Origin: an uncultured Arenicella sp.
GTDB taxonomy: Bacteria; Pseudomonadota; Gammaproteobacteria; Arenicellales; Arenicellaceae
Length of the DNA: 64,000 nt
Assembly (NCBI GenBank): GCA_947499305.1
Contig: CANMNN010000016.1
Coordinates: 8,614 to 72,613, forward strand
Reading direction: 5' to 3'
Shown: piece after piece, positions 1 to 64,000 of the stretch
Layout: every line of letters starts with the position of its first letter
How positions within the stretch are numbered: position 1 is the first letter of the stretch
The notes under the pieces: generated by a model
Database searches by the model: none
What the model saw: the letters and a program-made list of their open reading frames with translations, nothing else
What the model was told of the DNA's origin: nothing
Translations under genes and position numbers: made by a program

Positions 1-2
1 GC

Positions 3-1163
3 GATTATTTATTCACCTCAGAATCTGTCTCTGAAGGCCATCCTGACAAAGTAGCGGATCAAATCTCTGATACCGTTCTCGATTATTTGTTGGAAGAAGA
101 CAGCGCTTCACGCGTTGCTTGTGAAACTCTAGTAAATACTGGTTTGGTCGTTTTATCCGGCGAAATTACCAGTAATCGTAGCCTTGATGGCGTCACTGAA
201 CGAGTGCGCGAAACCATTAAGGAGATAGGCTATGTTGGTTCTGAAATGGGCTTTGATTATCGCAGTTGTGCAGTAATGATGTCGCTTGACCGTCAGTCGC
301 CAGATATCGCTCAAGGTGTGAATGAAGGAGAAGGCATTGACCTTGATCAAGGCGCTGGCGACCAAGGCTTGATGTTTGGTTATGCTTGTACTGAAACTGA
401 TGTGCTAATGCCAATGCCGGTTGAGTACTCGCATCGCCTCGTTAAAAAGCAGTCTGAAGTTAGAAAAAGTGGGCAACTAGCTTGGTTGCGCCCGGACGCA
501 AAATCGCAAGTGACAGTTCGTTACGAAAATGGCAAACCAGCTGCGATAGATACCGTTGTTTTGTCAACTCAACATGACGAGTCGATCTCGCAAAATGATC
601 TAGTTGAAGCGGTTATCGAAGAAATTATTAAGCCTGTTTTACCGGCGGATATGATCAGCGGTGATACTAAGTTCTTGGTTAACCCCACAGGCCGCTTTGT
701 AATTGGCGGGCCGGTAGGTGATTGCGGCATTACAGGTCGCAAAATTATCGTAGATACCTATGGTGGTGCTGCGCATCACGGTGGTGGTGCTTTCTCTGGT
801 AAAGACCCGTCTAAGGTTGATCGCTCGGCGGCATACGCTGGCCGTTATGTGGCGAAAAATGTGGTTGCAGCAGGTCTCGCAGATCGTTGCGAGGTGCAAG
901 TAGCATACGCGATTGGTGTTGCTAAGCCGGTGAGTTTGATGGTGAACACGTTTGGTACCGCAAAAATCGAAGAATCTAAAATTGAAGCTTTGGTTGCTGA
1001 GCATTTTGACCTTCGTCCGAAAGCGATTATTCAAACGCTTGATTTGCTTCGGCCAATTTATAAAAATTCAGCGGCTTATGGCCACTTTGGTCGTACTGAG
1101 CCTGAGTTTACTTGGGAAGCCACAGACAAAGCCGATGCGTTACGCGCGGCGGCTGGTTTATAA
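3..1163 (+). CDS. metK: S-adenosylmethionine synthetase (5' end just outside the window)
   Basis: The frame is open from nt 3 ([23 protein letters not shown]), upstream of the ORF-track start at 87. MAT signatures GAGDQG and [16 protein letters not shown] are present. Confidence 0.98.
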
Positions 1164-1189
1164 GAGCAAGCTTTTAAATTAGTAAAAAC

Positions 1190-1220
1190 AAAAAAGACGA
1201 CTCAATGAGTCGTCTTTTTT
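1190..1220. terminator. Bidirectional intrinsic terminator
   Basis: AAAAAAGACGACTC-AAT-GAGTCGTCTTTTTT perfect inverted repeat with A/T tails, between convergent metK and the AI-2E gene. Confidence 0.9.
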
Positions 1221-1251
1221 ATGTCTATTCTAATTTCATTGAGCAACAGTT

Positions 1252-2340
1252 CTAGTCCATTTTTTCGAGTTTTTCTTGTGTGTGTTTTGCAAATTTTAAG
1301 CTCCCATCACCTGATAGCAATACCGCTATATATCTAGTTTTTTCAAAGTGAGCGAAGATAATCAGCAAGATAACCGTAATCGGCACACTCAAGAAAGCTC
1401 CCGCAATGCCCCATATGCTGCCCCAAAGGGTTAAGCTCATCATTACTACAAACGGGCTGACATTCAGTGTGTTGCCCATCAATTTAGGCTCTAAAACGTT
1501 ACCAACTACAACTTGAATAGAACCAACTGCAGCCAAAACAATAAAAAATGGGCCGAAGGTATCAAATTGGATAAGCGCTAGCATCGCTGGAAAAAGAGTC
1601 GCGATAATCGAGCCAATGGTTGGTATAAAGTTCAACATAAAGATAGTGAACGCCCAAAAAATAGCAAAATCAACACCGACAGCACGAAGTACGAAATAAC
1701 TGATTACCCCGGTAAGGCCACTTGTTAGGGTTTTTATCCAAAGGTAGGTTTGGATGTCTTCTTGCGCGTGCGACAAAATGCTCATCACCGAATCGCGCTT
1801 TTCTTGGTTCGGGAAAATCTCTCGTATCTTCTTTTTAAACGTACCTTGTTCAGCAAGCATGAACGCAACGTAGATTAGTACCAAGGAAATTTTGCCGATC
1901 ATCGCAACAATGGTATCGGTTAAGCCGCTGATAACCGGCGCAGGTTTGATTCCACTAATTACCTCGCCCATATTTGGCATGCGTTCGAGAATCGACGGTG
2001 GAAGCATCGAGCTGATCTTTAGGGAAAGGCCTGCAAAATTCTCGCGGTATTTTGGTATGGCTGCTTTAACTTCGAGCACATTGGTTTGCACCATGTCGAC
2101 GGCGAGCGCCATAAAAAGACCAATAGTGATAATTGATAACACCATGCTCAACCAATTTGGTTCATCAGCCCAAGGCATAAGTTTCACGAAGCTACGACTC
2201 ATCGCGTTTATGACATACCAAAGCATTAGCGCTACCGCTAATGGAACTAAAAACTCTTGCCCAACAACCATTACGTAGAACACAGCTATGGTGCTCAAAA
2301 TCATGAGTGAAGTTGAAATGGTGCGGTTGTCTATATCCAT
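1252..2340 (-). CDS. AI-2E family transporter (PerM/TqsA-like)
   Basis: Multi-TM protein with family motifs LNFIPTIGS, GNVLEPKLMG and LWGSIWGIAGAFLSVP. Confidence 0.9.
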   Translation of the reverse strand: MDIDNRTISTSLMILSTIAVFYVMVVGQEFLVPLAVALMLWYVINAMSRSFVKLMPWADEPNWLSMVLSIITIGLFMALAVDMVQTNVLEVKAAIPKYRENFAGLSLKISSMLPPSILERMPNMGEVISGIKPAPVISGLTDTIVAMIGKISLVLIYVAFMLAEQGTFKKKIREIFPNQEKRDSVMSILSHAQEDIQTYLWIKTLTSGLTGVISYFVLRAVGVDFAIFWAFTIFMLNFIPTIGSIIATLFPAMLALIQFDTFGPFFIVLAAVGSIQVVVGNVLEPKLMGNTLNVSPFVVMMSLTLWGSIWGIAGAFLSVPITVILLIIFAHFEKTRYIAVLLSGDGSLKFAKHTQEKLEKMD

Positions 2341-2584
2341 GAAATCCTATGAGAAATTTTCTTAACTCTAATATCTAAACTCTAATAGTAAGGGCGATTA
2401 GTGGCTCGAACAAGAGAGTGAAGGTGCTTAGTACTCTTATTCAACCCTGAGAAACATTAACACTAGTTGACACTTAAGGCGTAGACTATAAATGTCAGGG
2501 TGATAGCTTAGAGGCTTCAGGTGGATGGGCTGACATGGCTGTCATCACCCTGCTAAACATAAAAACAGATCGGGGATCTAAACC

Positions 2585-4138
2585 ATGAAATATTACAAAA
2601 AAGCTGGACTAATAAGCCTTGTAGGCGCGACAGTTGCACTGAGCGGTTGCAGCACTACAGGCAATACTGCGAGCGTAAGCACTGCCACAGATTCGACTCG
2701 AATCGCGGAACTAGACCGACGAGCGGCTGAACTGGATGCTAGAGAAGCTCAATTGAATGCTCGTGCTTCTGCTGACACAAGCGGCTCGCCGAGCGATGTG
2801 GCTAGAGTTGGCGATTTATTGCCGCCGAACGCTGCACCGGGTGAATGTTATGCCCGCGTATGGGTTGATGCTGAATACACAACTCGCGATGAGCAGGTTC
2901 TTGTTTCTCAAGCAAGCAAGAAAATCAAAGTTATCCCGGCTCGGTATGAGCCTGCGACTCAAACGGTAGAAGTTAGCGCGGCATCAACTCGAATTGAAAC
3001 AACGCCAGCGGTGTACGGTAAAGAGACCGAGACTATTAAGATTAGAGACGCGCAACGTGTTTGGCGTGTGGACAGTGCTTTGAAGTCAGCTCCAGCAAGC
3101 AATGCGTTGTTGGCGGCGGCAAAAGCTCATGGAATTGATTTAAATTCAGCGAGTGTCGGTATGTGTTTTCACGAACACTATGTACCTGAGAGCTATAAAA
3201 CGGTTTCTGAAAAAGTCCTAACACGCGCAGCTACAGAGAGCGTGTCGGTTGTGCCAGCGCAGTATGAAATGGTTGAAGAACGTGTACTAGTGAAAGAAGC
3301 ATCTACTAAGTTGGTGAACATTCCAGCCGAATATGGCGTTGAGGAAGAGCAAATTATCGACAAGCCTGCACATACGATTTGGAAGAAAGGTACTGGTCCG
3401 ATCCAACGTATTGACGAAGCCACTGGCGAGATCATGTGTTTGGTTGAAGTTCCTGCCACTTATAAAACTGTTAAGCGTACGGTGTTAAAGTCGCCGGCAA
3501 GAACAGAAACGGTAGCGGTGCCAGCAGAGTATCGTACAGTTAAGGTTCGTAAGCTGGTGAGCGCGGCTCAAGAGAATCGCACGCCAATAGCCGCTGAGTA
3601 TGGCGAAGTAGAGCGTCAAGTGGTTGATCAAGCAGCCGGCTTCGTATGGCATGAGATCAGTAACACTGAGCATCCTACTACTACTCGTACTGGAAACAAG
3701 ATTTGCTTAACAGAGAGCAAGCCAGAGTTTAAGACAGTTACACGAACTGTAGTAACCCAAGCTGCTCAAAGTCGCACTATTGAGATACCAGCTAAGTTTA
3801 AAGAAGTTAAAGTCGATAAACTTGTTTCAGCTGCACGTGAGGAAGTAACTGAAATTCCTGCAAAATATCGCACAGTTCAAAAGCGAGAGTTAGTGAAAGA
3901 CGGTTACATGGCATGGCGTTCTATTTTGTGTGAAACAAATATGACTCGCTCGCGCATCGCAGATTTACAGCGTGCTTTGCAAAAAGCAGGTCATGATATT
4001 GGTGCCAATGGTGCTGATGGAGTGATTGGCGCTCAAACTATTGCGGCCGTGAATGATTTTCAACGGGCTAATAATTTACCGGTTGATCGATATATTAATA
4101 TTGCCACTTTGAAAGCTCTAGGCGTATCGGCTAAGTAG
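2585..4138 (+). CDS. Repetitive lipoprotein with C-terminal peptidoglycan-binding (PG_binding_1-like) domain
   Basis: Lipobox LSGC at C22; many V-x-V-x-PA-x-Y-x-TV repeats; C-terminal LQRALQKAGHDIG...DGVIGAQTIAAVNDFQRANNL. Confidence 0.85.
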   Translation: MKYYKKAGLISLVGATVALSGCSTTGNTASVSTATDSTRIAELDRRAAELDAREAQLNARASADTSGSPSDVARVGDLLPPNAAPGECYARVWVDAEYTTRDEQVLVSQASKKIKVIPARYEPATQTVEVSAASTRIETTPAVYGKETETIKIRDAQRVWRVDSALKSAPASNALLAAAKAHGIDLNSASVGMCFHEHYVPESYKTVSEKVLTRAATESVSVVPAQYEMVEERVLVKEASTKLVNIPAEYGVEEEQIIDKPAHTIWKKGTGPIQRIDEATGEIMCLVEVPATYKTVKRTVLKSPARTETVAVPAEYRTVKVRKLVSAAQENRTPIAAEYGEVERQVVDQAAGFVWHEISNTEHPTTTRTGNKICLTESKPEFKTVTRTVVTQAAQSRTIEIPAKFKEVKVDKLVSAAREEVTEIPAKYRTVQKRELVKDGYMAWRSILCETNMTRSRIADLQRALQKAGHDIGANGADGVIGAQTIAAVNDFQRANNLPVDRYINIATLKALGVSAK

Positions 4139-4166
4139 TATTTAGCAATAGAAGTAGTTGTTATCG

Positions 4167-4196
4167 AGAGGTCGGCATTTGCCGGCCTCTTTTTTT
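4167..4196 (+). terminator. Intrinsic terminator
   Basis: AGAGGTCGGCA-TT-TGCCGGCCTCT hairpin (one G-U pair) followed by a T run. Confidence 0.85.
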
Positions 4197-4298
4197 CGTG
4201 TCGTAGAGTTCAAATTTTAGATGAAGTTTTGCTCACGAAGAATATTCGAGAAAACCATACTTTAAGCGATACATTTAGTTAATTGCTATACTCAACCT

Positions 4299-4559
4299 AT
4301 GTCGGAGCAAGCGTCAAGCATTCTAATTATTATTGGCAGTTTGCTGATTCTATATGGCACGGCCCGTCTAATTTATATAAATCATCCAAACCCGCAAAAT
4401 GTGAACCTCGTAAACTGGATGTTTACAGGCGGGATCATTCAGCTTGTTCTTGGCTTGATGAGAGGTTTTACAAATATAGTGCGGCTAATCTTTGACGCAA
4501 ATGCTATAGCGACTCTGGCAATCGTATTTGGCATCGGCCTAATGGCCATAGCGCTTTAA
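4299..4559 (+). CDS. Small inner-membrane protein (3 predicted TM segments)
   Basis: 86-aa ORF with three hydrophobic stretches; fills the gap between the terminator and apt. Confidence 0.6.
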   Translation: MSEQASSILIIIGSLLILYGTARLIYINHPNPQNVNLVNWMFTGGIIQLVLGLMRGFTNIVRLIFDANAIATLAIVFGIGLMAIAL

Positions 4560-4641
4560 GCTGTTCAGTTGTAAAATGTAATGCTGTGCGACATGGGCTG
4601 GTTTTATCGCCAGCTGATACAACCTACTATTTCAAAAAATC

Positions 4642-5154
4642 GTGAACCTAAAAGACCTCATCCGCAATATTCCAGACTTTCCTAAACCTGGCATTCAGTT
4701 CAAAGACATTGAGTCGATTGTCGAAAATCCCGATGCATTTTCATACGTGATCGAGCAGTTTGCAGCGGCCATGGAATCGCATCAGGTTGATAAAATCCTC
4801 GCGCTTGATGCGCGAGGATTTCTATTTGGCGCGGCTTTGGCACACCATAAAAAAGTGCCTTTGGTGATGGCCCGTAAAAAGGGAAAGTTGGCGGGCGAGT
4901 GTGTATCTGAGAGTTACGCGCTTGAGTATGGCGATGCCGAAGTCGAACTTCAGAAGACAGCTGTTTCATCGGGCGATAGAGTATTAATTATCGATGACTT
5001 GCTCGCGACAGGCGGTACGGCGAAAGCGGCCGCCAATTTAGTATCTAAGGTAGGGGGGGTGGTCGCTCTGTTTGCTTTTGTTATCGAGCTTGATGGTTTG
5101 AATGGTCGCAAGCAATTGGGTGACACTGATATTCTTTCGCTTGTTCAGTTTTAG
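4642..5154 (+). CDS. apt: Adenine phosphoribosyltransferase
   Basis: IRNIPDFPKPGIQFKDI, ALEYG, and PRPP motif VLIIDDLLATGGTA. Confidence 0.97.
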   Translation: MNLKDLIRNIPDFPKPGIQFKDIESIVENPDAFSYVIEQFAAAMESHQVDKILALDARGFLFGAALAHHKKVPLVMARKKGKLAGECVSESYALEYGDAEVELQKTAVSSGDRVLIIDDLLATGGTAKAAANLVSKVGGVVALFAFVIELDGLNGRKQLGDTDILSLVQF

Positions 5155-5187
5155 GAATGTCTGTTATTTAGAGATCGCCTAGCTGTT

Positions 5188-5943
5188 TTACGCGGCCGCC
5201 ACTTGCCATAATAATCGAAGCGCAAGCGCACTTAGCAAAACCTTTAGCACTAATTGAAAACGTTGCTCATTGATATTTAGCAGCACAGATTTACCGATCA
5301 TTGTGCCAATCAGCCCAGCGCACACCATCAAAGCCATTAAGCCTAAATAGGGTTCAAACACGAAGCCTAGGGACATAAAGACGATTACCTTTAAGAGATG
5401 TTGCAGCACTAAAAATGCCGCACTACTTGCCACTAATGTCAGTCTGTCGAGCTTAAATGCGCGAAGTAACGCCAGAACAAACGGGCCAGTTGCGCCCACA
5501 AACATGGTTAAAAAGGTGGTAATAGCGCCGCCTATCGTTAATACAAATGTATTGCTCGGCAAGCTCCATTTCTGCGGCATCCAAACGCTATAAAGAATAA
5601 ATAGAGCGAGTATTACGCGCAGTATTTCTATCGGCAGTTTGATCACGAGTTGACCACCAATAAGAGCCCCGATTAGGCTACCTGCGGCAAAGTAAGCAAA
5701 GAGCTTCCAAGAGATGTGTTTTGAGAGCATCACCGCACGGCCGCTGTTTGAGCCGACCTGAATCACCGCATGAACCGGGATTACTGCATTGATTGGCAGA
5801 GCCTGTGCCAATACTGCTAGCATGATCATTCCGCCGCCGATGCCAATTGACGCGGTGATAAATGAGCTAAGCGCACTGATGCCGATCAAGAACGCAAAGC
5901 CAAGGCTATCTAGAGAAGTAGGGGGGCTAAAGAATTCGAGCAT
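5188..5943 (-). CDS. Sulfite exporter TauE/SafE family membrane protein
   Basis: About 8 TM segments, GIGGG motif and GATGP motif in the second repeat. Confidence 0.85.
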   Translation of the reverse strand: MLEFFSPPTSLDSLGFAFLIGISALSSFITASIGIGGGMIMLAVLAQALPINAVIPVHAVIQVGSNSGRAVMLSKHISWKLFAYFAAGSLIGALIGGQLVIKLPIEILRVILALFILYSVWMPQKWSLPSNTFVLTIGGAITTFLTMFVGATGPFVLALLRAFKLDRLTLVASSAAFLVLQHLLKVIVFMSLGFVFEPYLGLMALMVCAGLIGTMIGKSVLLNINEQRFQLVLKVLLSALALRLLWQVAAA

Positions 5944-6083
5944 CTATGTGTTTAATTGACTCTGCAAAAAACCTAACTGGGTTAGTTGGTTTGTTATCGC
6001 TACAAGCAAAGAGTTGAGCGAACCAATGTGGGGCTGCATCTATTCAGTGATACTATATTAACGTAACCTTTTTATTGTGACTC

Positions 6084-7916
6084 ATGTTTAAGTTTTTTGA
6101 AAAAGCCGTCGACCCTTTTGCCAACGACCCCGTCGAGCAACCTCCTGCGAGTTTGTTGAAATTTGTTTGGCACTACGCTAAACCGTTTCGATTTTTACTA
6201 TTTGGCTTATTGATAACCTCAGCGCTGATTTCAGGCATCGAGGTGTATATGTTTCATGCAATCGGCAACATGATCGATTGGATGCAAGTAAGTGACCCTT
6301 CGACCTTTTTCGAAGTCTACGGGCAAGATCTGATTTTGGTTTCGCTATTGATCTTGGTTCTTTGGCCAGCACTTACCCTGTTGGATTCAGCGCTAGAGCA
6401 TCAAGGCCTGCTGGGCAATTTCGCAATGCAGATTAGATGGCGAGCTCATCGCTATTTATTAGAGCAATCCACTACATTTTATGCCAACGATTTTGCTGGA
6501 CGCATTGCTACCAAAGTAATGCAAACCGCGCTCAGTGTTCGAGACTCGATTGTCAGCATCAATGGTCTGGTAGTCTATGTCGTGGTGTATTTCACCAGTG
6601 CGTTGGTGATCTTTATTAGTAGTGATCTGCGCTTAGCCTTGCCGTTAATTGCGTGGCTAGTCGCTTATGCGTTTGTGATGCGGAGATTTTTACCGCGATT
6701 AAAACAAGTGTCGGCCGAACAATCTGACGCTCGGTCGCTTATGACCGGTAGAGTGGTCGACGCTTACAGTAATATTCAAACCGTTAAGATGTTTTCTTCT
6801 AGTAGCGCGGAGCAAGACTATGCAAAGGAGAGCATGCAGATCATGCTCGACAGTGTCTATAAGCAAATGCGTTTGGTCACTAAGCTAAACACCACATTGG
6901 TAACTCTAAATGCCTTATTAATTTGCTCAACCATGGGCTTTGGTGTTTGGCTTTGGACCGAATCAATTGTCAGTGCTGGTGCAATTGCTGTCGCCGGAGC
7001 GCTAACCTTACGCCTGCAAGCTATGAGTCAATGGTTCATATGGGAGCTAGCGCGTTTATTTGAGTCCATCGGCACCACTCAAGATGGCATGGCGACCATC
7101 GCACAAGAAAAGTTAGTTGAAGACAATGCTCAGGCGCCTGACTTACTCGTGCCGAATGGCCAGATCAGTTTTGACGACGTTCATTTTCACTATGGCAAGG
7201 GTGGCGGTGTTATCAACGGTTTTTCCTTGGATATAAAGGCTGGTGAGCGCGTTGGAATTGTTGGCCGGTCTGGTGCGGGTAAATCGACCTTGGTGAATTT
7301 GCTATTGCGTTTATACGACCTTGAGAGAGGGGCGATACGAATAGATGGCCAAGATATTTCAACCGTGAGCCAAGATAGCTTGCGGCATCAAATCGCCATG
7401 GTTACGCAAGATACTTCATTGTTGCACCGTACCATTAAAGAGAACATTGCCTATGGGCGGCCAGCTGCAACGGAGGCCGAGCTCATTGAAGCCATTGCCA
7501 TGGCAAAGGCAGATGATTTCGTCGATGAGCTACAAGACAGTGAGGGTAATCATGGTCTAGATGCGAAGGTCGGCGAGCGAGGTGTAAAGCTTTCAGGCGG
7601 CCAACGCCAGCGCATTGCGATTGCGAGAGTGATACTTAAAAACGCACCAATTCTGGTATTAGATGAGGCTACCTCCGCGCTCGATTCAGAAGTAGAAGCG
7701 GCAATTCAAGGGCAACTAGAACAGCTAATGGAAGGTAAAACCGTCGTGGCAATTGCGCATCGTTTATCAACAATCGCGAAAATGGATAGATTAATCGTAA
7801 TTGATAATGGCGGCATTGCTGAGCAAGGAACGCATGCTGAGCTCATTGAAGCGGGCGGGGTTTATGCGGGACTTTGGAGTCGGCAGTCGGGCGGTTTTAT
7901 CGGAGATCAAACCTAA
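6084..7916 (+). CDS. ABC exporter, fused permease/ATPase (MdlB-like)
   Basis: N-terminal TM domain; Walker A GRSGAGKST, signature LSGGQRQR, Walker B ILVLDEATS, H-loop IAHRLST. Confidence 0.95.
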   Translation: MFKFFEKAVDPFANDPVEQPPASLLKFVWHYAKPFRFLLFGLLITSALISGIEVYMFHAIGNMIDWMQVSDPSTFFEVYGQDLILVSLLILVLWPALTLLDSALEHQGLLGNFAMQIRWRAHRYLLEQSTTFYANDFAGRIATKVMQTALSVRDSIVSINGLVVYVVVYFTSALVIFISSDLRLALPLIAWLVAYAFVMRRFLPRLKQVSAEQSDARSLMTGRVVDAYSNIQTVKMFSSSSAEQDYAKESMQIMLDSVYKQMRLVTKLNTTLVTLNALLICSTMGFGVWLWTESIVSAGAIAVAGALTLRLQAMSQWFIWELARLFESIGTTQDGMATIAQEKLVEDNAQAPDLLVPNGQISFDDVHFHYGKGGGVINGFSLDIKAGERVGIVGRSGAGKSTLVNLLLRLYDLERGAIRIDGQDISTVSQDSLRHQIAMVTQDTSLLHRTIKENIAYGRPAATEAELIEAIAMAKADDFVDELQDSEGNHGLDAKVGERGVKLSGGQRQRIAIARVILKNAPILVLDEATSALDSEVEAAIQGQLEQLMEGKTVVAIAHRLSTIAKMDRLIVIDNGGIAEQGTHAELIEAGGVYAGLWSRQSGGFIGDQT

Positions 7917-7969
7917 GTCTATAATTTAAAAGAGTAAATCGATAAAATGATACTGTAAAAACATTTCTC

Positions 7970-7999
7970 TTGAATATCTGCTTGGCTTTTCTGTACACT
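7970..7999 (+). promoter_or_regulatory. Candidate sigma70 promoter
   Basis: TTGAAT-18 nt-TACACT, about 237 nt upstream of the 8237 start. Confidence 0.4.
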
Positions 8000-8236
8000 A
8001 GTCTAGCGCTTCGTCGGCTGTATTCAGTTCTGAAACCTGCATCCGGGTAATGGGTTTTACTTTGCTGTATTGCTCACTCTTTATTGAGTGGATCAAGCTT
8101 AATCTGTACAACGATACCGGCCTATAAAACTTGTCTACGTTCAGCTTGAAGTGACACTGTTGGCAAAAGCGAAAGGGTCGCGGCTTAAAAAAGTCTGCGT
8201 GCCCGCTATACCGATAATAATAACCCTGCTGTCATT

Positions 8237-11152
8237 ATGCTCAGACTAAGAAAACTCACTACTATTACCTTTTACGCCGCGTTTCTATTGTTATTGCAAG
8301 CGTGTTCATCATCCGAAAATACAGAGAATGGAGCCGAAGAAAACTGGCAGTGGGAAGTAGTCACTACCCAAGGCAAGCCGACGGCTCGCCACGAGGCATC
8401 GTTCCTAGAGCATCAAGGGTTGTTGTATTTACTCGGTGGCCGACGTATTAACCCCGTTGATGTATTTGACCCTAAAACATCCGCATGGACTGCGAAGTCG
8501 CAAACGCCTTTAGAAATTCACCACTTTCAAGCGGTTTCGGTTGGCGACGCGATTTACATTGTTGGTGCGATGACAGGCCAATATCCTAACGAAACGCCAT
8601 TAGCAAATGTGATTGCCTACTATCCGGCAAGTGATACGTTTGAAACACTGCATGAGATCCCCGAATCGCGCCGGCGTGGCGGAGCAGGCGCGGTGGTTTA
8701 TAACGATAAGATCTATATTGTTGGTGGCATTAAAAACGGTCATGTAGACGGCTATGTTCCCTGGCTTGACGAGTACGATCCAGCAACCGGCGAATGGACC
8801 GCCCTACCTGACGCGAGCTTTGCGAGAGATCATGTGCAGGCGGTCGTTCAAAACGACAAACTCTACGTATTTGGAGGCCGCACCAGTCGGCAGCGCACAA
8901 ATCAAGTTCTTGAGCTGCTTGTGAAATACGGCGAGACGTTTGATTTGAAAACCAAGCGTTGGGCTCCTGTAAAGCAAAGCATGGCCTTGCCGACCTTAAG
9001 AGCGGGTAATAGTTTATTAGCCTGGGGTGACGAAATAATAGTGGCCGGTGGAGAGAGTCATACTCAGGAATTGTCGCATTTTGAGATGGACAGTTTTAAC
9101 ACCGCAAGCCAAACCTGGAGTCGTTGGCCCGACTCTATCGCGGCTCGTCATGGAACGGGTTTTGCCGTATCCGGTGACTACGTTTATATCGCTTCTGGCT
9201 CGGCAAATCGCGGTGGCGGCCCTGAGCTGGATACCATTGAACGACTAAAACTGCCACAAAATAACAAGCCCGCAGTTGCTATTCCAAGCACGTCAACAAG
9301 CGCGACAGCGGACGAAGGCTTAGATGTTCATCAAAACTGGCATACTGTAACCATCGACTTTGACGGCCCTGAGTTATCTGAGACTGGCACTCCAAACCCC
9401 TTTACTGATTATCGGCTTGATGTTGTGTTTGTGAATCAACTTGGTAAACGAACCGTGCGCGGGTTTTACGCGGCTGACGGTGATGCGGCAAATACTAGTG
9501 CTGACAGTGGCAAAGTATGGCGAGTTCGGTTTACCCCACACATAAAAGGAAAGTGGGGGTACACAGCGGTGTTACGCGCAGGGAAGGATATCGCGATTGG
9601 CGAAAACCTAGATACCGCTCAAGCGATAGAGATTAGCAATGCAAAAGGCGAGTTTTATGTTGTCGACAGTGATAAAGAAATGCCTGACTTTCGAGCCAAA
9701 GGCTTTCTTGCCGCCGACGGCCCATACTTTCGATTTCGCGATAGTGGTGACTATTGGATAAAAGCAGGTGCGAATAGTCCTGAGAACATCTTAGGCTTTC
9801 ACGAGTTTGACGGCACCTATCAACACGGCTCGAACGACCGTGATGGAGAAGCCGCGACTAGTGATCAACTTCATCGTTTTGAACCCCACCTCAAAGATTG
9901 GCAAATAGGCGATCCAACTTGGCAGAACGGTAAAGGTAAAGCACTTATTGGCGCCTACAACTATCTCGCATCACAGGGCATGAATAGTAATTACTTTCTG
10001 ACCATGAACATTGATGGCGATGGTAAAGACGTATGGCCGTTTGTAAGCCACGATGATTTCACGCGCTTTGATGTGAGCAAGTTAGCACAATGGAATATCG
10101 TATTTGAGCACATGCAATCAAAGGGCATTCTATTACACGCCACTATTCAAGAAACCGAGAATGAACGCTTGTTTGATGACGGCGAAATGGGCTCTCAACG
10201 AAAGCTCTATCTAAGCGAATTGATCGCACGCTTTAGTCACCATCCTGCTTTGGTTTGGAACCTCGGTGAAGAAAATGGCCCAGTACCCTTTTCTCCCATT
10301 GGTCAAAACGATCAACAGCGCAAAGACATGTCGAGCTACTTCGAGGAGTCCGACCCCTATGGCCACCCAGTGCTCTTGCACACGCACTCTACGCCAAAAC
10401 ATAAAGAAGAGATAGTGGCTCCACAACTTGGCCATGCGCCGCTTGATGGTCTTTCGTTTCAAGTAGAAAAACGTGCGATGGTTAATGGTGAAATTCAAAA
10501 ATGGCGCGCAAAGTCAAAGGCTGCTGGAAATGAATGGCTAATAAGCATGGATGAGATCGGCACTTGGCAACACGGTGCGATTACCGACGCTGAAGACCCA
10601 GATCACGAGCGCCTTCGTCATTGGGTGCTATGGGGAACATTACTCGGTGGTGGTGCCGGTGTTGAATGGTACTTTGGTGCCAAGCATGAAGGTACCGATT
10701 TAACGACTGAAGACTGGCGTCCACGCGAGCGACTTTGGGAGCTAAGTAACCATGCCAGAAGTTTCTTTGAAAACTATGTTCCGTTTTGGGAAATGGCGTC
10801 AAATAACGCTTTAATTTCGCAGGAAGGCGACTCCGAGCAATTGCCAGAAAATCATCCCGAAAACGGCGGACCTAGCGGCGATGTTGTGCTGACCGATGTT
10901 GGTCAAAAACCAGCACTGGCCTTTGCAAAAGAAGGAGAGGTTTATGTTGGCTATCTCAGCCGCGTTGAAGGCACGACACTCGATCTAAGCTCGGCAAGTG
11001 GCGACTTTAGTTTACGTTGGTTTGATCCACTAAATGGCGGCGAACTGCAAACTGGCGAAATTGGCATGCTCACCGGCGGCTCCGAGGTCAGTTTAGGCAA
11101 AGCACCGACCGACGCTAAACAAGATTGGGTGATATTGGTTAGCAAGCTCTAA
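8237..11152 (+). CDS. Lipoprotein: Kelch beta-propeller + DUF5060-like + glycoside-hydrolase-like barrel + C-terminal beta domain
   Basis: Lipobox LQAC; Kelch repeats (YLLGG, IYIVGG, LYVFGG, YIASG); NPFTDYRLDVVF / GFYAADG / WRVRFTP; LVWNLGEEN; LRWFDPLNGG tail. Confidence 0.75.
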   Translation: MLRLRKLTTITFYAAFLLLLQACSSSENTENGAEENWQWEVVTTQGKPTARHEASFLEHQGLLYLLGGRRINPVDVFDPKTSAWTAKSQTPLEIHHFQAVSVGDAIYIVGAMTGQYPNETPLANVIAYYPASDTFETLHEIPESRRRGGAGAVVYNDKIYIVGGIKNGHVDGYVPWLDEYDPATGEWTALPDASFARDHVQAVVQNDKLYVFGGRTSRQRTNQVLELLVKYGETFDLKTKRWAPVKQSMALPTLRAGNSLLAWGDEIIVAGGESHTQELSHFEMDSFNTASQTWSRWPDSIAARHGTGFAVSGDYVYIASGSANRGGGPELDTIERLKLPQNNKPAVAIPSTSTSATADEGLDVHQNWHTVTIDFDGPELSETGTPNPFTDYRLDVVFVNQLGKRTVRGFYAADGDAANTSADSGKVWRVRFTPHIKGKWGYTAVLRAGKDIAIGENLDTAQAIEISNAKGEFYVVDSDKEMPDFRAKGFLAADGPYFRFRDSGDYWIKAGANSPENILGFHEFDGTYQHGSNDRDGEAATSDQLHRFEPHLKDWQIGDPTWQNGKGKALIGAYNYLASQGMNSNYFLTMNIDGDGKDVWPFVSHDDFTRFDVSKLAQWNIVFEHMQSKGILLHATIQETENERLFDDGEMGSQRKLYLSELIARFSHHPALVWNLGEENGPVPFSPIGQNDQQRKDMSSYFEESDPYGHPVLLHTHSTPKHKEEIVAPQLGHAPLDGLSFQVEKRAMVNGEIQKWRAKSKAAGNEWLISMDEIGTWQHGAITDAEDPDHERLRHWVLWGTLLGGGAGVEWYFGAKHEGTDLTTEDWRPRERLWELSNHARSFFENYVPFWEMASNNALISQEGDSEQLPENHPENGGPSGDVVLTDVGQKPALAFAKEGEVYVGYLSRVEGTTLDLSSASGDFSLRWFDPLNGGELQTGEIGMLTGGSEVSLGKAPTDAKQDWVILVSKL

Positions 11153-11216
11153 AAATAAATACAAGATCGCCACGGGTTTAAGCATAGCGATCGCTCACAC
11201 TAATTACTCTAATAAT

Positions 11217-11543
11217 TTATAAATAAAGGGACACCAGTACCAGGCTCATCGCGCCAGGAAGTCTTACATAGACTGTCCCATTTGGTAATCTAACCGGTCT
11301 AAATGGCGTTGATATAGCTGGAGTTACGAACTCGTATGCCTGTGATTCTCCCTAGGCTTCTAAAGCAACTGTATCACCGGGACTTAGTTGGTCGTGGCCA
11401 TAGTCGCTCTTAAAAACATTTGCCTGCAAAGTGCTGCTGAAGTTCTATGATGACCCGGTGTTGAAAACAAAACCTGTTGCGTAAGCAGCAGTTGTTATGC
11501 CTAAAGCTAAGATTAGTGTTGTTCGAATTTTATTCGTTTTTAT
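11217..11543 (-). pseudogene. Cryptic small secreted-protein gene interrupted by two in-frame TAG codons
   Basis: Hand translation from ATA at 11543: KTNKIRTTLILALGITTAAYA (signal-peptide-like), TAG at 11447-11445 and 11354-11352, TAA at 11219-11217. Confidence 0.5.
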
Positions 11544-11567
11544 ACGTATTCGGTGGACTGTTATATA

Positions 11568-12515
11568 TTAATTTGGTCGATTTAGTGTCGTGAAAGTCTG
11601 TCCTTTTAATTCTATATTTACATATTTCTTGGCCATCGTTTCTAGCTCTTTAAATCGATAAACAGGAATTTCTAAAGATAATTTCTCGATAATTCGTGCC
11701 TTTAAGGGATCCGGTTGAGGCACCATTTCTCGATGAACAAGCCAGTTGAAGAGTGATTTTTCGTTGCCGATTTCGCCACGCTTTAAAACGGCGTTAGAGT
11801 TGTTCAAGTAGTGCAGGCCGAGGAAAGCCGCCGCGTCAGTGCTTCCGTTTTGAAGAGCTTTTTCAGCGTAACCTACTTGGCTAGATGTGAATTTATTTAA
11901 CGCGATCATATTAAGCTCTTCGTTACGATCTAAGATGCCGTCAATATGGTAGGGGGCGGCCATAGCATATTCCATCATGCTTTCTAAATCGCCCGTGTCT
12001 GCTGCCATTTTGAAAAATCTAACAGACTCTTTAATCTGAGCCGTACTTAGTCCTTTGCAGATACTGTACCCTTTAGTTATTGCTTCTAAAGGATGAGAGA
12101 CACTATTCGTTATTTCTTTTTTGTAGTCTTCCTTTGAGCGAGCTTGAAGAGCGCAGAATTGCAGTGTTTTCCCTAGGACAAGCGCTGCATCTAGATCACC
12201 AGAATTTGCTAGCTTGACCCATTGCTCATAGTCGGACGATAAGCCATCGGTTATACCCCCCTTTTGCTTTAAAAATTCGACGCTTTTGGGGGTTAGGTTC
12301 TCAGCAGTTTTCTCTTTAGATCCACTTATGTCAAACTCACTAATTAATGTTTCAGCGTCTTGGCTCGCCTTTTTTGGTAAGTCTGTTAACCGGTTTTTTT
12401 GAGCCGAATTCTTTTTATTTAGTTCATTAAGGCTAATTGCTGCGTCTTTTTGAAAATAGGCGACGCAAGCGGCAGAGACTAGTGCAATCAGCGCGAAGGG
12501 AAAAATAACTTTCAT
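11568..12515 (-). CDS. Secreted or membrane-anchored hypothetical protein with Sel1-like repeats
   Basis: N-terminal hydrophobic leader; LANSGDLDAALVLG, FKMAADTGDLESMMEYA and ALQNGSTDAAAFLG resemble Sel1 repeats. Confidence 0.7.
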   Translation of the reverse strand: MKVIFPFALIALVSAACVAYFQKDAAISLNELNKKNSAQKNRLTDLPKKASQDAETLISEFDISGSKEKTAENLTPKSVEFLKQKGGITDGLSSDYEQWVKLANSGDLDAALVLGKTLQFCALQARSKEDYKKEITNSVSHPLEAITKGYSICKGLSTAQIKESVRFFKMAADTGDLESMMEYAMAAPYHIDGILDRNEELNMIALNKFTSSQVGYAEKALQNGSTDAAAFLGLHYLNNSNAVLKRGEIGNEKSLFNWLVHREMVPQPDPLKARIIEKLSLEIPVYRFKELETMAKKYVNIELKGQTFTTLNRPN

Positions 12516-12800
12516 GTCTATTAATGCTTTAATCCTTTTATTTTGTAGGAACTATACCTGAAAAAAAACTTGGACTACAACGCTGATTTATCTTACTCGC
12601 AATCAGGCTCCTACTTTAGGTATCCAAATAAATTACTTCTATGCGTTTACATGATTAAGAGCACTAAAAAGCCAATTTGGTGACAACAGTGATTGCGAGG
12701 CGATCATGAGAATAATGATTAATCCAGTTTCTTTCGTTGACAAGGCTCTTGCCTTCTCTTTTCTTTAGAGCGTCTTCGCATTTCAATTTGCGTCAAGCTA

Positions 12801-14297
12801 TCACGTTGGTCTAAAAAACGGTGAAACCTGTTTCACCGCAGCCGAATAGCCTCGATAGGCCGACGAGTAGGCCGCCACATTTTCGGGCCTAGGCTTGCAG
12901 CCTTTAGATTCATCAAACTCGTAATGATCTGCTAAAAATTCTCGCGTGCAAGCCGCACTATTGAGCGTTGCGAATGCCTGAAGAGCGGCGCCGAACGCAG
13001 CGCCTTCGTTATTGCGCATGATAAGCACTTCCGCGTTCATTACGTCTGCGATTATTTGTCGCCAAGCAGGGCTATTTGAGCCACCACCGGTGAGCACTAT
13101 TTGCTCGGTTTTAACGCCTAAACGGGCGAGTTCATCGACACCAAACTTCAATGCAAAGCTCGCACCTTCTACGGCAGACCTAAGTAAATTTTCGGGCGTC
13201 ATGTTGTTGCTGTCTAAACCTATTATGCAGCCTTTCGCATTGGGAAGGTTCGGCGTACGCTCGCCATTAAAAAATGGCAGCGTGATAATGCCACTCGAAC
13301 CTATCTCAGCCTGATTGAGCGCATTATCGAAATCGGCAATCTCAAGATTAAGTAGCTTTCGGGCGAGTTCAGTGGTTACCGTGCAATTCATTGTGCATAA
13401 CAGCGGCATCCATCCTCCGGTTGACGAACAGAACGCTGAGATATTGCCTGCATCATCGATAACCGGATGATCAGCGTAAGCATATGCTGTGCCTGAAGTG
13501 CCTAAGCTGATGGTAGTGCGTCCAACACTGAGGTTTCCCGTGCCAATCGCGCCCATCATATTGTCTCCGCCACCAACCGCAATTGGAATGCCAGCAGTCA
13601 AGCCAGTCTGCTGTGCTGCTGTTTCGCTTAATTTGCCAGCAAGGTCCGTGCTGTCTAATAGTGGAGGTAAACAGTCTTTTAGATCTCGCTCTGAATCGAT
13701 CGCATATAAAACGTCTGACGACCATTCGCGTGTGTGTATGTTCAAAAAACCAGTACCGGACGCGTCGCCAAACTCCATGCTGCGTTCACCGCTTAGCCAA
13801 AAATTTAGATAGTCGTGTGGCAGCAAAATAGTATCCAGTTGCTGGTATACCTCGGGCTGACTTTTTTTAAGTGCCAACACCTTTGACGCAGTAAAGCCTA
13901 CCAAAATTTTATTACCACTCAACTCCAAGCAGCTATCTTCACCGCCCATACGGTTCATGATTTCACTACATTCTCGCTGGGTAGTTGTGTCGCACCAAAG
14001 CTTAACAGGTGCAAGAACATTTCCACTTCTATCAAGCGCGACAAAGCCGTGTTGTTGCCCTGAAACTGACAACGCCCGTACTGACTCTTTAAGTTCTGTG
14101 GGCGCTTCTTCTAATGCGGATAACAATGCATCAATCCACCAATCGGCCTGCTGTTCAGCTTTACCGCTCGCATCTTGGTCTAAATCGAGTTCGGACGATG
14201 AGCTGAAAACCGTTTTACGGTTCTCGTAATCGTAAAATAGAATTTTAATTGACTGAGTCCCTAGATCAATTCCTAGGGTGGTATGGCTGACTGACAT
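12801..14297 (-). CDS. xylB: Xylulokinase (FGGY family)
   Basis: LGIDLGTQSIK, SGQQHGFVALD, GGGDNMMGAIG, ISLGTSGT, FFNGERTPNLP. Start moved to ATG 14297, which has a GAGGA RBS; ORF track gave 14345. Confidence 0.9.
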   Translation of the reverse strand: MSVSHTTLGIDLGTQSIKILFYDYENRKTVFSSSSELDLDQDASGKAEQQADWWIDALLSALEEAPTELKESVRALSVSGQQHGFVALDRSGNVLAPVKLWCDTTTQRECSEIMNRMGGEDSCLELSGNKILVGFTASKVLALKKSQPEVYQQLDTILLPHDYLNFWLSGERSMEFGDASGTGFLNIHTREWSSDVLYAIDSERDLKDCLPPLLDSTDLAGKLSETAAQQTGLTAGIPIAVGGGDNMMGAIGTGNLSVGRTTISLGTSGTAYAYADHPVIDDAGNISAFCSSTGGWMPLLCTMNCTVTTELARKLLNLEIADFDNALNQAEIGSSGIITLPFFNGERTPNLPNAKGCIIGLDSNNMTPENLLRSAVEGASFALKFGVDELARLGVKTEQIVLTGGGSNSPAWRQIIADVMNAEVLIMRNNEGAAFGAALQAFATLNSAACTREFLADHYEFDESKGCKPRPENVAAYSSAYRGYSAAVKQVSPFFRPT

Positions 14298-14799
14298 TGT
14301 TAAGTTATCCTCGCATAAATAACTGATTAGCCCCTCGGCGAACAACAGCTTGCTCGGCTACGACTAAAGAGATAATCAGGGCCAAAAACTAATTGCTAAT
14401 AGGGAGAATTAAACGCCGAATCGGCTTGCCATCAACTCGTAATTTGAGCCGATCGCATAGGCCGATCATTAGCTCTAAGGTTACCTTAAAAGCAAAGAAG
14501 CTGAGAGTATTTTTTACGCCTCAATTGATGCTAGTTGAGCTTAGAAGAATATGGCATATCGCGTCTCTTAATCTTTGAAAATACACTTCACCAAACCTAA
14601 GATCTATTCATACATAACGAAAAATAAGACTGCAAAACCTTATAAGAACTGACACCTACAGCCGCAGGGCCGCTTGCTGTGTAGAGTTAAACTCTTGTGC
14701 TATAGTCGAGTGATGGGTAGGTAAAAGTTTGACTCACGTTATATGCGAAACTTAATTGCAGTCGGTAACGAAAACTTTGAAAGAATAGGATGGGATTAA

Positions 14800-15393
14800 T
14801 TGTTGAATAGTCAGCAAGCTGCGCAGGATGACTCAGGCGCGTTAATGGTAACAAGGATTGGCGAGGGCGATGCTCTGGCTGAAAGCGCTCTCGTTAATAA
14901 GTACTACAAAAGCCTGCATTTCATCTTAATGCGACGTTGCAATAATGACGAACAGCTAGCCGCCGATATAGCCCAAGACGCATTCATCGTGGTGATTAAC
15001 AAAGCCCGCGAAAAGAAAATAAATTCGCCAGAGGCCATTGCGGCCTTTATACGTCAAACAGGCGTTAATCTGATGATTGCTCATTTTAGAAAAGAAACTC
15101 GCCGTGCTACTGACACCTATGGCGAAGTAAGCATCGAAGTACCGGACATAACAACAAACGTCTCACGTGCTGTTGAGTCAAATCAAACTCTAGGTCTAGT
15201 TCAACAATTGATCGAAGAAATGAAGGTCGAGCGCGACCGCGATATCTTGCTAAGTTATTACGCCAAAGAAGAAGAGAAGAGCAGTATCTGTAACCGCTTA
15301 GAGTTAACGCCAGCGCATTTCGACCGGGTGTTATTCAGAGCAAGGAGCCGACTAAAGCAATTGATCGACTTCAAGATAGGAGGGCAACAATGA
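14800..15393 (+). CDS. ECF-type RNA polymerase sigma factor
   Basis: Region 2 (AADIAQDAFIVVI...AFIRQTGVNLMIAHFRK) and region 4 (RDRDILLSYY...ICNRLELTPAHFDRVLFRARSRLK); no regions 1 or 3; TTG start. Confidence 0.9.
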   Translation: MLNSQQAAQDDSGALMVTRIGEGDALAESALVNKYYKSLHFILMRRCNNDEQLAADIAQDAFIVVINKAREKKINSPEAIAAFIRQTGVNLMIAHFRKETRRATDTYGEVSIEVPDITTNVSRAVESNQTLGLVQQLIEEMKVERDRDILLSYYAKEEEKSSICNRLELTPAHFDRVLFRARSRLKQLIDFKIGGQQ

Positions 15394-15536
15394 ACCCAAC
15401 TATAAAAAAAATATCTATAAAGATGAGAGAACAAGCAAGTACTTGTCACTCAACAGCCAGAAGTACACATAAAAGTGCACCGAAGTTAGGGGAATTACTC
15501 CGAGGTTGTTATGCGGAGGGGCATTATTATGGATAA
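15390..15536 (+). CDS. 48-aa sORF translationally coupled to the sigma and anti-sigma-like genes
   Basis: AGGAGG RBS then ATG overlapping the sigma stop (ATGA); its TAA overlaps the next gene start. MNPTIKKISIKMREQASTCHSTARSTHKSAPKLGELLRGCYAEGHYYG. Confidence 0.5.
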   Translation: MNPTIKKISIKMREQASTCHSTARSTHKSAPKLGELLRGCYAEGHYYG

Positions 15537-16173
15537 AAAGTACATTCAAGATAACGAAATAGATATTAAGTATTTGCGCGGACAATTGGCTGATGATGAG
15601 CTTGAGTTGTTTGAGATTTATTTGATGGAGAATCCGGAGGCGTTGGAGCAACTAGAGGTAGATTCTCTTTTGCTGACTACGAAAGTAAAAGGCCATAAAG
15701 AAGCTACGAGCTTGTTTTCGAAATTTAAAAAGTCATTAACCCCGATACTTGCGATTGCGTTTTCTATTGTTGCAACAGCTATTCTTGTAGTGATACCAAG
15801 CAATAACAAAAACAATTTGACCGCGGTCTACACTTTAGAGCTTGAGAACTTAAGAAGTACCAGTCCCGTTGAAAGTCCGAATCAGTTGTTCCTTGAAAGG
15901 CTAGAACAATCAAAAGAAATTGATTTGACTTTCTTTCTGGCTGCAGAAGTTCCTGAAGTCGATGTAAGGCTGTTTAAGGTTGATAAGAATTCAGCGAAAG
16001 CTTGTGATGGAGACGGGGATCTAGTTTTTACATCAAATGTAGCTGTAGCAGAATCGAAATATTCTTTTTTGGTGCCCCCATCAAAATTTAATAGTGGTGA
16101 ATACGTTGTTTGTGCTTTTACCGCTGAGAGTTTGATAATTCAATATCGAGTGAGTGTTGTTAAAGAAAAATAA
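15529..16173 (+). CDS. Putative anti-sigma factor (N-terminal helical domain, one TM, periplasmic domain)
   Basis: YLRGQLADDELELFEIYL resembles a zinc-free anti-sigma domain; TM LTPILAIAFSIVATAILVVIP; directly downstream of the ECF. Start taken at ATG 15529 (GGAGGGG RBS); track gave 15511. Confidence 0.65.
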   Translation: MDKKYIQDNEIDIKYLRGQLADDELELFEIYLMENPEALEQLEVDSLLLTTKVKGHKEATSLFSKFKKSLTPILAIAFSIVATAILVVIPSNNKNNLTAVYTLELENLRSTSPVESPNQLFLERLEQSKEIDLTFFLAAEVPEVDVRLFKVDKNSAKACDGDGDLVFTSNVAVAESKYSFLVPPSKFNSGEYVVCAFTAESLIIQYRVSVVKEK

Positions 16174-16190
16174 ATATATGAGGATTAGGT

Positions 16191-17834
16191 ATGGGGTCTG
16201 GAGATGATGCTGGCGAAAAAAAATACGAATACACACGAGGCGCAACTGACTATTTAGATAGTCAATGGGATGCAATAAATAGAGGAAATCAACGAGATTT
16301 AGAAGCGCTGCAAAAAGACCAGTCTCGATCACCTTTCTCGGAGCAGAATTCTATAATCGAGGCAGTAAGGGCCGAGAGATTTTTCCCGAATATGCCAATA
16401 ACATGGGAAATAGAAGAGTATGAATTGTTTAAAGACGATTCTGTTTCTAGTTGTGTGTGTAAGTTGAATGATGCTGCGGTTGAGGCTATTGCTGAAGCCA
16501 TGTTCAAACTACCGAATAACGTGCGTGCGCGTCTGCAGCCGGCCGGATATACCTATTTTTCCCAGCTTCTCACTCATGACATTGTTCCCAGTACTACTTT
16601 ATCTAAGTATGCTAAGACCTCGTCAGCGCTAAACCTAGATAGCATTTACTTTGACTTCGCGGAGTTAAATCGATGGGGAGGTGTGAATGATGATGGAACG
16701 TTTGTTTTTACTCTTTGTGACACCGACCTTTGGAGAGAAAAATGGACAGTCGACGAAATCGAATGTAGCGGAATTAAAGTAGAGGCTAATCGAACCGAGC
16801 CGTATCATTTTGCAGTTGTGCCTGAACATCGCAACGATGGAAATACTATATTGTCTCAGCTTCATTTGTTGCTACAAAAAGCGCACAATCATATTGTACA
16901 TTTGCTCAAACACGCTGATAGCAATAAGAAAGGGTTTGAATATTTTGAAAAAGCGAAAGAAATTTTGGTGCTCCTTTTCCAAAAATTATGTATCAACGAT
17001 CTCTTGAAGGTCACCATCGACCCCGATACTTATGATTATTATTTTGAGCATAATGGGTCGAGCCTTTTCCCAAAATTAGGTATGGCGGGAGCGGTGCCGA
17101 AAGAATTCACTCATGCTGTGTCCCGTTATTCGCATACTATGATTCGCCCTCGCTATAAAATCAATCATAGAGATGTTACAGGGACTCTAGTTGAAGATAT
17201 TTTCGCTAAAAACAGGCCAATAGATAAAGATCTTGTTATCGACGATTGGGACCTCTTTTTCGATAAACCATGGGTCAATATTCCTAACGCTGTAAACAAG
17301 GCACAAAAAATTGAATTGCGGGCGGCAAAGCTAGGAGTTTCAAGTGGGCCAATTGATAATCGTAGGAACCCATCCAAGAATCTAGCTACGTTTGATATTG
17401 CTGCATCCAGAGAATTGTGTACGTTCTCTAGTGTTATGCGAAATAAGAATGTTCGACTGTTTTTAGAGCATGTCAAAGGCGTCGATGCCCAAAGTTATTT
17501 TGGTCGAATTGACTACTCTAAAATCAATAAAAAGTTAGCGACACTTCCTGGTGAGAGGGTTGAATTAGACAACTTAAATTCTCCGTTTTTGCTGTCGATG
17601 CTATTGGAGTCGCATGCTATGCCTCAATTACATAATAGAGATCGACTCGGAGTTGTTGGAAGTATTGTCTATGCCGAAACAATAAGAGAGTGTGTTAACA
17701 ATGCCGAAATCAATATCTTTCAGAATAACAAGATTTTGATGGATAGACTTGATTGGGGTTATTTGACTTATGAACATCTTTTAACCTCTATTAACCCTTT
17801 GAACCTGCGGAATCTTGCAAGATTAAACCTTTAG
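16191..17834 (+). CDS. Heme peroxidase, peroxidase-cyclooxygenase (An_peroxidase-like) superfamily, divergent
   Basis: GYTYFSQLLTHDI (distal Q/H), LNLDSIY, RNDGNTILSQLH (distal R), PKEF...SRYSHTMIRPRY (proximal H), RLGVVGSIVYAE. Confidence 0.8.
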   Translation: MGSGDDAGEKKYEYTRGATDYLDSQWDAINRGNQRDLEALQKDQSRSPFSEQNSIIEAVRAERFFPNMPITWEIEEYELFKDDSVSSCVCKLNDAAVEAIAEAMFKLPNNVRARLQPAGYTYFSQLLTHDIVPSTTLSKYAKTSSALNLDSIYFDFAELNRWGGVNDDGTFVFTLCDTDLWREKWTVDEIECSGIKVEANRTEPYHFAVVPEHRNDGNTILSQLHLLLQKAHNHIVHLLKHADSNKKGFEYFEKAKEILVLLFQKLCINDLLKVTIDPDTYDYYFEHNGSSLFPKLGMAGAVPKEFTHAVSRYSHTMIRPRYKINHRDVTGTLVEDIFAKNRPIDKDLVIDDWDLFFDKPWVNIPNAVNKAQKIELRAAKLGVSSGPIDNRRNPSKNLATFDIAASRELCTFSSVMRNKNVRLFLEHVKGVDAQSYFGRIDYSKINKKLATLPGERVELDNLNSPFLLSMLLESHAMPQLHNRDRLGVVGSIVYAETIRECVNNAEINIFQNNKILMDRLDWGYLTYEHLLTSINPLNLRNLARLNL

Positions 17835-17847
17835 AATCGGAGTAAAA

Positions 17848-18420
17848 ATGAGCGAACAAGACTATATGAAGTGGAATACAGAAAAGGCTGCGAGTAGCGG
17901 TGTAACGAAGGCGCATCTTAGCGCAATTACAGCTTGGGCGGGTGGTATCTCTGGACATAGAATCTGGGGTGCGATAAATCAATACCTACCAAGTAACATA
18001 AACACTCAACCACCGGAAACATTTAAGGCCTTTAGTGTAACAACTCGTTACAGTAAGGACGATGAGAAAGGCTATGAGGGGATTGAACTTATACTCAACG
18101 AAGAGCGTAACCAAGAATCAGAGTGGGGCAATGAATTCATTAAGCTTGCTGAGCTTGTAGTCTTCCAGCTTACGGATGATAACGAAGATGAGCTCAAGGC
18201 GAAGGCGAGAGATGGTGGTAAAATAGAAAATGTAGCAAGCGCTATTTCAGAATTTAACGGCTTTACGCTCAAAAATTGGACTTTGAAATATCGCAAAGAT
18301 AATCAATTCGACGGTAACAGTTATTTTGGGGGATTATCAGTTATGCTCTGGGAGCACAAGGATAGTGGTCAGGAGAGCGTGCTATCTTGGAGCTATATTC
18401 CTTATGTCTCACCAAAGTAA
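17848..18420 (+). CDS. Hypothetical cytoplasmic protein
   Basis: 190-aa ORF 13 nt after the peroxidase, GGAG RBS; no recognisable motif or signal peptide. Confidence 0.75.
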   Translation: MSEQDYMKWNTEKAASSGVTKAHLSAITAWAGGISGHRIWGAINQYLPSNINTQPPETFKAFSVTTRYSKDDEKGYEGIELILNEERNQESEWGNEFIKLAELVVFQLTDDNEDELKAKARDGGKIENVASAISEFNGFTLKNWTLKYRKDNQFDGNSYFGGLSVMLWEHKDSGQESVLSWSYIPYVSPK

Positions 18421-18499
18421 ATCTATTTTTGGATGCCATTATTCCTAGTAACTACTGAAATAGCTCTAATAAGCAATTTTATTATTGCTGATTTGTAAC

Positions 18500-21400
18500 A
18501 TGTTTTTCAGAAGTAAAACAATAGCTTGTTTATCAACTATTTTGATTGGAGTGATGTTCGCGAGCAGTGCTGCTGCCAAACAGCACTCTCTGGAATCGAA
18601 TTTAAAAAAGCCTAATTTAGTACTTGTAAAGGGCATTGATTCTCAAGGTATAACGTTTAAAACAGCGGACAAGCAATCATCGTTCGCCTTTCCGATTTTG
18701 GGTTCAAACACTTTACTCGGTTGGTATTTCCAACCTGCCAATGAGCCTCAAAAATACCACTCTGTTGAAAGTGAGAATGTTGGTAAAGCACCAAACAATG
18801 CGATTCAGGTTCTCGACACGAAAATCAGAAAAACTGAGCTAGTGGCTTGGGCGCCATTGCTTAATAAAATTACAGAATCATTAGAACGTATTTCCGAGTT
18901 AGGCGTTGTAGAGAGTCGTGCTCAAATAGAAGTGTTGAGTGAACTTATCGTAAAGCTACCAGCGAATATCCAAGATGAATTACAGATTGATCTTTTGACT
19001 AGTCGCTTGTTGTTTGATGCGGGTTTGACTAAGAAGTCGTTGATGGTATCGATTGATGCAGAATCTTGTTTAATAGAATTAGTGGCATTTTCGGAATATT
19101 GTTTTGAGTTATTGAGGACTCGCGCGAATGCTCTAGAAAGAGTTGGAAAATTTAAATTAGCGAGAAATTTACAAGTATCGACAGTCCAAGCTTTATCGAG
19201 TTTAGAAAAGACCGATAACCAACTCTCACGTCTAATAATTATGAAGGCGAGTGCTGAGCAGCTAAATGTGCATATAGCCGTGGCGGCATCAGATGCAGAA
19301 AGTGTGAAAGCAAGTATCACTAACTTGAAGACAATTTTAAAGGAAGAAGAGTCGCGTAATTTGTTGAACCTTTATCAAAAAGGTCTTATCAATTTGATGA
19401 TCGGTTCTGCTCTTATTAGAGGTGGTGAATTAGAAAACTCAGTGAAGCCTCTTTTAAACGCCGAGAGACAGTTTAGGGAGAGTGGTAATCATGCCTATCT
19501 CACCTCAGTTTACTCTCTATTGCATACCACTAATTACCTCCAAGGGCGCTATCTTCCGGCCTTAGATATGATCACCTTAGCTCTTGAATTAGTGAATGAA
19601 GAATCACCTTTATATTATTACTACTTGCTTGTTCAAGGTAGTGCGTTGGCGAAGCTCGGGAGATATCAACAGGCGAAGGCTAGTTTGATAACTGCGATGA
19701 GTTTTTATGAATCAAATCAAAATCCATACTATCTATCCGGATGCTATCGTGCCTTAGCCGTGGTCGAACGCGAACTTGGAAATTATGATGTCGCCAATAA
19801 GCTTCACGATTCAGCTATAACCATGTTTTTAGGAGAAGACCACAATAACCCCAGCAACTTACATTCATTTTTAGCAACCAGGTCTGAGAGTTTGATGACA
19901 GCCTTGCGACAAGGTGACTTGAAGCAGTCGCGTAAGTATGTAGTGGAATTAGAATCTTCATATAAAAAATTTCTTGAATCTAAAGACTCCTCGAAAAGTC
20001 TGCCGGAAAAAACCGTTCTGTATGCTTTAGCGAGTTATGCCACTTCAATTGGTGATTCAAACAGCTTAGTTAAGTATCGCGATAAACTTGCTTACGTATT
20101 AAATGAAACTCCAGCAGATTCGTATTCACTGGAAAAGGCTCGATTAGAACAGCTAAATCTTATTGAAGACCTGCAACAGGATGACCTTATTGCTGCCGCA
20201 AGTCACTTTCAAGCGCTAATGTCGCACGTTAATAGAACGCGTGATCGAGTGCGAGTTGTATCTTTTCAGCGTGGATACTCTAATTTAGTAAAAGGTTTCG
20301 CCGAGCCATTGATTGAAAAATTAGCCTTGAGTTTAGAGCATAAATGGGTGGCTGAGAAAGCCGATGCTCTGCTGAGAGTTTTAAGCCAAATTCAAGGGGC
20401 AACTGTTGTTGAAGCGTCAAGAGCAGCGCGGAGTCGGATTGCAAGAGGGGCAGTGATGGAGACTAGCTCATCAGATGATAGCTTGAGTAAAGAGGTGGAG
20501 GTATTTACTGCACAAAATGAGAAAGAGAGCTATGCTTTGAGAGCTCGGGCAGACCATAGTGTACTAAGAGAGAATGTTCTCCAAGCTCTGTCATTAGAGG
20601 ATTCGCCAGATAGCTTTGTTGAACAGATCGAGAGCGTAACTTCGCTAGTTGAAAAGTTAAGGGGTGATGAGATCTACTTGAATTCGTTCAACACTAAGAC
20701 GCACACCTACCTACTTTATTTAAGTAAATTCCAAAAGGGTGTTGTTGCTGTTGAAAGAACTAAGGATCTTGATCGAATAGTTGCCTCGGCGAATCAAATG
20801 CTGATCGATCGGTATTCAGAGCCGCAGAAAATACTTGAACGAATAGGTAGTCTATTTTCGCTGAACAAGGTACTAGCTGGGGATAAATATCGGCACGCCA
20901 TTACGACAGGCGACGGCAAATTTTCAGACATACCGTTCTCGACGCTTAGCCTAAATGAGCAATATTTGGGTACTTATATTTCTAATACTCACGTTACATC
21001 TACGAGCTATTATTTTGCGCCTAGAGAAGCGTTTGACATTGAAAAGGTACTCACCAACGATGTTGCCGTTATTGCCGACCCAAATTTTAATGGCAGTAAC
21101 TTAATGAGCCTTACTCGCGGAGTGTCAGACGAGAATTTTCAAAACTGGATTTCTTCGTTGAGTCGGCTCCCATGGACGGCCAAAGAATCGCAGTCTATTA
21201 GTGCGGCGTTTCCCGATGCTCAGATTGCGTTGAGAACCAAAGAAGATGCAACCAGTGAGAGTCTCAGAGACTTGGCTTCCACCAGCACCATACTGCATAT
21301 AGCTACGCATGGTTATTTTAGCTCGAGGACTCCTGAACTTGCCGGGTTAGCCCTAACTGAAACAGCTAGCCTTAGCTCAGGATTTCTCTCGTCAAATCAA

Positions 21401-21748
21401 CTATCTAAACTTGATATTGCTTCTCGCTTAGTTGTTTTCAGTGCGTGTGAAACGGCCCTTTCAGAAGAGTCTGCTGGAGATAGTGGCTGGGGACTGGCCC
21501 AAGTTGCCCTTTACGCGGGAGCAAGAAATGCGGTTGGAACACTTTGGAAAGTGCCGGACCGACAAACAGCTCTATTTTTTGATAGTTTTTACAATAAGCT
21601 TTCAGATGGCCGAAGCGACGTCTCCACCGCATTACTAGAAGCGAAAAAGATCATGGCTAATTCGCGTTACTCTCATCCATTCTACTGGGCTGGCTTCAAA
21701 GCATTTGCGAGCAAACGAATAGATACCGAGCCATTTGATTTTCAGTAA
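18500..21748 (+). CDS. Exported TPR-CHAT (caspase-like, clan CD) protease
   Basis: Signal peptide MFFRSKTIACLSTILIGVMFASSAAA; central TPR-like helices; CHAT dyad ILHIATHG and LVVFSACET; LWKVPD and HPFYWAGF. Track start was 18485. Confidence 0.9.
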   Translation: MFFRSKTIACLSTILIGVMFASSAAAKQHSLESNLKKPNLVLVKGIDSQGITFKTADKQSSFAFPILGSNTLLGWYFQPANEPQKYHSVESENVGKAPNNAIQVLDTKIRKTELVAWAPLLNKITESLERISELGVVESRAQIEVLSELIVKLPANIQDELQIDLLTSRLLFDAGLTKKSLMVSIDAESCLIELVAFSEYCFELLRTRANALERVGKFKLARNLQVSTVQALSSLEKTDNQLSRLIIMKASAEQLNVHIAVAASDAESVKASITNLKTILKEEESRNLLNLYQKGLINLMIGSALIRGGELENSVKPLLNAERQFRESGNHAYLTSVYSLLHTTNYLQGRYLPALDMITLALELVNEESPLYYYYLLVQGSALAKLGRYQQAKASLITAMSFYESNQNPYYLSGCYRALAVVERELGNYDVANKLHDSAITMFLGEDHNNPSNLHSFLATRSESLMTALRQGDLKQSRKYVVELESSYKKFLESKDSSKSLPEKTVLYALASYATSIGDSNSLVKYRDKLAYVLNETPADSYSLEKARLEQLNLIEDLQQDDLIAAASHFQALMSHVNRTRDRVRVVSFQRGYSNLVKGFAEPLIEKLALSLEHKWVAEKADALLRVLSQIQGATVVEASRAARSRIARGAVMETSSSDDSLSKEVEVFTAQNEKESYALRARADHSVLRENVLQALSLEDSPDSFVEQIESVTSLVEKLRGDEIYLNSFNTKTHTYLLYLSKFQKGVVAVERTKDLDRIVASANQMLIDRYSEPQKILERIGSLFSLNKVLAGDKYRHAITTGDGKFSDIPFSTLSLNEQYLGTYISNTHVTSTSYYFAPREAFDIEKVLTNDVAVIADPNFNGSNLMSLTRGVSDENFQNWISSLSRLPWTAKESQSISAAFPDAQIALRTKEDATSESLRDLASTSTILHIATHGYFSSRTPELAGLALTETASLSSGFLSSNQLSKLDIASRLVVFSACETALSEESAGDSGWGLAQVALYAGARNAVGTLWKVPDRQTALFFDSFYNKLSDGRSDVSTALLEAKKIMANSRYSHPFYWAGFKAFASKRIDTEPFDFQ

Positions 21749-21844
21749 TAGTATTGATTTCTATAAGACTTTCAAAAGGCGCAGAACCTCAATACTCGAA
21801 ATTAAATAGGTCACTGCGAGGGTTAGCGCGGGCTCTCTAGTTGA

Positions 21845-22948
21845 TCACTGACTAAGCCTTAATAGCCGCCCATCAACCCCATCCTCCAAAACCCAAACAC
21901 TCCCATCTTCGGCCTGCTCTAACTCCCGAATTCGAGCGCCCATTTCGAAGCGTTCGACTTCTTTGGCAGTGTCGCCATCAACTTCGACGCGAACAATCGC
22001 TCTGGAGCCTAGGCCGGCAATTAAAAAAGAGCCTTGCCATGTCTCAAACATGTCGTCGCTGTAGTAGATAAGCTCAGCTGGCGCGATGGTTGGCTTCCAC
22101 CATGTTTTGGGTGCTTCGAATTGCGGTTGACTATCGTGGTCGGGTATCTTTTTACCGCTGTAGTGATCGCCGTTCGATACCGTTGGGTAGCCATAGTTGG
22201 CACCGCGTTTAACTAGGTTTAATTCGTCGCCGTGCAGTGGGCCCATTTCGGAATTCCAGAGTCGACCTTTGTCATCAAAAGCTAAGCCAAGTGGGTTGCG
22301 ATGACCGCTTGACCAAATTTGTGCTGTTACGCCACCTTTCTCGAAGAATGGGTTGTCTTCCGGAATTGAGCCGTCGTCATTTAAGCGTAGTACTTTACCC
22401 ATATTGCTGTTCATATCTTGCGATGGGTCGAATTTTTGACGTTCGCCTGAGGAAATGAACATGTAGCCTTTGGCATCGAATGCGATTCGATGGCCGTAAT
22501 GGCCTCTACCGGTGACTTTGGGTGTTTGTTCCCAGACTTTCTTGATCTCGCTCAGTGTGCCGCCACCTTCATTAAGATCGAGCTTGGCGCTGATCACAAC
22601 TGCGCCGTATTTTTTTGATTCTCCGGCTTCGGCGTAGCTGAGATAGATACGAGAATTATTGGCAAAGTCTGGGTGTAACACTACATCGCCTAACCCACCT
22701 TGGCCGCCGTAGGCGACTTTAGGTACATTTTTTATGGGGCTTGATACGTCACCATTTTTGCTCACTAACAATAATTGGCCGCTCTTTTCAGTAACCAGTA
22801 ATTTACCTGATGGCAAAAAGGTCATCGCCCACGGTTCGTTAAAGCTTGCGATCTCTTGCTTCTTGAACGAAGGGTCGGCTAGCGTGTTTTGGGTAACAAG
22901 ACTTAGAGCTAGAAAAAAAGTCGTACGAAAATATGAGTGACGTTTCAT
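21845..22948 (-). CDS. PQQ-dependent aldose sugar dehydrogenase (YliI/GSDH family)
   Basis: Signal peptide; EPWAMTFLP, GQGGLGDVVLHPDF, GHRNPLG, GDELN, ANYGYP. Confidence 0.92.
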   Translation of the reverse strand: MKRHSYFRTTFFLALSLVTQNTLADPSFKKQEIASFNEPWAMTFLPSGKLLVTEKSGQLLLVSKNGDVSSPIKNVPKVAYGGQGGLGDVVLHPDFANNSRIYLSYAEAGESKKYGAVVISAKLDLNEGGGTLSEIKKVWEQTPKVTGRGHYGHRIAFDAKGYMFISSGERQKFDPSQDMNSNMGKVLRLNDDGSIPEDNPFFEKGGVTAQIWSSGHRNPLGLAFDDKGRLWNSEMGPLHGDELNLVKRGANYGYPTVSNGDHYSGKKIPDHDSQPQFEAPKTWWKPTIAPAELIYYSDDMFETWQGSFLIAGLGSRAIVRVEVDGDTAKEVERFEMGARIRELEQAEDGSVWVLEDGVDGRLLRLSQ

Positions 22949-23098
22949 AGTAGTATTTAATTGATAGTTTTAGGGGTCTTGCGAAAATTACAATAACACA
23001 GACGAATCAATAATTTGCCAAGCGCAAATTATTGCTATCATTATCGACCGCTCAAGTGAGCAGGGCACTGCCAAGAGCCAAAAATGCGAGAATATAGA

Positions 23099-23446
23099 AT
23101 GAGTCAGATAGAAACTTTATTGGGTCGAATACAGAAATTTGCTGAAGAGCGCGACTGGGAACAATTTCATTCTCCTAAAAATATCAGCATGGCGTTGGCG
23201 GTTGAGGCATCTGAGTTGCTCGAGCATTTTCAATGGATGAGCCAAGAGGAATCTCGCAATATTCAAGGCGATAAAAAGCAAGAAGTCGCCGATGAAGTGG
23301 CTGATGTTTTTCTATATCTATTAAGAATGTGTGAGCAACTTGATATCGATTTGATTGAGGCAGCGAATCAAAAGATAGATAAAAATGCAATCAAGTACCC
23401 AGTAGAGAAATCCAAGGGCCGCTCGACTAAATACAATGAGCTCTAA
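23099..23446 (+). CDS. MazG-like nucleotide pyrophosphohydrolase
   Basis: FAEERDWEQFHSPKNISMALAVEASELLEHFQW and EVADEVADV. Track start was 23084. Confidence 0.9.
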   Translation: MSQIETLLGRIQKFAEERDWEQFHSPKNISMALAVEASELLEHFQWMSQEESRNIQGDKKQEVADEVADVFLYLLRMCEQLDIDLIEAANQKIDKNAIKYPVEKSKGRSTKYNEL

Positions 23447-25779
23447 TGAATGCATCAGAGCTGAAGAAAATTTGCATAGAGGGATCAACGCGGCTGTATG
23501 AGCATGTTTCCAAGCGTCGAAATGGCGGTGCGCAGGAGATTGCTGTTGCTGATATCGAAATCGTAGATACCCATGAATTCAAGCTAAAGTTATCTCGAAC
23601 AATTTTCGACTTAGATTCCATTCGTTTCGTGTATACCGATATCGAAAGGCGCTACCTTGAGAGCGATGAGCTTAGCATTGCGGTTTATGATCACGAGCAG
23701 CGTTTTGTTATTGTGAAAACCAGCTCTGAGGTGGCCGATTTACTCAAGGAAAGTATTGAACACCCTGATAACTGGATACTCACCTTTGATCTAAAGTTTC
23801 TAATTAAGCGTGTGATCGAATGGTATGAAGCGCATGGTGATGGTCTTCGATTTCTCAATGGCCGAAAATCGTCTGCACTAAACTTTGATACCTCTCTTGT
23901 TTTTTCGGATGCACAGCCCAGTGAGGAACAGGCCCGCGCTATTGACGCCTGTTTTAATCAACCCTTAAGTTACATCTGGGGTGCACCTGGTACCGGGAAA
24001 ACTCGTTTTGTATTGAGCTATGCATTGCTTAATTACCTGAACAACGATTCAAAAGTGTTGGTGCTCGCGCCTACCAATTTAGCTCTAGAGCAAATCTTTA
24101 GAGGTATCGTAGGCGTACTCCAACGAGCTAAGATTGATCGCCGTAAGCTATTGCGACTCGGCACTCCTACTAAGGCGTTTGCTAAGGACTATGGTGAAAT
24201 TTGTGAAGACAAAGGTTTAGATGTAAAGCTGGCTCAGCTTAATCGCCAGATTGAAATCTTAGAATCTATTCAAATGATCGATCAACGTGACGGGCCAACT
24301 CTGCTTGAAATGATAAGAGAGCTACAGTGGCTAGACAAGCGTCAAAAATTGGTGCGCATTAGTGATGCAAAGCTGGCCAAGCTACAAGCTGAAATTGATT
24401 CGGCGAGTGATACGCAAAGTGCTTTGAGCAATTCAATTAAAGCGCATATGAAGGCGCTCGATGCGTCGATAACAAACCCAGTTAAGCATGCAACGATCGA
24501 GGAATCTCAAGCCAAGTTGATTGCTAAGTTACAACAGAGTAAACACAAGCTTGATGATAATCTCACTCGCTATAAGAGCATCGATGGAGATGTCTCCAGC
24601 TTGCGTAAAATCGTAAACAAGCGCCTCAACAAGGTTCAGTCATTGGCGAGGAAATGTGGGCTGGAAGATACTGAATTAAGTTTGTCGAATATACAAAGTC
24701 TGGAGCAAGAAGCGTTATCAAGCCGAGCTCGGCTGTTTTCAATGGCACAGGAGTATGAGCAGTTTGCTGAAAGTGAAATGGCGGATAAGTTAAAGCACTA
24801 CAAGAGCGACGCAATTACTCTTAAGTCTTATACAAGCGAAGCCCGCTTGAATAGTGCGGGTGTAGTCGGTATGACCCTCGACTCATATATTGCTCGGAGC
24901 AAAGACAAACCTATTGATGCTGATCATATTTTCATCGATGAGGCGGGCTACGCCAGCGCTATTAAAACGCTCACTGCATTTGCGAGTGACGTGCCTATCA
25001 CATTCCTCGGTGATCATAAGCAACTACCGCCAGTATGCGAAATGGCACGGGATGAAATTCTCAAAGCCGATGCTGATAACGCGGTTCTTATGTGGGATCT
25101 GTCGGCTATTTTCTGTGAATCAATTTGGTGTTCGAATTCTTTCGCGAGCGTGGTAGAAAACTATAAAGATCAACGCTCTCCAGTCTTTAACGAACTTAAG
25201 AGGCGAGCGCTGACTAAAAGCTATCGCTTTGGTAAAAAGCTTGCGTCGGTATTGCATCAACATGTCTATATCGAAGAGGGCTTTTGTTCGGGCCTAGAGC
25301 ACGATACACAAATAAGTGTCTTTAATGTTGATAATCGGGCCTTTGTCGGTGAAGGAGATTTCGGCCGTCGGGCTAATACTGCAGAGGCAAATTGCGTTAT
25401 TAAAATTCTTGATTCAGGCATTTTAGAAAATGATGATTTTGCTATATTGACCCCGTATCGTGACCAAGTTTCATTGCTAGCAAAGTTAAAACCTGAGCTC
25501 GCTGAGCAAGGTCGCCTGCTCACAGTACATAAGTCACAAGGTCGAGAGTGGCACACGGTGATCTATAATGTGTGCGACATTGGCAATGGTGCTCATCCGT
25601 GGTTTACCGATTCGAGAAACGACCTATCTAGCGGATTATCAAATGTGAATACCGCCGTTAGTCGAGCCAAAAAGCATTTGATTATTGTTTGTGATTCTAA
25701 GGCTTGGCAGGCAAAGGATAGTCAATTGATCTCTGGTTTAATCGACGCAAGAACTAGACGCTATCAATACCAGGCTTAG
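23446..25779 (+). CDS. SF1 helicase, UPF1/DNA2-NAM7-like (AAA_11/AAA_12), with coiled-coil insert
   Basis: WGAPGTGKT, FIDEAG, LGDHKQLPP, LTKSYRF, ILTPYRDQV, TVHKSQGRE, NTAVSRAK; TAATG overlap with the MazG gene. Confidence 0.9.
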   Translation: MNASELKKICIEGSTRLYEHVSKRRNGGAQEIAVADIEIVDTHEFKLKLSRTIFDLDSIRFVYTDIERRYLESDELSIAVYDHEQRFVIVKTSSEVADLLKESIEHPDNWILTFDLKFLIKRVIEWYEAHGDGLRFLNGRKSSALNFDTSLVFSDAQPSEEQARAIDACFNQPLSYIWGAPGTGKTRFVLSYALLNYLNNDSKVLVLAPTNLALEQIFRGIVGVLQRAKIDRRKLLRLGTPTKAFAKDYGEICEDKGLDVKLAQLNRQIEILESIQMIDQRDGPTLLEMIRELQWLDKRQKLVRISDAKLAKLQAEIDSASDTQSALSNSIKAHMKALDASITNPVKHATIEESQAKLIAKLQQSKHKLDDNLTRYKSIDGDVSSLRKIVNKRLNKVQSLARKCGLEDTELSLSNIQSLEQEALSSRARLFSMAQEYEQFAESEMADKLKHYKSDAITLKSYTSEARLNSAGVVGMTLDSYIARSKDKPIDADHIFIDEAGYASAIKTLTAFASDVPITFLGDHKQLPPVCEMARDEILKADADNAVLMWDLSAIFCESIWCSNSFASVVENYKDQRSPVFNELKRRALTKSYRFGKKLASVLHQHVYIEEGFCSGLEHDTQISVFNVDNRAFVGEGDFGRRANTAEANCVIKILDSGILENDDFAILTPYRDQVSLLAKLKPELAEQGRLLTVHKSQGREWHTVIYNVCDIGNGAHPWFTDSRNDLSSGLSNVNTAVSRAKKHLIIVCDSKAWQAKDSQLISGLIDARTRRYQYQA

Positions 25780-25795
25780 CCAATGACCCGTACCG

Positions 25796-26914
25796 TCATC
25801 GCAGTCCGGACCGAAAACGCAACATCACCGAGCCAAATTGAAGATTCTCAGTTTGACTATTGAACTCTTCACTGCGTATTGTTTGTGAGTAAATCAGTTC
25901 CACTTTTTTATAGCGCATTCCAACACCGTAGATGAGCTCACCAACCAGTGAGCTCGATTTAACACCGGTGTCGAAATCTCTAAATATGGGGCCGTCTAAA
26001 GTGATGTCGTGTAATACACCCGTGGCGCGAATGCCACCAAATGCGTAGGCTGAGATTTTATTGCTAAAGTCGCGATTGTCACTGAATAATTGATGTCCGT
26101 AGCTGCCGAGCTGAACACGCGGAGTAGAAAAACTACTAGGCAAACGAAAACCTATTCGCGCTAAAGAACCAACATAGGCATCGGTTCTAAAGTTTCCTAA
26201 GGCTAAACCACCTTCGTAATAGCCATCAATTTCTAAACCTCGAGTGCCCACTTTATAGAGTTTGCGAAAGCGTCGTTTGTGATCGAAATGTAGATTCAGA
26301 GTAAGTTCACCGGGGACCTGACTGTCCCAACCTTGAAACAATGGGCTATTACTAATGTAGCGGTGCACCCAGTCTTGGCTTGGCTGGGCCAAGCTTGCTT
26401 CACCGGTTGTACCAATGGAGACGGTTAGGCTATTCACTAGATTCTCGCTTTTGGCGTGCAGTGAATACTCAAGCCCGAGCCATCCCGCGTAGGGGCGTTC
26501 GCCTTCGGGGGCGATCAACGCTCTGGGATCTTCGGGTGTGAACAATAATTGGCTAAGGCCAACGCCGCGGGCAAAACGAAGGTTTGAATCGTCTCTTATA
26601 CCCAAGAGTTTTAGCGGGCGATACAAAATATTAGAGGCTTCTTGAAAGCGCTCATTCATGCGTTGCCCCTCATCAGATTCAAAGGGTAGCTCTTGAACAA
26701 AGCCTAAGCGAATACCGCTGGTGTAATCGCGGTCGGACCCTGAAAATAGATCGTTATCAAGTTGCAGTAATACTTGCCACTTTGACGGTTCGGGTGTTTT
26801 ATCTCTTTGTTCTTGAGCGGATGCGCTGCTGAAGCTAACAAGTACGCTAACTGAAATTAGAGCGTTTATAAGAGTGCTCTTTAGAGCTTTTTTAAGAGTG
26901 GTGTTATGGGACAC
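25796..26914 (-). CDS. Lipid A 3'-O-deacylase LpxR family outer-membrane protein
   Basis: Signal peptide; LDNDLFSGSDRDYTSG, ERPYAGWL, GWDSQV; beta-barrel-like C-terminus. Confidence 0.85.
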   Translation of the reverse strand: MSHNTTLKKALKSTLINALISVSVLVSFSSASAQEQRDKTPEPSKWQVLLQLDNDLFSGSDRDYTSGIRLGFVQELPFESDEGQRMNERFQEASNILYRPLKLLGIRDDSNLRFARGVGLSQLLFTPEDPRALIAPEGERPYAGWLGLEYSLHAKSENLVNSLTVSIGTTGEASLAQPSQDWVHRYISNSPLFQGWDSQVPGELTLNLHFDHKRRFRKLYKVGTRGLEIDGYYEGGLALGNFRTDAYVGSLARIGFRLPSSFSTPRVQLGSYGHQLFSDNRDFSNKISAYAFGGIRATGVLHDITLDGPIFRDFDTGVKSSSLVGELIYGVGMRYKKVELIYSQTIRSEEFNSQTENLQFGSVMLRFRSGLR

Positions 26915-27023
26915 GTGTTTGATGCATAAGTTTGTATGTTCTTAAGTGTCGCAGCTATGAGATCTTAAGTAAATTGAGAGTCGACGATGTACAATTACAC
27001 AAAAGAATATACCTGACGTTTAT

Positions 27024-27926
27024 TTGATGAAAAAAATTTCTTTGGTCTTGGGCAGTGGCGGCGCGCGTGGCTTGGCACATATTGGGGTAATTCGATATTT
27101 AGAGGCCAATGGCTATGAAATAGAATCTATTTCAGGCAGCTCGGCTGGCGCGCTTGTAGGAGGCGTCTATGCGGCCGGCAAACTCGATGAATTTGAGGAG
27201 TGGGTTCGAGCCATTACCAAGCTTGATATGGTGCGCTTGCTTGACGTGTCTTGGAGTGGCGGCGGTTTCTTTCGAGGTGATCGTTTTATCAATGCCTTGA
27301 TTGACCTTGTTGGCACGCAGAAAATCGAAGATTTGCCGATCAAATTTACTGCGGTAGCCGCTGACATAAAAAACGAAAAAGAGGTTTGGCTAAACTCAGG
27401 TGATTTGTTCGAAGCGATTCGGGCGTCAATTTCTTTGCCTTTATTTTTCACGCCTTTTGACCGTAATGGCGCCAAGCTTATCGATGGTGCGGTGTTAAAT
27501 CCTGTACCGATTGCGCCAACCTTTGGTGATAACACAGACATGACCATCGCCGTTAACTTAGGCGGTAAGGCCGATCCCGGTTTGAACGTTGAGCGACCTA
27601 AAAAAAGGAAGCAGCCGATTGAAGTGGATGAAAATTCAGCAATTCATCTGAAGATCGCAAACTATATTCAGCGCCTACAGATTAGTCGAGAGAAAAATAG
27701 TTCGAATAAGAAATCAGAACTTGATTGGGGGATGTACGACGTAGCCAACCAGGCATTCGATAGCATGCAGAGTAGTTTGGCTAAGCAAAAGCTCGCTGCT
27801 TACCCGCCAGATCATACTATCGAAATACCCCGTAATGCTTGCCGAACTCTAGAGGTAGACCGAGCTAACGAGATGATTGAGCTCGGCCTCGAGCGTGCAG
27901 AGGCCTATTTTAAGACTGCTTTTTAG
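27024..27926 (+). CDS. Patatin-like phospholipase (RssA/NTE type)
   Basis: GSGGARG, GSSAG nucleophile elbow, DGA motif. Confidence 0.92.
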   Translation: MMKKISLVLGSGGARGLAHIGVIRYLEANGYEIESISGSSAGALVGGVYAAGKLDEFEEWVRAITKLDMVRLLDVSWSGGGFFRGDRFINALIDLVGTQKIEDLPIKFTAVAADIKNEKEVWLNSGDLFEAIRASISLPLFFTPFDRNGAKLIDGAVLNPVPIAPTFGDNTDMTIAVNLGGKADPGLNVERPKKRKQPIEVDENSAIHLKIANYIQRLQISREKNSSNKKSELDWGMYDVANQAFDSMQSSLAKQKLAAYPPDHTIEIPRNACRTLEVDRANEMIELGLERAEAYFKTAF

Positions 27927-27947
27927 GCCCCTGTTGTTATCGCTGGT

Positions 27948-28835
27948 TTACTGCGCGGGTTTTTTAAAACGAAGCGTCATGCGGTCGCTTTCTCCGATAG
28001 CCATATACTTTTCTCGGTCTTGATCTTTGAGTGCGAGTACTGGTGGCAAGGTCCACACACCTTCACTGTGGTCTTTGGTGTCGGCAGGGTTAGCGTTGAT
28101 TTCTGATTTTGCATCAAGTACGAAGCCTGCTTTGCTTGCAGCTGCGATAATTCTGGCCTCAGATACGTAGCCTTTTCTCGCCCATGCGACGGCGTCGTCA
28201 TTTTCAGGCGCGCGGTGTTGAACAACACCCAAGACACCACCAGGTTTTACAACCTTAAAAAAGTCCGCATAAACATCGTCAATCATACCTTCACGAGTCC
28301 AGCCATGACTGCTACGAAAGGTGAGAACCATGTCTACCGAATTGGCTTCCCACAATTCTCGTGAATCTGGTGGTGAATAGCTTGCAACCTCAATTTTTCC
28401 GTATAGGTCCGGTTTATTCTTAATGTTGTCAAGCAAGGCTTGATGTTGACGGTAACGGTATTTTGGTTGGCCTTCTACAGAAATGTCGTAGCTGCCGGCG
28501 ATATAGCGGCCGTTGCCGTGCATGGCTGGCGCAATGACCTCTGTGTACCAACCGCCGCCTGGGGCGATTTCGAGCACGGTCATTCCTGGCTCCAAACCAA
28601 AAAAGGCCAACGTGCCAAGTGGGTGTCTATATTGATTGCGCGCTTTGTTTTTATCGCTGCGGTGTTCGCCATGTGATGCGGCTTCGAGCTTAGCGACCAG
28701 AGTGGTATCCATTGCTTGAGTGTTAACGCTAGCAAATAGGCCGGCAGATAATAAAGCGGTACTTAGATATTTATTCATCATAGATTTGTATTGATAGGTC
28801 GAGTTAAAAGAAGGGCTATAGCACATTGTATGCAA
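27948..28835 (-). CDS. Predicted exported class I SAM-dependent methyltransferase
   Basis: RNQYRHPLGTLAFFG, VLEIAPGGGWYTEV, VKPGGVLGVVQHR, IGESDRMTLRF; signal-like N-terminus. Confidence 0.85.
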   Translation of the reverse strand: MHTMCYSPSFNSTYQYKSMMNKYLSTALLSAGLFASVNTQAMDTTLVAKLEAASHGEHRSDKNKARNQYRHPLGTLAFFGLEPGMTVLEIAPGGGWYTEVIAPAMHGNGRYIAGSYDISVEGQPKYRYRQHQALLDNIKNKPDLYGKIEVASYSPPDSRELWEANSVDMVLTFRSSHGWTREGMIDDVYADFFKVVKPGGVLGVVQHRAPENDDAVAWARKGYVSEARIIAAASKAGFVLDAKSEINANPADTKDHSEGVWTLPPVLALKDQDREKYMAIGESDRMTLRFKKPAQ

Positions 28836-29000
28836 GCGTCTTCAATAATTCATGAAAATTCCATAGAAGGGTTAAAGACGCCGCACCTCAGTGTAACTTA
28901 GAACTCTATAGGGTGCCGATTCTCACTAAAGATACTCTATAGCGTTGATTAAATTCAGATACACTAACATTACTCTCTCTAGGTTTTTACGGTAAATCAT

Positions 29001-30161
29001 ATGAAACAAATTTCGCTTAAATTAGTTGTTTTCACTACGCTGCTAATCGCGACTGGCTTGTCTGAATTGGCAAACGCTCAAAAGAGTAAACCCCAAGCCA
29101 CGCGCGACAAATTGGGGGTGAAATTTATGCAGCACATTGTCGAAAAAGATTTTAAGGCCGCAGATAAAATGGTTGATATGAACGCCTATGGAGCCAAGGT
29201 CGCAAAAGGCGTTTTTGATGAGGAGCCAAAGCAGCGTGCTTTTTTGAGTGGCTTCATACCCAGTCTTCAAAAAACGTCTTTCACCGAAAAGGTTTTCGCG
29301 GCTTCGGAGACAGAACAGCTGTCATTTGCTTATCTTGGTACCAATGGAAAGCGGCAACCAGTTCTCCGCATGGACTACTCCTCGGGCGGTCATGAGTACA
29401 TCAAGCTAATTTTGCGCAAGAACAAAAAAGGTGCATTGCGCATTGTTGATTTTGGCTTTGCCTCGACCGGCGCGTTGAGTAGTACGGGTACAGCAAATGC
29501 AACTAAGTACTTAATTAAACCAAGTGAGTCGATTCTTAAACGATTGCTCGGAGGAGTAGACCCTGATAAAGGGTTGATTAAGAAGTTTGAAAAAATTTCA
29601 GAGTATCGTTTAAAGGGTGAGTACCAAAAAGGGTATGAAATAATTGACTCATTTCCTGAGGAGCTCAGGAATCAAAAAGAGTTGATACTAAATTCTATAA
29701 ACTTTGCGTCAGGTTTCGATGAGTCGCTCTATCGCCAGAAACTTTCGAAATTTGCTGAGCTGTATGGCGATGATCCGGCGCATGCCTTTATGTTAATTGA
29801 TCACTATTATTTTCAACAAGATTGGAACAGTGCGATAGACGCGGTAAATGTATCTAAAAAAGAGTGGGCTGATGATGCTGCACTAAATGTCATATTGACT
29901 GGGCTCCAACTAGAAAGCGGCTTGTTGGATGAGGCTATTAATTCGGCTGAGTACGCCAGAACACTGGAGCCAGAATCTGAAATGGTTTATTGGAGTAGCT
30001 TCTCGGCATACCTTAGCGCTGAGCAGTTTGGCAACGCTGTTGAGATGCTCGATGTCTTGAAAGAGACCTTTTATTACGAATTCACTAGCGAAGAGTTTTT
30101 GCAGGCACCTGAAAATTATGATCTAGTGCAATCCAAAGCCTTTAAAGCCTGGGCAAAATAG
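29001..30161 (+). CDS. Secreted hypothetical protein with C-terminal TPR-like repeats
   Basis: Signal peptide ending ELANA; Ala/Leu-rich helical repeats in the C-terminal half. Confidence 0.7.
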   Translation: MKQISLKLVVFTTLLIATGLSELANAQKSKPQATRDKLGVKFMQHIVEKDFKAADKMVDMNAYGAKVAKGVFDEEPKQRAFLSGFIPSLQKTSFTEKVFAASETEQLSFAYLGTNGKRQPVLRMDYSSGGHEYIKLILRKNKKGALRIVDFGFASTGALSSTGTANATKYLIKPSESILKRLLGGVDPDKGLIKKFEKISEYRLKGEYQKGYEIIDSFPEELRNQKELILNSINFASGFDESLYRQKLSKFAELYGDDPAHAFMLIDHYYFQQDWNSAIDAVNVSKKEWADDAALNVILTGLQLESGLLDEAINSAEYARTLEPESEMVYWSSFSAYLSAEQFGNAVEMLDVLKETFYYEFTSEEFLQAPENYDLVQSKAFKAWAK

Positions 30162-30209
30162 CGCTGGCTCAAATAGTTGGTGTAAGGCACTGGATGAATT
30201 CGACTCGGT

Positions 30210-31247
30210 TTAGTCATCAAGCAGTAAACTAATGGTCGAGCTGATGCTCAGCTTACGAGGTGCTGTCTCGGTTTGAGGCTCAGAAATATCGGCTTGTTTC
30301 CAATCGCGAATAATTTTTCGAACCTCGATTCCCGACTCGGTTAGATCGCTAGTTTGCCAATTGCCATTCGTACTGGTGCCCGGTTTGATAATCGAAGCAC
30401 CTTCTTGCTTATCGTTTACCGACCAATTGAGATGGCTAATATTGTTTTTTGCCAGAAAAGTCATCCATCGATTCGTCTCAGCTAGGGCTACGCCACCGTC
30501 TCCATTTGCATTAACCGTGCCCCACTCAGTGACAAATAGGGGAATGCCATTTGCCAGTGCCGTACGTGCTTTATTACGTAGGTCCTCTCCATGCGTGCCA
30601 GCATAAAAATGCAGTGTGTAGGCAATATTTTCAAAGCCTTGTATTGGTGAGCGAGAAGCCTCATCAACACGCTGAGAATAAAACGGTGTGCCAACAATGA
30701 TTAGGTTATTTGAGCCGGCATCACGAATCGCTTGAATTACTGGAATCGCATAGTTCTTTATAGTGCTCCAGGGCGTATCAATGGGTTCGTTGTAGACTTC
30801 GAAAATGACATTGTTGTGTTGCCCGTATAGAGTTGCCATTTCTCGGAAGAAGCTAACCGCTTGGTTGGGGTTTCGTTCGGCGAAGTGCGAATGCCAATCA
30901 ATGATCACGTAGATATCTTCGGCAATTGCGGCTTCGACAAGGGCTCGAACTCTATTTCGGTTGGAGTTGGGGCTATCTATAAAGCCACCTGGGTCTTCAA
31001 CGCCCATCGCAGCTCGTACAATCGGTGTGCGCCAATCTTTTTTGAGCCACGCAACGGTCGCTTGATTGTAATAGCGTTCGCCACCGTAATTATTATTACT
31101 CCAAAAGAAGCTGTTGCCAGCCAAACTACCTTGTTGGCCCCCATATAAAACCTGGTTGCCGCTGGTTGTGACGGGAGCTACGGCGTGGGCTTGAAGAGCG
31201 CATATAAAAAGCAGTAGCGCTATTATGTTGTTTTTTGGTTTGTTCAT
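30210..31247 (-). CDS. GH5 endoglucanase (cellulase)
   Basis: Signal peptide; VIIDWHSH, FEVYNEP (acid/base), TLHFYAGTH, LFVTEWG (nucleophile), NWSVNDK. Confidence 0.92.
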   Translation of the reverse strand: MNKPKNNIIALLLFICALQAHAVAPVTTSGNQVLYGGQQGSLAGNSFFWSNNNYGGERYYNQATVAWLKKDWRTPIVRAAMGVEDPGGFIDSPNSNRNRVRALVEAAIAEDIYVIIDWHSHFAERNPNQAVSFFREMATLYGQHNNVIFEVYNEPIDTPWSTIKNYAIPVIQAIRDAGSNNLIIVGTPFYSQRVDEASRSPIQGFENIAYTLHFYAGTHGEDLRNKARTALANGIPLFVTEWGTVNANGDGGVALAETNRWMTFLAKNNISHLNWSVNDKQEGASIIKPGTSTNGNWQTSDLTESGIEVRKIIRDWKQADISEPQTETAPRKLSISSTISLLLDD

Positions 31248-31379
31248 AGTAGCTTAAGTCACCATAGTCGAATTGGTACAACAAGTTACAGTCATGAAGG
31301 GAATCTATCGCCACCAAATGCAAACGCAACTCGGTGGCGATAATCTAATGACGGATAAATGGTCGATGCGATTTAGGCT

Positions 31380-33752
31380 TTACTCACCGGCAACTGTAAG
31401 CAAGGTAGTCTGAAGTGATTCAGAGCTGTTGCCAAGCATGATGTCGAATTCACCTGCTTCGACTGTGCGTTCCATATTGATATCGAAGAATGCCAAGTCA
31501 CGTTGAGCATCAAGGTCAAACACTACGGTAGTACTCTGGCCAGGCTCTAAGCTTACTCGTTTGAACGCTTTTAGTTCTTTCACCGGCCGTGACACAGAGC
31601 TGACTTTGTCGCGGATATAGACTTGAACAATCTCGTCTGCGGCTACTGAGCCTGTATTTTTGAGCGTCGCACTAACCTCAACTTTGCCAAAGCGGTTAAT
31701 GCTTTTGCTTGATAGCTTAGGTTTGCTCAAACTAAAAGTTGAGTAGCTTAAGCCAAAACCAAATGGGTAGAGTGCGTCGGTTTTATTGTCTACGTAACCG
31801 CGTCGCGATGTTGGCTTGTAGTTGTAGTAAACCGGTAAATGGCCAACCGACCTTGGAATACTTACAGGGAGTTTGCCGCTTGGGCTAACATCGCCAAAGA
31901 GAACTTGTGCTACTGCGGTGCCGGTTTCTTGACCTAGAATCCAGCCATTGATAATCGCTGGAGCTTTCTCACTGATTTCTTCAATTGCTAATGGTCGGCC
32001 GCTAATGAGCACAACAACAATTTCTTTTCCTGTCGCGTGAAGCGCGTCGAATAATTCTTGCTGTTCGCCAATGAGTGTAATATCGGCGCGATCACCTAGG
32101 TGATTATCTTGATAGGCTTCTCGGCTAGTGGCTTCGTTGCCGCCAACAACTAACACTACTACATCACTGTCTTCGGCAACTTTAACGGCTTGGTCGATAC
32201 GCTTTAGATTTTCATCTCGATCGGCGAAAACAACGTCGTCACGCCACCAACTACGAAAACCCGGGTTTTCGGTAATTCGTGCTCCTTCGGCATAGACCAC
32301 TTCTACCGAGCTTGGGACACGTTGTTTTATGCCTTCTAACACGGTAACAGTTTGGCGAGGTTGATCTGAGTAGCCACCCAAGACCATGGTGTCGGCATTC
32401 GGGCCAATAACTGCTAAGCGTTTAATTTGATCTTGCTTGAGTGGTAACGTTTGATTTTCATTCTTCAGCAATACCATGCTCTTTAGGGCAGCATCTAAAG
32501 CGAGCGCTCGAGCTTCTTCATTACCGGTGATCGTCTCGGCATAATCAGCGTCAGCATATGGCGCATCAAAAAGCCCGGCATTAAATTTCAGCGTTAGAAT
32601 GCGTGCTACTGAAACGTCTATATCACTCTCAGAGTATTTTCCTTGTTTGACTAAGTCGAGAAGAACCGGAAATACATCGGCGTCTGGTAATTCGATGTCG
32701 ACACCAGCTTGGTGTGCTAGCTTAGCTGCAGTTTCATCTGAGTCGGCAACAAAGTGTAGCGATTGAAGTTGGTCAATAGCATAGTAGTCTGAAACCACCA
32801 AGCCTTCAAACCCCCATTCATCCCGAAGCACTTCTTGCAGTAAAAACTTGTTGCTATGTGAAGGAATGCCATCGATTTCGTTATACGACGCCATTACTGA
32901 TGCGGCGTTGGCCTCTTTAATTGCCGCTTCGAATGGAGGGAAGAAAACTTCACGTAGGATGCGCTCTGAAATATTTGCAGGAGCAACGTTGGTACCCGAT
33001 TCTGGTTGACCATGACCTGTCATGTGTTTGAGTGTGGTAAACACTTTGTCGCTCGCCAGTTTGTCACCATCACCTTGAAAGCCCCGAACCGCGGCCACGC
33101 CAATTCGTGAAACTAAGTGCGGATCTTCACCAAAGGTTTCTTCGATGCGACCCCAGCGCGGGTCGCGAGACACGTCTACCACGGGTGACAAAACATGATG
33201 CACACCACGGGCCCGAATCTCGCGAGCAACAACACTGTAAATGTCTTCAATAAGCTCAGTATCCCAACTACTGGCTAAGCCAATTGCTTGCGGAAAAGAA
33301 GTCGCGTCTGCGGCTTGAAAACCATGCAGCCCTTCTTCGTGAAATAAGGCGGGAATGCCTAAGCGAGTGTTTTCAATCAGCTGTTTTTGAATGCCGTTGG
33401 CTAATTTGACGCTAGAGCCAGCATTGCGCGCCGGCGTGGATTCAGACTTACCCATGCCAACAACATCTTGTGGGCGTGCTATGCAGCCTATGCCATCAGG
33501 ATGTTGCTTGGTTAAGGCGTCAGGTTTTAGTTCACCGCTTTGATCAATGAATGAGGCTTTGCCTTGCCATACGCAAACCATCTGCGCAATCTTCTCTTCC
33601 AAGGTCATGCGCGGTAATAAATCATTTACTCGAGCTTGAGTGCTCTGGCTAGTGTCTTTATAAATCTGCGCACTTGCCGGCGCACCAGCACTGAGCCCAG
33701 CGGCTAGTATGGCCATTGTAATGACCCGCTTGGGGGTAGTTTTTTTTATCAT
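31380..33752 (-). CDS. GH3 beta-glucosidase/beta-xylosidase (BglX-like)
   Basis: Signal peptide; DPRWGRIEETFGED, TLKHMTGHG, VVSDY (nucleophile D), YPFGFGLSY, FN3-like C-terminus. Confidence 0.93.
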   Translation of the reverse strand: MIKKTTPKRVITMAILAAGLSAGAPASAQIYKDTSQSTQARVNDLLPRMTLEEKIAQMVCVWQGKASFIDQSGELKPDALTKQHPDGIGCIARPQDVVGMGKSESTPARNAGSSVKLANGIQKQLIENTRLGIPALFHEEGLHGFQAADATSFPQAIGLASSWDTELIEDIYSVVAREIRARGVHHVLSPVVDVSRDPRWGRIEETFGEDPHLVSRIGVAAVRGFQGDGDKLASDKVFTTLKHMTGHGQPESGTNVAPANISERILREVFFPPFEAAIKEANAASVMASYNEIDGIPSHSNKFLLQEVLRDEWGFEGLVVSDYYAIDQLQSLHFVADSDETAAKLAHQAGVDIELPDADVFPVLLDLVKQGKYSESDIDVSVARILTLKFNAGLFDAPYADADYAETITGNEEARALALDAALKSMVLLKNENQTLPLKQDQIKRLAVIGPNADTMVLGGYSDQPRQTVTVLEGIKQRVPSSVEVVYAEGARITENPGFRSWWRDDVVFADRDENLKRIDQAVKVAEDSDVVVLVVGGNEATSREAYQDNHLGDRADITLIGEQQELFDALHATGKEIVVVLISGRPLAIEEISEKAPAIINGWILGQETGTAVAQVLFGDVSPSGKLPVSIPRSVGHLPVYYNYKPTSRRGYVDNKTDALYPFGFGLSYSTFSLSKPKLSSKSINRFGKVEVSATLKNTGSVAADEIVQVYIRDKVSSVSRPVKELKAFKRVSLEPGQSTTVVFDLDAQRDLAFFDINMERTVEAGEFDIMLGNSSESLQTTLLTVAGE

Positions 33753-33860
33753 AATCGTCTCCTAAGTAGCCTCCTGTGGTGGCATAAAAGTGGTCTCTCA
33801 AATCGCAATGAGGGAGTTAATTTAATGTGTGAATAAACACGTTGAATTTGTTCTGTCTAT

Positions 33861-34526
33861 CTAGAGTTCGAATACGAAACCTTGGTCTTGTAGTTTTTGG
33901 TAGGTTGCGTGATCAAATCGGTATAATTGAGCTGCTCGGTGAGCGCCTCCGGTTTGCTTTTCTTGGCAGTCGACGAGTAAGTCCATGCGCAGCATTTTCC
34001 GTCGAAAATTTGGCTTATTGAGCTCGATATCCAAAATGGCTTCGTATAGTTTTTGCAGCTCTAAAAGCGTGAACTTGTCAGGGAGTAAATTGAAGCCAAT
34101 TGGGGCGTGACGAATTTTGTGTCGCAAATGCTGGATACCATACTGAATTATGCTTCCATGGTCATACATCAACTCGGGCAGTTCTTTTACTGAAAACCAT
34201 TGAGCATCCAATTCGTGAGCGCCGGCTACGGCTTCGTAGTCTTGTGGGCGCACTAAAGAATAGTAAGCTGTGGTGATTACTCGCTCACCGGGATAGCGAT
34301 CCAAGGCGCTGAAAGTATGTAGTTGGTCGAGATAGATATCGTCGATGCCAGTTCTCGTGCGTAGTGTTCGAACGGCGGCATCTTCTAAGCTTTCGTTGTC
34401 GTATAGAAAGTCGCCGGGTATGCCCCATTGACCTTCGGCAGGGCCATCAGCGTGCTGAATTAAGCACACTTCTAACCGTTCATTACGGCAACCAAATATT
34501 AAGCTGTCTACAGAGTGTCTGTGCAT
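33861..34526 (-). CDS. NrtR-family regulator (Nudix + winged HTH)
   Basis: SVDSLIFG, WGIPGDFL...ESLEDAAVRTL, C-terminal LLPDKFTLLELQKLYEAIL...NFRRKM...RAAQLYRF. Confidence 0.88.
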   Translation of the reverse strand: MHRHSVDSLIFGCRNERLEVCLIQHADGPAEGQWGIPGDFLYDNESLEDAAVRTLRTRTGIDDIYLDQLHTFSALDRYPGERVITTAYYSLVRPQDYEAVAGAHELDAQWFSVKELPELMYDHGSIIQYGIQHLRHKIRHAPIGFNLLPDKFTLLELQKLYEAILDIELNKPNFRRKMLRMDLLVDCQEKQTGGAHRAAQLYRFDHATYQKLQDQGFVFEL

Positions 34527-34528
34527 GC

Positions 34529-35926
34529 CTAACCTCGCATTTCTTCGAGACTCAAGCCTTTGGTTTCGTGCACAGCCTTAGCAACAAACAGAATTGATAG
34601 TGCTGCGAAGAACGCGTAAATACCGTATGCACCTGCGAGGCCAATTCCAACCAACATGATTGGGAAGCTGATAGTAATTAAAAAGTTCGCGAGCCACTGA
34701 AATAAACCGGCAACGGCCAAGCCTGAACCACGCAACTGATTCGGAAACATCTCGCCGAGCATAACCCACATTACTGGGCCCCAGGAAAAGTTAAAGAACA
34801 TCACATAGGCGTTGGCTGATATAAGCGCAAGCTTGCCCATTGAGTCACTCAATACTAATTGGTCGTTTTCAACACTTGCCCCCGCGAAGGCAAACGCGAC
34901 CAAAGCGAGTGTTACGGCCATGCCGATTGAGCCGATCATAAGCAAGGGCTTGCGGCCAATTTTGTCGATAAGAACCAGTGCTAAGCCTACCGCTGCGATG
35001 CTTAGCAAGCCTGATAATACATTGATCTGTAATGCGTCACTTTCAGAAAAACCAACCGATTGCCAAAGTACGGCGCCGTAATAAAAGACAACATTAATGC
35101 CGACTAGTTGTTGAAAAGTGGCTAAGCCAATTCCAACCCAGACAATTTTTCGTACTTTGCCATTCTTATTAAAAATGTCTTTAAGTTGAGGTTGGTGGCC
35201 GTCTTCAGCTAGGGATGCTGATATTTCATTGACCATTTTGTCGGCCGATTCGGCACCACGTAAACGCGTGAGTACTTGTTTAGCTTTTTGATCTTGCTTA
35301 CTGAGAACTAAATAACGCGGGCTTTCAGGGATTAATAATAGTGTGAGTAAAAACAATGTCGCTGGGGCAAGCTCTATCCAGAACATCCATCTCCACGCTT
35401 CATAACCCAACCAATGCTCTGCGGTAGAACCGCCAGCAAATTTGGCTAGAAGGTAATTAGAAAAAAACGCGCAAGACAAACCAAAAATAATCGCCACTTG
35501 CTGAATGCTCGATAAACGACCACGCATCGACGACGGCGCAATTTCGCTGATGTAAGCGGGTGCCATAACACTGGCCGCGCCAACCGCTATTCCGCCAAGA
35601 ATTCGATAAATAACGAATTCGAACGACCCGCTTGCGATGCCTGAGCCCCAAGCGCTAATAATAAAAAACACCGCCGCGACAAGAAGCAATGAGCGTCGAC
35701 CAAATCGATCTGCCAAACGTCCGGCGAAAAATGCACCAACCGCACAACCAAGAAGCATTGAGGCAACGTTAAAGCCTGTGCCGACGCTGTCCGAGTCAAA
35801 CGCCGTTTGCAGCCCGTCAACGGTACCGTTAATAACGCCACTGTCGAAGCCAAACAAAAAGCCGCCGAGCGTGGCTACTAAGCTGATGGCAATAATTAAT
35901 GGCATATTATTATTTGATGTTGCCAT
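34529..35926 (-). CDS. Sugar porter family MFS transporter (XylE/GlcP-like)
   Basis: GGFLFGFDSGVING, DRFGRR, PAYISEIAP, PESPRYL, QQLVGINVVFYYG, WGPVMWVMLGEMFP, ETKG. Confidence 0.95.
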   Translation of the reverse strand: MATSNNNMPLIIAISLVATLGGFLFGFDSGVINGTVDGLQTAFDSDSVGTGFNVASMLLGCAVGAFFAGRLADRFGRRSLLLVAAVFFIISAWGSGIASGSFEFVIYRILGGIAVGAASVMAPAYISEIAPSSMRGRLSSIQQVAIIFGLSCAFFSNYLLAKFAGGSTAEHWLGYEAWRWMFWIELAPATLFLLTLLLIPESPRYLVLSKQDQKAKQVLTRLRGAESADKMVNEISASLAEDGHQPQLKDIFNKNGKVRKIVWVGIGLATFQQLVGINVVFYYGAVLWQSVGFSESDALQINVLSGLLSIAAVGLALVLIDKIGRKPLLMIGSIGMAVTLALVAFAFAGASVENDQLVLSDSMGKLALISANAYVMFFNFSWGPVMWVMLGEMFPNQLRGSGLAVAGLFQWLANFLITISFPIMLVGIGLAGAYGIYAFFAALSILFVAKAVHETKGLSLEEMRG

Positions 35927-35974
35927 AATGAAACTCCCTTGGTTTTAGATGCTATTTTAAGTTTTAAGCGCGCG

Positions 35975-37318
35975 TTAAATTTGGAAAAAAGCGTCGTTAA
36001 TTAAGTTTTCGACCAGCTCTTGTTGACCGCTTTCTGGCTCAGGGTAGCCTGTTTTGTTTGCAAATTCGAATAGGTCGCTTAGTTTAAGTTCACCATTTTC
36101 GAACTGCTTGCCCGTACCGTCGTCGAAACTGCGATAGCGCTGCTGTTTGATGGCGTCTAGCTTTCCGGAACTAATTAGCTTTTCTGCAATTAGTAGACCT
36201 CGCGCAAAGCTATCCATACCACCAATGTGTGCGTGGAAAAAATCATCTAAGTTGGTTGATTCGCGGCGCAGCTTGGCATCAAAGTTTAGGCCACCAGATT
36301 TAAATCCACCATTTTCGAGTACCACCAACATTGCTTGTGCGCAATCGTAAAGGTCTGTGGGGAACTGGTCGGTGTCCCAACCGTTTTGGTAGTCACCACG
36401 ATTGGCATCGATAGAGCCGAGCATGTCAGCGTCGGCCGCCATGCGTAAATCGTGCGCAAAAGTATGACCGGCAAGAGTCGCGTGGTTTGCTTCAATGTTG
36501 AGCTTGAAGTCTTTATCAAGCCCATGATGGCGTAGAAAGCCAATGACTGTTTGGGCATCAAAGTCATATTGGTGCTTAGTGGGTTCCATTGGCTTTGGTT
36601 CAATAAGAAAGTCGCCTTTGAAGCCTATAGAGCGGCCATAGTCCCGCGCCATGCTTAAAAACTGTGCCATGTGCTCTAGCTCACGCTTAGTATCAGTATT
36701 AAACAGCGTCGAGTAGCCTTCGCGGCCTCCCCAGAAAACATAGTTCTCGCCGCCAAGCTCAACCGTTGCATCGAGGGCCATTTTCACTTGGGCACCAGCG
36801 TGAGCTAATACGTGAAAATCTGGGTTAGTGCTAGCGCCGTTCATATAGCGTGGGTTGCTGAATACATTAGCCGTGCCCCAGAGCAATTTAATGCCGGTTT
36901 CAGCTTGTCGCTTTTTCGCAAGTGCGACTGTAGTTTCAAGGTGGCTTTGTGTAGTGCTAAGTGATTCACTTTCGGCCGACATGTCTATGTCGTGAAAACA
37001 GTAATAAGGCACATTGAGTTTAGAGATTAATTCGAACGCGGCATCCATTTTTTGTTCAGAGATAGCTAAAGGATCAGTGCCCATTAACCATTCATGATTA
37101 CGCGTTTCTGAGCCAAAAGGATCTGCTCCGCCAGAACAAAAGGTATGCCAATAGCACACCGCGAAACGAAGGTGTTCTTCCATGCGTTTGCCCATAACCA
37201 GCCGGTCAGGGTCATAAGCTTTGAAAGCGAGAGGGTTATCAGAGTCGCGACCTTCAAACTCAATGCGACTAATGGAAGGAAAGTATTCTTTTTGACCGAT
37301 AAAAACTGGGCGCGACAT
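35975..37318 (-). CDS. xylA: Xylose isomerase (class II)
   Basis: [51 protein letters not shown]. Start moved to ATG 37318 (CAGGAG RBS); track gave 37357. Confidence 0.97.
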
Positions 37319-37361
37319 TGCAAGCTCCTGATGATGGCGCGCCTTAAAGCGTCGCATCTAT

Positions 37362-37392
37362 TATAGTTATATTCACATTGAATATAACTATA
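37362..37392. promoter_or_regulatory. Perfect palindromic operator overlapping the xylA -10 element
   Basis: TATAGTTATATTCA-CAT-TGAATATAACTATA (14-bp arms); minus-strand TATAAT at 37365-37360. Confidence 0.75.
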
Positions 37393-37462
37393 TCGGCTCG
37401 GACGAGTTATTGCAATCGTTGCTCAGAAAACTAATTGGGTAAACTGCTCAGGGAGCTCAGTA

Positions 37463-37611
37463 AGAAAAACTGAAAGAGGCTGCCCAACTTCCATGTTGAG
37501 CAGCCAGACTTCAAGGTGGTGAGAACATCTATGTTCAAATTCTGATCCATCAGACACCGATGTCAGTGGTGTAGCATCCTGCCTTTTCAGTTCATCCTGA
37601 ACTCCGCTGAC
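37463..37611 (-). ncRNA. Putative Csr/Rsm-family (CsrA-sequestering) small RNA
   Basis: Five GGA motifs, four in hairpin loops (two CAGGATG); TACTAT -10 at 37623-37618; GC stem 37505-37478 followed by a U-rich tail. Confidence 0.65.
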
Positions 37612-37672
37612 AATTAAATAGTAGGGTATCAGGTATCTACGTACCTCACCCCTGCGGGTGATTTTCTACTAA

Positions 37673-38023
37673 TTAGAGTGGGTAAGCTTCATCGCTTAAT
37701 ATCTTCGCTAGGCCATCGACCACTCGGAACAGAGCCCAGAGCCAAACAACGCCCAATACCGCAAAGCCGACTACGACTGGGATTAAAGCGCAGCCTATGA
37801 TTGTCCAAAACAAACTCCACCAAAAGACGCGTGTGGCGTTGACAAGATGGCTATGGTAAACCGTTCCGATGGAACCTTTTTTCTGAATCATTGCCCAGAT
37901 CGCGCCAAACAATAGCGGGATGCCGGTGAATAAGCCAAAAGAAAGTAGGATGTAAGAAACCAGCGCATGCGTTTTATATTCGCTACTGCCCACAGTTGAT
38001 GTCGTTGTAATAATCGCACTCAT
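37673..38023 (-). CDS. Small membrane protein (DUF4870/COG3671-like)
   Basis: ALVSYIL...GAIWAM...YHSH...FWWSLFW...WALFRVVDG pattern; 3 TM segments. Confidence 0.75.
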   Translation of the reverse strand: MSAIITTTSTVGSSEYKTHALVSYILLSFGLFTGIPLLFGAIWAMIQKKGSIGTVYHSHLVNATRVFWWSLFWTIIGCALIPVVVGFAVLGVVWLWALFRVVDGLAKILSDEAYPL

Positions 38024-38199
38024 AGTATTTCCCTCGTTTTATCTATACATAACAGCTCTTGCTATTAACTTAGATGCGAGAATTGATGTTTTGGATTCAA
38101 CTTCAAGGAATTTTGTTGCGGTGACTCGCGATGCTGCATATAGCTTCAAGCTGTACTCGTTTACAAAACTAACTCGTCTCACCTGCTATTGTTAAGCTT

Positions 38200-38745
38200 A
38201 TGACCTCTATCACAAAACATTTTTGCGCTACGATTTTAATTCTCAGCCTTTCCGCCTGCGCTACTCGCGCGCCAATGCCAACGGTAGAGTCGGTAGAACT
38301 TAGTCGATTCATGGGCGATTGGTTTGTTGTTGGTAATATCCCCACGTTTATCGAACGCGACGCTTATAACGCCGTAGAGACGTATGCGATGGACGACGAT
38401 GGCAATATTCCGACTACGTTTACTTTTAATAAAGGCAGTTTTGATGGCCCATTAAAAACCTATAAGCCCAAGGGTTTTATCAAAGACACCACGAACAATT
38501 CTATGTGGGGTATGCAGTTTATTTGGCCCATCAAAGCAGACTATAGAATCGTGTACTTAAGTGACGACTATCAGCAAACAATCATCGGCCGTAAGGCTCG
38601 CGACTATGTATGGCTAATGGCTCGAACTCCCACTTTAAGTGATGACGACTACAATGCACTTGTACAAAAGACGAAGAGCCTTGGTTATGATGTGAGCAAG
38701 ATCCGCAAAGTGCCGCAGCAGAGTTTGGTGGAACGTAATAAATAG
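38200..38745 (+). CDS. Bacterial lipocalin lipoprotein (Blc family)
   Basis: Lipobox LSAC; RFMGDWFVVG (lipocalin GxW motif); YRIVYL, DYVWLMARTP. Confidence 0.9.
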   Translation: MTSITKHFCATILILSLSACATRAPMPTVESVELSRFMGDWFVVGNIPTFIERDAYNAVETYAMDDDGNIPTTFTFNKGSFDGPLKTYKPKGFIKDTTNNSMWGMQFIWPIKADYRIVYLSDDYQQTIIGRKARDYVWLMARTPTLSDDDYNALVQKTKSLGYDVSKIRKVPQQSLVERNK

Positions 38746-38967
38746 AAACTCAATTTGAGTGCTTAAGTAAACGCAGAGCGATTATCGTCAATATAGGTTA
38801 AGGTATGATTGATTCGAAAGTCCGAATCGATTACATAAATACTGGGCGCAGATGTTATGCTAGATCATCGCTGAATTGACACAAGGAAGCCGTGTCTCAG
38901 TCGCTAATAATGGTGGCCCTAAGCGAGCCCACTATGAACATTAATCATCATCGCAGGGAGCACATAT

Positions 38968-39828
38968 ATGATGAAGTCATTAATACTTGTTTTTGTTTTA
39001 TACACCACTAGTACCCTTACTACTTTGGCAGATGAACCCCCGTTTTCATTTTTGTTAGCAAGCAGTTTCGACCCCAACAGGCATTCGCTTGATGACTATC
39101 TTATAAGTGAAAAGTTAGACGGCGTTAGAGCGTATTGGAATGGCGAATCTCTTGTGTCTCGAGGTGGGCACCGTTTTGCCGCACCGACATGGTTTTTGAA
39201 CGCGTTACCCAATATGCCTTTAGATGGGGAACTTTGGGGCGGTAGACAAACATTTGATGAAGTGTCCGGGATTGTGCGTCGAAGTCGGCCACACGAAGGT
39301 TGGCACAAGGTAAGATTCATGGTTTTTGAGTTGCCTCATGCTGGTGGCGAATTTTTAAGTCGCTATCAAGCTTTGCGGAAATTGCACGCTCAGCATGGAA
39401 ATCAAATTTGGCAAATTGTTGAGCAGAAAGAGGCGCCGAATAGCTTGGCGGGCCTTCAAGCCTTGTTGATAGAAATGGATGCCCAAGGCAGCGAAGGCCT
39501 AATGTTAAAATCGAAAATGGCTGCCTATCAAGGCGGTCGATCTGATGACTTATTAAAAGTCAAACTGCGCAACGATGCTGAAGCTCTGGTCGTAGCCCAT
39601 CATAAAGGCAAAGGACGTTTATCGGATGTTATGGGGAGTATCACAGTGCAGATGCCTAATGGCATCCTCTTCAAAATTGGTTCTGGGTTTAGTGATGTAC
39701 AACGCAAGAATCCGCCGGCAATCGGCACATCAGTAACGTATAAGTACAACGGCTTAACTAAAAATGGTAAGCCGAGGTTTCCAATTTTTTGGCGAGTTAG
39801 ACGATCACAATCCAGCACACCCGATTGA
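38968..39828 (+). CDS. Minimal ATP-dependent DNA ligase with signal peptide (LigE type)
   Basis: SEKLDGVRAYWNG (motif I), LDGELW, EGLMLK, LLKVK, OB domain FKIGSGFSD...TYKY...PRFP; hydrophobic N-terminus. Confidence 0.93.
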   Translation: MMKSLILVFVLYTTSTLTTLADEPPFSFLLASSFDPNRHSLDDYLISEKLDGVRAYWNGESLVSRGGHRFAAPTWFLNALPNMPLDGELWGGRQTFDEVSGIVRRSRPHEGWHKVRFMVFELPHAGGEFLSRYQALRKLHAQHGNQIWQIVEQKEAPNSLAGLQALLIEMDAQGSEGLMLKSKMAAYQGGRSDDLLKVKLRNDAEALVVAHHKGKGRLSDVMGSITVQMPNGILFKIGSGFSDVQRKNPPAIGTSVTYKYNGLTKNGKPRFPIFWRVRRSQSSTPD

Positions 39829-39866
39829 TAGCGAGCGACAATAGTGCTTTGTCAATTCTTCTAACC

Positions 39867-41090
39867 CTATGCCCGACACATGGAACAAGCGGAGTCTTTA
39901 ATAAACAGCGCCATCTTTTTTCTATTCACAAGGGGCGCAATGATTAGTTTATGTGAGTCATCGCTGTTTAAACCGCCGAAATAGAGATCATAACCAATGT
40001 CTTCGAGTTGGCTTGCATAGCAGCGTAAGTGCTCGGCCTCAGTAATGCCTGCTTCTTTTGGAATGACTGACGTGTCTGGTAGCGTTAAGCCTTTGGCTAC
40101 CTTTGCTAATTGCGATTGAACTGCGAAATCAATATCGCCTGTTATCGTTGCCTTCCAATCAACTGAGAAAATGGGCCAATCAGTCGGCGTGTCATTCGGT
40201 GTCGCGTCCACTAAGGCATTGAACAATTCTTCTGCGCTTGGATGGTCTACCTCAAGATTCTCAAACGCATTTTTCAAGGCTTGTTTCGCCTTCGTCTTAG
40301 CCGAAGTATGCACCGCCAAGTTGGCCAGCCTAGCATAAGCGCCTATTGCTTTTCTGCAGTCGAATGACTTTCGTACTATTTCATCTACAGGGTTGAGAAT
40401 TGCGCCTTGTTGCGCTGCGTCGCTCTCGCTTGGTCTAGCGGCGTTGGTCTCACGCTCGGCAGCCATTTCTGTCATCAGCCCTAGGCCCTCTACTTCAGAA
40501 ATAAATGGTTCAGGTCGAGAAGACTTAGGAGCAAAAGAAAACGTTGCAAACGACAATACGCACTCGCGAAATTGTTCAGCGTTCATCGCCTTAATATTGC
40601 CGCTATATCCTTCTGGAGGGCTGAAATAAAAAGAGCCGCTATAGCCTCCCTTCACCTTTCCATAACAGACTACCGATGTTTCCCTTGGGTCAAAGTTGAC
40701 TTCGTAGCAGTTCGGGTCGACAAAATCTTTGAGTCGCGTTTCTTCTAGGTGATACTTACCGAGGAGTGATACATCTGCGTGTTGAACTCGAATAAAGGCC
40801 GAGTAACCGTCGTAGTTATAGGTGCCAGCCTGCTCGTTCCAAGAAGTAGCTTGGCAAATATCAAATAGAACGGGCCCATCGCCTGCCTGCCTAAATTCAA
40901 AGTCAGCATCGGTCTGATCTTGATCTTCGAGCTTCCTGTATGAGATCTCAAGCTCTGGAAAAGCGACCTTCATTGCGCTTTGAAAATAAGGTAAATGCGG
41001 TAAGGAAAATCCCAAAATACTGTAATAGTTGACGTCCAATTTCATTGTCGGGCTAGAAGAAAAAATGTAGGGAATCCAAATATTAAACAA
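39867..41090 (-). CDS. Hypothetical protein (probable start 41045)
   Basis: Long ORF with no confident family; C-terminal VDWK...YASQLEDIGY segment. Confidence 0.7.
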   Translation of the reverse strand: MFNIWIPYIFSSSPTMKLDVNYYSILGFSLPHLPYFQSAMKVAFPELEISYRKLEDQDQTDADFEFRQAGDGPVLFDICQATSWNEQAGTYNYDGYSAFIRVQHADVSLLGKYHLEETRLKDFVDPNCYEVNFDPRETSVVCYGKVKGGYSGSFYFSPPEGYSGNIKAMNAEQFRECVLSFATFSFAPKSSRPEPFISEVEGLGLMTEMAAERETNAARPSESDAAQQGAILNPVDEIVRKSFDCRKAIGAYARLANLAVHTSAKTKAKQALKNAFENLEVDHPSAEELFNALVDATPNDTPTDWPIFSVDWKATITGDIDFAVQSQLAKVAKGLTLPDTSVIPKEAGITEAEHLRCYASQLEDIGYDLYFGGLNSDDSHKLIIAPLVNRKKMALFIKDSACSMCRA

Positions 41091-41208
41091 AATTTTTTGA
41101 AGTTGAAATGGTCAATTTATGAATTTCGCACCCTCAACTTATTTAGGTAAAGCCTTTAGGTTAAAACTAACTTTAACAAATCGCTTCTGTAGCAATCCCT
41201 AAGGTCAG

Positions 41209-41796
41209 TCACTTTTCTAAGCGAAGCCCATTAATAAACTGACGTACAGAGGCTTCTTGTTTGGCAATCGAGGTTGCCGGCTCGCGATACAAGTTAGCTA
41301 AAGCTGCTTCGGCTAGCAGTGAGTTCAAAAGTCTAGCCGTTAACTCTATCGAAGCGACTTCAATTTCACCAGCCTCAACCGCGCGTTTGATGCTGCGGAT
41401 CATTAAGCCTAAGCTTGTTTTCGATTCGAGTTGCCTCGAATGTTTCCAACCTAATACCTGAGGGCCAAGATCGAGGAGTATCTTGGCGATATTCGGTTTT
41501 CTCACAGCTTTCAACCAAGCTAAGCTGGCCGAAATTAAGTCATCTACCGGTGACTCTCCAAGCGCTCCGTGTGCTACGGCTGCATCAATCGACTGTATAG
41601 ATGTAGAAATGAAAACAGCCTCAAACAACTCTTGTTTGCTTTTGAAGTGATGGTATAGGGCTCCGCGCGAAAGTCCTGCCTGCTCCAAGATGTCGCCGGT
41701 ATGGGTGCCTTCATATCCGTTGCGGGCAAAGTGCTCTCGTGCCACTGTAATTAATTTCGCGCGAGTCGCTTCGCGCCGTTCTTGGTTAGTTGCCAT
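41209..41796 (-). CDS. TetR/AcrR family transcriptional regulator
   Basis: HTH AREHFARNGYEGT...ILEQAGLSRGALYHHFKSKQELF. Confidence 0.95.
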   Translation of the reverse strand: MATNQERREATRAKLITVAREHFARNGYEGTHTGDILEQAGLSRGALYHHFKSKQELFEAVFISTSIQSIDAAVAHGALGESPVDDLISASLAWLKAVRKPNIAKILLDLGPQVLGWKHSRQLESKTSLGLMIRSIKRAVEAGEIEVASIELTARLLNSLLAEAALANLYREPATSIAKQEASVRQFINGLRLEK

Positions 41797-41806
41797 AATC
41801 TACTTT

Positions 41807-41861
41807 ACAAACTCTGTGTCGGTTTGTTATTTTAGCTAAAATTAACCGACACAGTGTCGGT
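41807..41861. promoter_or_regulatory. Two TetR-type operators in the divergent promoter
   Basis: ACCGACAC-A-GTGTCGGT palindrome (41845-41861) and a 14/17 match ACAAACTCTGTGTCGGT (41807-41823), flanking palindrome ATTTTAGCTAAAAT. Confidence 0.75.
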
Positions 41862-41914
41862 ATTGTTGTCTAAATCAGAATTTGCTAATGAAATATCAGC
41901 AAAAAAATTAGGAG

Positions 41915-42337
41915 ATGGCTATGAGTATCGTAAGAACGTTAAAGAACAATGCGCTTTGGGTGTTCTATTTTCTATTCGCGATTATCGCGATAGGCACTCA
42001 TGAGGGAGAGCCTGTATTTTCAATCGCCGGTCCGTATGGTTGGGGTAAAGCAGTAGCATGGGCTTTGCTCGCAGTTTTCTTGCTATATAGCTTGTATTGC
42101 TCGAGAAAAGAAAACTTTTTTAAAACAATGCGCACCCTATTGCCATACTATTGGTTCCGTCAGGTTAGCTATGATCTCTATATTGGGGTCTTTATGACCC
42201 TATGCTTAATCTACTTCAATGAAGGTTCGCTGCTTATTGTTGCGCTATGGTTTATGCCAATTTTGGTAATGGCGAATCTCGCCACGCTGTTGTACGTAGC
42301 ACTAAACTATCAATCGCTTGTTGCACACTTCGTGTAA
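41915..42337 (+). CDS. Small 4-TM membrane protein, probable TetR target
   Basis: Hydrophobic 140-aa ORF with AGGAG RBS, divergent from tetR. Confidence 0.75.
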   Translation: MAMSIVRTLKNNALWVFYFLFAIIAIGTHEGEPVFSIAGPYGWGKAVAWALLAVFLLYSLYCSRKENFFKTMRTLLPYYWFRQVSYDLYIGVFMTLCLIYFNEGSLLIVALWFMPILVMANLATLLYVALNYQSLVAHFV

Positions 42338-42403
42338 GGGTAAGTCTGGCGTCAGTAAAGAACTTATCGAGCGCGCTCAATTTTTCTCCGACTCCAATTA
42401 CCT

Positions 42404-42946
42404 ATGAGTAGAATACTTATTAATCGATTTAAAAGAATCCCATCACTATTGTTGATGTTGCTACTGTATTTTTCTTCCGCAAAGTTTGCTTTCGCCGACA
42501 GCACATATTACTTGGTACGACATGCTGAGAAACAGAAAGACGGTACTCAAGACCCTGCGCTTACACACCAAGGCGAAAAGCGAGCTGAGCTTCTGGCAAA
42601 ACAATTATCGCTTGCCGATATCGTTAAAATCTATTCCACAGACTACAAACGTACTCAAGCAACAGCTAAGCCTTTGGCCGACTTACTTGGTTTAGAAATT
42701 GCGCCGTACGATCCGCGTCAACTGAAAGAGTTTGCTAAAACACTCAGCCAAGAAGACGGAAATATCTTGATAGTAGGCCATAGCAACACCACACCGGTTT
42801 TAGCTGAAATACTCAGCGGGATCGCGGTCGATTCTATGGAAGAGACTGAATATGAAAACCTGTATCAAGTAGTGATCATCGACGGCAAAGCAAGGCTAAG
42901 CCATTTTCGAATATTTCCGATGGGAGGCGACTCTTCTAGCAATTAA
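42404..42946 (+). CDS. Exported histidine phosphatase (phosphoglycerate mutase superfamily)
   Basis: YYLVRHAEK, STDYKRTQAT, LIVGHSNT; signal peptide. Confidence 0.88.
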   Translation: MSRILINRFKRIPSLLLMLLLYFSSAKFAFADSTYYLVRHAEKQKDGTQDPALTHQGEKRAELLAKQLSLADIVKIYSTDYKRTQATAKPLADLLGLEIAPYDPRQLKEFAKTLSQEDGNILIVGHSNTTPVLAEILSGIAVDSMEETEYENLYQVVIIDGKARLSHFRIFPMGGDSSSN

Positions 42947-42959
42947 TTATGGCGAGAGG

Positions 42960-44093
42960 TTAAACGCGAGAAAGACAGTTTATGAGCTGATTAATCTCTT
43001 CGACACTATTGTAAATATGTGGCGACAGTCGCATGCCATATTGGCGGCTATCAAAATGTATGCCGTTTGCCAGCATACGTTGCTCAATAGAATCTTGGTC
43101 GGCTAATTTTAAAACAATGGTTCCGCCCCTGAGCGTGTGATCGAGAGGCGACGAAATGCATTCATCAGGCACGGCCGACCGAACACGATCTGATAATTCG
43201 CGATTGTGTTTTTGAATGTCAGAGATACCAATCGTGTTTATGAGTTCAATGCTATTGCTCGCAGCGATACACGCCGCCACCGAAGGCGTGCCGCCCCAAA
43301 AGCGAGCGGCGCTTTGATGATACTTGAAATTATCGATATTGAACTCGAAGGGGTTTTGGTGAGAGAACCAGCCGACGTCGGCTGGCTTGAGCTCATCTAC
43401 AAGGCTTCGTCGTACCCATAGGAATCCGGCACCTGGTCCACCACACAACCACTTGATGCACGAGCCGACCACTATATCGGCATCCAGTTCAGTTAGATCG
43501 ATAGGCACAATACCTGCTGATTGAGCAACATCTATTATGCTGGTGATACCGAGTTGTTTGCTTATTTTGGTAATCTTTTCAATCGGCGTTTTAGCATTGG
43601 TATTATACAAAACATGAGTTAGGAATACGCTGTGGACATCGCTCGTCAATGCTTGCTCCCATACATCGAGCGATTGCAGGTCGGCCGTTTTGGGAATCAA
43701 TTTTAAGGTGTATCCCAGGCGTTCAGCTTGCTGTAGTACAAAACCCGCTGACGGGAAGTCACTCTCGCTCGCAACGATAACGCTTCGCCCTTTACGCTTT
43801 GGTAGCGATTGAATTACTTTGGTCAAACCGCTCGACACATTACTCTGTGGGCAAAACAAATCGGCGTCAGAGTTGAATAGTGTTGCCAGTGATTCGTTGA
43901 ACTTTTCAATTGCCCCTAGCCATTTTGGCCAAGTGCCTTGGTCAGCCGATTTCCAGGGCATTAGATATTGCTCTTCTAAATAGCGGCTTGTTGAGCGAGG
44001 CATTAGTCCAATAGAGTGTGTCAGAAAGTAAGCTCCTTCGGGTCTATTAAACTGTGCAGAATAATCTAGGGGTTCGTTTTTAGATGTTGGCAT
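42960..44093 (-). CDS. Class V PLP enzyme, kynureninase-like
   Basis: YFLTHSIGLMP, FPS, IDVAQSAG, GSCIKWLCGGPG (PLP Lys), GWFSH, GGTP, RGG. Confidence 0.8.
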   Translation of the reverse strand: MPTSKNEPLDYSAQFNRPEGAYFLTHSIGLMPRSTSRYLEEQYLMPWKSADQGTWPKWLGAIEKFNESLATLFNSDADLFCPQSNVSSGLTKVIQSLPKRKGRSVIVASESDFPSAGFVLQQAERLGYTLKLIPKTADLQSLDVWEQALTSDVHSVFLTHVLYNTNAKTPIEKITKISKQLGITSIIDVAQSAGIVPIDLTELDADIVVGSCIKWLCGGPGAGFLWVRRSLVDELKPADVGWFSHQNPFEFNIDNFKYHQSAARFWGGTPSVAACIAASNSIELINTIGISDIQKHNRELSDRVRSAVPDECISSPLDHTLRGGTIVLKLADQDSIEQRMLANGIHFDSRQYGMRLSPHIYNSVEEINQLINCLSRV

Positions 44094-44102
44094 TGTGGTC
44101 CC

Positions 44103-45386
44103 CTAGTTTCCGGTTAAGCTGCTGCGCAGTCGTTCGAGGTCATGATAACGAGTCGCCAAGCCATCTACCCTGGCGGCACTGCGTAAGTCACATAATTTTT
44201 TTAGGCCTTTAAGCATTACTGGTAACGGAGGCCCGCTTGCGGTTAGGTCAGGTTTTTCTGTGAGCTCGGCTTTTTCGGCTGGCTCTTCAATAAACTTGCT
44301 GATCAGCATGTGATGATGCTGCAGGGCGGTCTCTCCGTGCGCCTCGCAAACATCAATAAACGCGGCGAGGTTTCTCTGGTACCAGCGCTCATTGTTTTCA
44401 TCGGCTTGCAGGCTGGTTAAAAAATCATCCATCAAACTGCTACGCCTCATGCAGTCTCGTAGTGTGAGTTGATCTTCAGGGCGCATGAACAAAAATTTAT
44501 CGACCAATAGTTGAGAATAATAGGCGTCATCAGCGCGGCATAATCCAAGCAGCAGATCTATTGCGTTAATACCTGCGAAGTCGCCCGCGTTAGCGCCACG
44601 ATATTCTTGGCGGCCGACTGTGTGCGGTTTGTAGTAGGGTCGTACATTATAGAAAAAGCGATCCCTATCCAGTGATTCAAACAGCGCGTTATTGTTGCTG
44701 ACAACGTCCTCTAGTGAAGATTTAGCAACCTTTAAAAGATCCAAGGTAACGGGGTGGGAGATACCCAGTGGTAAGATGTGCAGTAGCGCTTCTGAGGCGC
44801 GAATAAACGCAAACACACCGCGCGTGTTGTACTCTAAGAACAGTTGTTCGTCCTCTAAATTCGTGAACGATTTATACACGCCGTTCAAGGCCATGTTGTG
44901 TGTTTCAAGATGCGCGGAGGCAAAGCGAGGCACCACTCCTAATGACGCACCAAGTTGTAAGGACAGTGCGGAAGCCTCGTGGAGGCGCGCGCTAAATTGT
45001 GGCGTGCTCTCAGCGCTGATTTCATGTCGACGACACGCCGCCATAAAAAAACCAACATTGCCCAAGAGGTCGAAGCCCGAATCAAAGCCTTCGTCAGTAT
45101 TGCCTTCTTTGAGCAGCGACTCAATGAGCGCTCCTCCTTGAGTGACTAGCTCATGCTTCAACTTAAGACCGATCTCCGAAACGTCCGTGAACGAATCGTG
45201 CTCGGCATATTGCTGTTCTAGCTCAGTATTAAGTTCTTTGAATTCTGAACGAATCCATCGATCAAGTTTTCTTGAATTAGAGCTAGTAGAGATATTGCTG
45301 AGGTTTGCGACCATGATCTTTGTAGTAGCTCGCTGATTATAGTGTTGGTATGGACCATAAGAGCTTAACAACAAGAGCGGAGACAC
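44103..45386 (-). CDS. PrnB / indoleamine-2,3-dioxygenase-like heme protein (probable start 45314)
   Basis: FFYNVRPYYKP, YRGANAGDFAG, QHHHMLISKFI (candidate proximal His), TASGPPL, matching the PrnB/IDO fold pattern. Confidence 0.75.
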   Translation of the reverse strand: MSPLLLLSSYGPYQHYNQRATTKIMVANLSNISTSSNSRKLDRWIRSEFKELNTELEQQYAEHDSFTDVSEIGLKLKHELVTQGGALIESLLKEGNTDEGFDSGFDLLGNVGFFMAACRRHEISAESTPQFSARLHEASALSLQLGASLGVVPRFASAHLETHNMALNGVYKSFTNLEDEQLFLEYNTRGVFAFIRASEALLHILPLGISHPVTLDLLKVAKSSLEDVVSNNNALFESLDRDRFFYNVRPYYKPHTVGRQEYRGANAGDFAGINAIDLLLGLCRADDAYYSQLLVDKFLFMRPEDQLTLRDCMRRSSLMDDFLTSLQADENNERWYQRNLAAFIDVCEAHGETALQHHHMLISKFIEEPAEKAELTEKPDLTASGPPLPVMLKGLKKLCDLRSAARVDGLATRYHDLERLRSSLTGN

Positions 45387-45506
45387 ATCGGCTATTTGAA
45401 ACCAGGGAAAATACTAATATTGGCATAATCAACTAATTATTAACCAATTAAAGAACTATTATGTCAATTACTGAGTCAGTCAACTATGATTCAACCCTAG
45501 ATTTTA

Positions 45507-45986
45507 TTGAGCTATGAACGCAATATGGACCAAATAGATAGAACGATTTTGCGGCATTTACAAACTGACGCACGAATATCAAATGCCGAGTTGGCTGAGC
45601 GCGTCAATTTATCGCCAACGCCTTGTTTGCGGCGCGTTAAGCGGCTTGAAAGCTCTGGTGTGATCAAAGGCTATGAAACCCAATTAGATCTAAAAAAGAT
45701 TGGCCTTTCTATTTCAGCACTTGTTTTTGTTCAGCTTACAATCAATAGCACTGAGAACGCTGCGAAGTTTGAACAAGCCGTAAAGTCAATTAGGCGCGTT
45801 CAGGAATGTTCAGTCCTAGCCGGTACCTACGACTACTTACTGCAAGTAGTGGCGTTAGACTTAGCCGACTATGAGAAGCTGATTAAGGGTGAGCTAGCGA
45901 ATATACCCAATATCAAAAATTTGGAGTCCACTATTGTGCTAAACCAATTGGATGTAAATTTCTCTCCGCCTTTTGCTGAAAACTAA
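45507..45986 (+). CDS. Lrp/AsnC family regulator (probable start 45525)
   Basis: MDQIDRTILRHLQTDARISNAELAERVNLSPTPCLRRVKRLE; GTYDYLL. Confidence 0.95.
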   Translation: MSYERNMDQIDRTILRHLQTDARISNAELAERVNLSPTPCLRRVKRLESSGVIKGYETQLDLKKIGLSISALVFVQLTINSTENAAKFEQAVKSIRRVQECSVLAGTYDYLLQVVALDLADYEKLIKGELANIPNIKNLESTIVLNQLDVNFSPPFAEN

Positions 45987-46135
45987 ATCGGGGAAGGCTT
46001 GCGTATCGATACACAACTACTCGTTTTGAATGTTGATCAGGGACTGCTTAAAACGTAACAAAAATTTTCTATAATTAGGGCGAGAATTCTAATCGTTCTT
46101 AATAGAATAGCGCCTTGTAAGAAACAACGAATCTA

Positions 46136-47014
46136 GTGTGTAGTATGAGTTCCGAAGCAGCCCAACTTTCTGAGCACCCAGCAAATCAAGTTCGCCTGCG
46201 CTCGCGACCATGTGTGGGTATAAAAGATCAAGATATTACCTCGTACTCGTTTTTGCAGCGTGCGTTGTTGTTCTCCGAACTGTCGATGATCGCCTACTTA
46301 CCGCAGCGTGAGGCTTTGGCCGCCGCATCTCGTATAGGCTTTACTGAAACACACTTCTACAATAACGATGGTTCACAGGCGTATTCGTTCGCGAATGATC
46401 GAGATATTGTGATCGCATTTCGAGGAACCGAGCCCAACGAGTGGAACGATATTAAGGCAGACATGGATGCGACGAAAGCACTGGCGGAAACGGTAGGTCA
46501 TGTTCATCGAGGTTTTAAGAAAGAGGTCGACGACCTTTGGCCTCAGCTAGAAGAAATGCTAGTGGCTAACAAAACCAACCTGGCCAAAAAATTATGGTTT
46601 ACGGGTCATTCGTTAGGGGGAGCGATGGCATCAATTTGCGCGGGGCGTTGCTTACTGTCCCACATCGACACTCAGCCTGAGCAAGTACACACCTTTGGCA
46701 GCCCTAGAGTGGGCACCAAACGTTACATTAATCATGCAAAAATAGACTACTACCGATGGGTTAACAATAACGACATCGTTCCAAAGTCACCACCAGCATG
46801 GTTGGGCTATCGGCACTCTGGTGAAGAGGTGTACCTAGACTCCAACGGTAAAATTAAAAACCTTAACGCAGTAGAACGCAGAACTGACATGTGGAAAGGT
46901 TTGGTCGCCGGCTTCAAGCGTAAGCAATTAGACTATTTTAGCGACCACTCTATAGACCTCTACGTAGAGAATATTTACCGAGAAGCTGAGAAAGAAGCGA
47001 GCCTAACTCGCTAG
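46136..47014 (+). CDS. Class 3 lipase
   Basis: IAFRGTE, VHRGF, TGHSLGG, TFGSPRVG, DIVPKSP, terminal DH. Confidence 0.9.
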   Translation: MCSMSSEAAQLSEHPANQVRLRSRPCVGIKDQDITSYSFLQRALLFSELSMIAYLPQREALAAASRIGFTETHFYNNDGSQAYSFANDRDIVIAFRGTEPNEWNDIKADMDATKALAETVGHVHRGFKKEVDDLWPQLEEMLVANKTNLAKKLWFTGHSLGGAMASICAGRCLLSHIDTQPEQVHTFGSPRVGTKRYINHAKIDYYRWVNNNDIVPKSPPAWLGYRHSGEEVYLDSNGKIKNLNAVERRTDMWKGLVAGFKRKQLDYFSDHSIDLYVENIYREAEKEASLTR

Positions 47015-47258
47015 TCAAGCCTGCTGTGAATAGTAATTCTTGCAAGATAGTAAAAGGGTGCTATCAGGCATGGTGAAGTTGCTTCTCTGAACCGTCCTTG
47101 ATCTAACCGTTATGAAGTTTGACGGATTTGAATCCAAAAACTCGGTTTCTGCATCTAAGCTTCTATGAAGCTTATGCATGACTTACTTTAAGTAGGTCAT
47201 GCATCGGCATGTAAGCTCACAGCATGATCTAAGGGCATCCCTAATTCAGGAGAACGCA

Positions 47259-47963
47259 ATGACTCACCACGATCTTGATCAGAACAAAAGGATGAGCCAC
47301 TATGTTGGCTGGTCACTTATCGCATTAATCACGATAGGGATATTGGCATCCATGACCATTTCGTCGGGAATCGATATAAACTTATCGGCCGACATTGCTA
47401 AAACTGCTGAAAATATGCTGCAGGCGCAAGATAGGTTGCAGGCTCGGGCGTATGTGTCTTTGTTTTCCTTTATGCTTCAAGCGTTCATTTCTGTTGGCTT
47501 CTTCTTCCTTTTGCGAGCGTATGGGCCGATATTGGCAACTTGGGCATTGGCTATCGGTGTCTCTGCCTCTTTGCTCAGCTTAACGGGCGCAGTGTCGGCA
47601 ATGAATGTCGCTCTATTGGCTGAGAACTCAGCATTCGAAGTACTTACCAGTGACGCTCAGCGCTTGATGCTTGCTGGAATGCAGATAAGCTCAGACTACA
47701 CCTCATTTCACTTATCGCTGGTTCTAGGCTGTCTCGCCAATGCTGCGGTGTTCACACTGTTTTTAAAGTCTAATCTGATACCTAGATTGATCTCAGGTTG
47801 GGGTGTCTTTGCGTCAATTTTTGTTGCCACCGCTATCGTCGGCCGAGATTTCATACCCGCGCTTGCAAGCAACACTATTACCGTTGCATTCATGCTGTCG
47901 AACCTAATAGCGATAGTCGCGCTTGGGCTGTATTTGGGTATCAAGGGCATTCGCAAGCCTTAA
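47259..47963 (+). CDS. DUF4386-like multi-pass membrane protein
   Basis: About 6 TM segments; LFLKSNLIPRLISGWG; CAGGAG RBS before ATG 47259 (track start 47199). Confidence 0.7.
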   Translation: MTHHDLDQNKRMSHYVGWSLIALITIGILASMTISSGIDINLSADIAKTAENMLQAQDRLQARAYVSLFSFMLQAFISVGFFFLLRAYGPILATWALAIGVSASLLSLTGAVSAMNVALLAENSAFEVLTSDAQRLMLAGMQISSDYTSFHLSLVLGCLANAAVFTLFLKSNLIPRLISGWGVFASIFVATAIVGRDFIPALASNTITVAFMLSNLIAIVALGLYLGIKGIRKP

Positions 47964-48244
47964 CTAAACAGTCTCGATTTCGAAAATTTGCGCTGCAGTA
48001 ATTGTGTTGTAGGAAGCGTGTTTTATCAGCGTCGGTTAGCGCCATGTTTTTCAAATTTCAGCGATACGACACCGAAGTGAGAGTTCCTGTGAAATAGTCA
48101 TTCTCCGGCCTCGAGTGCGTAATGAACTGTAATATTGCTTAGCAATTGAATAGGCTCATAATTCATTAGTTGCTCAGTGGATTGCTAATTTTGAGAATAT
48201 CCGCTTTGCCGAATCTTGATTGCAACGTAGAAAGGAGTTAACTC

Positions 48245-49252
48245 ATGATCGACCTGCTGAATAAGCTAACATTTAAGCTGATGCTGGCCCTAGCCGTATC
48301 AGCTTATGCAACAAGTAGCGACGCAAAGCCGATAGACAGCGCGTCGGCCACGACTAACGGGTGTGAGGCCACGCCAAAGGTGCTGACGAATACCTCATTA
48401 AGTGGCTTGGCTGACTTTTGGTTTGGTTCGCCCGATTTTCAATTTGCAATACTAACCGCGACCAACGCACGTGCAGCCAATCCTCTGTTTAACTTTATAT
48501 CAAATCCACATGATCTGAGTACTGGAAGCCATGTTTGTATTCCTAAAATAGCGGAAGCCGAGCGCTTGAAGCTTCGGTTCGATGGCTATTTAGAAGCTGT
48601 ACACGACATGGCCTTAGCAGAACCAAGTGAAGTAGTTAACAGCCTTGATGCAGTGCCATCTTCTGGCCCCGCTACCGTAGTGTCGTGGGTAAGAGCAGGT
48701 CAAGTGAAAGGCTTCGGTAAGCCGGGTAGTGCCTATACTAGCAGCGGTAGTATATGGGTTACTCTGGCTCCACATATTCAAGAGTTTTGTAAAGACTTCG
48801 TTGAAAATTACAGCAGTAATCCAGATCAACTTAACCTGCGTTTAGAGCAACGGCTGGGCTTAGCTCCCGCCTCATCTAAAACACATTTTATCGAGCTTAA
48901 AATCAATACACCCGCCGATGGTAAATCACTCTTTCGACCATGTGGCGACAGCACTGTAACAACCACCAGCTGCGCTCTTCAGGCTCCTAAGAGTTGTGAT
49001 TTAAACGACAAGATCTGTCATCAAAAAGCCGACTTTTTCTACCAACAGTATTACTCATCATATGGTTCAGCGCGCCCCGTGGAATTCCCTTGGACATCAC
49101 TCGGTTACACCTTTGATTGGGCTTATAAAACTGCTGGCTTGGGCGGGCGCTTTGATTTCATACAAGTTGGTGAAAGTGAATACGTCGTGCCACCGAATAC
49201 TAAAATGGAGGTTGTCTCAACGATGACGACTGCTGAATATTGCGGGCTCTAA
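48245..49252 (+). CDS. Secreted protein with a LysM-like domain and an uncharacterised Cys-rich C-terminal domain
   Basis: Signal peptide; SLSGLADFWFG...ATN...ISNPHDLSTGSHVCIP; LEQRLGL, FRPC, FPWTSLGYTFDW, GESEYVV. Confidence 0.7.
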   Translation: MIDLLNKLTFKLMLALAVSAYATSSDAKPIDSASATTNGCEATPKVLTNTSLSGLADFWFGSPDFQFAILTATNARAANPLFNFISNPHDLSTGSHVCIPKIAEAERLKLRFDGYLEAVHDMALAEPSEVVNSLDAVPSSGPATVVSWVRAGQVKGFGKPGSAYTSSGSIWVTLAPHIQEFCKDFVENYSSNPDQLNLRLEQRLGLAPASSKTHFIELKINTPADGKSLFRPCGDSTVTTTSCALQAPKSCDLNDKICHQKADFFYQQYYSSYGSARPVEFPWTSLGYTFDWAYKTAGLGGRFDFIQVGESEYVVPPNTKMEVVSTMTTAEYCGL

Positions 49253-49335
49253 TATTAAATGTCAGAGCAAGACTCATTGCTTAATCTGGGCTGGTCTATT
49301 TGAACGATCGTTAAAGCTATTCGTAGGCCAAAGAA

Positions 49336-50589
49336 TTAGGGAAATACAACGGACGATACGTACCGATCGCCGTGGTGTGATTCAGAACGCAATTCACAGC
49401 TAAATCGGTCACAGATCCGTTGGACAATACTCAAGCCCATACCGAAGCCTTTAGTGTCTTGCTGTGAAGTGCTCACCGAATTACTTACTGTAACGCGATC
49501 GTTGTATAGCTCGACATTAATTGGTGAGGGCTCGCCATGAACCACCGCATTGCGAATAAGGTTACGCAGCACCACAGATAGCACCGTACTGGGTAGTGGG
49601 TAGTGAAATTCTTCTGCAGAACCTGTGCTAACAACAATTCTATGGTTTGGAAAGCTCGATTGAGTGGCTACCACGGTGCTTTGTAGTGTCGTCACAGAGC
49701 ACATTTCATTTGGCTCAACCCTTCGGTCACTGGCAAGCCACAAAAAGGCTTCGGCAACCTCATTCATCTCTGTCACTGAGCGTTGTAAACGAGATACTGG
49801 TTTTGCTATTTCTTCATCGCCCTCTGCGGTATACAGTTGTAATAACTCGGTAGCCGATTGCGCAATTTGAATGGGTGAGCGTAACTCATGACTGACGCCT
49901 CGGTTAAACTCATATTCACGTCGTGCCGACTCCCTTACTCGTTCGAGAGCTTGTGCAAGCTGGTGCGTCAGAACGCCAATTTCGTCTTCAGAGAATTCAT
50001 TCGCCAGCTCGATAACTACATGATCAAGGTCGTTGTCTCGCAGTGCGTGGCTTAAGCGTGACACCGGCGCCAAGGTGGCTTTACTGAGCCTGCGGGCTAA
50101 CATCACTGCGACTAAGGCGATGACAAGCGTTAGCCCACCGATCAAGACAAACAAGGTTTGCTTGGTATCACGCACTACCAGCAAGTCTTTTACATCGTAT
50201 ACTAAATAATACGGCACCTGATTAGTCGGCTGAGATAAACTGGCAATAAACAGCGCGTGGTCATCATCAAAATATTCATGCACTCCCGGCTGTTCGATAA
50301 TGCGGCTTAACATCGTCTTAGACAAACTGCTGGGCAAGTTACTCGCTGAGTCAACACGCTGTATGTTCGCATTAGCCGGTTGCCATTCATCTATCTTTTG
50401 AGGCTCGCCCTTGGTGATAGTGTTTTCAAACGCCAGTTGCGCTACCTTAATTTGGTTTACAAACACTTTGTCTTCAATTACGTAAACCAAAAGAAAGATC
50501 AGCACGGTAAACAAAAGGCTTAAGCCTAAAGTTAAACCGATCATGGCGTTGCGCACACGAGACGAAATACTAATGGCCATGTTGCTCAT
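49336..50589 (-). CDS. Sensor histidine kinase
   Basis: Two TM segments, HAMP (DEIGVL), H-box VSHELRSP, NAVVHG, GFGMGLSIV. Confidence 0.92.
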   Translation of the reverse strand: MSNMAISISSRVRNAMIGLTLGLSLLFTVLIFLLVYVIEDKVFVNQIKVAQLAFENTITKGEPQKIDEWQPANANIQRVDSASNLPSSLSKTMLSRIIEQPGVHEYFDDDHALFIASLSQPTNQVPYYLVYDVKDLLVVRDTKQTLFVLIGGLTLVIALVAVMLARRLSKATLAPVSRLSHALRDNDLDHVVIELANEFSEDEIGVLTHQLAQALERVRESARREYEFNRGVSHELRSPIQIAQSATELLQLYTAEGDEEIAKPVSRLQRSVTEMNEVAEAFLWLASDRRVEPNEMCSVTTLQSTVVATQSSFPNHRIVVSTGSAEEFHYPLPSTVLSVVLRNLIRNAVVHGEPSPINVELYNDRVTVSNSVSTSQQDTKGFGMGLSIVQRICDRFSCELRSESHHGDRYVSSVVFP

Positions 50590-51259
50590 CCTCCGCCGTT
50601 AATGCGAAGCCGATACCGCGCATTGTTTTCAACATCTTTACTGCAAACGGTCGATCCAGCTCTCGTCGTAATTCATACATGTGCGAGCGCAGCGGCTCAC
50701 TTCCTGGCGGGTTGTCACCCCATAGTAAAAATTCTAAATCATGCCGCGATACCGCGTTGGGTGATGCGCGCATTAGCATCTCAAGAATTTGTAAACAGGC
50801 ACGATGCAAGTTAAGTACTTTGCCTTCGCGCGTTGCTTGCCAGGTGTCGAGGTTTAAACTCAGATCTCCAACGCCAAGTGTTCGGCTCCGGTTGGGTGCC
50901 AGCCTTAGCTTAAGCGCGTCTATCCGCATTACTAGTTCCTTCAACTCAAACGGTTTTACTAAATAGTCCCAAGCACCCAAGCCAAAACCAGTTGCCTTGT
51001 CAGCAAGTGAGTCGCGTGCCGTGAGCATTAGCACTGGCGTGTCGATCTGATGTTCGTCGCGCAGTTGTCGACACACTTCAAAGCCATCCATGCGGGGCAT
51101 ATTAATATCCAAAATGATGGCATCAAACGAATGCTCAATGGCCAGGTTTAGGCCCATGATTCCGTCACTGGCAAAGTCGACTACGTGGCCCTGCAGCTCA
51201 AGGTAGTCGCCAGTATTACCGGCGATATCAGGGTTGTCTTCAATAATTAGTATTCTCAT
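50570..51259 (-). CDS. OmpR/PhoB family response regulator
   Basis: ILIIED, ILDINMPRMDG, LMLTA, DYLVKPF, winged-helix C-terminus. Confidence 0.95.
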   Translation of the reverse strand: MRILIIEDNPDIAGNTGDYLELQGHVVDFASDGIMGLNLAIEHSFDAIILDINMPRMDGFEVCRQLRDEHQIDTPVLMLTARDSLADKATGFGLGAWDYLVKPFELKELVMRIDALKLRLAPNRSRTLGVGDLSLNLDTWQATREGKVLNLHRACLQILEMLMRASPNAVSRHDLEFLLWGDNPPGSEPLRSHMYELRRELDRPFAVKMLKTMRGIGFALTAEDEQHGH

Positions 51260-51280
51260 GTGTTCTACTCTCTTTCCTGT

Positions 51281-53761
51281 TTAAGAAAGTCTGACGGGTT
51301 GCTGCATTTGTCGAAACGCAAACAGCCAACCTAAGCCAACAAAGGCTGTACTGATAAGTGCGGTTAACGCCAAGGCACTTATCCATTCTAGTTCATAGGA
51401 TAGCGCGAACAGAGTATCAAACATTAAGCCAGCGATCAGCTGCACACCCAATACCCCAATCAGACATGCGACCAAGCCAATGACCAGTTGTTCGGTAATA
51501 TTCATGGCGTAACATTGACGGCGTCGTAAACCAATGGCTCGCATCAATGCGCTTTGTGTCTGCCGGTTTTCGGCACTGACGAATGAGGTTGCGACAATTA
51601 CCATGAGCGCGCCAGCGAGTAGTAACAATAGGGTTGTGTTCATCAACCGAGTTAGCACAATCATAATGTCACGAATGCCAGTAATCTGTCGCTCAAGGTC
51701 TGTGACGCGCACTTGCGGAAAATCACGGCCGATGGTGCTAAGCACCGCCTTTGAGTCGTCACTCACCATAATCCCGCCCATGTAACGCTGTTCAAATTTC
51801 GCTAGCGCGTCAGGCGAAAACATAAACCAAAACATCATCCGCGACCCACCGCCTTTATACTCACGCTGGCTAGTAATGGTGGAGCTAAGCAATGAATCAC
51901 CAATTTGAAAGCCAAGTTCGTCGCCTATCTCAAGCCCCAAATCGCTCATTACCTCGTACTCTACCGATACCGCATTACTGCCGGCCGCGGGCCATTCGCC
52001 TTTTAACAGCCGGTTGTTGCTTGGTAACTCTTCTGACCATGACAAGCGAACTTTCGAGCGAGTTTCCTCTCGAGTATCACTCTCGTTATTTAGAGCATCA
52101 TCAATGGCTACGCCATTAATCGTTATGAGCTTAGCAGAAACTGTAGGATAACTGCCTTTACCTTCGGCGCCACCCGCATTAATTGCGTGTGAGAACTCAG
52201 CATGTTGCTCGGCGGGTAAGCCAGTAAAAATATAGTTTCCGTCGGTCTCTAACATTTGCACCTGTAGCACATCCAAAAAACTGCCGCGAAGAGTCACTGT
52301 CATTAATATCGCCATCATCGCAATTGATACGCTGGCCAGTGAGGTCATATGTCGACCAGGTGATCGTCCAATTGAACGAACGGCCACTTTTATCGGGCCT
52401 CGAAAAAGTCGATGCGCCTGCGCAGAAACCTTGCTTAGAACCCAGGCAAAAACGATTGAGAGTACGACTAAAAATGCAACAGCGCCGACTAACATGATGG
52501 TGAGTTGCATGTTGTCACTGCTTAGCCACAACATAGCCACAACCACGACTGTGGCACATAGAGTCGTGATGTGAGACTTAAGCTCGAAACGATTAGGCTT
52601 CTCAATATGCCCGCGCAACACACTAGTAACCGAAATAGAACTGAGCTGCTGCAGTTTTGGAACCACAAAAGCGATAACGGTGATTAAGCCAATGCCAATA
52701 GGCGCCAGCAAGTCACTAGCGGTAACCTCGGCTACTTGTAAGGTCATATGTGGCGTCATTACCTTAATCAAGAGAGGCTGAATCAGCCATCCTAACAAAC
52801 AGCCAACGAAGCTCATTACCAAGGCAACTAATATGAGTTGCAAGCACAACGCCCAAGCAACCGATTTGCGGTTAATGCCCATGCAACGCAATACCGTGGC
52901 AGGCAACGCATAATTACGCATTGAGTGATCCGCTAATGTCGCAGCGGCGCCACCACACATCAATAGTATGAGCACTAGAATTACGTTTAGCATACGTTCG
53001 GCACGCAGACTAATTCTAGAAAAAGGGTGGCGGCCTTTGCCTGGCTTCAATATTTCATAGGGTTGCTTAGCAGAATCTGCTAGCCGTTGTTCGAATTGCC
53101 GTAGCGCGCTATTTTCTCCAGCGAGAAGTGCCCGATACTCGCCCCGATTGTTGTTGATGCCAACGCCGGTTTTATTCAGGGTATTTAGCGAGACCATTGC
53201 TCTTGGCAGTGCGTGTTGAAGTTGCGTTAAGCGGTCAGGTTCATGAATCACCACGCCCGAAACCCGTAGCCATGCGCCGCCAATCTGAATAGTGTCACCC
53301 AATTTCGTTGCAAGCTGATCCATAGCGCGTTGGTCAAGCCAAACAGTGTTATCAAGCAAATGGATAGCGCTGAGATCTAGCTCGCCATCGATTGTTCGAA
53401 TCGTCAGTTCGCCTTGCAGTGGGTAACCATTTGAAACCCCTTTTAGTGAAACGCTTTGATACGCGTCTCCGGCTAGCGCGCCAGTGGTAAAGCTCGCGGT
53501 TGTCACTGGGGGGGCGATGCCATCGAGCTCGAATAAGTCGCTTGGTAGAACTTGATCAGAACGCACCACAAGAGGCGCCCCAAGATAGTTGGCAATGTCT
53601 TTATCCAGCGCCGACTGAACACTGTTAGCGAAAAAACCTAGGCTGGCGGCTACACAGGTGCACACAATAATACAAAGGCTTAAAAGGCGGTTCGCCTTTT
53701 GCCCAATGGTGCGGCGTCCGAGGCGGTTTACTAGCACCATAGTCTGACTGAGTGAATTCAT
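51281..53761 (-). CDS. FtsX-like ABC permease (YbbP-like)
   Basis: Two FtsX-type TM repeats with large periplasmic domains (GYPLQGEL, LDQRAMDQL). Start at 53761 with GGAGG RBS; track gave 53812. Confidence 0.85.
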   Translation of the reverse strand: MNSLSQTMVLVNRLGRRTIGQKANRLLSLCIIVCTCVAASLGFFANSVQSALDKDIANYLGAPLVVRSDQVLPSDLFELDGIAPPVTTASFTTGALAGDAYQSVSLKGVSNGYPLQGELTIRTIDGELDLSAIHLLDNTVWLDQRAMDQLATKLGDTIQIGGAWLRVSGVVIHEPDRLTQLQHALPRAMVSLNTLNKTGVGINNNRGEYRALLAGENSALRQFEQRLADSAKQPYEILKPGKGRHPFSRISLRAERMLNVILVLILLMCGGAAATLADHSMRNYALPATVLRCMGINRKSVAWALCLQLILVALVMSFVGCLLGWLIQPLLIKVMTPHMTLQVAEVTASDLLAPIGIGLITVIAFVVPKLQQLSSISVTSVLRGHIEKPNRFELKSHITTLCATVVVVAMLWLSSDNMQLTIMLVGAVAFLVVLSIVFAWVLSKVSAQAHRLFRGPIKVAVRSIGRSPGRHMTSLASVSIAMMAILMTVTLRGSFLDVLQVQMLETDGNYIFTGLPAEQHAEFSHAINAGGAEGKGSYPTVSAKLITINGVAIDDALNNESDTREETRSKVRLSWSEELPSNNRLLKGEWPAAGSNAVSVEYEVMSDLGLEIGDELGFQIGDSLLSSTITSQREYKGGGSRMMFWFMFSPDALAKFEQRYMGGIMVSDDSKAVLSTIGRDFPQVRVTDLERQITGIRDIMIVLTRLMNTTLLLLLAGALMVIVATSFVSAENRQTQSALMRAIGLRRRQCYAMNITEQLVIGLVACLIGVLGVQLIAGLMFDTLFALSYELEWISALALTALISTAFVGLGWLFAFRQMQQPVRLS

Positions 53762-53762
53762 C

Positions 53763-54437
53763 TTAGGCCTCCGACACCAGTCTGCCTGATTGCAAATACA
53801 AAACCCGATCACATCGTTTAGCCAAGGCTTTATCGTGTGTCGCGATCACCATGCTGGTATTGAGCTCGCGTTGCAAAGAGAATAGCTGATCCAGCACTGT
53901 TTCAGCCGTGGCTGTGTCAAGATTGGCGGTGGGCTCATCGGCAAACAGGATAGCTGGGTTTACAGCAAACGCTCGGCACAACGCAACTCTTTGTTGCTCG
54001 CCACCAGATAACTGTTTCGGAAAATGCTTCAAACGATCTTTCATGCCTAATTTTTCAAGCCACTCGGCCGCAACATCAAAAGGCGCTTTGTGACCAAAGA
54101 GCTCTAACGGCAAAGCGACGTTTTCAAGCGCGCTTAAATCATCAATCAAATAGAAAGATTGAAATACAAAGCCAACAGTATCGGCACGTAAGAGCGCGCG
54201 CTGGTCTTCATCCAATTCGGTAATGTCATGATCACCAATAATCACCTTTCCCTGCTGCGGAATATCCAAGCCCGCTAACACGCCAAGCAAAGTCGACTTG
54301 CCACTGCCTGAGGCGCCTTGTATAGCAACCGATTCACCCTTCTTAAGGTCTAAGCTGACGTCATCGAGAATGGTCAGTAGGCCCGCTTTGGTATTGATTT
54401 TTCGCTTGATTGATTGTGCTGACAATATGGCGCTCAT
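53763..54437 (-). CDS. ABC ATP-binding protein (YbbA/LolD-like)
   Basis: GASGSGKST, LSGGEQQRVA, FADEPTANLD, IATHD. Confidence 0.95.
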   Translation of the reverse strand: MSAILSAQSIKRKINTKAGLLTILDDVSLDLKKGESVAIQGASGSGKSTLLGVLAGLDIPQQGKVIIGDHDITELDEDQRALLRADTVGFVFQSFYLIDDLSALENVALPLELFGHKAPFDVAAEWLEKLGMKDRLKHFPKQLSGGEQQRVALCRAFAVNPAILFADEPTANLDTATAETVLDQLFSLQRELNTSMVIATHDKALAKRCDRVLYLQSGRLVSEA

Positions 54438-55402
54438 TGTATTTTTCCTTCTAATTTTGTATCCACATCTAAGCCGTCGAAGAATGATAAAGCCGTGTCT
54501 AGGTATTCAGGCGGTAAGCGGTGACCAGCGTCGAACCAGCTTAATACTTTGTCGCGCGATGAAATTTGATCAAAGGTTTTTTGAGTTTGACCTTGGTCTG
54601 AATGAGGGTCTTTAGTGCCAGCTAGCCATAGCACTTTTGCATCAGTGATTTTATTTACATGAATGCGCGGCGCAACCGGCGATGTATCAGAGCCAACATA
54701 GGGCGGTACCATTGTAACTACTGTGTTTACACTGGGCTCGAAGCTAGCTAACAATAAGCTCATTTGAGCGCCCATGCTGTAGCCCATCACCAATACCTGG
54801 TCTGGCTCGAGTTCTTGTTGCGCCCAGTTTAAGGCAATACGATAATCTCGTACGGTACCAATGATGGTCTCAATATATAAGCGAGGCTCATTACTGTGAG
54901 CGCGCGCTATAAGTTCGCGTGGACCAAAACCAACACGGCCGCGTTGTCCGTGTTGGCGAGCATCTAGGCTGATAATGGTATAACCCTTTTCGAGTAAATG
55001 AGCCGTCATTTTTTGCGCATCAAGTGGGCTTTTGTCGCTCCACCAAAATTGCTGATCAATGCCCATTGGGTGTAGCACCAACGCAAGTTTAGTCGGTGTT
55101 GCTGTATTCTTTGGATATGCGATTAGGCCATTTACCGCTTGCCCATCATCACTGGTAAAACGAATTTCAGCGCGTTCACCAATTGCACCACCTTCTAGCT
55201 TTGTAAGAGTAAGGTTTATAGGTTCAGCTGAATCGTAGGAGAACCAATGAGATAAATACGCTTGCTCTAAATTCACCTCTGCTAAATTCACCTCTGCTAA
55301 ATTCACCTCTGTCAGTGCCTCAGGCGCAGGTTCTGCATTTAGTGCAGGTATCTGTAGGGCTAGCATTAGCCCTAACAAAAAAATTGAGTTGGATAACTTC
55401 AT
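54434..55402 (-). CDS. Exported alpha/beta-hydrolase
   Basis: Signal peptide; GYSMG nucleophile, GTKDP (Asp), AGHRLP (His); ATGA overlap with the ABC ATPase. Confidence 0.85.
   Translation of the reverse strand: MKLSNSIFLLGLMLALQIPALNAEPAPEALTEVNLAEVNLAEVNLEQAYLSHWFSYDSAEPINLTLTKLEGGAIGERAEIRFTSDDGQAVNGLIAYPKNTATPTKLALVLHPMGIDQQFWWSDKSPLDAQKMTAHLLEKGYTIISLDARQHGQRGRVGFGPRELIARAHSNEPRLYIETIIGTVRDYRIALNWAQQELEPDQVLVMGYSMGAQMSLLLASFEPSVNTVVTMVPPYVGSDTSPVAPRIHVNKITDAKVLWLAGTKDPHSDQGQTQKTFDQISSRDKVLSWFDAGHRLPPEYLDTALSFFDGLDVDTKLEGKIQ
55267..55311. repeat. 15-bp tandem repeat x3 (in frame, EVNLA)
   Basis: CTAAATTCACCTCTG repeated three times exactly. Confidence 0.95.
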
Positions 55403-55451
55403 AATTGCTCTCTAGGTTTGTTTCGATAAACAGAAGACTAATGGATGAATG

Positions 55452-55472
55452 TTCAAATGAACCTCAAATGGC
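55452..55472 (-). promoter_or_regulatory. 11-bp-period direct-repeat box, copy 1 (OmpR/PhoB-like)
   Basis: Minus strand GCCATTTGAGGTTCATTTGAA, about 50 nt upstream of the hydrolase start; 20/21 identical to copy 2. Confidence 0.6.
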
Positions 55473-55739
55473 TCCCTGATCTAATTCAGCGTTGAGGAGC
55501 GATACGGCACCGTTCACTCTGGAAGCCGAGATATCGTCTCGTATTATTTTCAGGGTCGAATTAAGCACGTTCTTAGTAATTTCGACGCTGTAGATTTCGA
55601 AGTTAGCGACTTCAGGCCTGGAGACCACTACAATGGTTTCAATTGGTTCGGCAAGTGTCGTGAGGCCTTCTTGCGCCCGGACCGATTGGCCAACTAGGAG
55701 AGAAGAGATGAGGCTTAAACTAATGATTAAATTTTTCAT
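55464..55739 (-). CDS. Small secreted hypothetical protein
   Basis: Signal peptide MKNLIISLSLISSLLVGQSVRA. Confidence 0.65.
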   Translation of the reverse strand: MKNLIISLSLISSLLVGQSVRAQEGLTTLAEPIETIVVVSRPEVANFEIYSVEITKNVLNSTLKIIRDDISASRVNGAVSLLNAELDQGAI

Positions 55740-55794
55740 GATCGTATTCCGTATCTAGGCTTGTTGTTGATACGAAAATATTAAGGGACCAAGA

Positions 55795-55815
55795 TTCAAA
55801 TGAACTTCAAATGGC
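55795..55815 (-). promoter_or_regulatory. 11-bp-period direct-repeat box, copy 2 (OmpR/PhoB-like)
   Basis: Minus strand GCCATTTGAAGTTCATTTGAA, about 56 nt upstream of the 55739 start. Confidence 0.6.
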
Positions 55816-55986
55816 GGACCTTACCTTTGCCTTGAGCTGACTTTACGAATAAAATGAAAGAGGCGAAGCCCAGTTAAGAAATGCATCGCAAAACCTAATT
55901 ATCTTTATTAGGAATCTATCGCGGCGAGAGTGATCTCTTGTCTTCTGCCATCGACGTTTTAGTGGGCTTCATAGAATAAGAACAGC

Positions 55987-57093
55987 ATGTCACAGTCTCA
56001 AACTTTTATATTGGCGATTGGTGCCTTTCAAGGGCTCGTGCTATTTGCGCTGCTAATTTCCGACAAAAGAGTCAGTTACGCAAGCAAACTGCTAGGCTTG
56101 CAGTGTCTCTTTATTTCAACTACGTTTGCTCTGCCACTAATCGTAGACGCAAACGAAAGCATAACCTCTTGGTTGATTGGCCCATTAGTGTTTTTGCCTG
56201 CTTGTTATGGCGCTCTTACCTACTTGTATTGCCGAACAGCCATCACGGGCTCATCACTAAAATATTCAGATTTGCTTCACCTTGTGCCGTTGGGTATCTG
56301 CTATTTGCTCAATTACGATATCGTCTTGTCGGCTGAGAAAGCCTATAGTTTTGTCAGATTGCCTGAAACGATCGAGTTTAGGCACACCATTACCAAGATT
56401 GTTTATTACGGTCAGATAGTCGTCTATGTTGCGTTGTTGATTAGACTCGTAGGCCAATATCAACTTAAAGCCAAGCAGACGCTTTCGTCTTATAACCCTG
56501 ATATTTTCATGTGGCTCTGGAGTCTGATTGCTTTTACAGGGCTATTCTGGGGTTTGAAAATGCTGTTTTACTTTTTAAAGTTACCTTCAGCTATTAATAT
56601 TTTGGCAGATTTGTTACTCGTTCTTTTGGTCTACTCAATTGCATTTATTCAGTGGCGTAATCCCAGTTTCTTCCACGTAAAACAGTTAAAAAATGAACTG
56701 GCGTCGCCAAGTCAGTCAGAGTCGAACCAGCCTTCTGAGGGTGTGTTAGATCAAGAAATGCGCTCAAATTTTCTACAATTGGTGCAAGAGCGAGTAAAAG
56801 AGCGGGCACTGTATCGCGACAGCGACCTCACTCTAGCAACGCTGGCTGATGATATTGGGATTAATGTTCATCATCTATCTGAGACACTAAATCAGCAGGG
56901 TGGAAAAAACTTCAATCAGTTTATTAACGAATACCGTGTCGCTGAAGTATGCCAGCAGCTCGAGCAGAAAAGCGATCGTAAATTGGTTGATCTGGCACTG
57001 GATGCCGGATTCTCATCAAGAAGTAGCTTCAACGCCATCTTTAAAAAAATCACGGGTAAAACGCCCAGCCTTTTCCGACAACAACTGGGTTAA
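55987..57093 (+). CDS. Membrane-bound AraC-family regulator
   Basis: About 7 N-terminal TM helices; LYRDSDLTLATLA...HHLSETLN...NFNQFINEYRV...ALDAGFSSRSSFNAIFKKITGKTPS. Confidence 0.93.
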   Translation: MSQSQTFILAIGAFQGLVLFALLISDKRVSYASKLLGLQCLFISTTFALPLIVDANESITSWLIGPLVFLPACYGALTYLYCRTAITGSSLKYSDLLHLVPLGICYLLNYDIVLSAEKAYSFVRLPETIEFRHTITKIVYYGQIVVYVALLIRLVGQYQLKAKQTLSSYNPDIFMWLWSLIAFTGLFWGLKMLFYFLKLPSAINILADLLLVLLVYSIAFIQWRNPSFFHVKQLKNELASPSQSESNQPSEGVLDQEMRSNFLQLVQERVKERALYRDSDLTLATLADDIGINVHHLSETLNQQGGKNFNQFINEYRVAEVCQQLEQKSDRKLVDLALDAGFSSRSSFNAIFKKITGKTPSLFRQQLG

Positions 57094-57231
57094 CGAGCAT
57101 CCAAAGCGCGTTGAACACACCCTAAAAAGCGCTGAAATTATAATATTGGGCATCTAATTTTATAATGTAAGCCATTTTTAACCCGCTCTCTTGGTCAAAT
57201 GAACTCATCAAATAACTGATGGAGTTTCACA

Positions 57232-58764
57232 ATGTTAAAAACACTTTCTAAATGGTTTCTACGCATTTTAGTTGGCCTAATCGTTCTTACCGTAGCCGTT
57301 TTGTTTTGGTACAAAGGCGCTATTAAAGGTATATACGGCGCCAATACGGAGGTCGCCGATCACACGGCTTTTGCGAGGCCAACCGAATTTGTCGCAGTTA
57401 CCAATGTTCATGTCTTAGCGCCAGATGGCCAAACTATGTTGCCAAATCGCACGGTTGTCATTGATGAGGGAAAGATCATTTCGGTTTCGGACGCAGCCGA
57501 AGTTCCCACAAATGCAAAGGAAATTGATGGGCAGGGTAAATATCTGATTCCGGGGTTGGTCGATTCGCACATGCATCTGCATAGAAGCCCTAATGATCTA
57601 CTGTTGTACGTTGCCAATGGCATCACTCATATTCGAGATCTAGGCGGCTATGCCGAAAACTTGGAATTGCGAGAAGAAATCGAGCAAGGTCGAGTTGGGC
57701 CTCGCATGTTTGTGGCATCGCCGCCCATCAATACAAAGGGTTTTATCGAAGGCACTATTTTCGAATTCTTGACGTTTCATAAAACGGCTCGTGATGTCGA
57801 GCAAGCCAACGAAATGGTCAAAGAATTTGTAGATCAAGGTTATGACGCGATTAAAACGTATCACCTTGATATGCCCAGCTACCGATCCGTCAACAAGTTA
57901 GCCGCCGAACTTGGCGTCTCAACAGTCGGGCATTTCCCATTAAGTATGGAACTGTCTGAGCTTAAAATCACACAGCAGCGTGAAGTGGCGCATCTTGAGG
58001 AAATTATCAGTGTGCTTATTCGTGAATTCGGTTCAATAAATAAGAACGGCAGTGATAACTTCTTTAAGCATGTCGAAGCTCGTAGTGATGAAATTATCGA
58101 TGATTTACTCGCAAAGGATATGACGGTTAACTCAGTGTTACTTTACATGGAGAATATTCATGATCAATTCAGCGACATCGAATCTAAGCTGAAAACTATT
58201 CCTCTCGAATATGCGAACCCAGCACTGGTAGAGGGCACAAAATTAATTCCAGGCTATAGAATAGGGTGGTTGCCTGGGTTCAATCAATTTGAAGCCGTGA
58301 GCGACCCTTCGGATGCTGAATACAAAGAGTATGACATCTACTGGAGAGCGCGTGAGAAAGCACATCATATTCTCCTAAAAGCGATGATTAAACGTAACGT
58401 TAAGATAGTAGCCGGTTCAGATTCTGGTGGGTTTCTTGTCGTTCCAGGGTTTGCTCTGCACAAAGAACTGCAGTCGCTCAACCAAGGCGGTATGAGCACA
58501 GCGCAAACGCTCGCGACAGCAACTAAAAATCCAGCGGTGTTGATGAATAGTGACGCAGGTTCGGTTGAAGCAGGCAGACGAGCCGACTTATTGCTGCTCA
58601 ATAAAAACCCGCTTACCGATATCAAAAACACCCAAGCTATTGATACTGTAATTCTCAAAGGCCGCGTCTTTGACCGCCAAGCGTTAGACGCCATGCTCAA
58701 GGCTGTGAAAGACGCCAATCAAAGAAGTAGGAAGGTTAATATTGATGACTACCTTAACGGTTAA
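57232..58764 (+). CDS. Amidohydrolase family protein with N-terminal membrane anchor
   Basis: LIPGLVDSHMHL (HxH), DAIKTY, GHF, AHLEE, AGSD, GRRADLLLL. Confidence 0.88.
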   Translation: MLKTLSKWFLRILVGLIVLTVAVLFWYKGAIKGIYGANTEVADHTAFARPTEFVAVTNVHVLAPDGQTMLPNRTVVIDEGKIISVSDAAEVPTNAKEIDGQGKYLIPGLVDSHMHLHRSPNDLLLYVANGITHIRDLGGYAENLELREEIEQGRVGPRMFVASPPINTKGFIEGTIFEFLTFHKTARDVEQANEMVKEFVDQGYDAIKTYHLDMPSYRSVNKLAAELGVSTVGHFPLSMELSELKITQQREVAHLEEIISVLIREFGSINKNGSDNFFKHVEARSDEIIDDLLAKDMTVNSVLLYMENIHDQFSDIESKLKTIPLEYANPALVEGTKLIPGYRIGWLPGFNQFEAVSDPSDAEYKEYDIYWRAREKAHHILLKAMIKRNVKIVAGSDSGGFLVVPGFALHKELQSLNQGGMSTAQTLATATKNPAVLMNSDAGSVEAGRRADLLLLNKNPLTDIKNTQAIDTVILKGRVFDRQALDAMLKAVKDANQRSRKVNIDDYLNG

Positions 58765-59062
58765 CCAGCCATAGTCATTGAACCGAACTAGTACGTCTTA
58801 ACGTGACAAAAAATTGAGCCTATAAAAACAGTAGAGTCCGATAGAGTTTTAATAAAGTTAACTCTAAGCTCATTAGTTAGAGAGGCGGCAAATTTTGGTC
58901 TGCCGCCAATCGTTTCGAGTATTTGGACTGTTTTTATCAAAGACAAGGCAAGGCCGAAGCTAGTGAAATATCTTTCTATCATGTCGATAGAAGCGGTACG
59001 TAGGGTAGTTCTCTGAACCTATATCACAAGATACTTTGTAGTTCTGGTAAGCCCTTGCGTAC

Positions 59063-59095
59063 AAAAAGCCGCCTAGGAGGAGATCTAGGCGGCTT
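59063..59095 (-). terminator. Intrinsic terminator downstream of the TonB-dependent receptor
   Basis: AAGCCGCCTAG-8 nt-CTAGGCGGCTT with an A tract (U tail on the minus strand). Confidence 0.85.
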
Positions 59096-59138
59096 CTTTG
59101 TTACTTCCAATAAAGTAGATATTAATCTTAATTATTTA

Positions 59139-62100
59139 TTAGAAGTTACCCCGTATTCCGAATGAGACTCGACGGTCAGATTCAGAATATTTCCAAATGC
59201 CGCCGAGGGCATTATTTCTAAGAGTAGGCTCTTCTAATACGTTTACTATATTAAAAACAGCCGTCAATGAATCATTGATGTCATAGCTTGCTGAAATATC
59301 CAGCTGACCGCGATCGTCAACAAAAACATTTCCTGACGTTGGATCAAATAACGGGTCTGATTCATCGTTAGTCGAACTACCAAGTGCCAATTCTCCAATT
59401 CGCTCTACACGACGCTCTTCTTCGTCATCTAAGTAGCTATCACGAAAGTTATACGCTGCACGTAGTTGCAGGCGCTCTCCTTCCCAATAAACTTGTGCGT
59501 TGAACGTATTTTCAGAAATGTTTAGTAGCTGATTGCCGTTAGGTTGTGCACTATCTGCATAGGTGTAGTTAAGTCCGAAGCCTAAGTTAGACCAAACACC
59601 AGGCAAAAAATCTAAGCTTTGTTGGTAACCAAGCTCAATACCTTCAACAGTACCGCTCTCACCATTAGAGCGCGATTGATTTACGATACCTGTTAAGCCT
59701 TGAGAGGCAAGGGCCGCAAGCGCTGCGATTCCATCATCTTGGTTCGGAAACGCGCTTCTCGACGTTAGCACAATATTAGGGTTGTCAATACCAGGAGTAT
59801 CAAGCAAACAAATGTTATCAAACTCAGTAGTGTTTTGCGCAGCAGCAAGAGGGCTAGCAGCACAACTAGATGTGTTGTTTAAAAATGATTCAATGTCTTT
59901 ATAGAAAATAGCAACAGAAACAACATTACCTGAACCCCAATAATGCTCTAATGACAAGTCATATTGAGTAGCACGGAACGGATCTAATTCTACTGAACCT
60001 GAAGACGCATTCACAATCGCAGTGTCGATATTAAGCGCAGAACTTAACTCAACAAAATCTGGACGACGCAATACTTCAGCGTAGGCAAATCGTAGTTGAG
60101 TGCTATCGTTAATTCGATAGTTGATGTTTACGCTAGGTAATGTATCGTCATAACTATTGGTATCAGTGACTAGTTGACCATTCTCAAATGACGTTGATGT
60201 AAGATCAGTCTCAACGTAACGTACGCCAATGTTGGCACTCAATCGCCCATAATCGATATCAGCCGTTACATAGAATGCATCTGTGTCTTCGGTAATATCT
60301 CGGAAAGAGTTTTGGTCAAGAAACCTATTGTCAGCTAGATCACCCGATAACGCTAGGTTAGTACCCGCTAGTAAGCCTTGCACCACATCAAACGTACCTT
60401 CTAAATCCGCTAACTGTGTACCAAGAAAGACCAAGAAAGCTTCATTATCGAATTGCCCACTTCGACCAGTCTGGCTAAACAAGTTCTCTCGAGCAACAAC
60501 GCCTGTTGATCCAGGGAACAATGCTTCTATATCGGCGATGCCTTGAGAAGTAGGTCTGCCGTTTGAATCAAATGTTGAGCGATGGATGTTATTTGGATTT
60601 AGTGTTGGATTGCCATCACCATTAAGGTCAATACCAAACACATTATCTACGAAATTATATTCGCGTTCAGTTGCACGGTAGCCCGCTTTAAGAGTGTGAA
60701 CAATTTCCGAGCCAGTATCAAATTCAAAATCTATGCGAGCGGCAGTTTCTTCATTCTCGATAACTGCTTCATTGTGAAAAAGAGCACGGAACGTTAAATT
60801 TTCAGGATTCAAGTATGGGTTAACAGGCGCACCCGTAACTTGATCTGAGAAGGTAACGCTCGGAAGGTTGTCGCCACTTTGTGAAAAGAACAAATTTACA
60901 TCACTACGACAGTTGAATGTACCGAGGCATCCGTCAACAAAATTACCTGCAATTTCTCCAGCTTCAACGGCATCAGCATATTGCTCAAATCGCGTTCTAT
61001 TTATTGGACGTAAATTGAACTCAGTTCTAGGTTGCACAGTGTCTGAAGTCGCTCTTGAAACTTCAGCAGACACTCTTAGTCTGTCGGTGATATTCCACTC
61101 ACCACCTAATGCGGTTGTATCAGATTCGGTCTCGCGAAATTCCGCCCAAGTTTTCGGAATTGCAAACGCGCCGTCTAATGTGTAGTTGTTTAAATCACCG
61201 TTGCCATTGACAGTCGTTCTCGAATCAAATACTGCAGAGCCACCAACCTCAAGAATTTGGTTGCCATCTTGCGAACCAGAACGGTCTGTGGTGTTGTACT
61301 CGAAATATATGTTACCAGCACCTGATGCTGGCGCCCATTGCAATGAAAGGTTAGCGGCTGTTCGCTCACGTACTTCGGTAAATGTTTCTAATGTATTTTG
61401 ATCACGAAGAACGTAAGATCCATTTGCTGCAGGTGATGGACCAAGAAGCGCATTAAGCTCTTGGCCTTGAGCGCTATCAGCAGTAATAATATTCTGATTG
61501 TTATTGAAGTTATCTTGACGGATTTCTCTGTCTTGATATGACACATTGAAAATTGCGCCAAAGCTACCAGCGTCGCCGAGATCCCAGTTATTACCAATAG
61601 ATCCACTTACAACTGGCGCCCATTCTTCTGTTTTGTCAGCAAATTCACCGTCAACAGAACCGGCAACGGTCAAACCATTTAACTCTAGTGGACGAAACGT
61701 TTTTAAACTAACGGTACCGCCCAAGGCGCCTTCAATCATATCGGCTGTTGGTGATTTAACCACCTCAATCGATCTTACGAAACTTGCTGGGAAATCATCT
61801 AGAGCAATACCGTCACGAGAATCGCCAACGGTAGTACGGCCATTTAGTTCAACGCGATTTTGCGATAAACCACGAATTGATACACCTTCACCAACGCCAA
61901 AATCTCTATTAAGAGAGACCCCGGTTATACGTTGTAGAGCTTCTGCAATATTATTATCTGGAAGTTTACCGATGTCTTCGGCAACGATAGCGTCAACAAT
62001 ACGCTTATCATTTCGCTTTACATCAGCCGCTCTCGATAAGCTTGCTCTGATGCCAGTGACAATAACTTCTTCTAAAGCCGCATCAGCTGCATCTTCCTGC

Positions 62101-62564
62101 TCTTGTGCTACAACGTTAGCAGTACCGCACATTGATAAAACTGCGGCAGCCACTATTTTCTTTCTAAATCTGAAACCTGTATCAAATCTAGATGATTTAT
62201 TTTTCTTCATTTTATTTCCATCGACCTCATTGATGTTTTGTGAAATCGTGATGACTCCACTCTCCGTAAGGTCCCCTCTCAAGCCAGTTCCCTGTAGCAT
62301 TACCGAAAGCGCATCAGTTAAGGTGCATCTTCCAACCACAGGGTTAGACTCTTCGAGCTGTACAGTCTCGTATGGAAACAACAGCAGCTTGCTGGTACTT
62401 CCAGCAAGCGCATTAAGTGCCGACTCTATCCCTTGTCTCGGAATATTAAAGTCGAAAACTTCTTTTTGTTCTGCTTTAGCAATACTCATTAAGCAACAGA
62501 GCAAACCCAGAATAAGTATGCAATGAAACCATCGAGCACTTGCGCTCCATCCTCTCATGGTCAA
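59139..62564 (-). CDS. TonB-dependent receptor/transducer with N-terminal STN signalling domain
   Basis: FDFNIPRQ...ALNALA STN domain; TonB box EEVIVTGIRASL; AEDIGKLPDNNIAEALQRITGV; C-terminal FGIRGNF. Confidence 0.93.
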   Translation of the reverse strand: MTMRGWSASARWFHCILILGLLCCLMSIAKAEQKEVFDFNIPRQGIESALNALAGSTSKLLLFPYETVQLEESNPVVGRCTLTDALSVMLQGTGLRGDLTESGVITISQNINEVDGNKMKKNKSSRFDTGFRFRKKIVAAAVLSMCGTANVVAQEQEDAADAALEEVIVTGIRASLSRAADVKRNDKRIVDAIVAEDIGKLPDNNIAEALQRITGVSLNRDFGVGEGVSIRGLSQNRVELNGRTTVGDSRDGIALDDFPASFVRSIEVVKSPTADMIEGALGGTVSLKTFRPLELNGLTVAGSVDGEFADKTEEWAPVVSGSIGNNWDLGDAGSFGAIFNVSYQDREIRQDNFNNNQNIITADSAQGQELNALLGPSPAANGSYVLRDQNTLETFTEVRERTAANLSLQWAPASGAGNIYFEYNTTDRSGSQDGNQILEVGGSAVFDSRTTVNGNGDLNNYTLDGAFAIPKTWAEFRETESDTTALGGEWNITDRLRVSAEVSRATSDTVQPRTEFNLRPINRTRFEQYADAVEAGEIAGNFVDGCLGTFNCRSDVNLFFSQSGDNLPSVTFSDQVTGAPVNPYLNPENLTFRALFHNEAVIENEETAARIDFEFDTGSEIVHTLKAGYRATEREYNFVDNVFGIDLNGDGNPTLNPNNIHRSTFDSNGRPTSQGIADIEALFPGSTGVVARENLFSQTGRSGQFDNEAFLVFLGTQLADLEGTFDVVQGLLAGTNLALSGDLADNRFLDQNSFRDITEDTDAFYVTADIDYGRLSANIGVRYVETDLTSTSFENGQLVTDTNSYDDTLPSVNINYRINDSTQLRFAYAEVLRRPDFVELSSALNIDTAIVNASSGSVELDPFRATQYDLSLEHYWGSGNVVSVAIFYKDIESFLNNTSSCAASPLAAAQNTTEFDNICLLDTPGIDNPNIVLTSRSAFPNQDDGIAALAALASQGLTGIVNQSRSNGESGTVEGIELGYQQSLDFLPGVWSNLGFGLNYTYADSAQPNGNQLLNISENTFNAQVYWEGERLQLRAAYNFRDSYLDDEEERRVERIGELALGSSTNDESDPLFDPTSGNVFVDDRGQLDISASYDINDSLTAVFNIVNVLEEPTLRNNALGGIWKYSESDRRVSFGIRGNF

Positions 62565-62722
62565 GGAGAGGGCAATTGGTTATCGCCCCATCTAGACCTT
62601 ACGTAATAGAAGATCTCTGATGACGGGAAAACCTCAGTAAAAAAAATGATATTTTTCATTTACCCAAAAGTTGATGTTCTTATTAATATGAAAATCTCCG
62701 AAAAAAGAAGTACTCGCATGAT

Positions 62723-63787
62723 TTACATTCGGCGCTTATCGCCTTTGGATGATTTCAAGTGTACTAGGCGTTCGTCAATATACTCAACTTCTATACCAAA
62801 CCCCGTTTCTAATGCCTCAAACATCTTATCAGTTTCACCGGCATCAAAGATCCCCCCTATACGGAGATCGCGCAAATCAGAATCTAAAATCACAATTGAT
62901 AAAGGCGAATAGCGACTTATTTCTTCAACAACTTGAGTTAGCGGTTCGCCCGTGAATTTTAACTTCCCATAATGCCAAGCCGGCACAATTGATGTATCAG
63001 GAAGTTCCTTTGTCTCGATAGAGCCAACTACTTGATCAAACTCGGCAACATTCCCAGCACTCACAATTGAACTCGCTGGCGCGTCAATTGTGGCATCTGA
63101 AGATGAAGCGTCGCGAACTGGCTCACGAATCGAATCGATTTCAACACTGCCATGCGTGACCGTAATATCTACCGTAGTTTTTTTAAGATAGACTGAAAAA
63201 GCGGTGCCAACTGCACGCACCTTACTTTTACCTGCAAACACTCTAAATGGCCGTTCAGTCATCGACTTTACATCAAAGTGAGCTTCACCCTCAATCAGGT
63301 ATATGTCTCTGAATTCAGAGTTATAGGCAACGCTAAAGTGGCTGTCTGTATTCAGCAATACAGTGGACGAGTCGGGGAGCGTAATAAGCCTCTGCTCACC
63401 AATATCAGTCGAATACGATTTTAGCTCTTGCACAGTGTGTATTTCAGGCGTTGCCTGAACCCAAAAATCCATTTTCAATCCTACCGTTGCTAGCACGGCA
63501 ACGATCGCTAGTGTCGCCATACCAAACGGCAACGTCGCGGCCGGAAAAAATCCCCGAGCGCGCTCTGTTTTAGGCTTATGCGGATCGGTCGGCACCGCCA
63601 ACAAGGTCAGGTCATTCAGATCGTCCCAACGCTGAGCTACACGTCTTATTTCAGTTCTGTGTTCCTTACTATTCGCCATCCAAGCTTTAAGCTCGTCGCG
63701 CTCACTTTCAGAGAGGTCGGCTTCATGTAATTTAGCAACCCATTCGCAAGCCTGCCGAGTAATATTGCTATTGTTAGAAGTTTTCAT
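62723..63787 (-). CDS. FecR family anti-sigma/signal transducer
   Basis: RQACEWVAKL, STDIGEQRLITLPDSSTVLLNTDS, GEAHFDV, VRAVGTAFSV, AWHYGKLKF. Confidence 0.93.
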   Translation of the reverse strand: MKTSNNSNITRQACEWVAKLHEADLSESERDELKAWMANSKEHRTEIRRVAQRWDDLNDLTLLAVPTDPHKPKTERARGFFPAATLPFGMATLAIVAVLATVGLKMDFWVQATPEIHTVQELKSYSTDIGEQRLITLPDSSTVLLNTDSHFSVAYNSEFRDIYLIEGEAHFDVKSMTERPFRVFAGKSKVRAVGTAFSVYLKKTTVDITVTHGSVEIDSIREPVRDASSSDATIDAPASSIVSAGNVAEFDQVVGSIETKELPDTSIVPAWHYGKLKFTGEPLTQVVEEISRYSPLSIVILDSDLRDLRIGGIFDAGETDKMFEALETGFGIEVEYIDERLVHLKSSKGDKRRM

Positions 63788-63793
63788 CGAGTA

Positions 63794-64000
63794 TCACTTA
63801 AGTTTTTTAGCTGAGCTAGAGTCAGAGTTATATTGAATATTTTCCGCAGTACCTTTAACAGACACCTTTCCAAACGCGTTTGTACGGTTAGGGCCTCGAT
63901 CAATGCTTTCTGCTTTATCAATGTAGGCGTTGCAAATTTCTAAACCGCGAGCAATGTGCTTCTCTACACCACTGACGGAAATCTCAAGATGTGAGGCTAT
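63794..64000 (-). CDS. FecI-like ECF sigma factor, C-terminal part (runs off the window)
   Basis: Hand translation IASHLEISVSGVEKHIARGL (region 4.2); TGA at 63796-63794; directly upstream of fecR. Absent from the ORF track. Confidence 0.88.
   Translation of the reverse strand: MASHLEISVSGVEKHIARGLEICNAYIDKAESIDRGPNRTNAFGKVSVKGTAENIQYNSDSSSAKKLK

What the first reader, a model, noticed from the sequence alone, without database searches (positions are those of the whole stretch)
14800..21748. Candidate novel system: ECF sigma / anti-sigma / heme peroxidase / exported TPR-CHAT caspase-like protease operon
Seen: six co-oriented, tightly coupled genes (overlaps of 4 and 8 nt; gaps of 17, 13 and about 80 nt). 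They encode an ECF sigma, an sORF, a single-pass anti-sigma-like protein, a peroxidase, an orphan, and a CHAT protease with an intact His/Cys dyad and a signal peptide. Known: in type III-E CRISPR systems the TPR-CHAT Csx29 cleaves Csx30 to release a sigma factor, and CHAT proteases activate bacterial gasdermins. Inference: this is a CRISPR-independent, trans-envelope version. A periplasmic TPR sensor-protease would cut the anti-sigma's periplasmic domain, in the role DegS plays for RseA, freeing the sigma to drive a peroxidase-based stress, defence or cell-death output.
Basis: partly seen in the sequence, partly recalled or inferred. Interest (0 to 1): 0.88.

Follow-up and report, generated by a model that had tools for sequence, protein, structure and literature searches.

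The report
Sigma factor operon with exported caspase-like protease
A rare five-gene bacterial operon links a membrane-spanning sigma/anti-sigma switch to an exported caspase-like protease and a cytoplasmic animal-type heme peroxidase. It is real and uncharacterised, but its central idea, a periplasmic TPR-CHAT protease controlling an ECF sigma factor, already has a published precedent in DdvA of Myxococcus.

Summary
Domain calls hold for the ECF sigma, the single-pass anti-sigma-like protein, the An_peroxidase with intact heme residues, the family-restricted orphan, and the Sec-exported TPR-CHAT (H942/C988).

The 48-aa sORF is probably not a gene. It shows no third-codon-position bias and is absent in one lineage. 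That spacer instead carries an invariant motif, TGAGAGA-N15-TCAC, 80-86 nt upstream of every anti-sigma gene. This is a candidate ECF promoter.

The five genes co-occur in the same order wherever a peroxidase homologue of 31% identity or more was found. That covers about 8-9 distinct alleles, at least five flanking contexts, and two Arenicella MAGs.

The locus is a mosaic. Sigma and the anti-sigma N-terminus are conserved (94-97%). A 4.4-kb cassette is only about 50% identical at DNA level (27-49% at protein level) between syntenic relatives. It holds the anti-sigma periplasmic part, the peroxidase, the orphan and the N-terminal half of CHAT.

CHAT cleaving the anti-sigma is topologically the only intra-operon option, but it is untested. 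A fused equivalent, DdvA/DdvS, was published in 2024. The output function, and any role in defence, remain unknown.

Verdict: new variant of a known kind.

The parts
14800..15393 (+). ECF-type sigma factor, 197 aa. It is the most conserved gene of the locus.
   Evidence: TIGR02937 scores 58.7 bits against a cut-off of 42.9, covering residues 28-188; Sigma70_r2 2.4e-7. It is 94-97% identical to L001 and L003, and 68-72% to L008, L011, L012 and L010.
15394..15528 (+). Conserved spacer between the sigma and anti-sigma genes.
   Evidence: There is no third-codon-position bias in the sORF frame. L002 has no ORF here and L010 only a shorter one. DNA blocks are conserved. A weak consensus hairpin pairs CAYAWAAGTGCACC with the SD/ATG region.
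15424..15449 (+). Bipartite motif TGAGAGA-N15-TCAC. It is a candidate ECF-dependent promoter for the anti-sigma, peroxidase, orphan and CHAT genes.
   Evidence: It is exact in 7 stored locus entries (5 distinct loci once L004 and L009 are counted with L003 and L002) and in L011, and has one mismatch in L012. It occurs once per locus, always 80-86 nt upstream of the anti-sigma ATG. It is unique in the 64-kb window even with one mismatch allowed. Nothing similar lies within 400 nt upstream of the sigma gene. Promoter function is inferred.
15529..16173 (+). Single-pass (N-in) anti-sigma-like protein, 214 aa. Residues 1-45 form a conserved cytoplasmic helical domain. The TM helix is residues 71-89 (15739-15795). 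A conserved juxtamembrane island, ELENLRS, is residues 104-110 (15838-15858). The periplasmic domain is variable and carries two Cys.
   Evidence: There is no Pfam, NCBIfam or PDB match. TM position and charge distribution. N-terminal identity tracks sigma identity (r = 0.95-0.96). E104 and N107 are invariant within an otherwise divergent periplasmic part.
16191..17834 (+). Cytoplasmic heme peroxidase of the peroxidase-cyclooxygenase (An_peroxidase) superfamily, 547 aa.
   Evidence: PF03098 1.8e-11. The family profile hits MPO and LPO at 1e-8, aligning SRYxH with FRYGH. Q125, distal H129, D130, R214 and proximal H315 are invariant in 10 homologues. There is no signal peptide or TM segment. Only 10 homologues exist among 5.8 billion proteins.
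17848..18420 (+). Family-restricted 190-aa cytoplasmic protein of unknown fold. It is the fastest-evolving gene of the operon.
   Evidence: There are 4 representatives among 1.84 billion proteins. No Pfam, NCBIfam or PADLOC hit. The AF2 model has pLDDT 65.8 and pTM 0.69. The best Foldseek PDB match has E = 0.015 and TM 0.24. Identity to its counterparts in the other loci is 25-33%.
18485..21748 (+). Sec-exported TPR-CHAT caspase-like protease, 1087 aa. The likely start is ATG 18500. The catalytic residues are H942 (21308-21310) and C988 (21446-21448).
   Evidence: CHAT 3.9e-46 over residues 799-1073; TPR_12 4.4e-10. The dyad is invariant. Signal peptides are seen in the window, L001, L011, L012 and L010, and in L002 when an upstream GTG start is used. 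AF2 gives a confident TPR solenoid for residues 200-590, but the CHAT part is poorly modelled.
15570..19996 (.). Variable cassette of about 4.4 kb with lower G+C. It covers the anti-sigma TM and periplasmic part, the peroxidase, the orphan, and the N-terminal roughly 500 aa of CHAT.
   Evidence: DNA identity of the window to the syntenic L003 is mostly 87-100% up to about 15570 and 85-97% from about 19997 on, but roughly 30-65% between those points. G+C is 0.40 here against 0.44-0.46 in the flanks. Pairwise identities fall into two independent modules.

Best explanation
This is a dedicated trans-envelope signalling operon, found so far only in a few marine Gammaproteobacteria.

Shown:
- A divergent ECF sigma factor is encoded next to a single-pass, N-in membrane protein. 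The conserved cytoplasmic N-terminus of that protein co-varies with sigma, so it is the likely cognate anti-sigma.
- The operon always also encodes a cytoplasmic heme peroxidase with intact heme and catalytic residues, a private roughly 160-190-aa cytoplasmic protein, and a Sec-exported TPR-CHAT protease of about 1,070-1,120 aa with an intact His/Cys dyad.
- A bipartite DNA motif is invariant between the sigma and anti-sigma genes.
- The locus consists of a conserved core (sigma plus the anti-sigma N-terminus) and a swappable, fast-diverging cassette (the anti-sigma periplasmic part, the peroxidase, the orphan and the N-terminal half of CHAT).

Inferred mechanism:
1. In the resting state the anti-sigma sequesters sigma at the membrane.
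2. The periplasmic TPR-CHAT senses an envelope or extracellular cue through its variable N-terminal/TPR half.
3. CHAT then clips the anti-sigma on the periplasmic side. The candidate site is the conserved juxtamembrane ELxNLRS island, 15 residues after the TM helix.
4. This acts as the site-1 cut that licenses intramembrane proteolysis and release of sigma.
5. Free sigma transcribes, from the internal TGAGAGA-N15-TCAC element, the unit anti-sigma, peroxidase, orphan, CHAT.
6. The cytoplasmic peroxidase and its small partner are therefore the induced output, while the anti-sigma and CHAT are replenished as feedback.

What the peroxidase acts on, whether detoxification or production of reactive species, is not known.
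For: - Gene content and order are conserved in the window, L001, L003/L004, L008/L011, L012/L013/L014, L002 (=L009), L010, L015 and L016. There are at least five different flanking contexts.
- Every peroxidase homologue of 31% identity or more is in such an operon. The only outlier, P0010 (25% identity, with a signal peptide), is not.
- Domains and catalytic residues.
- Topology. By topology, the anti-sigma periplasmic part is the only operon product accessible to an exported protease.
- Pairwise identity of sigma and of the anti-sigma N-terminus correlates at r = 0.96. The anti-sigma C-terminus correlates with the CHAT N-half at r = 0.72, and the peroxidase and orphan with the CHAT N-half at r = 0.92-0.96. 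These two groups are uncorrelated with each other.
- The mosaic breakpoints fall at about 15570, just after the cytoplasmic domain, and at about 19997, in mid-TPR.
- The ELxNLRS island is conserved inside an otherwise 25-54% identical periplasmic part.
- The motif occurs once per locus at a fixed distance from the anti-sigma ATG and is absent upstream of sigma.
- There is no intrinsic terminator-like site between the genes on the + strand.
- Precedent: the periplasmic TPR-CHAT of DdvA was proposed to cut its own linker before RseP acts (PMC11506125).
Against: - There is no experimental or structural evidence that CHAT binds or cuts the anti-sigma.
- The CHAT model was poor (pLDDT 51.8).
- The 214-aa protein matches no anti-sigma family by sequence and has no zinc motif.
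- The motif has an unusual -35-like half (TGAGAGA), and its function as a promoter is inferred from conservation alone.
- Co-variation of the cassette genes could simply reflect one contiguous recombination block. The clearest event is a single pair, window against L003.
- A cytoplasmic MPO-like peroxidase as a sigma output has no known rationale.
Confidence: 0.45

Rival explanations
1. The sigma/anti-sigma pair is controlled by housekeeping proteases of the DegS, Prc or RseP type, or by ligand binding to the anti-sigma's own periplasmic domain. Under this reading the exported TPR-CHAT is an output of the regulon, not its trigger. It would be an effector protease acting on envelope or foreign periplasmic proteins, co-induced with the peroxidase.
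For: CHAT lies at the distal end of the transcription unit, downstream of the candidate sigma-dependent motif. In ECF neighbourhoods, regulators and targets cannot be told apart from synteny alone, as the ECF classification paper states (PMC7826278). The catalytic half of CHAT does not co-vary with the anti-sigma periplasmic part (r = 0.19).
Against: The anti-sigma periplasmic part co-varies with the CHAT N-terminal half (r = 0.72), and both lie in the same replaced cassette. The conserved juxtamembrane island is unexplained under this reading. The DdvA precedent places TPR-CHAT on the input side.
Confidence: 0.25
2. The operon is an ordinary oxidative or halogenative stress response. The ECF pair would sense envelope oxidants and induce a protective cytoplasmic peroxidase. 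CHAT and the orphan would be accessory quality-control factors with no signalling role.
For: The heme ligands and catalytic Arg are intact. ECF groups with catalase- or peroxidase-type outputs are known from established knowledge of ECF classification. Most loci sit among metabolic genes. There are no PADLOC hits.
Against: A housekeeping stress response would not be expected to be this rare: 10 peroxidase homologues among 5.8 billion proteins. Nor would its enzyme be 48% identical between strains whose flanking genes are 87-94% identical. The strict linkage to a 1,087-aa exported caspase-like protease is also unexplained.
Confidence: 0.15
3. The TPR-CHAT acts non-catalytically as a periplasmic co-anti-sigma or sensor, in the manner of RseB. 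It would bind the anti-sigma's periplasmic domain and shield it from other proteases until a ligand displaces it.
For: The evidence is the same co-variation and cassette linkage. A large TPR solenoid is a typical binding scaffold.
Against: The His/Cys dyad and its surrounding motifs are invariant in all operon copies, including the two Arenicella lineages at 33-37% identity. This argues that catalysis is maintained.
Confidence: 0.1
4. The juxtaposition is fortuitous, or the ORFs are not a functional unit.
For: None was found.
Against: The order and content are the same in every locus examined, across sigma identities from 46 to 97% and across different flanks.
Confidence: 0.02

Closest known systems
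DdvS/DdvA of Myxococcus xanthus: an ECF sigma and a transmembrane anti-sigma with a periplasmic TPR-CHAT (PDB 8ROT/8RW5; PMC11506125, PMC6061681)
   Same: An ECF sigma is held by a single-pass anti-sigma. A TPR-CHAT module with a His/Cys dyad sits on the periplasmic side. The proposed logic is CHAT cleavage of the juxtamembrane linker as the site-1 step, followed by intramembrane proteolysis.
   Different: - Here the TPR-CHAT is a separate, signal-peptide-bearing protein rather than the C-terminus of the anti-sigma.
- The anti-sigma N-terminus has no Cys, so it cannot form DdvA's CHCC zinc site.
- The CHAT domain is no closer to DdvA (E = 3e-3) than to Csx29 (E = 3e-4).
- The linked genes are a heme peroxidase and an orphan, not CBASS/CRISPR.
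- The hosts are Gammaproteobacteria, whereas DdvA-like proteins were reported in Myxococcota and one Comamonas.
- Even for DdvA the cleavage step is a model, not a demonstrated reaction.
Type III-E CRISPR Craspase: Cas7-11, Csx29 (TPR-CHAT), Csx30, Csx31 and RpoE (PMC10028731)
   Same: A TPR-CHAT protease whose cut on a sigma-binding partner frees an ECF-type sigma factor.
   Different: - That system is cytoplasmic, RNA-guided and CRISPR-linked.
- This window has no CRISPR array and no Rfam CRISPR repeat.
- The Csx29 model scores 19 bits against a cut-off of 300.
- Here the protease is exported.
Regulated proteolysis cascades of sigma-E type: DegS/RseP on RseA, Prc/RseP on FecR-like anti-sigmas, PrsW/RasP on RsiW (established knowledge)
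   Same: A periplasmic site-1 cut of a single-pass anti-sigma leads to release of the ECF sigma. This is the functional role proposed for CHAT.
   Different: The site-1 protease would be a clan-CD cysteine protease with a TPR sensor, encoded inside the operon. It would not be a housekeeping serine protease or metalloprotease.
ECF54 group (Actinobacteria), with CHAT, subtilase and carboxypeptidase neighbours (PMC8999054; PMC7826278)
   Same: A genetic association of an ECF sigma with a CHAT-domain protein, which has been interpreted as possible proteolytic control.
   Different: ECF54 has no anti-sigma and belongs to a different phylum. No peroxidase is reported for it. Assignment of the present sigma to an ECF group could not be tested with the tools at hand.
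Peroxidase-cyclooxygenase superfamily: myeloperoxidase, lactoperoxidase, Dictyostelium peroxinectin A (PDB 1CXP, 2IKC, 6ERC)
   Same: The distal Gln/His, the catalytic Arg and the proximal His motif (SRYxH against FRYGH) are shared.
   Different: Similarity is detectable only over about 110-125 residues. The residue before the distal His is Thr rather than the heme-ester Asp. The motif after the Arg is R-N-D rather than R-x-x-E, so covalent heme links are doubtful. The protein has no signal peptide and is therefore cytoplasmic.

Membership tests
ECF (group IV) sigma-70 family | Sigma-2 and sigma-4 regions only, about 200 aa, scoring above the family threshold | tested here: met
   TIGR02937 scores 58.7 bits against a cut-off of 42.9 and spans residues 28-188. 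Sigma70_r2 scores 30.9 bits against a cut-off of 24.
ECF sigma / cognate anti-sigma pair | A membrane protein encoded adjacent to sigma, with a cytoplasmic anti-sigma domain that binds it | tested here: inconclusive
   Adjacency, N-in single-TM topology and co-variation of the N-terminus with sigma (r = 0.96) are all met. No anti-sigma family or solved structure matches by sequence. Binding was not testable.
CHAT / clan CD caspase-like cysteine proteases | CHAT domain with a conserved His-Cys catalytic dyad | tested here: met
   PF12770 3.9e-46. H942 and C988 are invariant in 38 relatives and in all 7 operon copies aligned.
DdvA-type TPR-CHAT anti-sigma factors | Anti-sigma domain, TM helix and periplasmic TPR-CHAT on one polypeptide | tested here: not met
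   The anti-sigma-like protein (214 aa) and the TPR-CHAT (1087 aa) are separate genes with two genes between them, in all loci.
DdvA-type TPR-CHAT anti-sigma factors | CHCC zinc-binding anti-sigma domain | tested here: not met
   Residues 1-70 contain no Cys and a single His (sequence).
DdvA-type TPR-CHAT anti-sigma factors | TPR-CHAT located in the periplasm next to a cognate ECF sigma gene | tested here: met
   There is a signal peptide on CHAT and an ECF sigma in the same operon.
DdvA-type TPR-CHAT anti-sigma factors | Specific sequence kinship of the CHAT domain to DdvA | tested here: not met
   The operon-only profile gives DdvA (8ROT) E = 3e-3 against Csx29 E = 3e-4. DdvA ranks first (1.4e-13) only with a generic TPR-CHAT profile.
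Type III-E Craspase (Csx29) | Csx29 equivalog score, and association with Cas7-11 and a CRISPR array | tested here: not met
   NF041237 scores 19.1 bits against a cut-off of 300. The window has no CRISPR repeat family and no array.
CHAT-activated bacterial gasdermin systems | A gasdermin gene adjacent to the protease | tested here: not met
   No operon protein matches a gasdermin family in Pfam or PADLOC.
Peroxidase-cyclooxygenase (An_peroxidase) superfamily | A family score above threshold, with the distal His, catalytic Arg and proximal His | tested here: met
   PF03098 scores 43.8 bits against a cut-off of 25. H129, R214 and H315 are invariant. The proximal-His motif aligns to MPO. Heme binding itself is not testable here.
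Known anti-phage defence systems (PADLOC-DB 2.0) | Any operon protein matching a defence-system model | tested here: not met
   There are zero hits for sigma, anti-sigma, peroxidase, orphan or CHAT at E <= 0.01.

The most novel reading that the evidence does not exclude
The operon could be a new kind of conflict or immunity system. A hypervariable periplasmic caspase-like sensor would detect an invader or a competitor product at the envelope and cut the anti-sigma. This would unleash an ECF sigma whose sole dedicated output is a cytoplasmic animal-type heme peroxidase, kept in check by its private partner protein. The peroxidase would then kill or arrest the cell, or the invader, through oxidative or halogenating chemistry. 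The swappable cassette would be the product of an arms race.
Probability: 0.15. Interest if true: 0.85.

Novelty: new variant of a known kind. Interest (0 to 1): 0.6.

Why it matters
If the mechanism holds, it would be the first split version of the DdvA idea. A free periplasmic caspase-like protease would act as the dedicated site-1 protease of an ECF anti-sigma. This arrangement is easier to dissect biochemically than the fused DdvA, where cleavage has not been demonstrated.

It would also give a first physiological context for a cytoplasmic member of the animal heme-peroxidase superfamily in bacteria.

The mosaic is a natural experiment on which parts determine specificity. It consists of a conserved sigma/anti-sigma-domain core and a swappable cassette holding the anti-sigma ectodomain, the peroxidase, the orphan and the CHAT sensor half.

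Set against this, the system is very rare and is confined to a few marine Gammaproteobacteria. Its output is unknown.

Tried and rejected
- **Homologue search with the anti-sigma.** It timed out twice. The third and last search, with the orphan, returned only the query itself.
- **AF2 model of the full CHAT protein.** With 5 sequences the mean pLDDT was 51.8 and the CHAT domain was below 50. It was therefore not used for fold search, and the DdvA feature of a missing three-helix motif could not be assessed.
- **AF2 model of the orphan.** pLDDT was 65.8 and Foldseek against the PDB gave no credible match, with best E = 0.015 and TM 0.24.
- **PDB profile searches.** The anti-sigma and the orphan returned only noise. 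Sigma alone returned nothing. A full-length TPR-CHAT profile was swamped by TPR proteins.
- **Other libraries.** Megablast of the locus against plasmids found no match. The viral contig scan found no relative. Rfam found no family in the window. PADLOC gave no hit for the operon.
- **The sORF as a gene.** Rejected on codon-position statistics and on its absence in L002.
- **A second copy of the motif upstream of sigma (autoregulation).** None was found with up to 2 mismatches in any locus.
- **The operon as part of a defence island.** Only L002 has TIR and Tle1-like neighbours. L010 and the other loci do not.
- **Literature.** No paper links an An_peroxidase with CHAT or an ECF sigma.
- **Organism.** The organism of the window could not be named. 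Cluster look-ups carried no names.

Full report

- sigma, 14800-15393;
- the 48-aa ORF, 15390-15536;
- the 214-aa protein, 15529-16173;
- the peroxidase, 16191-17834;
- the 190-aa orphan, 17848-18420;
- CHAT, 18485 (TTG) or 18500 (ATG) to 21748.

The overlaps of 4 and 8 nt and the gaps of 17, 13 and 79 nt are as stated.

Profile searches confirm the domains:
- ECF sigma: TIGR02937, 58.7 bits against a cut-off of 42.9.
- An_peroxidase: 43.8 bits against a cut-off of 25, though only residues 207-329 match.
- CHAT: 3.9e-46 for residues 799-1073, plus TPR_12.
- The 214-aa and 190-aa proteins match nothing.

A hydropathy scan gives:
- one TM helix in the 214-aa protein (residues 71-89), preceded by a Lys-rich stretch, which indicates N-in topology;
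- a hydrophobic N-terminal signal sequence on CHAT;
- no hydrophobic segment in the peroxidase or the orphan.

No terminator-like site separates the genes on the + strand.

**2. One correction: the sORF.**

Among the window, L001, L003 and L008, substitutions in the sORF frame are not concentrated at third codon positions. Window against L008 gives 17/24/19, and L001 against L008 gives 15/25/17. The Arenicella locus L002 has no ORF at that place, and L010 has only a shorter one.

What is conserved is DNA. TGAGAGA-N15-TCAC is identical in the window and in the seven stored locus entries that carry the operon (five distinct loci once L004 and L009 are counted with L003 and L002), including both Arenicella lineages. 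It is also exact in L011. It has one mismatch in L012.

The motif occurs once per locus and always lies 80-86 nt upstream of the anti-sigma ATG. Nothing similar, allowing up to 2 mismatches, lies in the 400 nt upstream of any sigma gene. In the 64-kb window it is the only match even with one mismatch allowed, although a single chance match in 64 kb would not itself be surprising. The argument rests on its position and invariance.

In three loci the second half reads CGTCAC, which resembles the CGTC-type -10 element of many ECF promoters. That resemblance rests on established knowledge and was not tested here.

I read the motif as a candidate sigma-dependent promoter for the unit anti-sigma, peroxidase, orphan, CHAT. 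This is an inference.

A weak consensus hairpin (-5.4 kcal/mol, little covariation) would pair a conserved 5'-UTR block with the SD/ATG of the anti-sigma gene. This also explains the apparent HKSAP conservation in the sORF frame.

**3. Do the genes co-occur?**

Yes, strictly.

The peroxidase family is tiny, with 10 proteins among 5.8 billion. The orphan family has 4 representatives among 1.84 billion. Only four full-length relatives of the CHAT protein were found.

Every contig that carries a peroxidase homologue of 31% identity or more shows the same genes in the same order, as far as the contig reaches:
- L001 (GCA_041156785.1) and L003/L004;
- L008, an uncultured gammaproteobacterial MAG, and L011;
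- L012, L013 and L014;
- L002 (=L009), an Arenicella sp. MAG;
- L010, a second Arenicella;
- L015 and L016.

The flanking genes differ between groups:
- the window, L003 and the right flank of L001: GSDH and MazG-like on the right, with xylulokinase on the left in the window and L003, whereas in L001 the operon directly follows an ABC transporter gene;
- L011: hydantoinase, ADH and MFS;
- L012: Lipase_3;
- L002: TIR, WD40 and Tle1-like proteins;
- L010: acyltransferase-SGNH and NfeD.

The only distant peroxidase relative, P0010 (25% identity), has a signal peptide and no such neighbours.

No relative was found on viral contigs or plasmids.

**4. What the parts look like.**

*Peroxidase.* An alignment of ten homologues shows Q125, H129 and D130 (the distal QxxxHD), R214, N215 and D216 (the catalytic Arg), and A309, R312 and H315 (SRYxH) to be invariant. 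A family profile aligns SRYAH to FRYGH of myeloperoxidase, which is the proximal-His motif. The heme machinery therefore looks intact. The residue before the distal His is Thr, not the Asp that makes an ester link in MPO and LPO. All operon peroxidases begin with Met-Gly and lack any export signal.

*CHAT.* The N-terminal half is a TPR solenoid. AF2 is confident for residues 200-590, but the CHAT part was poorly modelled with only 5 sequences. A profile of the operon CHAT domains finds Csx29 (3e-4) and DdvA (3e-3) about equally. The domain is therefore a CHAT protease with no special kinship to either.

*Orphan.* The model is of medium confidence (pLDDT 65.8, pTM 0.69) and shows an alpha/beta fold with a long antiparallel sheet. 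It has no structural match.

*Anti-sigma-like protein.* The N-terminal roughly 45 residues are highly conserved (MDKKYIQENEIDIKYLRGQL..EL..FE.YL.ENPE). The periplasmic part is only 25-54% identical to its counterparts, apart from an island, ELENLRS (residues 104-110), 15 residues beyond the TM helix. E104 and N107 are invariant. The island fits the separase-type ExxR pattern quoted in PMC11506125. That is a lead, not a test.

**5. An unexpected feature: a mosaic locus.**

The window and L003 are syntenic. Their flanking proteins are 92-94% identical, and those of the window and L001 are 87-93% identical. Sigma is 94-97% identical. By contrast, against L001 and L003 the anti-sigma is 49-50% identical, the peroxidase 48-49%, the orphan 27-30% and CHAT 57-70%.

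A sliding DNA comparison shows sharp breakpoints. Identity to L003 is mostly 87-100% up to about 15570, which is just after the cytoplasmic domain of the anti-sigma. It is roughly 30-65% from there to about 19996, and 85-97% again from about 19997, which is mid-TPR of CHAT, to the end. G+C in the block is 0.40 against 0.44-0.46 around it.

Across the five non-Arenicella loci, pairwise identities fall into two modules:
- sigma and the anti-sigma N-terminus (r = 0.96);
- the anti-sigma C-terminus, the peroxidase, the orphan and the CHAT N-half (r = 0.49-0.98).

The two modules are uncorrelated with each other (r between about -0.2 and 0.2).

So a conserved signalling core carries an exchangeable, strongly diverged cassette. 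This is compatible with diversifying selection or with allele exchange at a sensing or conflict interface. It could also be the footprint of a few recombination events. I did not compute dN/dS, because synonymous sites would be saturated.

**6. Mechanism.**

Shown: the gene set, the topology, the catalytic residues, the conserved motif and the mosaic.

Inferred: that the 214-aa protein sequesters sigma; that the exported TPR-CHAT is the dedicated site-1 protease; that the motif is the sigma's promoter; and that the peroxidase and orphan are the output.

The topological argument is the strongest. If the protease acts on any operon product, it can only be the periplasmic part of the anti-sigma.

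The rival readings cannot be excluded without experiments. They are that CHAT is an output effector, that the operon is a plain oxidative-stress response, and that CHAT acts as a non-catalytic co-anti-sigma.

**7. Comparison with what is known.**

A closer precedent exists. Myxococcus xanthus DdvA is a transmembrane anti-sigma whose periplasmic domain is a TPR-CHAT. Its cryo-EM structure (8ROT) led to the model of CHAT autoproteolysis of the linker followed by RseP (PMC11506125). That paper reports DdvA-like fused proteins only in Myxococcota and one Comamonas.

ECF54 sigmas in Actinobacteria have also been noted to have CHAT-domain neighbours (PMC8999054).

The present operon differs from these in several ways:
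- it is split into two genes;
- it lacks the zinc anti-sigma motif;
- it is strictly linked to a cytoplasmic heme peroxidase and a private small protein;
- its candidate promoter lies downstream of the sigma gene;
- it has a swappable cassette.

It is not a member of the DdvA, Craspase or gasdermin families, because defining features were tested and not met. It may still work like DdvA is proposed to work.

No paper in the library links An_peroxidase with CHAT or with ECF sigmas. No PADLOC model matches.

**8. Verdict.**

The operon is real, conserved, uncharacterised and very rare.

Novelty: new variant of a known kind. Interest: 0.6. Most of the interest comes from the split sensor-protease/anti-sigma design, which makes the DdvA-type model directly testable. 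The rest comes from the unexplained cytoplasmic animal-type peroxidase and from the mosaic cassette.

Noticed in passing
window 23446-25779 (+), next to 23084-23446 (+): A 777-aa SF1 helicase (AAA_11/AAA_12; PADLOC MkoA 2.8e-33) starts on the last base of the stop codon of a MazG-like gene. The syntenic loci L001 and L003 have the MazG-like gene but no helicase, going straight on to LpxR. The helicase therefore looks like an insertion, possibly defence-related, 1.7 kb downstream of the operon.
   Followed up: partly
L002 1-6234 and 15895-20032: In the Arenicella MAG the operon is flanked by several TIR-domain proteins (CAP12-PCTIR_TIR, TIR-WD40, TIR_2) and a Tle1-like protein. This is a defence- or conflict-island-like setting that is not seen at the other loci.
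   Followed up: no
L002 9326-10000: The anti-sigma gene of L002 appears frameshifted or truncated at 177 aa. Its missing C-terminus reads in another frame. The closely related L015 has an intact 221-aa gene. This is probably an assembly error in a 9x long-read MAG.
   Followed up: partly
window 15470-15534: A conserved 5'-UTR block (CACATAAAAGTGCACC) can pair with the Shine-Dalgarno/ATG region of the anti-sigma gene. The consensus hairpin is weak (-5.4 kcal/mol) and shows almost no covariation. It may control translation.
   Followed up: partly
window 16191-16196, and the homologues in alignment A1: All nine operon-linked peroxidases start with Met-Gly, followed by a variable, acidic or polar stretch of about 100 aa. 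The conserved Gly2 is unexplained.
   Followed up: no
window 11568-12515 (-): A 315-aa ORF with a signal-peptide-like N-terminus has no Pfam or PADLOC match. It lies between a Kelch/DUF5060 protein (8237-11152) and xylulokinase. The Kelch gene is present in L003 but absent in L001.
   Followed up: no
window 55267-55311: The only tandem repeat in the window is three perfect copies of a 15-nt unit, CTAAATTCACCTCTG.
   Followed up: no

What the first reader, a model, noticed from the sequence alone, without database searches (positions are those of the whole stretch)
62100..62564. TonB-dependent transducer with a second, internal signal peptide between the STN domain and the plug
The ORF reads signal peptide 1 (...LMSIAKA), STN domain, then at residue 119 (ATG 62210, with upstream GAGG/TGGA) MKKNKSSRFDTGFRFRKKIVAAAVLSMCGTANVVA-QEQ. 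This second segment is a complete basic-hydrophobic-AxA leader ahead of the TonB box. In FecA-type transducers the STN joins the plug by a soluble linker. Possible readings: two isoforms from dual starts (signalling-competent versus transport-only), cleavage that releases the STN as a separate periplasmic or membrane-tethered signal for FecR, or a recent gene fusion.
Basis: partly seen in the sequence, partly recalled or inferred. Interest (0 to 1): 0.68.

Follow-up and report, generated by a model that had tools for sequence, protein, structure and literature searches.

The report
Receptor gene with nested second start
This outer-membrane nutrient receptor gene carries a second, complete start signal and export leader inside it. 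It therefore probably makes both a signalling receptor and a transport-only receptor, and about three quarters of its surveyed relatives share the design.

Summary
The minus-strand ORF 59139..62564 (1141 aa) reads SP1 (residues 1-31), STN signalling domain (about 34-110), then M119-KKNK...RFRKK-IVAAAVLSMCGTANVVA|QEQ, TonB box, plug and barrel. It sits behind an ECF sigma gene and a FecR gene.

The internal leader is not an oddity of this gene. Of 112 STN-bearing representative relatives (less than 50% identical to each other), 83 (74%) have the same Met/basic/hydrophobic/AxA segment. These segments are indistinguishable from the true N-terminal signal peptides of STN-less paralogues.

Where Met is replaced by Val, the codon is GTG in all 7 cases that could be read (chance about 1e-4). 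Each internal start has a Shine-Dalgarno-like run upstream, and seven of the eight lie in weakly folded mRNA.

Natural variants separate the parts. An Arenicella MAG has a broken STN but an intact RBS, ATG, leader and 1022-aa receptor. Another relative lost the start codon, the SD and the hydrophobic core together.

Best reading (about 0.6): a conserved in-frame internal translation start yields two isoforms, each with its own signal peptide. The rivals are a fusion relic and second-site cleavage.

No paper describing this was found. There is no direct evidence of translation.

The parts
63794..64000 (-). 3' end of an ECF (FecI-type) sigma factor gene, cut off by the window edge
   Evidence: The translation ends ...IASHLEISVSGVEKHIARGLEICNAYIDK...KKLK*, which looks like sigma-70 region 4. 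Homologous loci all carry a full ECF sigma gene at this position.
62723..63787 (-). FecR-like anti-sigma / sigma regulator (354 aa)
   Evidence: Pfam DUF4880, FecR and FecR_C. NCBIfam FecR at E 5e-27, below the equivalog cut-off.
62580..62591 (-). Three-codon mini-ORF (ATG GGG CGA TAA) at the position where close relatives start the long ORF (MGRQ...)
   Evidence: Relatives L001 and P0121 read CGA CAA here and continue in frame. The window has TAA.
59139..62564 (-). Long ORF, 1141 aa from TTG 62564 (ATG 62558 is the more likely start): SP1-STN-internal leader-TonB box-plug-barrel
   Evidence: Pfam Plug 188-284 and barrel 571-1109. TIGR01782, 551 bits over residues 164-1141.
62472..62564 (-). 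First signal peptide, residues 1-31 (...LMSIAKA|EQ)
   Evidence: Read from the sequence. Features computed. There is no SD upstream of either candidate start (duplex dG +2.2).
62235..62465 (-). STN (TonB-dependent transducer signalling) domain, residues about 34-110
   Evidence: AlphaFold pLDDT 74-87. Foldseek hits to PupB, FpvA, PupA, FoxA and FecA N-terminal domains at E 5e-7 to 4e-4. 12 synonymous against 1 non-synonymous codon differences versus L001.
62217..62228 (-). Internal Shine-Dalgarno-like sequence (GAGGtcgatGGA), 6 nt upstream of the internal ATG
   Evidence: Anti-SD duplex dG -6.3 kcal/mol, in the top 3.7% of in-frame positions of the gene. Identical in L001, and in L003 from GGTCGATGGA onwards.
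62208..62210 (-). Internal in-frame start codon ATG (Met119)
   Evidence: The equivalent codon is GTG in L001 and in 7 of 7 Val-bearing representatives.
62106..62210 (-). Internal signal-peptide-like leader, residues 119-153. The n-region has +7 net charge, the h-region is IVAAAVLSMCGTA, and the c-region is NVVA|QEQ.
   Evidence: It aligns with the N-terminal signal peptides of the STN-less homologues P0002 and P0003.
62052..62072 (-). TonB box region EEVIVTG (residues 165-171), where the TIGR01782 match begins
59066..59095 (.). Palindromic intrinsic-terminator-like hairpin downstream of the stop codon
   Evidence: 12-bp stem, 7 G-C pairs.

Best explanation
The gene is a cell-surface-signalling receptor of the FecI-FecR-FecA design, with a TIGR01782-type barrel. 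It contains a nested, in-frame second translation start.

Ribosomes that start at the 5' end (ATG 62558 / TTG 62564) make SP1-STN-linker-receptor. After Sec export and SP1 cleavage this gives a 1110-aa transducer (about 121 kDa, N-terminus EQKEVFDF) that can talk to FecR.

Ribosomes that bind the internal SD (62217-62228) and start at ATG 62210 make a 1023-aa precursor. Its own signal peptide (residues 119-153) is cut after VVA. This gives a 988-aa (about 108 kDa, N-terminus QEQEDAAD) transport-only receptor without the signalling domain.

In the long form the same segment is a moderately hydrophobic linker that passes through SecYEG.

The arrangement most likely arose when a sigma-FecR-STN module was fused in frame upstream of a complete receptor gene. 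The old RBS, start codon and leader have since been kept by selection because the short isoform still needs them.

Shown here: the anatomy, the STN fold, the gene context, the family-wide conservation of start codon, SD and signal-peptide features, and the natural variants.

Inferred: that both starts are used, their ratio, the cleavage sites, and the purpose. The likely purpose is few sensors and many transporters from one ECF-driven mRNA, which sets signalling gain.
For: 1. The leader aligns residue for residue with the N-terminal signal peptide of the STN-less homologues P0002 and P0003, which begin at the equivalent Met.

2. A survey with a profile against 1.84 billion representatives analysed 148 listed proteins, 112 of them STN-bearing. 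83 have a leader-like linker: 75 with Met, 7 with Val, 1 with neither.

3. Eight Val cases were picked from protein sequence before any DNA was seen, and 7 could be read as DNA. All 7 use GTG, whose share of Val codons in those genes is 0.17-0.42, so the joint chance is about 1.3e-4. The close relative L001 also has GTG.

4. Anti-SD pairing upstream of the internal start is -5.9 to -12.0 kcal/mol in 8 genes. This ranks in the top 0.2-11% of in-frame positions; my Fisher combination gives about 1e-8.

5. In 77 Met cases, residues -5 to -3 before the Met are G, E or R in 35-62% of sequences, against about 10% at -12 to -6. This is the protein-level shadow of a GGAGG-type motif. K/R peaks at +3 to +5.

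6. The mRNA from -25 to +25 is among the least folded windows in 7 of 8 genes (combined p 4e-4).

7. Internal leaders compared with true signal peptides of STN-less paralogues: n-region charge 2.75 against 3.1, h-region length 15.4 against 16.3, hydropathy 1.84 against 1.84, AxA motif 97% against 100%.

8. Natural experiments within this gene's own lineage:
- In the Arenicella MAG L003, the STN remnant has three indels and stop codons. The RBS core (GGTCGATGGAAATAAA), the ATG, the leader and a 1022-aa receptor are intact. That receptor is 84% identical to the window's over its full length and ends in the canonical Phe.
- In L006, Met has become Ala (GCG), the SD is gone and the hydrophobic core is broken by Q, T, P and K, all together.
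- P0004/L016, at 66% STN identity, keeps the ATG, GATGGAA and the leader.

9. The STN is itself under purifying selection (12 synonymous against 1 non-synonymous codon difference versus L001) and folds as a signalling domain. The long form is therefore also real.

10. A simple sum of Hessa-scale values gives +7.1 kcal/mol for the window linker. The median is +5.5 and no linker is at or below 0. The segment should therefore not arrest translocation of the long form (scale values recalled from memory).
Against: There is no direct evidence of translation or of two proteins. No RNA, ribosome-profiling or proteomic data exist for this uncultured organism.

All sequence features of a start site would also be inherited passively from a recently fused receptor gene. 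The ATG:GTG ratio of about 10:1 is simply that of ordinary bacterial starts.

The age of the fusions could not be established. STN and barrel identities are uncorrelated (r = -0.08), and clear module swaps exist (P0214 and P0222; L006). Turnover by recombination may therefore be high.

The survey profile contained leader-bearing sequences, so 74% may be somewhat inflated. A quarter of the family works with a soluble linker, including cultured Pseudoalteromonas donghaensis and Asticcacaulis.

The window's own SD is only moderate (GGA plus a distal GAGG). L003 is a MAG, so its indels could be assembly errors. L015, the other STN-decayed relative, also has a split receptor ORF.
Confidence: 0.6

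Rival explanations
1. Fusion relic without present function. A sigma-FecR-STN module was recombined in frame upstream of an intact receptor gene. The old RBS, start codon and signal peptide are now just a tolerated linker in a single full-length protein. They look intact only because such fusions are frequent and young.
For: The leader aligns exactly with the signal peptide of STN-less paralogues. STN and barrel similarities are uncorrelated, and only 1 of 84 proteins shares the same nearest neighbour for both parts. P0214 and P0222 have identical N-terminal modules on different barrels. L006 carries the same STN lineage on an unrelated barrel. The Met:Val(GTG) ratio equals ordinary start-codon usage. 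26% of relatives have soluble or decayed linkers.
Against: At less than 50% identity between representatives, an unconstrained 35-residue segment should be randomised. Yet 74% keep the start codon, SD shadow, basic n-region, 15-residue hydrophobic core and AxA motif together.

Within one lineage with a homologous pre-Met linker, the features persist at 66% STN identity (P0004/L016), and they decay all at once where the start codon is lost (L006).

In L003 the receptor stays intact behind a broken STN.
Confidence: 0.22
2. The internal leader acts within the full-length protein. Either it is cut a second time by signal peptidase, freeing the STN as a soluble or membrane-tethered periplasmic signal. 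Or it serves as a hydrophobic tether or docking helix for FecR, a chaperone or a membrane.
For: The AxA|Q site is intact in 97% of leaders. The linker is predicted to be disordered and exposed (pLDDT below 50 for residues 113-201). Split variants exist in which the STN ORF ends before the receptor part (L001).
Against: This reading explains neither the conserved ATG/GTG, nor the SD, nor the open mRNA.

Once the STN is in the periplasm, the segment would enter the membrane N-out/C-in, with its cleavage site at the wrong face for signal peptidase I (inference from established Sec/LepB topology).

The hydrophobicity is too low for a stable anchor. Transducers with soluble linkers signal normally in FecA, FpvA and PupB (established knowledge; structures). 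L001 is frame-shifted with the hydrophobic core deleted, which looks like a pseudogene.
Confidence: 0.1
3. Only the short protein is made in this organism. The STN-coding stretch of the window gene is on its way to becoming a pseudo-5' region.
For: Neither candidate long-form start has an SD (dG +2.2). The start used by relatives (ATG 62591) is closed by TAA after three codons in the window. Relatives L003 and L015 show exactly this decay path.
Against: The 118 codons upstream of Met119 are open and in frame with a good SP1. The STN shows 12 synonymous against 1 non-synonymous change versus L001 and folds confidently. Intact FecR and ECF sigma genes lie directly upstream.
Confidence: 0.06

Closest known systems
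TonB-dependent transducers of cell-surface signalling systems (E. coli FecA, P. aeruginosa FpvA and FoxA, P. capeferrum PupB, with FecI/FecR-type partners)
   Same: The order sigma - FecR - receptor is the same. So is the plan of N-terminal signal peptide, STN signalling-domain fold, TonB box, plug and 22-strand barrel.
   Different: In the solved transducers the STN joins the TonB box through a short soluble linker. Here, and in 74% of the surveyed relatives, a roughly 50-residue linker contains a complete start codon, SD and signal peptide.

The barrel belongs to the TIGR01782 'Xanth-Caul' nutrient-receptor group, not the siderophore group. Neighbouring genes in homologous loci are glycosidases, sulfatases and phosphoesterases rather than iron genes.
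STN-less TIGR01782 TonB-dependent receptors (the large Xanthomonas / Caulobacter / Alteromonadales paralogue family; Blanvillain et al. 2007, PMC1790865)
   Same: From Met119 onwards the protein is an ordinary member: the same signal-peptide style (MKxxK...AAAVLSMC...AQE), TonB box EEVxVTGIR, plug and barrel. P0002 and P0003 are about 80% identical to it and start at the equivalent Met.
   Different: The window gene has 118 further codons in frame upstream, encoding a second signal peptide and an STN domain. It is placed under a FecI/FecR pair.
In-frame internal translation starts that give N-terminally shortened bacterial isoforms (ClpB, IF2 and CheA from my own knowledge; genome-wide mapping by retapamulin ribosome profiling, bioRxiv 10.1101/520783; HrcQ in Xanthomonas, PMC8553256)
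   Same: One ORF carries two starts. The internal start has its own SD and lies in unstructured mRNA. The short product lacks a regulatory N-terminal domain.
   Different: Here each isoform would need, and has, its own Sec signal peptide. The internal start is therefore followed by a full export leader that also has to travel through the translocon as part of the long form. I found no described case of this in outer-membrane receptors.

Membership tests
TonB-dependent transducer (cell-surface signalling receptor, FecA/FpvA/PupB type) | N-terminal signalling domain with the STN fold, located after a signal peptide | tested here: met
   AlphaFold pLDDT is 74-87 for residues 31-110. Foldseek top hits are the PupB, FpvA, PupA, FoxA, FecA and HasR signalling domains, with TM 0.84-0.87 and rmsd 1.0-1.2 A. 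Pfam STN alone is below its cut-off.
TonB-dependent transducer (cell-surface signalling receptor, FecA/FpvA/PupB type) | Plug domain and TonB-dependent beta-barrel | tested here: met
   Pfam Plug at E 3e-15 and TonB_dep_Rec_b-barrel at E 2e-39.
TonB-dependent transducer (cell-surface signalling receptor, FecA/FpvA/PupB type) | Adjacent ECF sigma factor and FecR-type regulator genes | tested here: met
   FecR, DUF4880 and FecR_C domains in 62723..63787. A sigma region-4 fragment lies at the window edge. The same gene order is seen in 8 homologous loci.
TonB-dependent transducer (cell-surface signalling receptor, FecA/FpvA/PupB type) | Short soluble linker between the STN and the TonB box, as in solved structures | tested here: not met
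   The linker, residues 111-164, contains a basic-hydrophobic-AxA leader.
TonB-dependent transducer (cell-surface signalling receptor, FecA/FpvA/PupB type) | Ligand-dependent activation of the ECF sigma factor through the STN domain | not testable with these tools
   This needs genetics and a reporter assay.
TIGR01782 TonB-Xanth-Caul receptor subfamily | Score above the curated NCBIfam cut-off over the full model | tested here: met
   551 bits against a cut-off of 310. Residues 164-1141 cover model positions 1-868.
Sec-type (signal peptidase I) signal peptide, applied to residues 119-153 | Positively charged n-region, 7-15+ residue hydrophobic h-region, small residues at -3/-1 (AxA rule) | tested here: met
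   Net n-region charge is +7, the h-region is 13 residues, and the c-region is VVA|Q. The family-wide statistics equal those of true N-terminal signal peptides. SignalP was not available.
Sec-type (signal peptidase I) signal peptide, applied to residues 119-153 | Located at the N-terminus of a translated precursor and cleaved on export | not testable with these tools
   This depends on use of the internal start. It needs N-terminal sequencing of the mature protein, with QEQEDAAD expected.
In-frame internal translation initiation site | Start codon (ATG, GTG or TTG) conserved at the site across homologues | tested here: met
   75 Met and 7-8 Val among 83-87 leaders. All 7 Val codons that could be read are GTG. 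The window has ATG and L001 has GTG.
In-frame internal translation initiation site | Shine-Dalgarno complementarity 5-10 nt upstream and weak local mRNA structure | tested here: met
In-frame internal translation initiation site | Initiating ribosomes or a short protein product observed | not testable with these tools
   No RNA or ribosome-profiling runs hold this sequence.

The most novel reading that the evidence does not exclude
The two signal peptides are both used on the long precursor as well. After export, the second site is cut. The STN domain is then released as a free or inner-membrane-tethered periplasmic signalling protein that is physically separate from its receptor, a 'split transducer'. 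The internal start adds STN-free receptors on top of this. Split or frame-broken variants such as L001 would then be viable alternative states rather than pseudogenes.
Probability: 0.07. Interest if true: 0.9.

Novelty: new variant of a known kind. Interest (0 to 1): 0.7.

Why it matters
If the internal start is used, a large group of marine and soil TonB-dependent transducer genes are really two nested genes. That group is at least 83 clusters at 50% identity among the 148 top hits analysed.

One mRNA under ECF-sigma control would supply both the sensor and a signalling-blind transporter, each with its own export leader. This gives a simple way to set the gain of cell-surface signalling, with few sensors and many transporters, and to keep uptake when the signalling module decays.

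It would matter in four ways:
- Annotation. Pipelines call only the long ORF, for example RefSeq WP_447128076.1 and WP_447128029.1 of Porticoccus.
- Models of non-iron, nutrient-sensing cell-surface signalling in marine Gammaproteobacteria.
- How regulatory modules are gained and lost by in-frame fusion.
- Sec biology, because the long form must carry a complete signal peptide through the translocon as a passenger.

Tried and rejected
- Metagenome scans for more DNA of close relatives matched patterns but confirmed no locus. An alignment of 29 diverse STN-plus-leader sequences was too diverse for the genome scan. The single-protein genome scan gave only 6 loci.
- Laying metagenome contigs on the junction gave fragmentary coverage, and nothing spanned 62152-62208.
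- No RNA runs were available.
- I tried to date the fusion by congruence of STN and barrel similarities. There was no correlation (r = -0.08) and only one coincident nearest-neighbour pair. This is uninformative: it means either saturation and sparse sampling, or real module shuffling.
- An internal sigma-70 promoter inside the STN coding region was considered. No promoter-like site lies on the minus strand between 62558 and 62210.
- A search of plasmid and chromid records for cultured carriers found only STN-bearing genes with soluble linkers and STN-less receptors.
- The second homologue search with the STN-plus-leader profile returned only short fragments.
- I considered and rejected the idea that the fused ORF is an assembly artefact. 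P0121 and more than 80 independent proteins have the same in-frame architecture.
- I considered and rejected the idea that the leader is a transmembrane stop-transfer anchor, because its hydrophobicity is too low.
- Literature searches for an internal or second signal peptide, an internal start or isoforms in TonB-dependent receptors found nothing relevant. [quoted passage not shown]
Full report
**What is there**

The finding lies in a minus-strand ORF, 59139..62564 (1141 aa). It reads as follows:
- A first signal peptide, MTMRGWSASARWFHCILILGLLCCLMSIAKA|EQ (residues 1-31).
- A domain of about 80 residues.
- At residue 119 (ATG 62210..62208), MKKNKSSRFDTGFRFRKKIVAAAVLSMCGTANVVA|QEQ.
- The TonB box EEVIVTG (165-171), a plug (188-284) and a barrel (571-1109).

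NCBIfam places residues 164-1141 in TIGR01782, the 'Xanth-Caul' receptor subfamily, with 551 bits against a cut-off of 310. Directly upstream on the same strand lie a FecR-like gene (62723..63787) and the 3' end of an ECF sigma gene.

The Pfam STN match is sub-threshold (E 0.005). An AlphaFold model of residues 1-262 gives pLDDT 74-87 for residues 31-110. Foldseek places that part on the signalling domains of PupB, FpvA, PupA, FoxA, FecA and HasR (TM 0.84-0.87, rmsd about 1 A). The linker 113-201 is modelled as disordered.

**It is a family trait, not an accident**

STN-less homologues about 80% identical in the plug begin at exactly the equivalent Met: P0002 starts MKRVKSFRFNKSLVAAAVISMCSAGNVAAQEQ, and P0003 likewise. 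The internal segment aligns with their N-terminal signal peptides.

I built a profile of STN + linker + early plug and searched it against 1.84 billion representative proteins, which are less than 50% identical to each other. I then extracted the stretch between the end of the STN and the TonB box. Of the 148 listed proteins analysed:
- 36 lack an STN.
- 112 have one.
- 83 of those 112 (74%) carry a Met (75) or Val (7) followed by 2-5 Lys/Arg, a hydrophobic stretch of about 15 residues, and an AxA/AQ[ED] motif.
- The other 29 have soluble Pro/Thr/Ser-rich or visibly decayed linkers.

The 77 internal leaders were compared with the 21 genuine N-terminal signal peptides of STN-less paralogues from the same search. 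They are statistically the same:

| Feature | Internal leaders | True signal peptides |
|---|---|---|
| n-region charge | 2.75 | 3.1 |
| h-region length | 15.4 | 16.3 |
| hydropathy | 1.84 | 1.84 |
| AxA motif | 97% | 100% |

One caveat applies. The profile contained leader-bearing sequences, so the percentage may be somewhat inflated.

**Signs of a working start site**

- **Start codon.** I picked the eight Val cases from protein sequence alone and fetched their DNA; seven were available. In all seven the Val codon is GTG, although GTG makes up only 17-42% of Val codons in those genes. The joint chance is about 1.3e-4. The close relative L001 also has GTG at the window's ATG position.
- **Shine-Dalgarno.** Every one of these starts is preceded by a purine run such as AGGAGGA, GGAGGG or GAGGAGAGG. 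Anti-SD duplex energies are -5.9 to -12.0 kcal/mol (window -6.3). They rank in the top 0.2-11% of all in-frame positions of the same genes.
- **Protein-level shadow.** For the 77 Met cases I had no DNA, but the protein shows the same motif. Residues -5 to -3 before the Met are Gly, Glu or Arg in 35-62% of sequences, against about 10% further upstream.
- **Open mRNA.** The mRNA around the internal start is among the least folded windows in 7 of 8 genes (combined p 4e-4).

In the window itself the two candidate starts of the long form have no SD at all.

**Natural experiments in this gene's own lineage**

- **L003 (Arenicella sp. MAG, the nearest named genome).** It has the window's RBS core and ATG unchanged (GGTCGATGGAAATAAAATG), a good leader, and an uninterrupted 1022-aa receptor. 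That receptor is 84% identical to the window's over its full length and ends in Phe. The STN remnant in front of it carries three indels and several stops. If indels fell at random over the roughly 3.3-kb gene, three in the visible 190 nt would be a chance of about 2e-4 (my estimate). The receptor is therefore being kept without the STN, which requires the internal start.
- **L006.** It has the same FecR and STN lineage and a homologous n-region (LNSSTKFNKN). Met has become Ala (GCG), the SD is gone, the hydrophobic core is interrupted by Q, T, P and K, and the barrel is of another type. Start codon, SD and core have decayed together.
- **P0004/L016.** At 66% STN identity it still has GATGGAAgtgaaATG and a recognisable leader.
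- **L001.** Its STN is 94% identical at the DNA level, with 12 synonymous against 1 non-synonymous codon difference. The signalling domain is therefore under purifying selection and the long form is real. In L001 a 68-nt deletion removes the hydrophobic core and breaks the frame.
- **L015 (P0002).** It shows a heavily decayed STN in front of an intact ATG and leader, with no FecIR. Its receptor ORF is also split.

**Mechanism proposed**

One ECF-driven mRNA has two starts. The long product is a transducer and the short product is a transport-only receptor, each exported through its own signal peptide.

It is established for FecA and FpvA that removing the signalling domain abolishes signalling but not transport (my knowledge). 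A short isoform would therefore be functional.

The long form must carry the leader through SecYEG. A simple sum of Hessa-scale values is +7.1 kcal/mol for the window, with a family median of +5.5 and no linker at or below 0. The segment should not act as a stop-transfer anchor (scale values recalled from memory).

**Origin**

The origin is almost certainly an in-frame fusion of a sigma-FecR-STN module to a complete receptor gene. What I could not settle is the age of such fusions. STN and barrel similarities are uncorrelated, and module swaps are visible: P0214 and P0222 share an identical N-terminal module on different barrels, and L006 is another case. The 'young relic' rival therefore keeps about 0.2.

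A second cleavage that frees the STN (about 0.1) explains neither the start codon nor the SD, and it is topologically difficult.

**Context and novelty**

Homologous loci place glycoside hydrolases (GH97, GH2, fucosidase), sulfatase, and PhoD-, GDPD- or metallophosphatase-type phosphoesterases next to the receptor. These are nutrient-sensing rather than iron systems. The window has an amidohydrolase and an AraC regulator downstream.

Carriers include Arenicella and Porticoccus. Two leader-bearing genes in one Porticoccus genome are annotated simply as 'TonB-dependent receptor'. Cultured Pseudoalteromonas donghaensis and Asticcacaulis relatives have soluble linkers.

Eight full-text searches found no description of an internal signal peptide or internal start in TonB-dependent receptors. 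Blanvillain et al. [quoted passage not shown]

I file this as a new variant of a known kind: a TonB-dependent transducer with a nested, separately exported short isoform. Confidence in the dual-start reading is 0.6 and interest is 0.7.

Noticed in passing
window 62580-62591 (minus strand): The ATG that close relatives (L001, P0121: MGRQPIALSLTMRGW...) use as the start of the long ORF is preceded by a TAAGGT SD-like motif. In the window it is followed by TAA after three codons (CAA in relatives). The remaining long-form starts (TTG 62564, ATG 62558) have no SD. The mini-ORF could throttle, or couple, translation of the long isoform.
   Followed up: partly
window 62387-62409 (minus strand), inside the STN coding region: A terminator-like hairpin, GCTTGCTGGAAGTACCAGCAAGC, followed by TGCTGTTGTT (9-bp stem, 6 G-C pairs). 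The stem is conserved in L001. The scan found 6 such sites in the region against 2.9 +/- 1.8 expected, so this may be chance.
   Followed up: no
L001 (JGI 3300000969 contig) 1075-1085, against window 62090-62160: A close relative has a 68-nt deletion that removes the hydrophobic core of the internal leader and shifts the frame. The STN ORF therefore ends as a separate 166-aa product. The flanks differ in divergence: the STN is about 94-95% identical, the n-region about 60%, and the plug about 85%. This suggests a recombination junction at the leader.
   Followed up: partly
P0214 and P0222 (representatives); L006 3923-7219: Identical or near-identical STN-plus-leader modules sit on barrels that belong to different 50% clusters or even different receptor types. 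The break point lies just after the leader, near the TonB box. The N-terminal module seems to be exchanged as a cassette.
   Followed up: partly
P0036, P0053, P0054, P0083, P0174, P0176, P0209 (sphingomonad-like relatives): STN-bearing relatives with long Pro/Thr/Ser-rich soluble linkers share a conserved Y[IL]RLAQ motif just before the TonB box, at the place where the others have the ...AQ[ED] end of the leader. It may be a remnant of the leader or an independent motif.
   Followed up: no
window 62079-62091, metagenome run X1: One low-coverage contig of a marine metagenome shows three in-frame 3-nt deletions in the acidic stretch after the predicted second cleavage site (EDAADAAL). This short post-leader linker varies in length between strains.
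   Followed up: no
window 61546-62526 (plus strand): A 326-aa ORF runs antisense to the receptor gene across the whole finding. It has no family match of its own in my scans and looks like a shadow ORF of the minus-strand gene.
   Followed up: no
P0003, P0004, P0273, P0274 C-termini: Several metagenomic homologue fragments end in ...CLLYTSPSPRD, ...SYTHLTLPTI or ...LSLIHI. From memory these resemble translated sequencing-adapter tails, so I disregarded those residues. I did not check this against adapter sequences.
   Followed up: no
window 51281-58764: Downstream neighbours are a MacB/FtsX-type ABC permease, its ATPase and an alpha/beta hydrolase (minus strand), plus an AraC-family regulator and an amidohydrolase (plus strand, convergent with the receptor). 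An AraC/PAS regulator also replaces FecIR next to the STN-decayed relative L015.
   Followed up: partly
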